Source of the DNA: Lingula anatina
Lineage: Eukaryota; Animalia; Brachiopoda
Assembly: GCA_051362555.1 (NCBI GenBank)
Contig: CM120649.1
Span: 13,702,001 to 13,766,000 of the forward strand
Reading direction: 5' to 3'
DNA: 64,000 nucleotides
Shown piece after piece: positions 1 through 64,000 of this stretch. Below the pieces are notes generated by a model that saw only the letters and a program-made list of their open reading frames with translations, did no database searches and was not told the origin of the DNA. The position numbers and the translations under genes are program-made. Position 1 is the stretch's first letter, and each line of letters opens with the position of its first letter.

Positions 1-1236
1 CGTGCGTATGCCTAGTTACGCCCATGGATGTTTCATTTTCTATATAGCCATGCAGGCATGAGTGCGTGGCTCTGATAATGTGGCTCTGACACGGTTAACT
101 GTCCATACAAGTTTAGTTCTAATTTATTCAAAATGTATGAATCGATACAACATTTATTATTTGATTAGGTCTTAAACCAACAGTCCTTATTATGTTTCTT
201 AATTCTAGATGTATGTACTTCCGCCAAAGCAACAAAATAGATTTTGAGTTTCATTTATCAGGTATAGGTCTGTTGTTAGCAACATAATAAAAAAGTTGTT
301 GGTGGATTTTGAATAAAATTTATGCAACTGTCAGGCGGAAACTATGTAATACAGTTTAAGAATTTGGTGGTGATCCATGAATTAATTAATAAGTTATTTA
401 ATTAAGCCTGTTAATAATTAAGCAACATTATGCAAAAATTTGAGTAGGGGTTTTGGAAATTTGTGAAAAGTTCAGGTATGATAGCTTACAAAGAGGCTGG
501 AATTCGGTAGAGAATATTTAATTAAAGAATAAATTAAGTAACTTATCAACCAATTAATTAATTAATTGACTTATTAATACCATATTGCATATGTGATTTA
601 TATTAGAAAACCACCTGATATACTGGTTTATTGATTGATTAGCTATTTAATTTCTTTGAAATATTTATCAATCATTTTCGCAGCATTTCTTCGTAATCAG
701 TAAGAATAAATCTAAGCCTACCCTCATCTTTTTATTATTACTTTTGTTGTTTTTTATGAATTTGTAGCTTTTTATTGCTTACGTTTGGAATATAGCGCTG
801 TTTTATTGTATGAATGGGCCAAGATGATTTTCGAAGTAAGATACTATTCATTGCATCATTTATCTTTATTTTCATTTATTTGCTTATTTCTGGATATCAA
901 CGCAATATGCTTGTATCAAATAAAATATATATTTACAAATATGAACGCTTCGCTGTTGAAGACGTAGCTGACAGGCGTAACTGGATTCACAAGAACAAAA
1001 GTTTTGGAGCAATACTGACAATTGTGTTTCTACCTTTGTTGTTTCTTCCTTTCACCTTGGTTCCTTTGATCTATTAATGAACATTATCATAATAATCTGG
1101 CAGTCGAGTCTCCATAGTCCTGCATCAAAATATCTCATCACAGGCTGTCGATAATATTTCACCGGAGGACGATGTGGGTGATAATTAAGCGTCAGTTTAT
1201 TCAACAAATTTCAAATTTCACAAGATATGGTGGCAA

Positions 1237-1299
1237 GACGCATATATTAACCCTGACCTGACGCATATATTAACCCTGACCTGACGCATATATTAACCC
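1237..1299. repeat. Short tandem repeat, 23-bp unit, about 2.7 copies
   Basis: GACGCATATATTAACCCTGACCT begins at 1237, 1260 and 1283. Confidence 0.9.
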
Positions 1300-1841
1300 G
1301 TGTGTTGACAAGCGAGGCTATATATTAAAGAAACAAGATTGCACTTCAGAATTCTTGACCTTTCGTGTAGTTTAAACGTGAGGTGTCGTATTTGACTCAA
1401 GTTTCCTAGGAAAGAATAAATCTATTTTTAAGCCTCTCTAGAGACTATGAAATATTTTTTTTACAAAATAGATAAATAAATTAATCAATAAAATTCTAGG
1501 TTTTAATTTAACAAAAAACATGAGTACCTGCATATCAAATGGATGGCAATTGCCGGCGAAAAAATCAGTATATTACCAAAATGACCAGGAATCATGTCTA
1601 AATTAAATTACCCAGTTAACCATTTTCAAGGTGAATGGGTGAAAACGGGTCATCCACTCAGCTTCACAACATAAATCTTACTTTTTAGAGAAGATTGTAT
1701 TTCGAGCGCGTTGTGCTTTTTATCGATGCTGGTTGGAACATAGCATTGCTTTTGACATCAGCATGTTATTCACGGTATCTCTTTTGATGTATTACTGGAA
1801 GTCATAAAATCATGCTGATAGTTATGTGCAGACCTATAGGG

Positions 1842-1945
<104 letters not shown>

Positions 1946-2301
1946 GCACCGGTAACATTTTGCCGTTGGACTTTCATATAGTTGACGCAGCAGCATTCAC
2001 ACCTCCAAGGAATAATGTTGAGACAAATACATTAAGACTAATCCATCCACATATTTTAACAAAAGAGGCAATACTGTAAACATGCAATGTACTTAGAATG
2101 TTTGCCAATCCTTTGTGTGAACAAAATCGTTTCATTGTTATAGATCGACGTTGTTTTCCTTCAATGTTTTCCAGGTAGAACAATCCAAGGCGTTTTAATT
2201 TTTTAGTAGAATTAAAATTCGATTTTTGAGTTATATCGAGAAGATAACGTGCTGTGTTTTATCTTCTTTTTTTTTTTTTTTTTTTTTTTGCGCTGAAAAA
2301 G

Positions 2302-3821
2302 ATGGCTGCGGTATTTGCAAACTTTGTTGCTACCGTCTTCTTGATAAACCTGATGATAGCAGACATCCAAGCCGAGTGTTGTCACGCGACTGGTAGAGGA
2401 TATTGTGCGGACTGCAGTTGGGTAATGTTTTATTGTAGATACATGTATTGTTACTTTACATCAGTTGCACTGCTTGACTCTTTGTCATGCACTTTTTGAC
2501 TCATTTTTTAGCATTTAAAAGTATATTTTAATAATGTGCATCTCACCACTATTTGTTGTTTTTTTTAATTGTAAAATCCAACTTTTTTAAGTTGCAAATA
2601 GATACATATTATTATTATTATTATAATTATTATTATTTTTATCAATGACATGTAGGTTTAATCATTCATAAAAGTAGACCTCATTTAACTAAACGGAGAA
2701 AAATAATTGTCTTAATAACGTATTTCCATGGCAATGGAGGTAGTGACATGATGAAGGCGGTTAAGTAAAAGATTAATACCCAATCATCAAACAGTGGGCA
2801 CATGTATGGAATGTGCGATAGACAAAAATGCTATGAGAAAACGCTGATGAAAAATTTGTACTATTTAACATGAAATATAGATTTATGCACTCTCTTTTTG
2901 AAGTCATTATATCAAACGGCCATTTTTCTGGAATAATGTTACACCTATGAATGTTAGTTTTAAAAAAAATTACCAACGCACAAAACTAGGCTTTACGTTT
3001 TATTTGCCCTCTCCAGGTGCCTGTATTCAATTACTGTGGCAAAGGGAAGTGCAATATATTTGGCTGCGCATGCCAGGGAGGGTGCAAAGAAAGCTGTATC
3101 CCAACGACTGTGTAAGTTTTTGTTTTATTTATTTATTTATTTATTTATATATTTATTTTTACCTGAACATGAAAAATGTTTTATTGCATTTCCGTTGTGC
3201 TCCATTCCAGGACTTTGGTACGTTATCCGTATCTCTTGCGAATACATATCACACTCTATCATATCTCACTAACGCATGGGAAAATTGCTCGCGTTTCGAT
3301 GGCGCAGGCAGATGGTGACAAAAGCTGAAGTGAAGCGGCATTATTAATTTGATAGCCCTGTCCATTATTAGTGTGTCCATTCAATGGTGCTGTTGCATCA
3401 AGTAAACGTACTCCGTTTTCGCATGGAACGCAAATCTACTGATTTGACTGACAGTGGATATCTTGATGTCAACTGTGCAGCCTTAATAACTTTTATTTAT
3501 GCTCAGAGTCCAAAAAAGAAAGGCTATTTCATTGAAATGTTGATGCACATATCGTTATTTTCCTGAGCTACCGTAGATCCACGTGTGCAGTCCTGCCATT
3601 GCTTTTGAAAATCTTATTGAATTTCTATGCAGTTTGCTTTCCTAAGTATGTACCCTTAAGCGTTGATATTAAACTTGTCATGAAGAAACTTAAAATCAGT
3701 CTGTAGTCGCTTTCTATTCGCAGTAACCCAACGATTTTTAAATTAAAATTGATTATCGATATATATAGTGTCGATATATATATGGAACTACCATCATATT
3801 TTGATTACATCACAGGGTCAT

Positions 3822-3862
<41 letters not shown>

Positions 3863-4482
3863 AAAGAAAAAGAAGAACAGCAACTTTCTTGCCCCGACCG
3901 GTTTCTTTCTTTCTTCAGGGGGTTTTGTTTATTTGTTACTAGGTGATGTCATAAAGGCTTAAATGTGACGTCTTTAACAATGAGTGTTTAATTGTTACTT
4001 TTACCAATGCTTTTATCTATTCAATGTAGGTTTATACTTATTAATGAATAGATTTTCTTTTATTTCCCTTTCTGTTTGGGTTGTTTCCCTGGTGAATTTA
4101 TAAAATGGGAATACCGTAAAATCCTTGTTTTTGTTCATAGAGCATTCCCTAATGTGCCCACTCACAGACGTGCACTGATATTTAGGTTGTCTTATTTGTT
4201 GTCTGTGAACGGTCATTCTATGTCGGAGAGTGTCTCCAGTTTGTCCTATATAGTTCTCACCGCATCCACTGCAAGTTAATACATAGATTAAATTTGAGCT
4301 GGTGCAGGTGAATGGGTGTTTGATTCTGAATGTAAGTCCATTTTTAAATGTTATATGGCTCCCCTCTTTAATTAGTGGACAGGTGCCTGAAGAAAGAAAG
4401 AAACCGGTCGGGGCAAGAAAGTTGCTGTTCTTCTTTTTCTTTTATTATATATAATATTACTCGTACAGGAAAAACGTTTTCA

Positions 4483-4545
<63 letters not shown>

Positions 4546-4964
4546 CAGGTATCTAACCGGGCGTTGCGTTTGTAATGACAGAAAAAGGGAACTTTCAAGA
4601 CCTCTTACGGGTGCTGACGCAAACGATGTATTCGTAGGCGGGTGAGATTTTTTCTTTATAGCGTGTAGTTTGAAAAAATATAGTGACCGTCACTAATAAA
4701 GGCCGATACGGGACATATTTCTCATAAAATATGGGTAATATATGTAAATGTAGGAAGGTTTTAATACATTTGATTTTAACCTAAAATATTTATAAATGAT
4801 TTTTACTGCGAATTGAAATTAACCTGTACGAATTTAACACCGATGGAATATAACCGTAATGGCAATTTTTCTTCAGTAAATAATCTCGCCAATTTATGCA
4901 ATTCCTTAAATGTGGTCAAATCTAATTATATTTTTTTAGTGATGGATTCATATCTTTGAAGTGA
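2302..4964 (+). CDS. Secreted Diedel-like cysteine-rich peptide precursor (4 coding exons, about 110 aa)
   Basis: Exons 2302-2421, 3017-3111, 4549-4641, 4940-4964 with GT-AG boundaries and phases 0/2/2. Translation: MAAVFANFVATVFLINLMIADIQA-ECCHATGRGYCADCSWVPVFNYCGKGKCNIFGCACQGGCKESCIPTTVYLTGRCVCNDRKRELSRPLTGADANDVFVGGDGFISLK*. It has a hydrophobic signal peptide, and CC..CxDC..YCGxGxCNIFGCxCxGGC is the Diedel family signature. Exons 3 and 4 are less certain than exons 1 and 2. Confidence 0.8.
3855..4452 (-). mobile_element. 5'-truncated Penelope-like retroelement (GIY-YIG endonuclease end, 3' pseudo-LTR and an inverted 5' pseudo-LTR copy), next to (TA)n in intron 2 of the Diedel-like gene
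   Basis: The minus frame 4387-4013 is open: GTCPLIKEGSHITFKNGLTFRIKHPFTCTSSNLIYVLTCSGCGENYIGQTGDTLRHRMTVHRQQIRQP..VSGHIREC..FTVFPFYK..EREIKENLFINKYKPTLNR*. LIY-CxxC-YIGQT is a GIY-YIG of the PLE type. About 65 bp at 3855-3919 is repeated perfectly in inverted orientation at 4386-4450. Confidence 0.88.
3892..3922 (-). ncRNA. Minimal type I hammerhead ribozyme-like motif in the PLE pseudo-LTR
   Basis: Minus strand reads CCCC-CUGAAGA-AAGAAA-GAAAC-CG-GUC-GGGG: 4-bp stem I, intact core, palindromic mini stem III and a GUC cleavage triplet. Stem II cannot base-pair. Confidence 0.65.
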
Positions 4965-5035
4965 AGTTTGATGCCATGGATGAAAACAAGGATGGCGAAA
5001 TTGAAGCTGACGAATTTGACTCCGATCTAATTTAG
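4958..5035 (+). pseudogene. Out-of-frame EF-hand coding segment in the last exon of the Diedel-like gene
   Basis: The frame starting at 4958 reads EVKFDAMDENKDGEIEADEFDSDLI*, with a canonical loop D-x-N-x-D-G-x-I-x-x-x-E. It is shifted relative to the DGFISLK* frame. Confidence 0.7.
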
Positions 5036-5231
5036 AACTTGACAAGCCTTGTTTTTTTTTTTTTTTTTTTTTTTTTATTTAAAAAATTTGACTACTATAT
5101 ATCCCGATACATTGGCAAATCCGTTAAAGTGAAATAATAAGATGTGTTGAACTGGAAGACAATAACCTTTTTTGTTTGACCTAATCTACATTGAAAAAAA
5201 AAAAAGATCTAAATGGTTAAGTGGCAACTTA

Positions 5232-5456
5232 GACCCCATTTCCATAGATTTTAGATCGATCTATCCCTGTGGGGAGCCTCATTAGATTACTGTCAGCTTA
5301 GCGGGCTTAAGCGTCTGTCCCGCCTACTGAAAGCTGTAAGGGGGTAATTAACTATGGTGCGCGCTCGGCGGACTGCAATTTTGCGTGAACCCCCAGGGAG
5401 TTAGGTCGATCTAAATCTTAATCATTGGATCGATCTAAATCTCTGGGAATACACCC
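5232..5456. mobile_element. PIF/Harbinger-like MITE, 225 bp, copy 1
   Basis: TTA on both flanks (5229-5231, 5457-5459); imperfect ~30-bp TIRs (GACCCCATTTCCATAGATTTTAGATCGATC / GATCGATCTAAATCTCTGGGAATACACCC); closely similar copy at 63297-63521. Confidence 0.85.
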
Positions 5457-6429
5457 TTAGAGTGCACAAAGCGGCAGGGAATATTTTCTATAAATCAACC
5501 TCCTTATCATGCTTTTCTTTTATATAATGAAATGAAAACGAAAAGTAGAAACACACAGGTTTATATCTGGAACAGCATTGGTATGGTTTTGTATACATGA
5601 CGTGGTAGAGACGAACTTCTTTTCAAGTAAAACCTTGTTGATTGAGAAACGAGTCGGTGTCAATAAACAGTTTTAACCAACGTTGCCCTGGATATAACTT
5701 GCAAACACATATGCTCTTTATATATGTATTTAATACAAGCGGAATAATAACCAGACAGTAAAGCTGGCAAATAAACAGGCATCAGTTAAAACCACTCATA
5801 TCAGTATATTTAAAGATGGTATTGCAATCTCAGGCAAAACAACGTGTTGGACTGCCAGAGCGCCAACTGACAGATGCAGCTATCAGAATATATAAATTGT
5901 ATAGACAAAGTGCCTATATACCCTGTAAAAGTGTGACAAAAATCGCTGACTTAAATATAGTCTATACATTATTTACACAACGTTTATTTTATTCGCACAA
6001 ATTGGGTTAGCTAGGATAGTTAAATGTATACATAATTAAGGCGCCCAGCTAGATGATTTGTGACTCCGAAAAAAAGTGCCATTTGGCGAACTTTTGTCAT
6101 CGATCGACTGGTTTCCAAAAAGAGCTGTATAAACATGACAATGAAGAGCCAACAGAAGAGAGATGACCAGTATGAGTAAACCCTCCTTAGACTTTTTTTA
6201 TCCAGAACCGCGAAGCATCAGTCTAAACATATATACAATATTAGAGGGGCGTGTCTTATGAAAACACCGCTTATGACATAAAGGAAATTACGCTTACAAC
6301 TGTATGTCTAAACATGATGTTTTAGAATAACTTTAACCAAATATCAACTTAAATAACACATATAAAATCTTCAACACAAAATCATACAACTCAGTGGCTC
6401 TCTGTCTTTACTGTTAGGCTATATTCCAA

Positions 6430-9400
6430 TTATCCTTCACAGACCAGAGGACCGATGGTGTGGTAGCCTTCTTCGGATCCACCCGTGTCCCCAAACGTGA
6501 CCCTGGTTATCGGTAAGTAACTGGACTCGGTGATAACGCCATCGTCTGATCGCCACTCGTTGTCATCTATGTCGCAGTTGCAGTCTGAAAGACAATTATT
6601 TGACTGTACTTAAATTCTCGAGATGTCACACGTGGCACTTTTTTTGGTTTATTTCTAGGTAAGTGGCAGTATCCAATGCAGAGATTTCTTTAATGGGGTT
6701 TTATATAAACACCTCTGTTATAAACAGACCCATAATCACACATTTGGCCACGGCAGAGGCGGCGACCCGCCACAATACTTTCAACCAAAATATGAAGGCA
6801 GGTCTTCTGATACATGTATGCATTCCAAAAGTCTGCAGTAATTAAATGGACATATGATGATAAAAATAACAACGGTGTGTGTGTAACATTGAACTCAACA
6901 TAATATATCCAGAAGTAATACAAAAATAATCATAGATTTTGTTAAGCACTGTAACTTTACTTCAAGCTTGGACCTAACTAGAGAAGGACAAGTAACGCGG
7001 AGAAAGATCAAAGGATAATCGGCTTAGCGCGAGCTCTTCGCGAAACGATGTGCGTTCGGATCACGTGACCTCCCGTACAGGTAGCGAGCATATCGCGGCT
7101 GTTGATGACTTTTTGTGTCATTTGGACAGGTAGCTGGTGATAACGCGAGGAAAACGTTCGGGTGGATGAGTCAAGACACTTATAGAGATAAAATGTAAGT
7201 ACAATTTCTTTTGCTATTTTGGATGCTAGATGAGAATAAGGTATGTTTGTTCATGGAGGAATTCAAAATGCCCAATATGGTGAAGGCAATCGTGTTTGTT
7301 GCCGTAAAATGAGTGTTTAAAATTGTACAACTGCAGTGTCGAATACTTGTCTTTAGCTATGATCCGATAGAAAAATATTTCTAGTCTCGAAATTTTACCT
7401 CTATGTAAAGGATTAGCCTTAGATGCGGCAATAATTTAACCTCAAATCGTGTTTTGAATTAAAATGACGCAATTCCTCTCCGATTTATTCGACTCGCCGA
7501 CATCGTTTTAGGTCTGGTATTTTTTTACCTACGGTTTAGATAAAGGTGGCATCAACACCGCTGTGTACTATATGTATAGGTTTATGTTACTTGCTTAAGT
7601 GAGCCCGAATTATTGAATGATAATTAATATTTTTAACTGTTAATATGGGCTCTCGTTGCAACATGACACCACACATGCAATTGTGACACACAAAAACGCA
7701 CCTGTGATCCTTTTAATATCGTTTTATCAAAGTTGACATTAACACTGCTCTGAAGTATATATATATTTACACATTACCGGCTACAGTCAGCTCCGGTCTG
7801 AGAATGATAATTATTATTTTTCTAACTCTAAATATGGGCTCTCGTTGCAACATGACACCACACATGCAATTGTGACACACAAAAACGCACCTGTGATCCT
7901 TTTAATATCCTTTTATCAATGTTGACATTAACACTGCTTTAAAGTATATATATATTTACACATTACCGGCTCCAGTCAGCTCCAGTCTGAGAATGATAAT
8001 TATTATTTTTTTAACTCTTAATATGGGCTACCATTGCAATATGGCACCACCCATGCAATTGCGACATACAAAAACGTACCTGTGGGCCTTTTAATATCCT
8101 TTTATCAAAGTTGACATTAACACTACTCTGAAGTATATATGTATATTCACATGACCGGCTAAAGTCTGCTCCAGTTTGAGAATGATAATTAATAGTTTTT
8201 CATTTTTAAATTGGATTCCCTAAACAGAATAAAGACGACTGACAAACACCCTCATTGGTCTTATAGTGAAAGTGTATATGTGGACATGTACACATGCAAA
8301 GTGCATGATTATATTTACTTGGGTAATGGTCATAAAAGTAGATCTTGATCACATTTTTGATAAGAGTCTCACCTCTGAAATTGCCTTGCTACATTGCATT
8401 ATCTTGTTATCAGGTGCTTGAAATCTTTGAAATAATCCTGAGACATGCCTTTGGATAACACCTAGCTGGCTTTATCAAATCATCAAAGGGCCTGACGGTG
8501 TAGTTACCTGGCTGATAATGATCTAGAAAATCCATGCCTTACAAGGGAAGTAAATTTAACTAGAGGGAAAATCTACCTGACAGGTAGAATCTTGAGATGC
8601 ATTTGATAAGGCTTACCTGTGGCTCAAATGTCCAAGTAGAAGTAAAAAAGGCAATTGTCATTTATAGTAGTTTGTGATAAAAACATTCTTATTCTCTTCC
8701 AGATTCTCTCCACAAGATGCCGGAAAGTTAAAATTGGACAATGCACCATTGCCCAAGAGGAGACGCACTAATTAAACATTTAGACAATAATTCACATAGG
8801 TCAATAAGAAATTAGTTTATACCTTTTATAAATAAGTTAATACTACTCGTGCTACAAATAGGAAAGAACTCCAACATGACTTTCACAAAAAGAGACAAGA
8901 CAAGAAAACTGCACATGTATTGTATATTCAGCATCACTAGCTTTGTAACAAGCATTTTTAATGTTTACTTTTTTAATAATAAATATTGGAATGTACTCAA
9001 GTTGTTTTATATTTGCTATCTTATAATGAAAAAAAAAAAATGAAATGTAAAAAACATGGATTATATGTTTAGACAGTTTTTTTCTTGCTTGATTGAAATT
9101 GCATATTCAATTACCTCAGAATACACTAACTACAGGTTTAAAAAATCTGATCCTGATAAAATTCATACTCACATTTGACTTTGACCGTCTTGCAGTGATA
9201 TGCGTCTTATTTGTCAAATCTTTTATTATTATAATATATTAAGTTGTGTAAAAAAAAAGGAAGTGAAAAGAAATAAAAAGAAGATTTTTTATGTCAAATA
9301 TATGCATTTTTTATAACCATAAGATCAGTATTGGTGAAATTAATCTTATATTGTAAACGGGTAACTTTTAATGAAAAATAAAACGAAATATAAATGAAAG

Positions 9401-10854
9401 ATAGTTGCTGACTGAAAAACCAAATATTATGAATACTTATAGTAAGTTCTTGAATTATGACTGCTTTTCAGTTACTGAAAACAGAAAGCCATATTTTGGT
9501 ACCTGGTGTATTATTTTCTACCAAACTAATACAACAAATCTGACTTTTAAATAACTAATTAAAATTAATGTAAACCTAGATGAAATTTCTAATTAAGATC
9601 TTAATTGCTAAGTGAAAAAACCCAAATGTTATAAATGCACAAGATCATACTGTCTGTTTGTTGAAAATCTAGGTAATAATTCAAGCTGTAATTCTACTCT
9701 TCCTTTTGAGAGACTTTCTCAATCCTTTTTCTTTCGTAGATGCAGACACAGATTCTTGGTACTTTTCTTTAAGCTGTCTGCGAAATGAGTGGCCCCTAAT
9801 GGTAATATATAATTTCACAAACATGCTAAAAAGGTCCATTTTTAATTTGTCTGATTCACCAGCAGTCAGTTCTTGTGTAAATTTGATTGATCTTCCGGGG
9901 TGTCACAGCTACTGGTACATGTAGGAATGAGATTTCCGGTCGTTGGGTGCGTATTTCTGTCCTGTCAGAGACTACCTCACGGGCAGAAAAAGACAGCAGG
10001 TATTGAAGACAAACTTCACACCCCGTTTTTATGAGGTAACGGGGAAAATGCCGAAAACCCCTCAATAAATTTCCACGTGTTGACGGAAACCTGTGTGCTC
10101 GCAACTGCAAAATGGCGGCAATGCTGTATCATAGCAACCACGAGGGGCTGCGAGAATTTGCGTTATCAATGCAGAGAAACAATAGAAATGCACTGAAGCA
10201 CAGCGCGCGCTACCTTGATAATAAGCTGTTCAGACGCCCGTGGAGCTATCAAAACAGATTATGTGAGACAATAGGCGAATGTTTACCCGAACGCACATAG
10301 CTTCAAAGGAAGATGCCGCGTTACTTGTCCTTCTCTATTTAGGTCCATGCTTCAAGGTATCATACACGTATAGTGGTGTTTTCTCAAAAACCGAAACGTG
10401 CAATTTTTCAATTAATGAAATGTACTTTATGAACTTCAACTCGGTTTTACTAAATTTATTTCTTACTGTAAAAAAAGCCTCTAACACGTACAGTCCCAAT
10501 ATTACAATATGATAAATGAACTCACTCATGTCTGCATCTTCACAAGTTCCATCTCGTGAGCATGCGCAGTTGCCCATGGCGCCGCTGGGATCTCCTCCAG
10601 CCCAAAATGACACCTGTTGTCCACGGCGGTCATACCATGCACTGTAGATAGTACCACTTTTCAAGATGACGGAGCCCTTACATTCGTATTTCATGTACTG
10701 GGTACAACTGATTCCTTCTCTGTCCACATACGCAGCCATTTGCTCCATGCTTACTGAAAAAAGTTATGTTCATTGTATCCTATACCGATATATATGCATC
10801 GGACCCTTGTCTCATTTACATGTTTATCCAAATACTTGGTAATTTGCTCCATAC

Positions 10855-10905
<51 letters not shown>

Positions 10906-12147
10906 TAAATATATCAGATTTGCTAGAACAGAAACCTTCTCGTACGCATTTTTCTTTGTCTTGATTAAAGCGTTCAAGTGCACCTTACAACACTTCAAAC
11001 AACAACAAACAAAAGAAAAAAAATTGTCCACATCTGAGCCAATTTTCAACTTCTGGCAAGGTACCATTTCCGCCACACCGATATAACAGAGACTATACTC
11101 ACGTCCATATGACAGTGCAGTGGAGTAGGACTGAGCGTCTTTATAGCCGTCAACATGCGTCCTTGACTCCTGATCGTGGTGGAAAATCGCCGTGGCTGGA
11201 GACGTGGACATATTACAATACACACTGAAAGTTCTCACAGCCCCGGTGCCATCTGGATCAACTGGATACATGCTGCTCGTGCTGCTAATCTGTTGCCATG
11301 CTGAACATGAAGCTAGTGGGGCTGCAAAAAGTGTTTTTTTTTTTTTTTTTTTTGGAAATAGCTGTCAAAATGAAAGCTTTGTTTCCAGGTCCCACCCTCT
11401 GCCCCCAAATTAAAAATGATAAAATCGAAAATGATAATAATACAAAAACGAACGCAGCTGCTTAATGTACACACTCTTATTTGCAAAAGTAAGCCTACTG
11501 AAACGTAATATGCATTGAAAATGCGTGGAGATATAAAGACTTCCAAATTTTGACATGTTTCCAAACATTCATAACGAGCGGTAGCGATTTTTTTAATTGA
11601 ATTATAAACGTACAGTACAGTTAACTCCGCATAATTCGTCACCTTATCAATGAAATTCTCGTTAATTGCCCAAAGCAATTGCAAAACGCTAAAAAAATAA
11701 AACTAATTCATGAGTATTACTCGACCCAAATGTACACCTTCCCCAAGCATATCCAGGTGCCCGAATTATGCGGTGCCCACTATAAATAAAACAACCACGT
11801 ATTAAGCAATTTGACTTACCCACTTCAGAATATAGATAGTCCCAGGCATCGTCCGCAACGAAACTTACACCATCAAAATCGCCGTCAGCCTTGTCGTTCA
11901 CTTCACACGTCTTGCTCCCGCTATGGTAGTTAACAGATCTACAGGAGGCAGGCGTGAGGCCAAGGCAGAGGAGAGTGCAACCCCCTACAGTATGTACTAT
12001 GTGCTGTTTACCGCCACCAACGCCGTTCACCAGTCTAACACCAGGTTTTCGCCAGTATGTTGCATCTGTCACCGCGACTCCGTGATCCGGATAAAATGCA
12101 AGGCAGAGTGAAATTAGTAAAACGTAATATTTCATATGCAGTTTCAT
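6430..12147 (-). CDS. Secreted PAN/Apple + CASPR-type fibrinogen-like domain protein, paralog A (4 exons, 309 aa)
   Basis: Exons 12147-11820, 11321-11103, 10753-10526, 6584-6430, all introns phase 1 GT-AG. Signal peptide; PAN motif CTLLC..CRSVNY....KTCEVN; then SCSAW..YPVDPDG..FSVYCNM..CTQYMKYEC..AWYDRRG..FWAGG..CACS...C...CNCD...WRSDDG...YLP..FGDTG..GYHTIGPLVC, the fibrinogen-like segment typical of contactin-associated proteins/neurexin IV. Confidence 0.9.
6967..10349. mobile_element. Non-autonomous P-superfamily DNA transposon (3383 bp) in intron 3 of paralog A
   Basis: 34-bp TIRs C(T/A)TGGACCTAA(C/A)TAGAGAAGGACAAGTAACGCGG; exact 7-bp TSD CTTCAAG at 6960-6966 and 10350-10356. A CATGG terminus with a 7-bp TSD fits the P superfamily. 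A protein remnant lies on the minus strand at about 9890-9681. Confidence 0.8.
7642..8200. repeat. 189-bp tandem repeat, 3 copies, inside the P-like element
   Basis: AATATGGGCT... starts at 7642, 7831 and 8020; the third copy is more diverged. Confidence 0.92.
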
Positions 12148-14585
12148 TTTTTCTGGTTCACGTATTATTTCACAAAGTATTTCTCTAGTCTGTCTTTCTC
12201 ATTTGCAACGCAGACATTTTAGTATCATTGGTGTAGTTGGTTGCAAAAAAAAACGAGTAGCAAGCCTCAGCGTCACGCTACTTATGACGGCAATGCCACA
12301 AAACTGCTTTATATTTTTACTTAAGTCTGCAATCCAGTTGAATTTTGATCTACTGTCGATTTTGTGCTAAAAGAAAAGGAATGCATTTTAATTGAAAAAG
12401 CGAAACGTCTATAGAATGAAATAGTATCCACGCAATATCACACAATAAACCGGGAAAAAAAGTCGAAGACAAGACATTTATAAATATGGAACGGCCTATT
12501 TATAGGTATCTCGTAGAAAACACACACATTTCATTTCCTGCTCTGGGAACAAAATGCATTTTTTCGATCGAACGCTGAGACACAACTTATTTTTTTAAAA
12601 AATTAACAAGGAAGTCCCTCCATTGTACTACTTCTTTTTGTGTAATCCAAATGTTGGCATATATTTGGTTTTCTTTTCTGCACTAAAGGTGTTTGCTGAA
12701 ATTGAATAAAAACAATGTGGATGTCATGAAAATAGCAGCAACACTTAGAGGTCGATGTGAAATCCAAACATGATGGGAAGACTATAGATTATGATCATCA
12801 ATTGACGAAGAAGGCCAAACACCAAGACGCTGTGAAAATCACCGTTCATTGCTCTCAGTAGAAATAACGTTGCTGATGGTGGATCGAAGGAGAAAGGAAG
12901 TTGGCCAAGTGCGCCTTATGGGTTAACTCCTCCCTCCCCCCCTCCCTCCCACTCCCATTAAACTGTATGACTAAAAGAACGAGACAAAGGCGGTCAGTGT
13001 TACCCATATGCCTTAAGAATTATAGTAACCCCCTTTAGCATAATGGAAGATCCACCGTAATTGCTATGGATAAGCATATATAGCGCAATCCAATTCAGCT
13101 CGATACAACAGGCATAACCTGCACTTCGTATACATTACCCAAAGTTTATGTTTCTGTAAGCCCCTAGCTAAATAAATATGCTGTTCTGGGTGAAATAATA
13201 TACTTGAACTGTACTAAATCGCATGAATATTTTGAAACTTAAGTGACGGTTTTATGTTGTTCACATCCCTCAATGTTAATTTCAAGTTTGTATTCGTACT
13301 TGTTGGTTTTTTTTAATGAAATATGTTCCTCTATTACAAGACACTCTCTTTTAAATTTCTATCAAATTACTGTTCATATTTATGTAAAACTGTAGCGGTT
13401 GTCTGCATGTTCATTTCTGTCATCGTTCTTTTTTTTTTTTTTTTTTGATTGCCTCAGTCCGAATACCAAGACAATAATAATGCGTTTGATTGTGTAGTAT
13501 TTACTCAGGATTGATACTGTTCCTCATAACTTCTAAACTTCGCAAGTTCCTCCATTTGTTGATGAATATAATAGCACCCGATGCTAGGACGAACACACCG
13601 AAGCATGACGCAATAGACAGAAACACTGCGAAGTAACTTCCTGTGACGTCACGAATATAACCTGAAGTATAATAGGGTGTTCAATAAAAACACACTTGCA
13701 AAAACAAACGATGTACATTGTCAGGGACCACAGTAAATAATATATTAATTACACTTTTTTTCAATATTGACACACTCTACATGTAGTAGCGTAAAACATC
13801 CTTATTATAAACATTTGGAAATCAAATTGAATAGAATAGGAAAACTGGAAATTCGTTTGATTAAAAGTGAGACAGCTCTTATAACGCACCCTGACAACAT
13901 GTAGCACATATGAAAAATTAATAATAATAATAATAACAATAATAATAATAATATTGCTGGAAATACCAGCCTGCATATATAAACACGTGTATATATATAT
14001 ACAGTATATCTTATAATTACAACAGACATCATGTACAGCCTGCGCGAGTTCGGTATGAAAGGATGTTTTACCGTTAATGAGACTCTGCAACGTACAAATA
14101 GTGTAAAGGATACATGGTATGTTGCAAAGGACGGAAGTACATGTAGAAGTGAGCAAACGGATTAAGTTGTATTCAGATACAGGCCCAGGACGGCCTTAAA
14201 CTACCTGCCAAATACGGCCCTGTAGTGGCTCCAACGCCTGTACTGAACCGGATAGTAAGGAATAACGCATCTACGTTCTCTCCGTCCATGATTTCGTTGA
14301 CGACAGCATAGTAGCCGGCATTATATGGACCAAAAGCCAAACCTGAGACTAAACATTGTTTCGATATTTGATAGATAAGGTAACAGGAAAATCCCCCATA
14401 GGATAATTCCTTCCACCCCCCACCCACCCCCCAAATATATATTTATATACAAATATAAAGGAAAGAGTATAATGTTAAAATCTTTTCATCCATTTTATTA
14501 ATATTTCTTCGTGTGATGATGCAACTCGAGGATAGAGAATGCTAATTTCATTTAACAAATTATTTTAAATCTGATCAAAACAAAT

Positions 14586-14884
14586 CTCCAGGTAAAGGTG
14601 GGGTAAATAGATGATCTCACTCTCAGGTAACCCCTTGATGAATTATCTGTTACCTTTAATTGCTTCGTTACTCCCTCCTTGATTTAGTAAGCCTTGAATC
14701 AAGGTGCATCTCTCGGGAGAGGTGGGGTAAACAGATTCCCGCTTATCTAGGTATCCCTTTGACTATCTGTCACTTTTTATTGCTTGACTACTACCTACAT
14801 ACCCACTACCCATTACTGCACAGTGAAAATATTCTTAGAATATCAGTTTACCTGCTCATTTGTTTTCCCCACCTTTACCTGGAG
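14586..14884. mobile_element. MITE-like element with ~28-bp inverted ends and an internal duplication
   Basis: CTCCAGGTAAAGGTGGGGTAAATAGATGA ... TCATTTGTTTTCCCCACCTTTACCTGGAG; the internal GGTGGGGTAAA..TATCTGT..ATTGCTT block occurs twice. Confidence 0.65.
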
Positions 14885-15047
14885 GATAGGTGGTTAGATT
14901 TCTGTACTTTTACTCAACGAAAATGAATTTGTTATAAAGTAATTTGTTTAATGATGAAGTTGTACTATCACACTAAAAACATTAACAAATTTGATGAAAT
15001 GTTTTGAACTTAACAATAATTTACATTTGTATATAAATATATCTTTC

Positions 15048-15078
<31 letters not shown>

Positions 15079-16636
15079 GCGACCGGGGGGATTGTCCGGG
15101 GGGAATTGTCCTAGAATCATAATGAAATTAAGGTAACAGATTTTCAAATCATACTGTAAAATCCAAAAGACATTGATAAAAACTTTACCAGCTAGAACCC
15201 TATTAAAATTTCTTCTTAATTTTGAAATTTTATTAACAGTAGTAATAATTTGAACAAAACCCTGCTGTGTATACATACATACATTAATATGAATTACTGT
15301 TTGTTTCCAAATTAACATTTCGATAAATAAAGTATTAAATTATTACAGATAAAGTGACACAACCCACAAAGATAAGAAAGAAAAGAACGTGGTGGACCAA
15401 CCCGTTCATAAAGCTCGTTTTAAAATACAAGAATACTTGCCGGCACTGTATATAAACGCACCAGTTAATGATGTCGAATATGCCGCCATGATATTATTAA
15501 TTGCGAGCAAAGCTGCTGCCACCAAGTTCACCATCAGTAACTTCCCTTTCAGATGGTCTCCGACCCAGGAGAAAAACAATTGTCCAACCATGCCCATGAT
15601 TCCTAGGACTGCACGAAAACGAAGTAGATACTCCAGCGCAGTATAGACTACTACAATCATACTGCAAACATGCTTCAAATCTGCTTCGATGTGGGAGCTA
15701 ATTAGCATATTTGAAACATGCTTCTATCATGCTGCTAATCTACTGCATTTATGCTCCTCCTCTGTACAACCCTATGTAATTTTTGAAGTAGAATTGCAGT
15801 AGGCTATACTGCATTTCTACTGCAAATATGCTCCACACCACTACTGCGTTACTGCTTCTTTGCTACTTCGATACTACTGCATTTTCTTGCGGGATATGCA
15901 TGTTATGACGTATTCTGCTTCTGATTCTTTATATCCAAGGTCGGTCATGTGTTTTGGCTGAAAAGAAAGTAGTAAGAAAGAACATACACGGTATATTTGA
16001 CTTATACTGGGGTATATCACATTTTATTTGTATTGATATTTGTTTATACATTTCTTAATATTCATTCATTTATTCATTTTCTTTTGCACTTTAACTATTT
16101 GATTACTTTATTCTATAATGATAATAATAACAATAATAATAATGATAATAATAATGTCTATGTGAATTTTGGCTCAACTAGATGTATACACTGATTACTA
16201 ATGACTGTTGAGCTACCGTCCAGTGTTTGAAGTTAGCTACGTTTCGACTTAAGACAATAGTACAATGACGAGCTCTATAGTATCGCAAATGCTACAATAT
16301 TCACAGAATTCTGTGATTTCTTCCTCTAGCGCAAATTATCAGAATATACACATATAGCAATTAAACCTTGAAATGAGCGGATTCTTATGAGTAAAGTTCA
16401 TGTACTTTCAGGTAGAACCGGTTTCTGTAGTATGACATATGACAGTGAATTTTACAAACACGTGGCTTAGAATTTGTAAAATAAAATCTGTAGAGATGTC
16501 ATGTTGAAGATGAGCAAAGCTTTACGACGAAGTTTCAAAATTATAAACAGTAAAGGGCTTCACTATTTTTTTCGTACCGAAATCAACTTTACCAACTTCA
16601 ACAATGATAAAGAAAATGACAAAGTTAAATGTTGTA

Positions 16637-17172
16637 CGAGGGTTGATTGATAAGTAGTGAGCCTCATATAGAAGGGGTACACATTTTATAAGTATTTTTC
16701 TTTATTTTTCAACATAGTCTCCTTGAGTATCTATACACTTTTGCCAGCGAGTTTTGAGAGCCTCTATGCCACTTTTATAGAAGCCCTTCTCTTGGCCGTT
16801 CAGAAACCCCTCCACTTCACGTATGACGTCATCATCTGCCACAAAGTGAGTACCTGAAATGGCCTTTTTCAATTTGGGAAATAGATAATAGTCAGAGGGA
16901 GCAAGATCAGGCGAATAAGGTGGAGGTTCTATCAGTTCAAAGCCACACTCGTTGATTGCAGCCATGGCAATGACAGACTTGTGAGCAGGGGCATTTTGCA
17001 AAAGTCACTTGCCTTGCTTATTTGAGAGTGCTACCTCGTCGACATAAACTAACCAAATGACACCAAACTTCGGCTACACACCTTTAAATAGTCAGGGAAT
17101 AGAAGGGCTGAAAAGGGATATCCCTGCTTAACGCCTTCCACACGAGGCTCACTACTTATCAATCAACCCTCG
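16637..17172 (-). mobile_element. Internally deleted mariner element (536 bp) with the transposase C-terminus
   Basis: Perfect 29-bp TIRs CGAGGGTTGATTGATAAGTAGTGAGCCTC and TA TSDs. Frame 17001-16702 reads QNAPAH..PPYSPDLAPSDYYLFPKLK..RWQKCIDTQGDYVEK, containing the mariner YSPDLAPxD motif. Confidence 0.95.
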
Positions 17173-20044
17173 TAAGATGTTAACTTCCACATGTTGCTGT
17201 GCCAGTTTGTATTAGGTTGAAAATACGAATGAAGCGAGTAGATATGTCAAATTATTGCAATCTAACCCGAACAGATGCCTGCATACAATTTCAAATAGCA
17301 TTTTCAAAAGAAATACTACAGGGTTTCGTTCTTTATTTCCATTCGTTTCTTTATTTCATTTCATTACAAAATATAGGGATGTATAAATAGGTCAAATTTA
17401 CGACAAGAAATTGGGAGAAAGTGCAGTTTTAAAACTTTTTTGGCTGATCGAGAGAATAATATTCGTTATTTTCTGGCATGTTGATTTTATTTCAGCTATG
17501 TAAGAAACTGGTTGTGATATTATCTTTAGAAAAGCATACATCATGTTTGAATATGTATGAAAGGCAGTCTTTAGGTACACACGATTTCAAGAAGATTCTA
17601 ACCTATCTCTGCAAGAGACGCCGCCGGGAAATCTTCATCCTGAAAGCACAAGATCATTGTCCCCAAAGATGTTTCAATCCCCGCAGAGAGCACGAATAAT
17701 GGAATAGATATTCCAAGCACGACCCAACCCCTGTACAGACCAGAGAATACCATTGCTCTCCAATATGTCCAGGTTCCTAGTTATGGGTCCAAGAAGGTTC
17801 ACACGGTTTTCAGAAATCGGTCAAAAATACTCAGAAAAATCTTTATATGCTTCCACTAAGTAAGACTGAAAATTGCCATATGGTTCTTGGTTGGGCAGTA
17901 TCCCTGTCCGGTTACCAAAATAAAGTTGAGAAAATCCAAAAGACAGTAAAAGTACCTATGTCATCCACCTAAATTCGCTCATATGCTCCGCCCATGGCAC
18001 AGGTGAACTAGACAGGAAAATTTGCGCCTGTGGGCGACAGGGCTTTGGAATCACTGGAGTATATATCTCTTATATAATAACAAGGTAGCAAAATCGCTTG
18101 CATTAAAAGAAGTGCTGCTGTTTGTAGACAAAAAACTAGGCCAAGTGTTCCCTTTTGTTATAAATGTTATTGTTGTCGCTTACGACAACAAGTTGCGATT
18201 ACGGTCGTATTACTAGTCATCTTTGTTTTGTTATGCAAATGATTTGGTCAGTACATATACGGTCAGCAGTAGTTCTGGGCGCAGCCACGTTTGTATTTGA
18301 CGAGCAGAAGGCTCAGGTCGCCAAGTATCAAGATTTTGTGTAGTTACTTCGGCAAAATCTGTGGATTACCATCGGACGGGAAAAGCCACATTTCTCTGTA
18401 CGTATATTGTTAACTATTTGCACAATGTATATGTAAAAGCATAGGTCGTTTTGTCTAGCCAAATTTATAATATGCACAACATTTCCCGTTTCTTATAATT
18501 AATTCATTATTTCTTTTTATATTTGTATTCAGTTTATATTATATTTGTGTATTTTTATATTATCAGTTTGGTGTTTATATTTCATTGTTTTGTTATTTTA
18601 GTTTCACCATGTCCATGTCAGTGTATGTGCGTGAATAAAGGTGTGAACATTTCCCCGTTGTTTGTGTTCGTTTGGCATGGGATCCGCAACAGTTATGTTT
18701 TATTCCAAAATAGTTTTTCTCTTTTATAATAGGCCTAAGGATATGTTACGTGTGTATCGATTTTTGAACTTTACCCACGGTTCTACCTCATGCTGGTTCT
18801 ATCTAAAGCATTATTTTCTTCTTTTACAATACACTACTTTTCACCATGGCCAGAAATGCGCAGCATTCACGCGATACGCGAGGGCGCAACAGTAGGGCTA
18901 CACGTGACTCAACTAGCCAATCACAGCACAACAGACTCTGTGATAAGTGCTCAGCACATTGTTAAGTAGTGTTAGTTCATGGTAACAAGCGTCTGATATG
19001 TGCAGAGAAGTTTATTATAATATATATTGTTCTTATCGTTACATTAATAAATCTAACTCTGTATCCAAGTAGTAACTATACTGTACCAAGTCAGGTACTG
19101 ATGATGCGCAGAGGTCATATATTCCAGAATAAGCCATTACCACTGATTTATAACTTTTATTTTTGTTTAATATGTTATTCATGAAAGAGTTCATGAAAGA
19201 TTATTTTAATTTGTTAAATCGTGATCTTATTCTTTTTATATTCAAATAATTGAATAATGTGGGTGAAATTGGTCTTCCACTTCTTATTTGCATTTTTTCT
19301 TTACTACAAGATTATTTTGGAACAGTTGCAGCATTAAAAATTAAAATAAATAGCATTCTGAAAGAAGAATTTTGCATAATTATTAAATGATGATAGAAAT
19401 TTCGGATTAAGAGATTAGTTAAAAACTGAGTAGTGATATTGTCAGTCAATTTATGTAGAATCTGATAATATGATTGAAAATACTGATTGAATTCTTGGCC
19501 TTGCACTGGGCAGTTTTACATTTGTGCCAAGTGCTTTTTTTGGACTCCATTGTACAGTGGTAAAAGTTCTTCAATTGCCATGAAAGTTTTTAATCAGACT
19601 CTATATGGTGCTGCTATCTGCTGGTGCGAATTAATTTGCCTTTGTTTCTGAGTGAATCTACCGTCTAAAATCACTATTACTGAAAATATTTGCGTTTTGC
19701 TGAGGGTAGGCTAGGCCATACACGGCAAACTTCTCAGTACGTGTGTACAACATAATTTTTTTTAAACCCTAGCGATATTTGGTCAGGAGTTGCTTGAATC
19801 ATAGCACAGCGTTGCTGTCTATCGGCATTAGGCCGTTAGTTTGTCAATTATCACGAATTACCCATGAATCGCGAACCCATTCATTTTCCTATGGCAATCA
19901 AGCAACTCATTAAAAATGCACGCATGCGCAGTGGGCTAGGCGTGACGTCATGCAGTGCATTTCTGGGGACGCAATGTCAAATTGATGTTCATATTTATTT
20001 AACAGCTTCGTTTTGCGACCTCTTAGCTAACGGATTTTGCCCCT

Positions 20045-20198
20045 CCCCTCTCACAAATACATATGCATATATATATAACAAAATGCATATGGAGGTGTGC
20101 GATTTCTAAAGTCCATTAACAATGATGCCCCCCTCTCACAAATACATATGCATATAACAAAATGGAGGTGTGCGATTTCTAAAGTCCATTAACAATGA
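20045..20198. repeat. Local tandem duplication, about 70-80 bp x2
   Basis: CCCCTCTCACAAATACATATGCATAT..ATGGAGGTGTGCGATTTCTAAAGTCCATTAACAATGA occurs twice. Confidence 0.85.
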
Positions 20199-20546
20199 AC
20201 TACGAATGAGAAATATAAATAACTCTGCAGAGATACCGGAACTTACATTTAGCAAGCCGATATATCAGCACTTGACAACAATTGGTCGAAATTTAATTAG
20301 TATTAATTGCAAAGAGAAGATGCTTGGTGTGTCCTGCATATGCAATTCAGGGCACGTACATTTAATAACTAACAATGAAAGAACATCGTCCACTTTTATA
20401 TACATGTGCGAGTGCAGACCCGAAGCCAGGGGGTTCAGGGGGTTCGAAAGAACCGCCCTTTTTACTGGGAAAAGGTCCACTCTGGATAAAATTTGATCAA
20501 GGTACAAGTTGATTTTATGGTAAAAGGTCCACTTTTTTAGAAAACG

Positions 20547-20586
<40 letters not shown>

Positions 20587-20669
20587 ATTTGAAATTGCTG
20601 GCTAAGATCAACCAATCCACATTTAATTTTCTCGCTCAATCCTCATTAGTGTTCCTAATGGCCCGTCTC

Positions 20670-23200
20670 TTATCCACGGCAGATCACTGGACCAACTGTA
20701 TGATAGCCTTCTTCAGTTCCCCCTGTGTCTCCGAACTTGACGACAGAGATGGGTAGGTAATTGGACTCAGTGATGACCCCCTCGTCCGATCGCCAGATGA
20801 GGTCGTTTTTGTTACAGTTGCAGCCTGATTGTTAACAACATCAAATTAATACATCAGTGTTAAAGGAAATTAAATACCCTTGTATATTTGTGAGAAAGGA
20901 CCAAAATTTTGTTCTTCAAGCTTCGGACCGCGTGAAGAATGTGGTACTTTCTCACAAATATCCCTTTCTTTTACTATATATCTTAATCCGAGTGCCATGC
21001 TCGATCATTTTTCAATTAGCAGCGAAAGCCTATGATAATCCAGTTTAACTCAATGCAGTACAATGTACTTGACGTCATGATCAGTTAACACCACTACAAA
21101 ATATCATCTTACCTCTAAACATTTCATAAAATCATTGTATAATTCTCAAAATGTCTGAAAATATTGACTTGATAGTAAGTGACACATGCGTCTTGAAGAA
21201 GCACTCTACTTACCTACGCCTGCGCAAGAATCATTTCTTGAGCATGCGCAGTTCGCCATGGTGCCGTTGGGGTCACCACCAGCCCAAAATGGCGCCACTT
21301 GGCCGTGGCGGTCATACCATGCACCGTATAGAATACCCATACCAGAGTAGAGGACTGAGTTAAAGCATTCGTATTTCATGTACTGTGAGCAGCTGGTCTC
21401 GTCCCTGTCCACATATGCTGCTATTTGCTCCAAATTTACTGCAAAATAAATTGTTTACAATGTTTGTGTGTTTGTTTGGTCATTTTTCGGAATTTTCTTT
21501 TTGCGCGCAACTTGTCTCATGTCTAATAAGGAGAAGAAGAAGAATAGCAACATGCAGTAAACAACATAAAGTCTAACATCAATTAATATTGTTCATTACA
21601 CTTTACATTAAAGCGACAATCACTTTTATTTAAAAAAAATACAGCTAGCAGAATATATAAAATCTAAAATAGTTTTAAAAAATGTAACTCTTGATATTAT
21701 GCTGTGTTTTTGTTTTTTTTTTTCACGTACAGGCACAACGAATTATAGGTAATATTTCCAATTGCAGAATTTTCTAAATACTAGGTATATTAACCTTTAA
21801 TTTCTTCTTTCAAAATATAGGTGGTCATATTTGTTGCACGCTCACTAAACGATAATGTTCTTTGCAATATAAGTTTTTGAGATTCTGCAAGCATTACACG
21901 TTCAAATAGCACCATGGAAATACAAGAGTTGGGGATTTTCACTGTCCAGAAAATGAGTTCTGACCTTACACGTGTACAAAAGAGAATATTAAAGGGACAA
22001 AAGCTCTTCGTTTTGGCTTTGGCTGTTTTAGTGGAAAATGGAATATATTGTACTTAAATAGGTTGTTTGCAATGTTTTATCGTGAAATATGAATCTCATA
22101 CGTTATCCCTTTCATGTAATGCGTGAAAAAAACGTAGGGCAACAAAAGGGTTGCCTCTACAACGTGCTCCGCCCAGTAGTAGTAATTACCCCCATATGCC
22201 AGCGTGACTGAATAAGACAGTGGTGGGTCGTAGTCCTTCACCCGGGTTCTCTCTTCATGATCATGATGGAAGGACACAGTGGGGGGAGTGGTTGACATGT
22301 CACAGTACACCTCAAAAGCGCTCACGCCACCGGCGCCATCCGGGTCAACCCAATAGAGGCCGCTAGTGTCGGTTAACTTCTTCCAATCCGAACATGATGC
22401 AGCTAAGAAGACAAATATAGAGTACCTTTTCTTATTATTTAAAGACCTCTCTTGTACGGACTGTTGAATAATTTATGAAAACCATTGATTGGCCAAAGAA
22501 AAAGAATAAAACACGGATCGACCTAGACAATGTGACTGAGATATCAAAGCTCCTGTTATATTCGATCGCTTGAAAAACGAAATTCTGGTCCTTTCTCACA
22601 GATGTAACAAAAGAAAAGACTGAAAATATGTTTTTTTTATTTTTAATTTTTTTTTTTTAATATCTAAAATTAAAGTTATTTTAACACTGATGTATTAATT
22701 TGATGTTGACTCTATCAAATATTGCCAACTTAAAATAGATGAGCTTCAACAAGAATCCGTTCTTCAAGTGATGTCACAGGGACAGTTCTGATAAAAAATA
22801 TAAATAGAAAATAATTTGAAAAAAGTTGAAAAAACTACCTAGAAACGTTATGTGCTTATTTAGACGCACCTATTTTATCAAACAGATAATCCCAATTTTC
22901 ATCTGCAACGACTTCTACACCATCTGAGTCGCCGGCTGCCTTGGTATTTATGTGACACGTCCTACTGTCCCTGCGGTAGCTGACAGATCTACAAGTGGCA
23001 GGAGTTAGACGAAGGCAGAGAAGAGCGCAATCTGCCACACAAAGCACCTGATAAGCCGCAGGTATCTCCCCGTTAGAAACGCCATTTGCCAATCTGAAGC
23101 TACGCTGTATCTTAAAGTATCTTGCTTGAAACGCAGTTTCGGCCTGTGGATAAAGCATGTAGCAGATGGAAAACAAGTAAAATTGTACATGAAATTCCAT
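20670..23200 (-). CDS. Secreted PAN/Apple + CASPR-type fibrinogen-like domain protein, paralog B (4 exons, 307 aa)
   Basis: Exons 23200-22870, 22402-22190, 21438-21214, 20824-20670; same intron positions, phases and motifs as paralog A (e.g. CALLC..CRSVSY..TCHIN; YWVDPDG..FEVYCDM; CSQYMKYEC; CNCN..WRSDEG..GYHTVGPVIC). Confidence 0.9.
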
Positions 23201-25999
23201 CTTCCGGGTTATAATATATCTGTGATGTTAGCTCTCTTGTGTTGAGAATGTAGAAAAGCGCCTAATGTGTTCCGATGTTTTAATTTAGTAGTTGAAAAAC
23301 TGAGATAACACCAGGCGATAGCACGATATTTAACATATAATGTCCGGTTTCCCATGGCAGGGATGCAGCAGACAAGACAAGGCTTTTATTTTGTGGAATC
23401 AATGTTCATTGTTTTGTGTTTGAAATAGGCCAAGTACTCTCTGTTGAGTCAATAAATCTTGAAGCCCATTATCAATCTAAATCTCGAAAAAAGGAATAAA
23501 TATTTGCTTTGAAATAATAAAATTATACTTTGATGAGCCAAAACGTATGAGCACAAGGCGTTGGTTTAAATTACATGCCACGCTACCCATCCATAGGTAT
23601 ATATTTACTACTCGCGGACTTCATGAACCGAATTTACTGAAATTCTTGCATAAAAGCTTTAATGAGGTGTTCATCACATTCCTAACTTTTTCAAAAATTC
23701 TGAACGAGAAGAAAAGTCGGACTTGATTTTCACAGCTGTGTGTGCTAATGTTAAATCGCTCGCGAAAGGACAAGTCGCTGCGCGAGCCTCCCTCGCGACC
23801 TTTGCTGACCCTTACGATTGTCCCCCTGACTTCACATTTGTCACCTTGTTGACAAACACTGACAGATCAGTGACACCGGTCAACTTCACTGTAATACGAC
23901 AACACAGATGTGTTTACGACACACAGTGGCTCTTGTCGCCCGAACTAATCACGGGAAGGGAACAAAAACGACTTAACCCAGCCCCAGAGACTCGGAACAA
24001 AACGTGAAATAGTTACCCCATTTGAAACCGCGAAACCCTGGACTCGGCGACAAATGATTTATAGCTTCTCATTATGTCCCGCGTTTGTTAACGCCCTTTA
24101 AATCTCCGAGGTAAAAAGATGCCATAGCAAAAATCACAACAGTCCGCTATTATGCGCATTATTTGACTGAATAACAAGCAGCTATCGCTAACGGCACAAT
24201 AGCGGCACTTCTTTCACGTTTTGCCTTGAATAGGACGACCCCGCCCGTGACCCTAATCGTCCAAGGTATTGGTGACGAATGAAGCGTGGATAGTCCCGGG
24301 GCATCTGACGATGACTTTGCCGAGACCTGGGGCCTTTTCAAAGAAGAACATTAGACTGAAATCAGTCAAAAATTTAAGACCACAATTTTAGTCTATTTCG
24401 ACGAAGAATAAATCAGCAGCAGTCGACTGAGATGAAGACACCATTGGGATCAAATATGAACAATGCCTATGTCGTTATAAAATAGGTGAAATAATTCATT
24501 TAATTCTAACATCCACAAATTTGGCTTATTCTAACAAAAATATGGCCCTTTAATTCTTGTGCTACCGAAATTTCTTATAAATGGAGGTGTCCTAGAATAG
24601 ATATTGGGGAGGAGGCGCTTCATAATTACTGACAAGATTCGGTTACCATGTTGTTTACCATTTAACATAAATAAAATGCGAGAAGGTCAGAAGTCGTTCG
24701 TTGACGCCGGATACCGTACCGTGCTTATACGTGCATGATTATTGTAACTTTAAAGGGAAAAACGTATCTTTCAACTGATCTTTTGACAATTTCCAGTCTT
24801 AAATGTTCACCAATGTAGAATTCGAATAAGCCGACTGGAACCAAATGAGGAAAAACTGTAGTGATAAACAATCGCTAGTCATTTACCCTTGGATTGACGA
24901 AATAATCGCATAAATAAACACGGATAACCTTCAGGCTTACTAAGCAAGAGGCACAAACAAATATTGGGCTCTCACGACGTAATCACGATATGTACGTAAT
25001 GACGTCACGACTGTCCGTAAAAACAAAGAGCGGTTTTTGAAATGAACATGACGGATAAGTTGGCATTTCTTTCAAAGTTACACGTACTTGTTTTACACAG
25101 TATAGGTATTCATTTCTCGGGACAAAGTTGCAATTGAAGATAAATCTTATTTTTTTCATTAAAAGTTTTGACTTTAAACTGTAAACTATTGTCTATGTAA
25201 CGTCGTGCGCTCTTACTCAACCTGGGGCCCGCGTTCACGGGGTCACGGCAGTGCTTTGGCCACTTTCATAAACCCACGTACATAAACATTCGATTCTGAA
25301 TAAACAACCGCAGTAGCATTATACCCGTTGTAAATATTCATTGTCGTATTGCAAAAAGTCGAGAATCATTTTTTAGTAAACACGACAAACATTAAGCGGC
25401 TTTGTAGTAGAACACTGAACAGTTTTAGTTAAGGGCCCGTGCGTTTACTCGGGGTTAACTCTTTGTTTCGAAGTTTATCGCAAATAAAAAGAAATTTCTG
25501 AAAGGATTTGAGGGCAATTGTTGTTGTTATTCAAGACTGAAAAATAGTTTCAACAATGACGCAGATTGCCTGTAACGCTGTGTCACCCAGATGCGCTGAA
25601 AAAGTTTTAAAAATAAGCACTACTCGCTGAAGCTATGCGAGGACCGCTGATGTGTTACTAGGGGGAGACAGCGGAATGTGATTAAAACCAATTCCTGATA
25701 GCGTTATTTATTCGTGCTCCCGCGTCACAGATGAATCGACTTTCTCCTCATTTGAACAAGCGATAAGCTAAGCAACAGAAATATAAGTCAATATGTTTAA
25801 TCATTTGGTGAATAATTGCACTTTTTTCATATCCCTGTCCCTAAAAATTCGGAACCATTAAGCGACACTGCATCAGTTAGCACATGACAACACGGGTTCA
25901 CGTGAAGAAAGCTCCACCCTCTTTGCCGCATAGAGCCTCGTTTTCGCTTCAACTCACAAGACTGTTGACATCAATACCATGGGAGTTTTTGTCACTACG

Positions 26000-28900
26000 A
26001 GGCTCGTCGCGATCACAAACTCCTCCCCGGTCTAAATCTGAGCAACGGCAATGACGTCTGGGCTTGACCTATCACAAAGGGTGCCACGAAATCTCCTGAA
26101 TCACCCAATCCTCTTATGCCAGTGTCGACTTCAGTTAATAATCCAGCTTGCGTCTGTGTCGTCTTAATGTTCATGTAGCAACTATCAGAGGACACGGTAT
26201 CTCAGTAGACAGTGTTTGCGCTGCCGATACCGCTTCATATCGCTGATAGCCTCATTTCAGGGATTCACCCGGCCGAACTCCCTGCTCGGAGAAACATCGA
26301 TTCTGTGTTGTTCTTCTTAAGAAAAGAAATACGCAAGAAAAAGAAAGAGAGGTAAGCGTGAAATTCGTAGTCAATTGTGTCATTGATCGTAGAGTTTGTG
26401 GCATATTAATGTTCTTTTGGAAAACGGACGTAACCTTTGTTATCAAATACTGACAGTGTTAACTTTTTGTTTATGGAAGGGGTCGATACATGTAGCATTT
26501 TCACGTCGTTGTAATCGGTAGTTCAAAAGTGTGAGGCGAGGGAATAGGCCCTGACCTTGTACATGTATCCCTGGACTTTCCTATGTTTTGGCCTCTGAAC
26601 TAAAACAGTATCAGACCTAGTCAATTCCCTAGTTTCAAGGGTAGGGCCTATATATATGTATATGGCCATGTTAAAAGATTAGACACAGGATATCAGATGT
26701 CGTTCAGCAGAGCGAACCAGGTTCGATCCTAGCAGGAGAGTTCAAAAGGAGGTTATTTTTCTGAAAAAGTGACCCTTTCTACCCCACCCACCCACCCCAG
26801 TTGACCCAACCTGGCATTAAACCTAGATCATAATTTAATTGTGTCATAGCGGAACTTTTCCAGCCCAAAAACGTAGTTCTTTTGTAAACTCCACCAGCCC
26901 CCCCCCCCCCGCCCCCTTTTGCATACAACCCTGCCATAGTTTGAAAGTCTAAACCGGGTCATCACTTATTCCTGTGCTCTGCTGATGATTAACGTCATAT
27001 TAATGTCTGAGATCCCCAAAATAGTGGGTCCAAGGATCGTAAAATGACATAATAAAAAACAAACATTATGTGATAAAATGTGCGCCGCTTATTATACACG
27101 GTTCATTGACAGCTGTCACAGTTTGGATTTAAGTTACCCAAAAAATTAACCGCAATTTAAATGTCAACAATGAGTGTAAAAAACGTATCCTTAAAAAGCG
27201 AACACCAGCCGCAGTTTAATAGTTAGGGCAGTCTAGACGACGTGTCTTCTCAAGCCTTTTTTATCTGAGAACCTGCAGAAAACGGCACGTTTAAAGAGGG
27301 AACTCATTTTCATTGGAAAACTGCCCGAAAATATTATCCTGGTCACATTTTCGCACCACGACTTAATTTAATTTCATAAATTATAATAATATAAACCGTT
27401 GAGTTTATAAACGGTGCAGTCGCACCGAGGAAATAAAATATCAAAATGCCACCCAAATGTTCCGTTTTTTGTTTTTTTTTTACGAGAAACTGTTTAGTTT
27501 TTAATGTCGTAAATCAGCAGCAAGATCACGCAGTCTAGGCGACCCAAGAACCACGTGGCGTAATAACAAAAACAAACGCTTGTTTAAAGAATTATGTGTA
27601 TTCTTTAAGGATGTCACTGCAGTACGTGTTTGCGTAAAGTCCTGATAACGTACGAATTCGCTATGCTCCACCAGAGGCCTTTTTACATGTAGCTGCTACA
27701 AAATTGGTTTAAGCACCTATAAGGCTGACTTTGTAACTACTAAAACAGCTAGCTAGAAGACGACGGGAAAAGAATCAGACTGAGAATCAAACACGACGCT
27801 AAGTTCCATAACAACGGGAACCGGGTTTGGGAGTTAATAGAAACTGGCAAAGTGTATTAATCATATAAGTAGATGATGTCTAATGTTACCGTACTGACTG
27901 AGGCAACTGATAAAGAGCGTTGCTGGGGATTTTTGTTGAGTAGAAAGTTACGTTACTTAACCGTAGTGTCACATAGTGCGAGGAGAGAGAGAGAGGAGGG
28001 AGAAACAGAAAGAGATAAAAATGAAATAAATTAATAAATTGCAGTGGCTTTATTCTTTAGTTCAACCGAATCTATGCGACTGCCAAAACGTGCCATAACT
28101 CTGCATGATTTTGTGGCGTAAGTAATCTCAACACGTGTATCATATCTATTAAAAAAGGAAGTTCAGGATGTTTTTAAATGGTGCACTTAATATGACAATT
28201 TAAAGTAGCAGAGTAGTGCCCCGCGCAATTCCGTAGAAGGAATTTTCTGATAAACTAATTTCAAAGTTTTAACTGACGGGTGATAGCAACGGAAAATGAA
28301 AATAATTTTTTAGTTTGAATCTCACTTTTTTCTTGCTCGCTTTTCCATTTAGGTAAAGAGAATCTTGCAAAGAAATGCTTCTTATATTTGTAAAGAGATA
28401 AATGACTTAAGAGTAATATTTATACTAGTGTGAAAAGAAACACATGACAGAATATAAAATCAAACAAGAGTTAATAGAAAGCAGGAAACTCTTAATAAAT
28501 GAAGTAAAAATGAAACTGTCTTTACAGCTATAAATTAAGGTCCTTAAAACCTAATTATACGCCTATTGAATGTATTAAGATCTATGCACTATTAGTTATA
28601 GAGACACACATGTTATGATATTGTGTTTCGTTATCGCTATGCACTCATCGATTTTTCGCATTTTTTCTCATTTCTCAATGAGAACTCACTCCATTGGAAT
28701 GAGTCTTATATCAACAGCCATTGTCAATAGGCACATTAAATGGTGATATACGTAATTAATTATGACAGATCTCACTGTGACTGACACTTAAGACAAGGAG
28801 GAATACGTTTTCCGCCGTGTCCTCGGGAAGATGTTAACGTTATAATGTTTTTGTCAAACTTTTCTGTTTCCCTGATACCACGGACGAGGCTGATGGCTCT

Positions 28901-31399
28901 TTCTTTTCACAATAAAACCGCCATCATTAAAAATAACCCAAATTTTGAAATAAATGAGATCCGCCATTTTTTTCCGGGAAGGGGGGGGGGGGGGGTGCGG
29001 ACACTCTTTAAAAGTTAAAAAGTTAAAAGGGATTATTCCAGTGATTTAATAGTGGATACAGTAGCTGTATTGTTTGACATGCCATCAACGAGCTGGATAC
29101 ACATAAAAGAAAAGGAATTCACAGTCAAACGTTTGCAAAACTTAAGCCCCATGAAACCGCGTGATGGGTTCTGTGTACTGTTAGCACCACTGTGGAGGGT
29201 AAATGAAGGGAGGGGCCAGGGTCGGATCCAGAGATATTTTCTGACAGTCTTCCAAATTATCTTTGTTAATTCGTCCTCAATTTTTGACCGTCTTCTGACA
29301 GAAAATATTAGATACCCGTCAATGTAAACTTAAAAATCTGACCGTCTTGGGGAAGACCCAGAAGACGGCCTAAATCCGCCCCTGAGGGGGGCTTAAACAC
29401 TAACTGTATCCTATCTCTCTGTGTATCCTTTATCTTATCCCCGACTGAAACCCCTCCCCTAGCTTCTTCTACCTACCGCATATTCGAGGAATGTGCGATG
29501 GAAAATGGAAAGTGCGTTACCGTTAACTTTGCGATAACCAGGGTGTACATGCATGACACATTTGTTCCTGAAAGCAAATCTATTAGCCGCGCTCCTTGAC
29601 TAAAGACAACTTTATCGATTTACACGGAAGTCGGAAATGAAGAACCGAGCATGAAACCGGAGGCCCGTTTACACCCGGCGGACTTAAACCGCGCCAAGAT
29701 CACATAGATCTAGACAAGACAATTAAGTAAATCAGTTATCTTTCACTTCAAATGCATAAACGTTTAATAATATACTGTGAGCATGTTAAGTCAAATTCAA
29801 CGTGCTTTACCTGCCTGGATGACCTGAATTCGAACCATAGAAATAACTTGTGTAAACTTTGCTGAAGTAAGCTACCGGTGGACTTGACATAAATAATACT
29901 CTGTGAGGGGGTTGTCGCTTTTATATGGAGACGGATCAAATACTTTATAACGACAATTGTGAGTGTATATTGCTCGTCCTATGGGGTATATGTAACCATG
30001 GGTCTGGTTGTTTATTGAGATCTTCATGCAGTTGAAAAAAGGAGTCTACTACTAGAACAGCGTCGGGTGAGTAGATTTGTCAACATTATTTGGTTTGATA
30101 AATTGCATCTTATAAAGGGTATCTAAATATTTCGTTAAGCACTTGTACGTGTACGAGTTTCGTAGGGATTACGGCGGAGAACTGTTGAATTGTTGCTGCT
30201 CTCTCTCTTTCTCTCAAAATTATATATAAGATACAATAATAATTATTGAATGATCCAGTATTAATAAGCTGATTCAATATTTATGGGCGTATTTATTATA
30301 AGGTATACAACAATGAAGAAGTGTGCAGAGACTTCTATTAAATATTGATATTAGCTTTTGAAAAGCTTCTTCATTTGTATACGTCCTCTTTATGGTAGAA
30401 GCTTGTCTCAAATCATAACGCTAGGAACGCGCTTATATTGAGGACAAAACAACGATCGGAATGTATATTTACATATTACTTATTCTGCGTGTTTGAGTTA
30501 GCGGCGTGATTGTTGGATCTGCTCTCTATCATGTTGAGCTACTTTTCTTCCTTTTGCTGCCATCCTGAGGGGTTTATTTTGCATAAGGACTCTGGTTAAG
30601 ATAGACAGCTAGACAGATTTTGTACATGTAGTCCTATATTGGCTTGGCATAAGCATCTACCAGTGTTAAACTCGTGTTCTCCGCTACGAACTGAGACAAG
30701 TGGAAGACCCTTGTTATGATGTCTGTGATCCTCTCTACACAAGGGATATGAGGTATAAAATAACATGTGATGCGTAACTACACAGGTGACGGGGAGGAAT
30801 TGCGCTGAGAAATGTCCAACCGTGTTCACTTCCAACAATGACATTAGACAAGGTGGACTGCTACAATGATTCCTCAGTTCCAGCCCCCACATCCCTGACA
30901 GCCCCGCCCGCCCTCGCCCTCGCCCACTCTCCACTCCAAATCACTTGCTTTGTGGGGTGTTTTCCATGTCATACTTTTATACCATGTCAATGTGACATGA
31001 TTTAATTACTTCGACAGTTGGGACCCAGATGTAAATTTGACTTCTTTTTGAACTCATTTAACGCTCACTGGCGTTTACACAAAGCTCAAACCACAGAAGC
31101 GAGGCCTTTATGAATTTAAGTGTATGTAAACACAGAATAAAATACAAACTCTATTCGCTCGAACACACGGTGTATTTCGGTTCAATTAAATAATTCAATC
31201 TCCGTGTCAAAATTTCTCAAATTCTCAAGGTGGTTCAGTACGTCTGCTAATGGGCTCGCATTGCATTGCTGTTGTACGGGTACATGGTGATTGTTGAGCG
31301 ATAAATGGGCAAAGGGTACCTGACATCCCCCTCCCCACCCCACAAATAAAATATAATAATAAGAAGAATAAGAATAATAATTATTAATAATAATAATTA

Positions 31400-31447
<48 letters not shown>

Positions 31448-33120
31448 TTCAAGTGCAGGAACAGTAGGAGTGTAACATATTTTGGCACAGTGTAAGATGC
31501 ATTTTCAGTTAAAATACTAGTAGGAAAATTACATAGCATGCACGATCTGAGGTGGGACTGAAGTTATTTTTATAAGGTGATCCCCATTATGAATTTAAAA
31601 TCCAAATATTAAAAAAGACATAAAGATGTAATTGTACAAACTTTGATGATAGTACCCCTCTTCTCTTCAGAGCCTTCCTAGTTATACACAGTCTATAAGT
31701 CAAGGCAATCTCTGCTTTATCGTTCTATTACCACAGTCCAACACCTTAATCAAGCTAAATGAATTACTTCTTATATATACTAATGTCTTATAGGTATAAC
31801 ATGCTTCATGTTAAGAATAAACGAAATTTCCTTTCATTTTATTTTGAGCGTTATTCGTGGCGTGATTAATTAAATCAAATGCATTTACTGAGTGTAAATG
31901 CAGTAAGTATAGTTGATATGTAAACAGGGAGCTGTTTTTTTCCGGTCAGTGAGTTTCGCTCGGGGACGCGATGTTTTTAGTAGGTGACCGCTGACAGTGC
32001 CCTCTCTCGAATTACAAATAAGGTCTTTATGGTACGTGTTACGTTGCTTGTTTTCGTCAACACGATTTATAATGATAACCCCGAAGTTAAGTGTAAAACA
32101 TGACTGTGTGCATAACATAAGACAAAAGAAGAAGGACTTGGTTATCATACTACAGGACTTGTCACGTTTAGGAACCCTTTCCCCAGATTTTTGTTTGTTT
32201 GTTTGTTTGTTTGTGTGAGCTTATCTAAGTTTGCGCGTGCCCGTGTGTGATAATGCCTGTTTGAGCGATCGTGAAAAAATGTCGTTCGTGCGCAATGGGT
32301 GATGGACAGACTTTCACCCCCCCCCCCCCCCCACCTAAAAAAAAACATTCTGTGTCCCCGGACCTATTAAACTTTCAAAATCATGGTCTCCTTCTGTCAA
32401 CGCGGTTGAATTCACCTCTCCAGGTTAATCATTTGAAATGATTTATCCTCTTAATAAAGTGCCCGTTCCGTCAAATCCCGTTATGACGCATAGATTTCCC
32501 AAATTGTCTGAACAAATATTCCTTTTAAGTTTGCTCTTTAAGTATAACAACAGGCGGCCTAACTTCTTTGGCTGCCTCGTCACCTGTGAACAGAGAGCCT
32601 CTGAACTTAAAGAACGTGGCCCGTTATTGTTCTGTTGCTAGCAATTTCAATGATTTATGTTTACCCAATGTTTCAACATGTGAATTGTCGTATTATGCAC
32701 ATTTAACGCCGTACTTGTATGTTAAACAGGTGCCGCAGCGAAGGCGACCTCCAAGGCATAAACAAGTCGAACGCTGCCAAAACTGGACAAGGAGTTAGAG
32801 AAGTGGTCAAGGTTGGACGCTAGTGGACACTTTAAAGATCGCCTTCTTCTCTTGATAAAACGGAACGTTGAAGTACGAGAGGACGTCGAATTTACTGCGG
32901 GGCAGTTATCGTCAGGCTGCAAGAATTTGATTGGATTTTTGTAGTCATAGTGTAAGCATGTAAGAACATAATTAAAACAATAGTTTTCTGCGCTCAATTA
33001 GAAAAGAAGGACTACGAAATAAAAAGATACCTTCGTAATCCATTGGTCACCGAAAGATTTTCAAATGCTTCCACATTGTCAACAAATCCAGTAAAACAGA
33101 CGACAGACTTCAAATGCACC
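26000..33120 (+). other. Possible non-coding 5' exons of the CARD gene
   Basis: Strong donor GAG|GTAAGC at 26351/26352; candidate micro-exon 30032-30066 (CAG|...CGG|GTGAGT); acceptor AAACAG| at 32729/32730 ahead of ATG 33121; ETS-like CGGAA motifs near 29624-29636. Splice signals only, no transcript evidence; the start coordinate is approximate. Confidence 0.3.
29217..29384. mobile_element. MITE with CAGGG-CGGAT type termini (hAT-like)
   Basis: CAGGGTCGGATCCAG ... CTAAATCCGCCCCTG inverted ends; related termini at 63572-63837 and, more degenerate, near 20415-20605. No exact TSD. Confidence 0.55.
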
Positions 33121-36100
33121 ATGGATCCTAAATACAAAAAGATTCTGGACGAAAATCGAGTGTTGTTGGCCAGAAACATAATTCCGACAAAGGAGTTCTA
33201 CGACAGACTGCAAAAACAGAATGTCCTCACTGAGTCCATGCTCTCCAATATAGCGGTAAGTTACCAGTGTTGAATAGGCCTACTCATCTCATAGATTCCA
33301 TCATTTACCACTTAGAGGTTTCTGTTTATTTCGGTTTTGCTAGCACGCGAATAAGAACGGTATTTCCCATTGACAAGCAGTACCAATATTCATAACCAGA
33401 CGTCACAATTATTCGATTCTCGTACTGTAGTTGGTGATTTTAAAAGCACATAGACACAACGTTCATGAATGTTGTACACACAGGACGCAACACAATTTAT
33501 AAAAATGGAAAAATATTATTGTTGTTCTGTGGACAAACAGACACTTATTTTTTGCCAAAAGAGAGACCTTATCCTCTACTGTAGCTTAATGTGCCCTGTG
33601 CAATCTGTTGACGTCTTAGTTACAAATACCTACATGTAAATACCTCTGTGAAGTCCTTATAGGAACGTTTAATGTTAGGATGTGGCATTTTGGACTTAAG
33701 TCGAACTTGATTACTCATGTAATGAGGTTAAACCAAGGTGGGCGTCTCAGTAATGCCGACATTTAAACTCTAAAAAATTTAATCACTAACATCTGTCAAA
33801 ATTTTTTTTCCAACTAGTCGTACCAGATTTTGTTGTCAAATTGCCGGGAAACACCCACGATCTTTGGATTTTTTACTAACTTTTAACTAAATAGACCAAA
33901 TTCGAGTACAGTGAACGCTTTCTTATTAACAAATGTAGGGCATTTATCCATCCTATTAAACTGTCCAACAATATGGCCATACTGATAGTATTTGAATAAG
34001 CGACACTATGGCACGTTATTTAACAAGTTGTGCCATTAAAAACATCCGTTTCTCCTTGTGTGTAATTGAAAGTTTCTTAAAATGGTTTATACTTAATAAG
34101 TACGCTACACTTGAACACCTCTTTACAAGTAGCAATAAGATTTACGAAATGTTTAATTTGACGTACTTCATATTGCATGCACTACTATTGGCTTCCTTCA
34201 AATTGGCTTCCACCAAAGCATTGAAGTAGAAGTAAGAGGGAATGGCAATTCATGCACTTCCATAATTTATTATTGAAATTAAGCCCCTTTAAAATGTGTT
34301 ATTTCTATTACAATCTTATAAAAGCCTTCATTTACGTGTAATGTTTGTATATATTATGAAATCTCACCTTCTCCAGACATAGTATTATGTAATACAGATT
34401 AGTTTACCTTGGCGTTTTATTACACCTCTAAACAATGGAACCAATGTTGCGTGTGATCACTCGATTGTACTGACTAAATCAACCTTGGCGACCCAGGGAT
34501 CGGCCAGGGATCGGCTAGTTTGCGTTGGGGATCGGCCTGCATCGGTTTGGGATCGGAAGGCTTCGGCTTGGGATCGGCTGGGTTGAAAAGTGCCCCCCCC
34601 CCCCTGCCAGCTTTAATTTCACTTCCATGGCCCTACGTATGGCAATAAGATTGACCTTGTCTACTTTGTGATATTAACTTCACTTTAAGCGGCATTTTTA
34701 TACTCCCTCCCCCCCACCATCTTTGGCCTGCTAGTATTTATGGTTAAACAGAGGGCGGTGTTGCCTCCAGTCCTTTCTATCTTCCCCTATCCACAGTGTT
34801 GCCATCATGGTTGTCATAGACTTTTCGATTTGCTACATTTCTCACACGCTAGTATATTCTGGACTCTAATTACAACATCAGTGTATTGAATTGTGTACAC
34901 ATTTATTTCTAAGTGCAAACAATTCATTCAGTAACACGTACAAAGTTGTACATTAATATAGGAGGTATTTCAGAGGGGCATTAGTATTGAGGTGGTGAAA
35001 CTACACGTTTGACTTCTTCAGATTGACTGGAATGTACCAACATGCTACCCTCTACCAGGGCGACAGATATTCATAGATATGTCTCTACATAAATATACAC
35101 ATCTGTGAATATCTGTGGAAAATCAATCTGTCGGTAGAGAATCTGTGGTAGAGGGTACCAACATGCTTGCTCTAACAGGGCCTTGAAGTACTTCGATATT
35201 CCGTTCCTTGTACAGTGAGAAAATACTAAAGCGCATAATTCATCACTATGAATCCCTTTTTTTCCCGATTGGATAGGTAATGGGATTCGTTCACATACAA
35301 TGGCTCCGAAATACTTTTATGTGAATTGTACAAAAGGAAAGAAAAAACGTTGTTACTGGAAGTTTTTCTAGCTAAAGATGCAACTCAATACCATGTGTGA
35401 CAAACCAACATCTTTTTATTATCAATGCGGGTACCAATGAAGGTGATATTTCTTAAGACACGTGTAGTCGGAACCCATAAACGATTTCGGTTCAACTCGA
35501 ATAATTTAAAATAACGTTTGTCCTCAATCAGGTTACTTTAGTTAACCGTGCATAAAAGATAAGTAAGTGTTTGGTATAAAAGTCACTTTGGACAATATCA
35601 TGCCTAAACAGGCACAGACATTGATATTATCCATTCCCGCAACAGTCCAAGCTTTTGTGCGTCCATGTTTGTAATAGACCCAACCTTTGGACGTTTTCTA
35701 CAATGCAGAATCACACAGGACATAATGGAGTTCCTCAACTTTCTCGAATATCATCAATCTCCTATGTTTACTTCGTTTCATCGCACTGATTACTCTGTGC
35801 GTTGAATTATATTGCGTAAAAGGAACAATATTTACCTGTCAATAACGAGCTTTTAGGAAAAGTTTCCGGACGACAAAGGTTAATCCCACAGGATCGATTC
35901 CCGTGTAAAAAATCGTTACCATAGAATGCATTGTTTTATTCTTTCTGATTTGCAGAGTAAAACTGATAAAGACTCCAGTCCGTTAAGACGGGCGCATCTG
36001 CCAACGGTGAGCTTCCTATTCACGTTCTCCTACTCGATTCAACAAGTGTAAATACAATACATCGTGATTACAATACGACGTTAATCGAATGGGAGAACTG

Positions 36101-39100
36101 AAACATGGATAATTAGTACACTGTAGGCCCTGGCTTTATTGTCTTCTGTAATCATCAAACCGCTGATTAGATACGACGGCTTTTCTATTCCTTTCTGTTG
36201 TTTTTTCTTCAACTGCCTTCACTGTATACCTACATGTCCTACTCGATCTCATGCTAATCAATCAAGATCGATACAATCTACAAATGTTATAAATCGAGTA
36301 GAACAGCTAGGGCTAGAACAGTCCGAGTAAACCCTAGATTTCCTCTCTTATGTTTTACAAACTGATTAAACTGTGCTTTTGGTCGAACATTTGGTTCACT
36401 ATATAGCATAAGCAAAATCTCGATCAACCATTTTTGATGTTAAAAGCCTAATTTATTCATAGATTAGACACTGTCAAATGTTCTTATTCTCCAATTTTTA
36501 AAAACTTAACTTATTCATCTATCCTACAATACAGCTACCCTCTACCAGGGCGAGTGATAGATTTTTTACAGATATTCACAGATATGTCTCTAGCTAGATA
36601 GATGGTCATTTAAAGCTCAACTCAGTTCTGTGAACTGTGAACTGGTAGAGGGTACAATACAGCCTGTGTCTACTTTTAAGCAGCTATCGATATTAATCAA
36701 GTATGTGATTTTTCGATGTTGTTTCAACCTAATTCCTCGTTTTTTTATTTTTAATTGTTATAATCATTTTTCGTCTATCTATTCATTTTCATTTCGCTCA
36801 ATCATCCGCGATCAGTTGATTATATTGATGACTACAGCAACTGTGTAAACATGATGTTCCTGGCTTCCTGCTGATTGCGTTTCTCCCTGCAATATGATTC
36901 GTAGCTTCATTTGATCTTAGTCTAAATTTTGTCATAATTGCAAGAATTCAACTTTTTAATAAATCTGAACTTAGATAATTAATAGATCATTTGCCATAAA
37001 CAATGATCGATTCTGCCTCATATTTTCTTCTTTAGCAGCTTATTGTCTTCCATGTTTACAATTCTAGTGCTAAGATGGATTTTTTATTTGTGAAATTCAT
37101 GTTGTTGTTACTGTTTTATGTTATTTTGTTGAAGCATTGTTGATACATGATATGCTATATGATGCCACATATGGTTTGCCGCGACATGGTGCGTCACGAC
37201 CTGACATGACATTACAGAGTGATGTTATGTCATATGAATACTGAAGCTTTGATGCTTTGACGTGAAGTGACATGACATGACAATGTCATACGTATTTTTT
37301 GTCTTAGTATTGTTATTTTAACGATTGTAAAACTTTCATCAAATACCGCAAGCGATATAAAATTACACAACCAAAGTAAAGCTGCTCTTTTTAAAATATA
37401 CAGTATATTAAAATATACAGTGCATTTACAGAGAAATAGCAGTTTGACTTAACGTGAACTTTATAGATGCCCGGTGTTACTATTGTATTTTACCCCAAGT
37501 CAGTAACAAGATCTCTTTAGTTACTTTCTTCCAGGTTCAGTCAAATGTCAAGTGCCTGAGATGAATGGGGTTTATACAGTGTCCAAGCATACCGAGTTTC
37601 AGTTCTTTATGTTCTACTGTGTGGATGGAATTATTGTTCGCAGCTCGCGTAGTGTAACGCAATAGTTGTGTTGATATTCGGCTATATGCGGCCCCATGCT
37701 GAGTTCGGGCACTGGCCTATCGTGCTTTAATATTGAAAATAAATGTCTTATATTATGATAGAGCTTATGTATACTTAAATGGACCTGAGGGTGTCTTGTG
37801 AGTGAATGCAGCTCCTTACGCATTAAGTGTAGCGTGATGTCTGTACGCTTGCAAGTTTGGTTTACGCGCACGCTCGCGTGTGATTTTTACGTGTATGAGC
37901 CTGTGAGTGTATGCATTTATGTGTGGTGTTTTGTTTTATTTATAATCTTCTGTAGCAGTTCAGTCTTAATCTGTACGTTCACTTTTATCTTATTGACAAT
38001 ATCAATTAATCTGCACCCCTGACACTGACCATACTTGTTTGTAATAAGTAGTGAAACAAGTATTTATCTTGTGAAATTCCGTGCAGAATTGTGGTTTTAC
38101 AATATAAACGAATCAATAAATTTTGACGGACCACACATCATTGGAATGTTATATTATGGTGCAAAAAGCATTACGTATACTTGCGTGTTTATAAAAAGAA
38201 AAACACTTATTTCGAGAAATTATTTAAACAGCCCACGCAGACAGTAAACAGAGAAATGCTAGGCGTTTTTAGGTGCCGTGAGTGCATTTCCCCCGTTTAA
38301 CTTTTTTAGCGATTTAAATTAACTTAACTGGTAAGGTTATCGTGAAAGATAGCCAAAGTATCTACCAAAAAGCAAAAAAAAAAACTACTTTGGAAGACAT
38401 AATATGTACGATATCCTGTCGTTAACGAACAATAATAATTAAAGCAATGTGCATGCATCATAAATCACTCGGATAACTGGACGCGTGTTAACATTCCTCG
38501 GAAGTGAAAAACCAAGTCCGCGGTATCGTTTTTGTCCCCTGCGTGGCTCTATAATTGGTGACCGTCTGACCTCGGCCCTGGTGGACCCATTTGACACGTG
38601 ATCCCCGTAAATTAACTGAATTCACATAGCCATTGGTCACAGTGTGTGTATACGGTGGCCGATCACAAAAGTTGTGAGAGTAGCTAGAGCGCGAGGTTTA
38701 ATAGTTTAGGAAAACTTGTAGGCTGCGTTATTATTAGGCGTGTCTTAATTGAAGAGGAAAATCCACTTTTACGGCTTGTTTCCGCTTGTAATTGACGCTA
38801 ATGCTTCGCGCTGTTTGAGAGACTAAAAGCCATTTTTGGAGTTTTAGTTCTCTTGCCGACAAGGTCACTTTCAGTGAAGCAAATGTTGTCTTATGCAATG
38901 ATATCAGAATGAAGAGTTTGTAAGAATCTGTTAGAGAAAGCGATTTTTAAAAAATGCCTCCTTTCGTCCATGCTTTAATGAATTGCAACGGCTTTCCTGT
39001 ATGAGTCACTGAAAAGTATTCAAATACTGTCATGACTTCGAAATGGAATTTAACAGACCTAAAAAACATGGTCGAACCACTAACAATTGAAAATTAACTT

Positions 39101-39654
39101 TAAACAAATAATAAGGAAATATTGAAGAGGGAACGATTCGAAAAAAACACGTGGGCAATGTTTGATGTCGTCAGGCGATGCAGTGACGCAAATGAGGACC
39201 TTGATGCCTGGAAGAAAAAAAAATTGAAAGAATAACCTTGTGCTTTTTATGTGTAAAACGCATACCATTTAGGTCGTTAGCGGGTAACTTTTCGGATTCA
39301 ATTTCATCAGTGCATTTGACCCACTAAATCTGACATGACTGGTTAACATTCTGAAGTTTCGCTAATACATTTAACAACCTTTTGAGGCACGTGTGAATAG
39401 TGTTTGGGCTTTGTGTTAGGACATATAAACACCGATCACATCAGTGAAATCGTTTAAGATATTTTGTTAGTGTACATTATTTAGGTTCTAGATTCTGGGA
39501 AAGTCATTTGAGAATTTGGTGGCCGCAGAAAATTTTATATTACAAGTGCTTTATTTCTTTTGAGAGAGAGGGGGGATGAGAGTGAGTGAGAGAGTGAGAG
39601 AGAGAGAAAGTGTGTGTGTGTGTGTGTGTGTATGTGTGTTTGTGTCATTGTGTG

Positions 39655-39709
<55 letters not shown>

Positions 39710-40977
39710 CTAGGGGTGGGGGTGTACGTACGTCGCATAAATTGCTCAGGCTGTATTAATTTTTTATCAAATTAGTTCAAGTTATTGTTCACTTTCCAGA
39801 GGCCAATACGCAGATGAAAGTAACGGCATTTATCATTCTAAAATAAGTGATTTTCTGTCAGGCTGCAAAGCAGTAATTTTTCACGATCACATTTGTTCAA
39901 AGCTTTTCCAGAAATACAAAAATACATACAGAACGTCTTCCAAGAACTGCGACAAGATTTATGTTTATTCGCCAGCTGTTTTCTCTCCCGAAAAAGTATA
40001 CATTTACTTATTATAGGCCCTGCGCTTAAAGAAAGCAACAATACATAACCTAGAATGATGAATTTGAAACTGGTGGCTTTATAACCCAAATGTCAATCTT
40101 CGTAACCTTTCTTATCTTTCAGGGCAAAGTCCAACAATAAACTATGAGCTTGATACAAACGTTGAAATCTGCAGGTTAAAAAACGTCGATTTCTTTACCA
40201 TGGCGTCACGGTTGCTAGGGTGTCGATTTCGGTCTCGCAACACACCAGTTCAGCTCGATGTAGTGTGTTATCACGTCGATTCTCATAAATCAGGATCGTC
40301 CATTAACGAGTCTATTGATATGTTTGCCGACCGATTAGTTACCGCTTTCTTCAGTGTATAGCCTCTTCAGAATGCCAACGGTCTTTGATAGTTCATTAGC
40401 GATACGAGGGAATGTTGCTTTTCTTGCATTGGCCTTAAGGTTTCATTACTACCTCCCGTCTGCTTGCATAATCGATACTACGGTAGGGAAAAACACCTCA
40501 TAATTACCAAGATGCATTCTTTGCTTACAGTATGACGTAAACTGTTCTATGAAGTATTAATTGCTAAAGATGGATGAAAGAAATTAATTACACTTTTCCT
40601 CTAAGATTCCGCCTGCGGTACCGGGTATTTGAAACTATGACGTGCCCCTTTTTTTATTTATTTTTTTTATTTATTTATTTTTTTCAGGACAATGTCATTC
40701 GGGATGATCGTGGCTGAGTAACAAGCTGTGAAGTATTGAAATGTACAGACAAAAATTAATTCATGTATATCTGTTTGTTAGTTTATCGATGTATACATAA
40801 TGCCATTTTCATTATATTCAATGATATTTCAGAATGTGGTCAACAGGGATGCGCAGATTAACTCCATGATAGACATGTTGCTGGTCAGAGTGACCGCCGC
40901 CTTCCATAAATTCTGTGATGTCCTGCAAGTGACCGGTCACCACCTGTTGGCTGACCACCTGCGAAATGGTGAGTTTG

Positions 40978-41012
<35 letters not shown>

Positions 41013-43131
41013 GTACCTTCTCATTTGTAATTTTTAAAGAATTATCAGATTTCATTTCATATTGACCAAATATTGTTGGGCGAAAAATAATATAATATTT
41101 GGTTGTAATTTATAGACCATTATTTTTTATTCAAAATATTTTATTTGCTTGAGAGAGGGAGTCTCAGAGAGAGTCTAGATACACCAGCTTTACAATCGAC
41201 TCGAGATATATCAATTTTAAAACTGTCGTGATTTTCCAGAGGCTTTAAGTGCCAGTGAAAGCAAGGACTTCCCGGGAGGTGAGACACCTGAACCCGACGT
41301 CTTCCGTAGATTTCCTTCCTTGAATAAGGCGCTTTCAGATGTAGAGAAGCAGGTTCTTGACGGCTATATCAAAGAGAGGGTAAGGTTCACACACAATATC
41401 AATTCAGTATTTTTCACAGCCAAGCAAGTCTGAGGACTCATTGAGAAGCGTACATTTACTCTTCTTTTCTTTCTTCTGCTTCTTCTAGATAGCAATATCC
41501 GCCGCAGGTTGTATTAGGTCTGTATTAGGTCGTGCTTGAACAGTGATATCAGCAACATAAAAGCGCACCAAAATTATATGTACTGAATGTGTTAAAAGGG
41601 TGGGCAATATACAGTAGAACTAGCTTAAAATGATATGTTTGTTAGACAGCGCCGGGAGTTTCAGTTCTTAGTAGGCGAGTGCCCGGTGATATCGTACATG
41701 CATGCCAGGCCTATTGGATTGTACATAACGAAATAATAATAATAATGTAATAAAAAAATATAATAAATAAAATAAAAACCATGCGGAACTAATACCGCTA
41801 GAAATTGGGTATCAGGTGATATAATTTCAATATAATTATTTTTAAGCCAAGTTTTAATAAATAATTTTCCAAAGAAATACTGACCTTGTTCATCCTTGTT
41901 ACAGGAACGTGAAGCCGCCCTGACAGCACTATGGAAGGGTCAAAGCCGCGAGAAACAGATTGCGTTAGATGCGAAACAGAAGCAAATGGAGGAATCCTGG
42001 GAACACATGGAGGTGATGCAGAAGAAAGACGTGCTGATCCACCGCCTTGAAGACGAGTGTCAGAAGGCGCAAGAAGCACTCCAAGATAAAACAGCGGAGT
42101 ACATGAAGCTTCTAAGGAACGCAGAAGAAGCAAAGGAGAAGCATAAACTCCAACTGGACACTCAAATGAACTTTAACTCCGCCAATGACAGCACGCTGCG
42201 TCGTCTGCAGGAGCGGATCACGGAGATGGAGACCGCTCTCAACGACATGGACGCTTACATGGAGGAAAAACTCCGAAAGGTGGAGCCACCGACTGAAGAG
42301 GCTCCTCTTGACATCCAGCACCTGGACAACAAACAGGTGAGGGAGAAGAGGGTCAAATCGTTCTTAGACCACTTTGACCGCCTTTACCTGATCAGTCGGA
42401 AGTACGAGGACGCTCTCCAGGAGAGACAAGACGTGCTGAAGCTTTTCGCCATCGAGGCAGACTCAAAACCGTTCTATGCACACATGCGTAACTTCCATGA
42501 CAGCAATTCCGACCGTCTGGCGCGACTCTTCAAGGAGCTGGAGCACCGCGAGACGAGGATCTCAGAAGTGCAAGACGAGGTGGCCAAGGTGCAGGAAGAG
42601 AAAGCCGACCTGGAGAAGACGATCGAAGACCTGAACGCCCAACTTGCAGAAAGAGACAAGCAGATCCGGGACCTGAAGAAGGAGATACAGGTCCTCCGCT
42701 CCCACTCTCTCACGGGGAAGTCGGCAAAGAATACCTCTCCAAGAACCATTGAGCCGGGGTACGTCCCCAGCGGGCACCGCCAGCGCGCGGACAGCTACGA
42801 GGACCCGCACCACCAGACCTCCCTCACCCCTTGGGGAAAGACACCCACCAACAACGGCCTGATAGACATGCACGATGACCACCCCCTCACCAAGCCACCC
42901 AAATTCCTCACGCCGCTGCCTCACGGGGACAGTTCCCAGGGCAGTCCCCACGGGATATCCCCAAGGCACAACCGCGTCGAGACTCTGGCTATGAAGTCTT
43001 CGACTTCCAAGGGCGCCATCATGCGGCCGTCAGGAAAACCTCTCTCGCCCAACAGTGCAAACGTTGTGAACCTCAGTATACCTCAGCACCAACTTCTAAC
43101 GGGGGGAGTCACTAGGAAAAAGAGGTTCTAA
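33121..43131 (+). CDS. CARD (death-fold) + coiled-coil protein (4 coding exons, 545 aa)
   Basis: Exons 33121-33255, 40833-40968, 41240-41379, 41905-43131, phases 0/1/0; start context ACCATGG. The N-terminus MDPKYKKILDENRVLLARNII..FYDRLQKQNVLTESMLSNIANVVNRDAQINSMIDMLLVRVTAAFHKFCDVLQVTGHHLLADHL has the CARD pattern. It is followed by about 270 aa of E/K/Q/L-rich helical sequence and a P/S/H-rich tail ending RKKRF. Confidence 0.88.
35046..35157. mobile_element. Small TA-flanked MITE, copy 1
   Basis: TA-CCCTCTACCA ... TGGTAGAGGG-TA; related copy at 36536-36654. Confidence 0.75.
36536..36654. mobile_element. Small TA-flanked MITE, copy 2
   Basis: TA-CCCTCTACCAG ... CTGGTAGAGGG-TA; shares ACAGATATTCA(T/C)AGATATGTCTCTA with copy 1. 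Confidence 0.75.
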
Positions 43132-45084
43132 GAAAAGGTGTGGCTATTTGTTTATTATTTGCTATGACTGACGCGTATTTCATTTTGATCTGAACATGGT
43201 CGATGGACATTTTTCATCATTTACCAGTCTTCTGACCATCAAATTTTATAATCCGTATCGTGATTTATTCACAATTGCAACTGACCGAATTATCGGTCAC
43301 AAAGCTAAGGCCAACACCTATGGAACCCGGTCGCATGGAAATGAATCGTGCGTATAAAAATACACAAAAATACCCGGGAAGACGGTGCCGTAATTATAGA
43401 TGTACATATTTAACTGTAAGAAGCTTTTGCTGCTGTATGCTAAAATATATAAAGCTTTATATTTATACATTTGTATCATACAAATGACTAAACTTGCACT
43501 GAATATACATAAAATATATAGAAGTGTATTTTCTAAGAAATGTTTTATACACTGACTCCGTCCGGATATCAGACTATATTTTGTCACAAGTGTGTTGTTT
43601 TCACATGTATAGTATATCAGTTTAACACAGATATTTGTCTATCTTAGGTTGTGTGCGTCGTTAGAAATGTCTATAATAACTTTTCACATTGTTAAATCGT
43701 ATCGTTCTATCTGTAGCGCTATGTTTTAAGAAACTGACAGCTTTTAAATTATTGTTAAAACAGCCCTACTATATTACAATACCACCTACGCTGAACCCTA
43801 CGCTCGCCACGGCATTAATTTTTGTTGGTATACATGTACATACTAGGCCTGATTTCTAAGAGTATGCTTCATGTTGCAAATAATAGGAAGCAAACCGCTA
43901 AAAGCGAGCTAAGTCCTCCTCACTAAAATAAGGGGCCATTGTAGCTGTTCCAGCATTTACAAGACGATAATTGAAGCGATTTTGTAACTGTAGAACGCTT
44001 TCCGAGGAAAAGGTTTGTATCTCAAAACATACCGCTGCAGATGGGTTGAAAATATATGCCGTGCGGCTGTTACAAGGCCTTTGTAGTACAGGCGTACGTG
44101 TATACGTCAATATATGTGCCATGTCCATGACTAATGACTAATTGTGATACAAAGTTGCCATGTGATGCTCAAAGTGTGGTGCTCATTTTATGGTCCATGA
44201 TATGTGTATTCATGACAACATGTGTATGAATTTCTTAACTTTTGTGTAGGATTTTGTTTTAGTCTAGATATATACGTGTTTGAATTTTCAGATTAAATAT
44301 CGGAAAAAGGTAGAGTTTTTTTTTTCCTTAAATAAGTTTCACAGCAAAACTTGTTTCATTTGTTTAAGTTCTTAGTCGTTTTGAAATAGAGTCATGTTTC
44401 TCAGGACAATTTCAAATAGTTTGTCTTGGCACGTGACTATGTTGCTGTCACCTATCAGTCACATGCATATTTGATCGAGATCAAGGCGAAAATGTTTTTT
44501 TTTTTCTTAAAATATTGATTGTGAACAGAATGTCTTCATTAATCTTTTTTACAGTAAATTTACATTTTAATCAATATACACTGGTTTACTGATTCACAAC
44601 TGCAAGATTCGAAAGATACATCGGAACTTTTATTGTTCTGAATCAACCGAAATCTGGCATCACCTGTACTTTTGCGTGAGCACCAACGGAATAAAAATAT
44701 TTATTTAGAAAAGAAAGCTTCCATCTTCATCATTACTTAATATCTAACCACTTATATATCACAAAAACTCTACTGTTAATGAAACTGCCTTTATTTCCAA
44801 AGTTATGGACTTTCTGTCATTTAGAAAATAAAGCATTTCTCCTTAAAACTCTATCATTGAGAAACAAGTTCAAGGCAGAGAAGAATCTAAATTTAGAATT
44901 TATAGACGCTGACTTATACTCAAAGTAAAGTTGTTTCCTTTGTGCAATTTCATCAGTAATATTACTTTCACAACTCATTACTAAATAAAACAACAGAGCA
45001 AAAAAAAAATAATAATGTTACGAATGCGCACAGGAGCACAGAGGTTGCATGCACCCGACCTCTGCTGCCATCTATCGTTCATTA

Positions 45085-48000
45085 TCAACCGATAATCGCG
45101 TCGTTGAGAGGAGGACCGAATATCTCCGGCTTCGTTCCGCAGGCAGCTGGATGTCCACACTGTGTGCATTGGTTGCGGTGTGTCTTACCGCAGGGGCAGC
45201 CTAGGTTCTGGCAGCAGGCGCAGTCAGCGCGTTTGGTGTCCCAGACGCAGGGGCAGCCGGTGAATGTGGCGGTCCAACCGTCTATGCCGTAGTCGGTAGA
45301 GGGTTTAACTGCATGGGGTATAAAATAAGTCTTATGATTACTTACAACTTATCCTTCCAATACGAAATCAAATGCTCTGACTTGTCATTTAATTTGACCC
45401 CCTTCCCCGATTTAATATTATGGCACGTGATACAGTTATGATAATATGATTTGTAGGCCTATCCATATTGAAAATTATTATTGCTATTTAGGCAAAATTG
45501 AGATTACGAATACTCTAATACTCCATCATCATTTTCTTCAGCGGTCCTGCAATACATAACAAATTTAAAGTGCCTGCAAAGTGCAACAGACATAACTTAA
45601 GAAATTAAATAATATAGATGCATAAGTAACTAAGTAAGTACATGTAGGAAAATAAATAATGAATAAATAAATAAACGCTTCCTGTGAAGGTCTCATACCT
45701 GTTCCACAGGTGAATTCTTCCCCACATTTAACACAGTGATACTTGGAACTCGTGGGACACTGGCATCCTCCCAGCTCACAGCACGCGCAGTCTCTCTTAC
45801 TTTGGTCAAAGTAGCAACTGCAGCCCGTCTCAGCCCTTTTTTAATGAAGAGAAAAATCACGGAGTGTTAATATTCTATTAGTCATCTTGAGAGAGACTTA
45901 AATCCCAATTATCTGCAGCTTTTTTTTTTTCAATCGCCTACCCTTCCTCAGTCCGTACATACCATACGTGTTTATAACTAACTAATAAGCAAAATTACAA
46001 ATATCTTGTACATCTTTTGGAACATATTTTCCTCCTTTGATCTTGACTATAACTTATATGAACATAGTGCTAACTCCAACTTTTGAGTAAGTCGAACAAA
46101 TGTCCTTGCTCCAAAGTGAAGTGAAGCAGGTTCTGTCAGTATGTGTTTAATCCGTGTGGTACCAGCAGTACCATATTACACTTTATATACTCCTATGTGC
46201 CCGCGGTACTCACTTCGTCCAGATGTCCCATCTCATCTTATTTTCACCCCCGTACTTGGCCCAGTGGAGGGGGAAGGGCGTGGCCTTGGGGGCGGTGGTG
46301 ATGATAGGCCGGGGAGTGGTGGTGAAATTCGTAGTTTTCGGGGGTGGCTGGGTGGGTACTGAAACTGATCAACCATCGATGGTTAATACCTATGTGAGAG
46401 TGGTCTGTGTTTAGCTAAAAATATACAGTGGATAAAGGAAAAATAAATGCATGTTTATCATTAATTATTTTTCAGTTTGACCTATGCGTTCTATTCCATC
46501 TTTAAAGGGTTTGCTTCATGCCGTCAGAATGGCCTGAACGGAACATATTCTTCAGAAAACATGCCCAACTAACGATATCTTTATCCAAATACACAAATTA
46601 AAAGCTCATTTTGTAAATTTTTGGCTTTAAAAAACGTCCTATTTGCTCGGCCTGGGAGTTAATGAGCTACGTGGTCACGTGGTCCAATGACGACAATCGA
46701 GCCACTGGAGAACAGAGCGTGCTTAGCTGTCAAACTGAGCTGCATTGTCTACCTGTAAGATGACTTCTCTGGCTTCTGATAAAAGTTTATACTCATTCAA
46801 ATCTCTTACCCGAGGGGTCTAAATCCTCGTGAAGCTTTGTAAAACCATTTCCCGTCTAGTCATTTCTTTAACAAGCATTTCATTATGGTTATCCCAAGTT
46901 GTATAAAACACTGCATTTGAATGAGTTAAGGGAAATGTTGATTATTCCATATGAGGTCCATGTTATTTGTGAAATTCAATTTATTTTATTAAACCGCTGA
47001 TACTCCGTCTTGCATACTTTTATTAAACTGAGGTAAACAATGCCCGTTACCTTTACAAGTCCTATCTTAATCATCCATCTACCTGGAACTTCCTTTACCT
47101 CTTAATTAGAGGGTTAAATGGCATTCAATTTGTCTTGCTTGTATCGAACGCACTCTCTATCTAAGCTTTACTCCAGTTATCTCAGGTAAAAATCTACCTG
47201 TGCGTTAGTTACAAAGCGCAGCTCCCGTAGACCTGGGGGTACTAGATAAAATCTGAACACCAGGTTTATCGAGGAGCTATAGAAAGAAAGGAAGAACTTT
47301 TCCTGCACAACTTCATAGGAATTTTAACACGGACTTGATCCAGCTTAGACCTCCAAACTAACAGGGTGACATGAGCAATTTTCACAAACAAATCATAAAA
47401 CTATATTTCAGTTAACCGCCTTTAAAATAAATATACCGTTCTGGGTAAATTAAAATAGTTATTAAATCGCAAGAATATTTTTGACTTAAATGATGATTTT
47501 ATTATTAATGGAAATTAAGCTACTATATGAGGTACATTTGCTGTGATAACGCTGTCCTTCATGTTTTGCGTAAGTCTACATTTTGCTGTATGTGCTTGTA
47601 ATCTTTTTAAATATGTGCGTACAATTTTTGCAGGTCTGGTTACCCCCCTGTTATGTGATGAGAGTATTAATTTGGCAATTAGTTCCTTAGCTTATTTGAA
47701 TAGAATTGCAGTGTAAAATTTTCAACAAGATGTTGGCGAAATAGCCCATTACTCTTTGTAGGTATTTCCCCCGTCAAAGTTTGTCTAAAATTATCTTTCA
47801 ATCTTTACTCTTTCAAAGACAGTATAAAGTTACCTGACATATTTTCGTGTAAACTTAATGACAAGCCAAGTGTCTCCAGTTCATTCCGTACTCAATTTTA
47901 CCCAAGCAAATTTTTTTCTTGAGTAGATCTTTATAGCACGTTGTTATAAGCTTACAAATTTGCAAAAAAAAAAAAAAATTGCGTACTGACGCAGAATTTG

Positions 48001-51000
48001 CGTTTCAAGTTATAAAATAATCAATCTTTTAAATTATTTAATATTTCAGATGAAATAATCTTCAGAAACAAATCCTCAAAGCATAAACGAATTAGGATAA
48101 CGAACCATTTTATTATAGCAGTTCCCATTTTTTCTTTAATATAACGCTCTTTTTCCCGGTTTTCCTCAACACGTTTTCTTCCACGGAAGCTTCAAGATAC
48201 CCTGAGAGCAATTTCTTTTATTAATGTTCGCGACCGTGTTTGAACTTCATTGTTTAAGTATTGATATTTAACGTCATTTACAAATACCAATAAAATAACC
48301 CCATGAAATAAATGAGATATACTGAAAAATATGAAAGCCCACCAAGACGAGTTTCATACCTGTTATTACCTGGCTTGGGAATTGCAGCGGTGCATAATTA
48401 ACAGGTTTGTTGTAAACGAGCTTTTGGTCAACTACAATGCATTTAAAATGCATCAGCAATCAGTAAGTTTGCCAACTGATGACAGTTAATCTGAAAGACT
48501 ACCAGCTCTTGATATGATCTAAACCACCTGAGGTGACCATGATCTAGAGCATCGCAACTATTGTCACCGAAGTTAGTAATAAGTCACGGAAGACCGTCAC
48601 AGACAAAGAAAGATTGTCAACGAGAGCTGCAATTTTGGTGAATCCCACGGCAACACACCGAGGCATAACGAAAATTCCTCAACTCCGTTCAACACAACTT
48701 TCCTTAACTTCTCCGTCTGTATGCACCTGCAGCTCAGTTGAGTCTCATAGACCTTTATCGTGATTGTCGTCACAGTACCACGTGACCCAGATCTGTTGCT
48801 TCATTTTTGCATATTGAGGTGAGGTTTACTAAAACGCTTTTTTTTCTACTAATAGATTGTTTTTATAATTTTTAAATGGCGGGGATCGATTAAAACATAC
48901 CTCTAGTGTATAGATTGAGTGCTGTATCTTCAAAATTCGAGAAATGGATTTTTACATGAACATTGTCCTTTAATTCACGACAGCAGCCGCGTGACAAATG
49001 TCAATCTTCTGTTACCAAGGTAACAAAAATCATTCACAAACCCCACGTTAATGTATGTAGGTGAATAGGCCCCTACAGTTAAACAGAATAAACGGTATGC
49101 GAGGGTCAAAATAAATGAGAGAATGTCATTTACCCTTGGGACTCCCACAAACTGCCCACTACCTTACCTTGTGTCCACTTGGTGGCGCTGATGGCCGGAA
49201 GGCACACATTGTTTGTGTCAGTCGGGTCATGGTCTCCAGCACTGTAACATTTACCGTTGATGTGACAAGAGTTTGCCTAAAATGTTAAATTATATCTGAG
49301 TGGTTAATGCTTCATTTACGATGAATAAGAGATATAAGTGAAATGCGTCCCTGCAATGACCATTGCTAAGATATTCGGGGAACAAACTACTCCCCCGCGA
49401 AGGCACATTTACATCACGCATAATAGGCCCAACATAGGCCCCATTCAGACTGGATGACCCGAGTAATTATAATCCGTGTGGAGGCGGGGAGACCATCAGG
49501 AATCAGCGGCATCGCTTTTGAACTGTGGTCGGTCATATTAAGTCGGCGGGTCAGTAAACACTCGGATCATCCATTCTGAATGGGGTCATATTTAGTCCAT
49601 GTATGATAGCTTTCATTAAATTTGAGTTCTTTAACTAGGAAATGTAATTGATGAAAATACATACAGCTCTTTTCCCGGTACATTAATTTAAGCATGACAT
49701 TGAATTCAATTGTCAGTTAAAATAAAAGAGGCACGGATATCCTCCATTGAATATAACTGTGTAATTGAATGGGATGTAACTGTGTATTACATTGATCGTG
49801 CACACTCCCTTCTCCGTACAATTCTGGCATAGGGAGTCGTAGATTACAAACATGACGTCATTGCTCCAGCGATTGTTGTCAAACGTGACTGACACATGGT
49901 AGGCGTGGCTAGCCACTGTGCCTGGAAATAGGGAAATGGAGAAGTGAGTAAGCTAGAGACAGTTCACCTTCATTGTCATATAGAGAGATACAGGTATATG
50001 TTCATTTACGTACTGGTGCAAATAACAATTACAGAATGGTAATGCGCCAATTGTATTATTGTATTATATTGCAAAAGGTGGTGATAATATAAGTGCAGAA
50101 ATGGATTGAAAATTTTGCCATCTAAGATATGCCAACTGATTAGTCACGTTGGAGTTAATATTCATGCAACCACTGTATCGTTCGCAACGACAAAAGCCGA
50201 TGTTTTTCTAAAATGTTTAAAATCTCTACCTTTTGGTCCTGATTGTTTTTAAAATATACCTTTATGTGCTGGTGACTCTGGGATCTCACAGGAGACCTCG
50301 GCATAGTTCTGGAAGTCTGCCTTGGAGTACGCTACGTTTCCTCCGATAGTGTTCACTTTTCCGTTCACAATCTGCGATACGTAATTTTGCCAATAAACCT
50401 CTAGTGGTTTAAGTTTCATTAAATTCAATCTAGACGCAGACTTATTTTGATCTGATTTGAAAATGTAAGATCACATGCTTATCAGAATTAAGTCTCTGAA
50501 CAGTTAATTCTAGTTATTTGAAAATATTTCTGCTGTACAATGTCATCTGCGTGTGTTTCTAAGACACTTGTTTTCGGTTATCAAAAGTATTAACACACGT
50601 ACAATGAACAAATATAAAGTAAGCAAAGAAAAAAATGAAACTTTAAAATACCGTGAGATCTTTAAGGCGACATTTTAACTTGGACGTATCAGCAATGTTT
50701 TCTATATCCAGGAACGTCAGGCGACAAGGGCGCTTCCTTATATCACATGCTTCAGGTCTGGGGATAGAGATAATGATGCAATAATTCCCAAAGTCAGAGA
50801 AATAAGTCTTCTATAATTATACCGTAGCAACACAACGCATTCTGGCCATGGGGTTACAACGCCGCCTCATTGTTTTACATTTAGTCACGTGAAATTTCTG
50901 GACAAGTGTGAGAGCAGCAAGCGAAATCTAGCTTTGCAAACGACAGTTTACTACAAACGCTTCCAGAATATCAATGGTACACAAATTGAAATCGACACTC

Positions 51001-54000
51001 TTCCAATCACCCATTGCTAATGACATTGCCCTGTTAATTTATATTTGAGGACTTTAAAAAGAAATCCAGCAGGTTAATATTTTACCTGGTTAAACCTAAT
51101 GCTTGTGGTGGTTTGGTCGCGTCAACAGAACAGTCCTCACCGACCCAGTTATTGTTGCACACGCATGCGCCGTTAGAGCACCTGCCGTGCTGACAAGGCG
51201 TGGTGCACAAATCAGCAGTCACAAAGGCGGGCATTATCAGTGTTCCTGGAATAGCAGGGTATACGTGAGATAAGCTGTTTTTACGTGTTTATATCTGCTA
51301 GTATACATAGCAGTGTGCACGTTGAATGAGTCAAATGTACATAGTGCTTTGCAACATGGCGTTACAGGAAAGTTCTGACATGAAATACACGTGCAATGTT
51401 GCTTTTATTATTGTTCTCGGTTTGCAAATACCCATCGCTTATTTTTTCGTGACAATAATATACATGTACTAAATACATGTATTAAAAAAATGAAATCGAT
51501 ATTCAAAACTGCTTAGATGAGGTATTTTATCTGAAGACCTTGTGATGGCATATCCATACGTGATGCCTTTTTGCCATGCGGCTTACACTGGTTTTCACTA
51601 TGTTCGTTTCGATAATGTAAAATATTGTAAAGGCATATACGATCAATAAATAAAGGAAAAGTGCTGATAAAAGCGAGAGACATTACCAAGAATATTAAAA
51701 TGCGATAGAAATATAATCAAACTAAACGAAACGCTACCGTCTGTGGCGTTTTTGGTATAAGAATTTGGGTCCTTGAGCACCTTTTCCTGGCACGTGTTTT
51801 CGAAGGCAGTGACAACAGAGGACAGAAACTCCGTGTCTCCATCAGATATCTGAAAAATATATCAGTTTGACCGTTTCGAACGTGCCGGTAACCTGCATAT
51901 GTATATGACTCCCAAGTGTACAGCACTCTAGCAACACAAGGCTTCTATATTTTAAATCCTTCAGCTGCATCACTTTTTAATTAAATGTCTCAGACCAATT
52001 TTATTCTTACTCCTTTTAGAAGGTAAACACAATGAAGCTTTTATATGGCAATCTACTACTGGTATTGTATATTTTATATATCTATTGCTAGATAAATCTT
52101 TATCTCATCTTATTTTAGTATATCGAGAAAATACTTTTACGCATATGAATCTGACGTTATTTTCAAATTATTGATATACTGGTAATATTATCATATTAAT
52201 CTTTCAGTTTTCTAGCTAGTGTTCGCAGTGACACCTAGTGTGATAATCCAGGCCTCGTGAATAAACCGAAACCTTGACTAAAGTTCGGCATGATAATACG
52301 TGTTAATAAGATAAACTTTAATGAATATGACTACCTTCATGTCGTCCACGCATCCTCCTACGATTTCGTTGACGTCTATTTTCCCTGTGGCTAGGCATTG
52401 GGTGTACGCGCTAGACGACTTAGCAGCGTCTGTACACATCTTCAGCGCGACAGCTTCTGTGAGACCGCTCTTTGTGGGCCACGTAGCGGTGAGCGTTGGG
52501 GAATCTAGAGCAAATAGAGAATACATTTAAACATTTGTTTTGTTTTTTATAAAATTGCATTTCACCCTTTTATGATTCTAAGCAAAATGATCACATTATT
52601 TTTATACTCTTATGTCAAAAATTTTCTCCGATCGGTCGGACAAGAGGCCTTAAGGAAATCAAGAGAAAATGAGAAATGCATGTCTTTTATCGTTTTCTGT
52701 TCATTTTATCAAGTTTTACGATTATTATTATTATTATTATTATTAAACCACACATACTTGACGAAATCCATTCAAAGTAAACATGCAAAATAGAATGCAA
52801 ATGCGTCTGTACAAAGCATTCATTCGTTCACAATGTCAAAGAACATAAATTTCCTGCCAATCGTTTTCTGAATATCGACACTCACTTGGGTCTCCGTAGT
52901 CGAAGTTGTACTGGAGGTCGCCGTCAGTGTCTGTGTCTACAAACGTGGTGGTTCTGCGCAAGCGCGATCCTCGGTTCAAAAAACTGGTGATGTCGATAGT
53001 CCTGCTAGCCTGTATGTGTATAAGTAAACCAATGATTTATCATCATGGTAATGAGGTAATCGTGGGTTATGTTGATAAAACATGGGAACTGAAATTACTG
53101 CTTGCAAACACTGTAAGCAAACATTGCAATGATGGGCGTACATCTGCTTTCATTACATGTGGCTGGTATGCAGTCTGCCATTGCTGCCGTGAGTTGCAAC
53201 ATCTACTTACGGGATATCACATTCAACATCTATTTACGGGATATCACATCCAACATCTACTTACGGGATATCACATCCAACATCTCCTTATGGGATTTCA
53301 CATTCAACATGTATACTTACGGGATATCATATCCAACATCTACTTACGGGATATCACATCCAACCTCTACTTCGGGAGATTACATTAAACATCTGCTTAC
53401 GGGATATCACATTCAACATCTTTACGGAATATCACATTCAACATCTACTTCGGGAGATCACACTCAACATTCACTTACGGAATATCACATTCAACATCTA
53501 CTTACGGAATATCACATTCAACATCTACTTACGGGATATCACATGCGAAACTTTGTACATTAAGCTTTTGTAGTCGACTGTAGAGGAAAGCTGCAATAAG
53601 TTAGGAAGTTTTCTTAAAATGTCCCATTGTCAGAGGAACATTCCATTGCGCATACTGATAGCAAAGTGAAGATGTGGAAACATTTGCATGAATACAACAT
53701 AAATGGATATTTAGCATCGCATTTGACAAGAAAAGTATAATAGCAACTTACACGTCTGATGGGATTGTTCTGTCTGTTCTCAGGGCGACAGTCAATTTTA
53801 TTCTCCTGTCTATTACACTGACAGTACATAGGCTTCTTGGGAGGTTCAGGGTCTTTGGGAGGCAGTCGGTCGAACAGGCTCTGCCCTCGTGGAACCCTGA
53901 AGAATGAGATACACTTATGAATGAGCCCAGTTGAGTGAGTTTCAGAAACGAGGAGACCCGGCTTCATCATTTTCATATTTCCATTGCAGTGCACATATTA

Positions 54001-57000
54001 TTGAAAAAGAAACTTGGAAGCAAGCAAAATATTGACGTTTTGCAACATATTCATGTCAATATAAAACACGTATATGTATGCACATTCAGAACAGATGATC
54101 CGCGGACTTACTGACTAAATCAATGCTCTTATTGACTAAACCAGTTCTCTTACTGACTAAATCAATGCTCTTACTGACTAAATCAATTCTCTTACTGACT
54201 AAACCAATTATCTTACTGACTAAACCAATCCTCTTACTGACTAAACCAGTTCTCTTACTGACTAAATCAATTCTCTTACTGACTAAACCAATCCTCTTAC
54301 TGACTAAACCAGTTCTCTTACTGACTAAACCAATTCTCTTGCTGACTAAACCAATTCTCTTACTGACTAAACCAGTTCCCTTACTGACTAAACCAATTCT
54401 TGGAGCTGAGATTTAATCTGTTTAATGGCACCTGTGGAGACGAGAAGACCATCACGGCATGAAACGGCGTTGCTTTTAGGTTCGGTAGGTCATATTTGGT
54501 TCGCGGATTATCTGTTCTGAATATGCTCAATGAAAGAGAAAGATGGACCGGAGACTTAATGGCAGCAAATAATTATATAACAAATAAAAAGAAAATAAAA
54601 CCGTTTATGCTGTTGTTTTATTGCTTTGGTCGATTAAAATATTCTTAATGGAGATAATCGAACCTCCAGCTTTCCGTGAACTGTCTTGGCACCGAGATGT
54701 ACTGTGAGTACGTCAGTCCGTTAGGAGAGGTGAAATCGTCGCCGGAGTATTTGTTAAAAATGCCGCATAAACCGCTGGTGTGAGCATAGTCGTCGCTGGG
54801 TACCGTCATTGTGGCGTCCAGATATTTGGATTTCACATCAACCTTGATAGCAGTCCCCGACGGAAAGAATATCTGGTTTGGCGAATAAATCGATTGTCAA
54901 CTTTAGCAACACTAATATACATATGATAAAAGGTGGTTTTTATTTGATAATTATATTAAGTCATTTATTTACTGGTACTTTTTCATTGATTCACTGCTTA
55001 TTAGATATGCGGAAGTCTTTATCTCTTTAAACACCCGTTCTTGTGCAAAAGTAATACACCAAGGTTGGCAAAAAGGACATCGATTAAAATATTAGATAGC
55101 TAAGTTAGCACCTCGATCAGTTTTCCACTGCTGTCACGCTTTATCAGAGTCCCATTAGCCAGCTGGTACGGGGACTTAACATAATGCTTCACACGCATGT
55201 GATTAACGTTACTGTGGCAGGCGTCAACCACTATGACGTCATTGCCCTCCCTTGCTGACAAGCCGCAGATACAGCTTGCACGGCCGTTACAGTACCACGT
55301 TCGTATGTGAACCTTAATAAAAGGAATATCGCTGTTACTGATATAATGATATTGATACGATGAGTCTTGAAGTAATTAGTCTGAATCAAAATTATTACAG
55401 CAGGAATGACATTTGCCTCTTACACAATAGCTGAAGCCTGCTTAAACTGATGTGTATTAATAATTTGAAAAGAGAGACAAAGTGCGAATAAGAAGAGAGA
55501 GAATCGGGGAACGAGGGGGAGGCAAAAGAACATATTACCCAAAATACCACGCATCGACTTGATTTAAACCCGGTTTACAGATACTAGCAGAACACCCTGG
55601 CGGAATTACCGTAAATAACTAACAATGTGCACGCATTTTTTTTTTAATTTTCTGAACGTAGTGGTATGCGGTGCTTCATGCAATACGGCACTCAAGTAAC
55701 CATTACTATTATATTATATTATTGTAACTCATATTTCTCGATGAACTCAAGTAGCAGCAAGGCATATAAAGATATTGAAAGACATTATGGTTAAAAGCAA
55801 CGTAGAAAATAATAAAATATTAATAACAGATATTATCATTATCAGTAAGAACTGAATAAAAAAAAACAATAAACATACCTCAAAGGGCCTCACATTACTT
55901 TTGGCCATAACATACTCGCCAGCCTCGTAAAAATGGAAGTATCTGAAATGGATAGATGCTTGTAAAACTGTTCGAATATATGATGACTGAGCGCAAGCGT
56001 CTCGATTCCATAACTCGAGATTTACCCGCCCCATATGGGCCTCGATTTAAAAGGTGATTCGCAATACGCGATGCTTTCGAGTTACGGAGCCCAGCGCGTC
56101 CAACGGAAGTCCAAAGCAAGAACGCTGTGTGACAGGAAAGATAGTCCGCTAGGAACCGTAGTCCGCCTTTGATTACTGTGTACAGGTGACATTCGTTCAA
56201 CACACTAACTCAATACTCCGACTTACCGTAACCTGAACTGATCATATGAGACCCCGGACTTCTATTCCATGGACTACCTTTCTGTCACACCGGTAATTTA
56301 ATAATAGCATGTTCAGTATCTATAATTGTACAGTCAGAATCATAAACTTCGCATTGTCTAATTAAATGCATACTAAGCATTTTGAATAATTTAATTAACA
56401 AATGTCAGGTAAAACATTTCACGAACGTTACTTTTATGCAAAATCTTATTTTCAGCGAGCTTACTTTTTTCTATCGAAGGCAGTGCAGTGAGGGTCTCCA
56501 GTGCACTTGCAGCTGTCAGTGTCCGTGTTGATGCTTGTGATCTGAGCGGTAAGAGAGAGGCAAAAACTTCAGTTCATACCTCGACAAGTCAACAAACTAG
56601 GTTTTGTTACGTGGGATATATTCTCAGTTTACAAGGAAAAACAACTGTAACTGTCGACCTGAAACAGAAGACCTGACAGCGTAGAATTGGATTCAAAGTT
56701 CTAAGGCAATGCGAGGGTCCCTATGGTTCATATAACTAGCTGTCTAGTGATGTTTGTTGCACGGTTTTGGGCGCTTCCCTGTCCTACTTTTTAAAATGTG
56801 ACATCACTTACGTAATTTCCCGTTCAGTTTGATTGGTGACGTCAAGAAAAGAAACAGAAGCCACGCCCCTCACCTGGATACTGGGTGGCTGGTACTGGTG
56901 AAACAGGGGGGTCTGGAAGGCGGAGAGTTTCTGGAATACGGCAGACACCTGCTTGGTGCCGTCGGTGACAAAGTCCCTGACTGCCAGTAGTTTGGTTGAC

Positions 57001-58023
57001 ACCGCGGCCTGCTTGGCTTTGGGATCCCAGTGGGATCGCTTCAATTGAAGAGAGCATTCCTCGGCGACCACTTCGTTAGCTGTGTATAAGGAGGGGATCG
57101 TTATGTTTTGGGTTATAGACGGTTATTAGCATTTGGTACCGGTATACGTTATATTCAAAATACAAAAGAGCGCATTTCTCAGTGACTATTTCGCTAGCTG
57201 AAAACGAGGAGGGCGCCGTTATGGTTTGGGTTATGAATGGCCATTAACATTTGGTATCGGTATATATTATATTTTAAATACAGGAAATATATCATACGAC
57301 AAAGGAGATGTCTGTGTGTGTATGTTTGCGAGTGCATGCTTGTATGTGCACCTAAATGTGTGTATTTCAAAGATGCAACAGAATCAGTACCTTTCCCTAA
57401 ATCCAGATTGAAGTCAACGAGGCACTTGTCGGGGTGGGCATTCGGGGTTTTACAAAGAATGGGAATCGTTGAGATCAGTTTGACTTCCACTTCTTTACTC
57501 CTTTCGTTCACCTGAACCTTCGACGGGTCCGTCTGCAACAGAACATTTCAAGTAATAAATACATTGATACTTCTGTATAAGCTTTTCATTCTCAACAATA
57601 GATGTCACTCATGTCCAGCTATTCGGAATAAAGAAATCCTCTTGACGCGTGTGATTAACCACTTTAAGATACGTCTTAGATGTAACTGAGGAGCCCGAAC
57701 TGTGTGGATCTTTAACCCATGGTCATCAGGTAAAAGTGGTAAGGGTATAAAAAAACGGCTTCATTATTTCTAAAGCAAACGAAGGTTTTACGAGGGAAGG
57801 TTGATCCCCGCTCCCTCCAAATTCGCACTTACACCCAAACCATTCCATATGTAAGATTAGCTCGTTTGCTTGCCGTAAATATACATGTATTACCTAAAAA
57901 ACAACAAATGTGTACTATTATACCTGCATTTCCAGCAGTGGTCACATTTAAAAAGGTAGCAACTGTTAGAATATGGAGTCGAACAGTGACGCATCCAAGA
58001 GTTTCGACCACGATCATCTCTCA

Positions 58024-58058
<35 letters not shown>

Positions 58059-58603
58059 TGACATCACACCCATATCTTACCTTTATGCCAGCAAAGTAGT
58101 GGTTACTCTCTATGGCAGGACTCTTACGGTTTGGAGCATTCAGGAAGTACGCCTTCACTCGGCAGCTCACCTGTAATGCAACATAAGGCAGTCTAACGTA
58201 TTTACAAATGATTATTTCATTGTTTGTTTTATTTTATGCGCGTGTTTGTAGGACGTAAGTAGTTTTTTTGGTTTATCTATTTGTTTCGACAATGAACCTG
58301 TTCATACATATATGTGTTGTAAGGGTGGTTAATAACTACAATGAGAACCAATATATATATAATCCATAGAAGTTTTCACTATGAAGTATTCAACAAAAAA
58401 ACGCGACATCGGGGACACTTACCACCTTGTTCAAATGATGTGAGGCGGGTAACATGTGGATGTCTTTCATGTAGTGGACACGAGTGGTTCCGGTCACCTG
58501 CTGGGGTCTGGACATAGGGGACACGGGAGACGGCTTGTGGTCAAATAACCTGAGGATTTATTTAGACCCAACGGCGTTTTTGTTAAATTTTAAACCAGTA
58601 TAG

Positions 58604-58652
<49 letters not shown>

Positions 58653-60364
58653 TATATTTAAACCAGATATAGTTAACGAAACCATATGAAGCAATGACAT
58701 TTGTTTATATAACTTTAAGGCACAAACTAAGCATAGGGCAAAAGACAAAATAATGCCAGCACTGAGTCTAACTTCAAAAGTCACATTCTCTTGTGACGTC
58801 AAATAGTCTATTCTATGTTCACGTGACACGCGCACGTAATACGCACCACTCAATCTCGAATCCTACATTTTTGTCAGTGGTTGTGTAAGGTATGTTGCAT
58901 CCAAAGCGGAATTCCTCCACTCCCTGGGCATTCTTCACGATCTCCGGGCCGCTGAGCGTGGGAGCAGTTTTAAGAGAGGGATAGGCAGCTGTCGAAATAA
59001 GAAACGGATAATAGTGGAACAATTGTTTTTATAAATAAAAAAAACGAAGACATATTCTCGATATATATATTCATGTGTATACAATTACACATCATTCTTA
59101 GATGTCCATAAACTGTGTAAAAAGATTCAATACTGGCTTAAACTAAATTTTAAAGTAAAAATTTCATAGTAAATTTCATAGTTCTTAAACGATTAATTAA
59201 GCAGGGCAAAATTGGGGGTCAGGGCGTAAAAACTAGAGCAGGGCATAAATAAAGCGACAGGGCATAAATGATGTGTTCAAATACAGAGCAATATACGTAC
59301 GTTGACAAGGTGGCTTTCCTGTAGGGGAGTACATACCCACTGGACAACCTTGACTGTCATCTAAAAGGGAAAGGTTAAAATATTCAACAGGATTCACTAC
59401 AGATTCGGAATTGTGTTGAGTTTATTATAAAGAGACATCCTTCTTAGGCTGCATTTCGAACAGTGGACTAACTAGTCCGCGGATCAAATATGGCGACCCA
59501 CTAAAATTCTTGCCGCTTATCTGCTAATAGACACTGAATAGATTCTCCATGGGGAAGTATTTAAGTTGGTCGGCCATATTTGACCCGCGGACTAGTGAGT
59601 CCACTGTTCTGAATGCAGCTTTAATGGCCTTTCTGTCTTTCTAAAAAAAGCCGATTACTCTCAACTGGAAACCGGGTTATATACACTCGACCACAAAGTT
59701 TAGAAACGTGAAATTGTTTTTCGATAATTAAAAAAACTGTGTAATGTTGTGGGAAATCTTCAGAGTATATTAAAAAGTAACGAACGGTTGGTGCATTATC
59801 CATCAATATTTGGTTAAATTATTTACTTTAGTTCATGTGGTTGTTTTCAAATTATTCAAAATAACGATGTTTCCGAACTTTTTTGGTCGAGTGTACTGTA
59901 CAACATGAACTACATACAACCACTGAACGTCATGAAAGATAAGTTCGCCGTGCTCGCATATCAGTTTCATCCTCCGATAAACCATGGGTATCATGGTTGT
60001 CTATACAGCAAACTTTAAGGATAATGACCTGTGAAGCGATTATCAAGTGGCATATCTTCATTAGGTGGTGTTTTACCCCCTTCAGGGCCGCAAGGGACAC
60101 ACACATCACTGAATATCTAGTGAAAAGTCAGTGGTGGTCTATGAGAGCGTTCAGATAAACCCATCGTACTAGTTGGATCGATCCAACTCAGCGGGAGATT
60201 CTGCCTAAGTGCAATCACTGTAATCGGCTTAAATGCCTGACACGCCTCCTCGAGTTGCTAGGGGATAATTAATAATTAACTAGCTACTCAAGAAGGCGTT
60301 TCGGGCAATTAAGCTGAGTACACTAAATGCACTTTAGCGAGAGTTGCCTCGATCCAGTTGGTAC

Positions 60365-60408
<44 letters not shown>

Positions 60409-61975
60409 TATCCTAAATAAACGTAGCATGTAAAAAACAATATTAAAACAATCACCTGTGCAGTACGCTACAGAACAAGAAGCAGTTGATGTTAGATTGT
60501 AAACGTAGAACGAGCCACAGTTCTTCACAGCTATTGGTATCTTGAAGAGACAGCATTTCTGGTTTTGGTCTGGCACAGGAACATTACCGCACGCCTCGGC
60601 TGATACTACTCCATCGGCAACGGTCGGGTGCCGCCCTGAATTGATGAAAAAAAGACAATTTTTTACATATTTAAATTTCCTTATCTTCTTATAATCGTTT
60701 ATGATAATAATTATGATTTATTCGCCTAAAATTACTACGTAAAATATCCATCAAAATTTGGACACTGTCGAAGCTCTTAAAAATGAAATAATAGAAGAAA
60801 ACAATGTTATCTTATTTTCTGCTGTCCAAGACCGATGCCCTATCATATTTCTTATCAGCATGTCGTACAACCCGAGGATTTTTTTTGTCGATATGTTCAA
60901 AAACATAATAATGAAAAAAAAATCAGTTGATTTTATTTTAAGATGTTGGCTCAAATCGCATTATCACTTTCTTAAAATACACCTGACCTTTGAACCACAC
61001 TGGAACATGGGTGCCGCAACTAAAATGATCCGGGCACTTCTCAGGCATGCGCAGTGGGGTTCCGTTTGCATCAATCATCCGGTACCATCCTGTTTTCAAT
61101 GTCCGGTCACAGAGTAAGGGGTCCAAAGGCCCCGGATGGTAATTGGTACTCCGTTCAGGGTCTTGCAGAGTCATGTAACTTTTGCACGGGTCTGCGTAAA
61201 CTTCGACTGAGCACCCTATGGAGATCAATTTATTTGATAATATTTTGCCCACTGGGTGCATATCAAATATATTCACAATGATCCAAGTGAAAGTAAACAA
61301 CGCTTAAACATTACAATTCAATGTGTTTTTTATTATAATATTTTATTATTATTTTTAATTTTTTATTATAATTCCCATTATCTACCCAGGCTGAAAAAAT
61401 ATATGCGCCAGGTACGAATCTTTCTGCCTCCAGACGCCATCGGCTTTGCTCTAAAAGAGCCGGCCAATGTTATAGCTAAACTAATAAAAGCATCTATTTG
61501 CTATTGTGCTCAATAGCTATTACTTCTCTCAATGAAGTAGTCTCTAATTGGTTGTAGTTACTAACTTTGTCACTGCAGTTTTTTTTTCTATACTAAATAT
61601 TGGAAGTTCGTGAAATTCGCACTGTGTAAAATTGTAAAATTTCCATTGATTTTCAGCTACCAGTAATACGCCAGTCTCTGCGATATTTTAGTGGCACTTA
61701 GCAAAGGTTACCATTATAGACAAAATTTGTCCCCCAAATCGAGACTATACTTTCACCAAGTAGAGAATTCCTACAACTGTGCGCATGCAAGGCATTTTTA
61801 AGATCGTTTTTTATCGTTTTGTGGCACCCTATACTATTACATCAGATATGTTGAACAATAGATCTTCCCGTTAACAGCGCGTTAGGTTGGCAAACTTTCT
61901 TGTCTAATCAAATTATTAATAAAAATGACACTTACATATCGCCACAACCAAGGCGGTGTACCGGTTCAACGCCAT
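45085..61975 (-). CDS. Secreted VWDE-like protein: D8C (UMOD/GP2/OIT3-type) - VWD - EGF - Pro/Thr linker - 2x Cys-rich module (25 exons, 1146 aa)
   Basis: Exons: 61975-61936, 61215-60988, 60635-60456, 59360-59301, 58988-58847, 58549-58423, 58170-58081, 57532-57391, 57079-56874, 56541-56465, 55942-55879, 55312-55112, 54872-54664, 53896-53752, 53009-52886, 52504-52335, 51849-51738, 51245-51086, 50757-50652, 50371-50260, 49921-49791, 49276-49168, 46358-46214, 45835-45699, 45308-45085. All are GT-AG and phase-consistent, total 3441 nt. Motifs: DPC..RS..CD..GWYR..MP..CGT..P.W..G.HP..CC..VKNCG.FYVY..C..AYC (D8C); CTGDPH..FD..GEYV..CICG..FPSG..GLCGIF (VWD); CQHGRCSNGACVCNNNWVGEDC (EGF). Confidence 0.92.
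46506..48969 (-). mobile_element. Non-autonomous Kolobok-like DNA transposon in intron 22 of the VWDE-like gene
   Basis: TTAA on both flanks (46502-46505, 48970-48973); AGG...CCT termini with weak TIRs; subterminal inverted blocks GGTCACGTGGT....TGACGACAATC and CAA(A)CTGAGCTGCA; THAP-like start MPRCVAVG on the minus strand from 48666. Confidence 0.55.
49437..49587. mobile_element. PIF/Harbinger-like MITE, 151 bp
   Basis: About 28-bp TIRs G(G/A)CCCCATTCAGA(C/A)TGGATGA(C/T)CCGAGT with ATA on both flanks; the terminus resembles that of the 225-bp MITE. Confidence 0.75.
53197..53543. repeat. Intronic minisatellite, 27-bp unit, about 13 copies
   Basis: CAACATCTACTTACGGGATATCACAT(T/C) repeated head to tail without spacers. 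Confidence 0.95.
54107..54400. repeat. Intronic minisatellite, 21-bp unit, about 14 copies
   Basis: CTTACTGACTAAA(C/T)CA(A/G)TTCT repeated head to tail. Confidence 0.95.
59447..59620. mobile_element. PIF/Harbinger-like MITE, 174 bp
   Basis: TTA TSD (59444-59446, 59621-59623); about 50-bp TIRs GCTGCATT..GAACAGTGGACT.ACTAGTCCGCGG.TCAAATATGGC. Confidence 0.85.
59684..59893. mobile_element. Tc1/mariner-type MITE, 210 bp
   Basis: TA-CACTCGACCA.AAAGTT ... AACTTTTTTGGTCGAGTG-TA. Confidence 0.75.
60162..60368. mobile_element. Foldback (nearly wholly palindromic) MITE-like element
   Basis: Outer arms CATCGTACTAGTTGGATCGATCCAACTC / GAGTTGCCTCGATCCAGTTGGTACGATG and inner arms GCTTAAATGCCTGACACGCCTCCTCGAGTTGCTAG / CTAGCTACTCAAGAAGGCGTTTCGGGCAATTAAGC are imperfect reverse complements. 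Confidence 0.75.
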
Positions 61976-62661
61976 CCTGACTATCTGTATTGGTAACATT
62001 GATGTAACGTGTGCCCTTAGCGTCGTGACAAACAGACTTGGGGCTTACAATGGAGGTCCCCAGTAGCGGAGAGGGTTTTTATATTGAGCATGGGCATCAA
62101 CCGAGATACGCCAAAGTCTCGCGATTGACGCAAAATGATGCGAGTTTTAGCGGGATTTGTAGGAGAATGGGGTCAGAGGTGATGTCAGACAAGCTACTGC
62201 AGTGCAGCGCCGAATAAAGCTAAACAATTCATCCACTGATAATTTCTAGATGTTCTTTTTTTAACTTCTGTATAATGCCTTTTTTAAAACGGAACGAGTT
62301 CAACATTCGTCAGTTTTAACTGTTTGAAAAGTAATGACCCCAGCGCATATATTTCTCCCTAATCGTCTGAAGGCCCATCTCCATTTCGCGCGGATTAATT
62401 CTCACTCTTATTTTATTCAAGTCTCGTTCGGCGTTAAGCTGCCGTCAGTCTTTTTCATGTTTTCTCGGATGATATGCATTGTTCGCATGGAAAGGGTGGT
62501 TAGGGAAAAAGCAGCCTGATTTGACTGCAGTTCTCTTTATTTTAGTGTATAAAAACAATTGGTACGTTATATGTTTTTAGAAGAGACGTATAATATGTCT
62601 CCATTCATTATTTACTCATTTATTAATCAATATACTTTGTTGAGTTATCATTATGATGAAA

Positions 62662-62770
62662 TAACACTGATCACCTGTTTTAAAGACCGGGTCCCCATTT
62701 CCTCAAAATGAATCATTATTTTGAAAAAACACTGACCATCTGTTTTAAAGACAGGGTCCATTTCCTCAAA
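62662..62770. repeat. Local tandem duplication, about 45 bp x2
   Basis: AACACTGA.CA.CTGTTTTAAAGAC.GGGTCC..ATTTCCTCAAA occurs twice. Confidence 0.8.
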
Positions 62771-63296
62771 TTGAACTTCCTTAAGCGGTGGCCTTGTAGT
62801 CTAATGCAGTCACGAATATCACCCTTATCGGACGAGACGAGCGTGTTGTTGGACGTTGCCAAAACAGTTCAAACACACGTCTACATATCTGTTTTATTTT
62901 ACATATGGTGTGTTCACATACGAATATTTACCAGTTGCATCAACTCCATATATATCTAAAATACACCAGTGCAGCAGTGGTCTGTTTAAATGATGAGAGA
63001 TTTGTTGTTAGTACTGCTGAGCAAAACAGATGGACCACCGCTGTACTGGTACCGTCCGTCTGCATTCTCGTCATTTAGAATGGACGTGGACTGGTTTTGT
63101 CGCGTTTTACGTGAACACTCCTAAATATATTGAAATAGCCCCGCTGCTGCTATCTTGGCTTCGTAATCAGTCGTCCGGCTGATCGATTCCCACGCTGGTG
63201 GAGACAAGGCAGATATGACAGATGATAGACTGGGGACTGATTTCACAGGGTAACTTTCGTCAGAATTTGGGTCTGAAATTTATTCGCTCAGCCTTA

Positions 63297-63521
63297 GACC
63301 CCATTCCCATAGATTTTAGATCGATCTATTCCTGTGGGGAGTCTCACTAGATTACTGTCAGCTTAGCCGGCTTAAGCGTCTGTCCCGCCTACTAAAAGCT
63401 GTAAGGGGGTAATTTACTATGGTGCGCGCTCGGCTGACTGCAGTTTAGCGTGAACCCCCAGGGAGTTAGGTCGATCTAAATCTTAATCTCTGGATCGATC
63501 TAAATCTCTGGGAATGCACCC
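63297..63521. mobile_element. PIF/Harbinger-like MITE, 225 bp, copy 2
   Basis: Colinear with 5232-5456, same length, scattered substitutions, TTA on both flanks. Confidence 0.85.
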
Positions 63522-63571
63522 TTAAATTTCCCAGTAAATCGGTTGTACTTCACTCAGATGAGATACTGCAC

Positions 63572-63837
63572 CAGGGACGTGTCCAGGATTATTTGAAGAG
63601 GGGGTCCGCGGATGCGAAGCCGACCCTTCCCTCCCCCTTTTGGTGTAGGGGTCGGGGCCCGCTGAATGGCCCCTAAAAATATGGTATTTTAGAGGGCGAA
63701 CAGTGCCTTAGGTACGGTTTAGAACTAAGATTCAGCTAGTCTAAATTCTAATTTCAAGAGAGGACCATTGGTGTGATTTTTTCAGAAATCGAAGGGGGGG
63801 GGGGGTCAGGACCCCCCTCCCCCTGAATCCGCTACTG
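63572..63837. mobile_element. MITE with CAG..CGGAT type termini (hAT-like)
   Basis: CAGGGACGTGTCCAGG ... CCTGAATCCGCTACTG imperfect inverted ends and a G/C-run-rich interior. Confidence 0.5.
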
Positions 63838-64000
63838 CCACACTTTTCGTAAATGCAGCCAATAGCACTTCCCTTCTAATGGTTTACTGCAGACTTATTC
63901 TTAACTGAAATACTCCTATATTTTCCCGTATTTTTCTCAATGCATCTTTTTTTATCAAGAGAATTGGGACGGGACCCGCTGTTTCGCCGTAGAAAAAAGG

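Follow-up and report, generated by a model that had tools for sequence, protein, structure and literature searches.

A mytimycin-type precursor gene with a Diedel-like cysteine core in the brachiopod Lingula anatina, and a possible bridge between two peptide families

Organization of the locus

The window, that is, the whole 64-kb stretch of Lingula anatina DNA that was analysed, contains a small four-exon gene on the forward strand. The gene and the elements associated with it are the following:

2302..2421, forward strand: coding exon 1 (120 nt, phase-0 donor), encoding the predicted signal peptide followed by Cys 26, 27, 35 and 38
2302-2373 (residues 1-24), forward strand: predicted signal peptide, from hydropathy, with the putative cleavage site placed by the family pattern
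3017..3111, forward strand: coding exon 2 (95 nt, phase 2), encoding a core similar to subdomain SD2 of Diedel (Pfam PF13164, 31.1 bits; aligned with PDB entry 3zzo)
3852..4453, no strand assigned: MITE-like insert within intron 2, bounded by perfect terminal inverted repeats of 68 nt and adjoining TA runs
4549..4641, forward strand: coding exon 3 (93 nt), encoding the terminal C78-x-C80, DRKR and the opening part of the first EF-hand loop
4577-4588 (residues 82-85), forward strand: DRKR, in exon 3
4940..4964, forward strand: coding part of exon 4, encoding the remainder of the first EF-hand loop, where the RefSeq protein (P0001) finishes
4962-4964, forward strand: stop codon TGA, in exon 4
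4967..5035, forward strand: out-of-frame remnant of a second EF hand, past the stop codon, with a match to Pfam EF-hand_5

AG acceptors and GT donors are present at all three exons 2302-2421, 3017-3111 and 4549-4641, and the reading frame is continuous. The original prediction, made from the window sequence, of three in-frame exons that yield a leader, 12 cysteines and DRKR is thus borne out, with GT-AG boundaries throughout and compatible phases. That prediction overlooked the fourth exon, from 4940, and the EF-hand remnant, and it took the gene to be hidden, whereas RefSeq already carries the locus as LOC106157098 ('uncharacterized'), with two protein accessions, XP_013388053.1 and XP_013388060.1 (predicted, 110 aa). 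The RefSeq protein differs from the translation of the window at two residues, 43 and 68. A T-tract and an AG that abuts the ATG suggest a 5' non-coding exon ahead of 2302, and weaker acceptors are also predicted near the tail of the gene in the splice-site list. No second copy of the gene was found within the 64-kb window. A dispersed repeat of 241 nt occurs at 5228-5468 and 63293-63533 (93% identity), the former copy lying in the likely 3' UTR region of the gene.

Several other features were observed in the window:

~10335-12198 and 21206-23227, reverse strand: two tandem paralogous genes separated by ~10.7 kb; both combine a signal-like start with a PAN domain and a COLFI/fibrinogen-like piece
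16702-17004, reverse strand: DDE transposase fragment (Pfam DDE_3, E 2.3e-05, below the cut-off)
45085-45840, reverse strand: pair of exons containing a Cys-rich repeat, GCxC...DCACC...GCxC...CxxCG, for which Pfam gave no match at E 0.01
~51082-61303, reverse strand: multi-exon extracellular gene with uromodulin-like D8C, VWD and EGF pieces

A Diedel-like cysteine core

The cysteines of the spliced protein are at positions 26, 27, 35, 38, 47, 52, 57, 59, 63, 67, 78 and 80, with the core motif CNIFGCACQGGC, which occurs once in the window and not at all in 20 shuffles. Exon 2 contributes Cys 47, 52, 57, 59, 63 and 67 together with the loop N53-I54-F55. The cysteine array crosses both exon junctions and is kept in all 11 Lingula family members listed; jointly with the motif count and the Pfam score of exon 2, this conservation places the observation beyond chance. 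Against the Pfam Diedel family, PF13164, exon 2 alone scores 31.1 bits and the whole protein 22.0 bits (cut-off, 21.3), the match being limited to model positions 34-65 of 76.

Diedel is also the top match in the PDB, both by sequence (3zzo; E 1.1e-04 for the Lingula protein and 4.4e-12 for the family profile) and by fold. The structural model of the Lingula protein (pLDDT 78.7) consists of two short strands, with no helix past the signal peptide. In the PDB, this model matched Diedel alone (3zzo; E 0.08, rmsd 2.4, 32 columns), and comparison with 3zzr gave Z 3.7 and rmsd 3.4 over 52 aligned residues. Its top viral structural match is ORF106 of Xestia c-nigrum granulovirus (rmsd 1.5, 32 columns), and an Atlas structure search with P0001 yielded nothing at TM >=0.4.

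As described in PMC3307722, Diedel consists of two subdomains: SD1, a four-stranded sheet plus a helix, and SD2, made up of the first four residues and the loop 60-89, with four disulfides. The loop Asn77-Ile78-Phe79 is exposed and was proposed to be an interaction site (PMC3307722). Diedel (CG11501, 3zzo/3zzr) shares with the Lingula protein eight core cysteines and the CNIFGCxCxGGC loop. These eight cysteines are invariant in 51 sequences of the family and would correspond to the four-disulfide SD2. Neither the SD1 helix nor the RGD motif is present in the Lingula protein, and the KR site and EF-hand-derived tail of the latter are not described for Diedel in the accessible portions of the papers cited here. 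The remaining four Lingula cysteines are absent from the Drosophila member of the family (P0010, Drosophila obscura) and common to mytimycins, so that the formula of Diedel plus one extra cysteine pair is not supported; the 10-Cys pattern of Diedel is not reproduced in the Lingula protein. What holds of the proposed Diedel-family precursor is homology at the level of the Pfam domain, along with a secreted-type leader and a dibasic site; the homology is confined to SD2.

The Pfam and structure comparisons thus lead to Diedel, and with it to the idea that the released peptide is a cytokine that signals to the animal's own cells, damping immune or cell-death pathways. Diedel in Drosophila is induced by infection and damps IMD, JAK/STAT or apoptosis. 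Consistent with such a role are the retention of the N-I-F loop, the site proposed for Diedel (PMC3307722), the almost neutral charge of the predicted mature peptide, and the cytokine-like activity suggested for some mussel defence peptides (PMC10138031). We nevertheless consider signalling of this kind unlikely. The RGD motif, which Diedel needs for integrin binding (PMC9116668), is missing; the mature part of the model is free of helices, whereas in Diedel it is the subdomain of sheet and helix that is chemokine-like; and the layout of the precursor is that of mytimycin. An expanded family in which the net charge of the domain ranges from -3 to +8 would also be more in keeping with effectors than with the ligand of a single receptor.

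Relationship to mytimycins

Mytimycins are mussel peptides. In their precursors a signal peptide of 23 aa precedes the mature peptide, which is 54 aa long and contains 12 Cys; a dibasic site and a C-terminal EF-hand extension follow (PMC8004829). The backbone consists of 10 Cys with optional pairs, type II having 12, and in 2021 the family was described as restricted to Mytilida, its structure and disulfide links as unsolved and the EF hand as a later acquisition (PMC8004829). Mytimycin has a mass of 6233.5 Da (PMC6628016) and inhibits Neurospora crassa and Fusarium culmorum; a table in a 2023 review lists it as having 'no homologs among known AMPs' (PMC10608444).

The cysteine array of the Lingula protein, CC-C-C-C-C-C-C-C-C-C-C, is identical in order to that of type II mytimycins (PMC8004829, Table 1). 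In both, the dibasic site comes right after the terminal CxC (DRKR at 82-85 in Lingula). A mature peptide of ~6.2 kDa, which for Lingula is predicted, and membership of a multigene family are likewise common to both. The CNxFGCxCxGGCR motif is also present, by eye, in Modiolus and Perna mytimycins (PMC8004829, File S4). CxDC and the terminal CxC occur together in 17 of 172 domains, namely 11 from Lingula, three from Mytilus and three unnamed. The ends of three partial genomic mytimycin rows (B12, L6 and L7) match the codon position and phase of Lingula intron 3, so that the two genes probably share the phase-2 intron of the first EF loop. The differences lie in the host phylum (brachiopod versus mussel), in the spacing of the last four cysteines (3-3-10-1 in Lingula versus 1-8-6-1 in mytimycin F1), with C67 offset in the Mytilus rows of the alignment, in charge at pH 7.4 (+0.4 versus +6.3 for F1), and in the EF-hand pair of the tail, which is intact in 4 of the 11 Lingula members listed and deleted and frameshifted in LOC106157098.

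Sequence searches recovered the same relationship. A profile built from 38 family members, none of them from Mytilus, retrieved P0166, which is mytimycin F1 letter for letter; P0001 and P0166 are 28% identical over 108 aa in pairwise alignment (E 8e-09). In hhalign, the Lingula and Mytilus profiles matched with 99.4% probability at full length and 97.5% for the Cys domains alone. The Lingula domain HMM, built without P0001, gave 21-28 bits for all four Mytilus domains (best of 3000 shuffles, 7.2) and 35.6 bits, above the mytimycins, for the Drosophila member. In the reverse direction, the mytimycin-only domain HMM, which comprises four Mytilus sequences that all carry extra tandem Cys, gave P0001 15.4 bits, only just more than the best shuffle (14.5), and placed fungal, springtail and unnamed proteins, which reach 41.8, level with any Lingula member.

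Mytimycin, which the original prediction overlooked, is the closest architectural match of the Lingula gene. We class LOC106157098 as mytimycin-type rather than as a canonical mytimycin because its EF-hand tail is broken.

A family of core plus EF-hand proteins

A word-index search with the single Lingula protein matched only itself, whereas HMMER over 1.84 billion proteins gave 56 matches at E<=0.001. The profile without Mytilus described above, built from 38 of these 56, gave 255 matches among 4026 candidates, of which the best 120 were examined. One match, P0038, proved to be a spurious repeat protein, and the alignments do not include it. The core motif is present in 174 of 181 collected proteins; 123 of the 174 carry at least one EF-loop motif behind the core, a proportion enriched by the inclusion of EF hands in the search profile, and a dibasic site lies between core and EF loop in 68 of the 123. 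Among the named matches listed, core and EF hand are combined in Branchiostoma (4 of 4), Mytilus (4 of 4), springtails (7 of 8), fungi (18 of 20) and nematodes (1 of 2).

At least 11 Lingula members, counted from protein databases, are among the matches listed, all with 12 Cys, which makes at least 10 paralogues of LOC106157098. A dibasic site follows the last cysteine in 10 of the 11 listed, and two EF loops are present in 4, although some of the short tails may be annotation errors, P0002 departing exactly at the intron position. The amphioxus, springtail, nematode and fungal entries, labelled 'EF-hand domain-containing' or 'Protein Diedel', resemble Lingula in having a signal peptide, the core, often KR, and an EF-hand pair; most are without the CxDC and terminal CxC extension of Lingula. 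No function for these entries was found in the literature searched.

A tree was built from 52 rows, comprising the named taxa and three of the unnamed sequences but neither the remaining unnamed rows nor the tandem protein P0068. In it, Lingula forms one group (90/89) and Mytilus another (95/99), with an unresolved backbone. The tree contains no clade joining Lingula and Mytilus and hence lends no support to orthology of the two.

Some members have unusual architectures. P0068 (Orchesella dallaii) consists of two core-plus-EF-hand units in tandem, and in P0029 a Diedel-type core is joined to an LRAT domain. Family members also occur as single ORFs on metagenome contigs (the P0016/P0059/P0060, P0019/P0061 and P0046 clusters), and those of the P0016 cluster have the 12-Cys extension as in Lingula and mussels.

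Decay of the EF-hand tail

The first EF-hand loop of LOC106157098 is four residues short. The remnant of the second, at 4967-5035, matches Pfam EF-hand_5 (E 4.5e-05, 23.2 bits, below the cut-off of 25.9) and aligns over 21 aa with the end of paralogue P0007 at 62% identity. The two loops start 16.7 codons apart, whereas the starts are separated by 25-138 residues, with a median of 35, in the 59 collected proteins that have exactly two loops. This difference suggests that a deletion took out the linker and shifted the frame.

Two ways of explaining the frameshift away were rejected. Phase-0 donors at 4628 and 4634, which might rescue the second EF hand by splicing, would run into a stop at 4940. 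A one-off assembly error was rejected, as contigs from runs X1 and X3 align gap-free, although X3 may itself be the source of the assembly, and as the stop codon of the RefSeq allele is at the identical position.

Runs X3 and X4 also contain another genomic copy, alike in 52 of 60 letters, that matches solely 4967-5026; its 30 upstream letters differ and, by eye, contain no stop in the EF frame. This copy probably represents a paralogue whose tail is intact.

The two tail lesions raise the question of whether LOC106157098 is a decaying duplicate on the way to becoming a pseudogene, with no working peptide. There is precedent for this in mussels, in which 18 of 106 mytimycin variants are pseudogenes (PMC8004829), and run X4 contains no piece over exons 3-4, although a gap of this kind proves nothing. 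However, the 12 Cys, the leader, the KR site and all six splice signals are intact, the lesions lie solely behind the cleavage site, two RefSeq protein accessions exist at the locus, and one mytilid mytimycin is without the entire EF-hand tail (PMC8004829). Decay of the gene as a whole therefore appears improbable to us.

Predicted processing and function

The hydropathy of the leader is 1.7-2.6 in nine-residue windows beginning at residues 1-14. Leader and family pattern are compatible with a putative mature start at residue 25, one residue ahead of the CC, which would imply removal of the signal peptide after A24. The chain would then fold with six predicted disulfides: four in the core, as in SD2 of Diedel, and two additional, one of them probably in the C78-C80 region, as in 'bond 3' of mytimycin.

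The consensus site of furin calls for Arg at P4. DRKR lacks this residue, so that of the release at RKR originally proposed the dibasic site itself stands, and a convertase specific for the KR pair is the likelier enzyme. Cleavage after K84-R85 followed by trimming would yield residues 25-82, a 58-residue peptide of ~6.2 kDa (6212 Da reduced, pI 7.7, charge +0.4 at pH 7.4, all for the RefSeq allele). The tail of the precursor would be thrown away once cleaved, which would account for its decay in LOC106157098 while the peptide stayed intact.

The reading that we prefer, to which we assign a probability of roughly 0.55, is that LOC106157098 encodes a precursor of mytimycin type, predicted to be secreted and cut at KR, and that the resulting 58-residue peptide serves in antifungal defence through target binding. 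As the peptide is nearly neutral, binding to a target via the exposed N-I-F loop would be likelier than membrane lysis. Several points weigh against this reading: the marginal score of P0001 with the mytimycin-only HMM, the higher score of the Drosophila member than of the mytimycins with the Lingula HMM, the tree, in which Lingula and Mytilus do not join, and the low charge beside that of F1, although published mytimycin charges start at 0 and reach +10 (PMC8004829). Moreover, the EF-hand tail, a hallmark of mytimycins, is broken in LOC106157098, and fungi carry the family too, with EF hands in most of the named fungal matches listed, so that antifungal action need not be ancestral. As a candidate defence peptide, the assignment made in the original prediction is upheld. 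In five of nine RNA runs (X11, X14, X17, X12 and X19), 0 reads covered exons 3-4, with 6-30% of each run sampled and no control stretch, so that these zeros carry no weight on expression.

A secreted peptide with a role outside immunity, in shell, mucus or development, or else a toxin, is a reading to which we give little weight. The EF hands of the family and its spread into fungi show that function is not fixed, and Diedel-like proteins are known from caterpillar venoms (PMC11335235). Against this stand the immune-related roles of both characterised relatives and the loss of the calcium-binding tail in LOC106157098. We know of no venom system in brachiopods, and no evidence supporting the toxin-like role originally suggested was found.

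A bridge between mytimycin and Diedel

The broader interpretation, which we hold to be fairly probable, is that mytimycin and Diedel are offshoots of one ancient family of secreted animal and fungal proteins, with the Lingula genes as the missing link. The ancestor would have had a signal peptide, the eight-Cys core, KR and an EF-hand pair. The EF hand would accordingly be ancestral rather than acquired by mussels; the structure of Diedel would show how mytimycin folds and how its core disulfides pair; and a defence-peptide scaffold, with an N-I-F binding loop held in common, would be the source of the fly cytokine and of the viral copies of the latter. The central Cys block of mytimycin is under purifying selection (PMC8004829); the N-I-F loop exposed in Diedel apparently falls within this block.

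Direct comparison of the two families gives little. None of the four Mytilus proteins matches PF13164 at E<=1, the sequence of mature mytimycin F1 has 0 PDB matches and no Atlas match, Diedel is not among the best 60 of the 67 matches for the Mytilus profile, and the Drosophila member scores 5.6 bits with the mytimycin HMM, inside the shuffle range. The Lingula profile, by contrast, reaches both mytimycins and the Drosophila Diedel member. This failure of direct searches from mytimycin to reach Diedel may be why the link was missed. By structure, the model of mature mytimycin F1 (pLDDT 84.2) has Diedel as its top Foldseek match (E 2.1, probability 0.44, rmsd 1.3, 31 columns), and among 48,161 PDB chains Diedel is the sole one at Z>=2, weakly (Z 2.8, rmsd 3.7, 49 aligned). 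The alignment behind this model was drawn from the same family and AlphaFold2 was probably exposed to the 2012 Diedel structure, so that the structural support is not independent of the sequence evidence.

The link appears not to be in print: it was not found in the literature searched, from which most subscription journals were outside the scope, so that a prior mention is possible. Brachiopods are not mentioned in the passages covered of two reviews (PMC12466427 and PMC10608444). Papers that mention mytimycin together with Lingula or brachiopods apparently concern other topics; a 2018 survey of Lingula immunity may already list the genes.

LOC106157098 itself is an ordinary paralogue, annotated yet unnamed, whose propeptide has decayed; it adds a new member to the mytimycin-type, Diedel-core family. 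Databases already label some non-insect proteins 'Diedel' or 'Diedel-like', including one Lingula paralogue, and the novelty therefore lies in the bridge rather than in the locus. The Lingula gene and its ten paralogues sit between two families that have both been treated as lineage-restricted, Diedel having been described in 2012 as confined to flies, aphids and insect viruses (PMC3307722). The gene extends mytimycin-type precursors to another phylum and brings to view a family of amphioxus, springtails and fungi that has gone unstudied, and the structure of Diedel becomes a testable template for the disulfides and the active loop of mytimycin.
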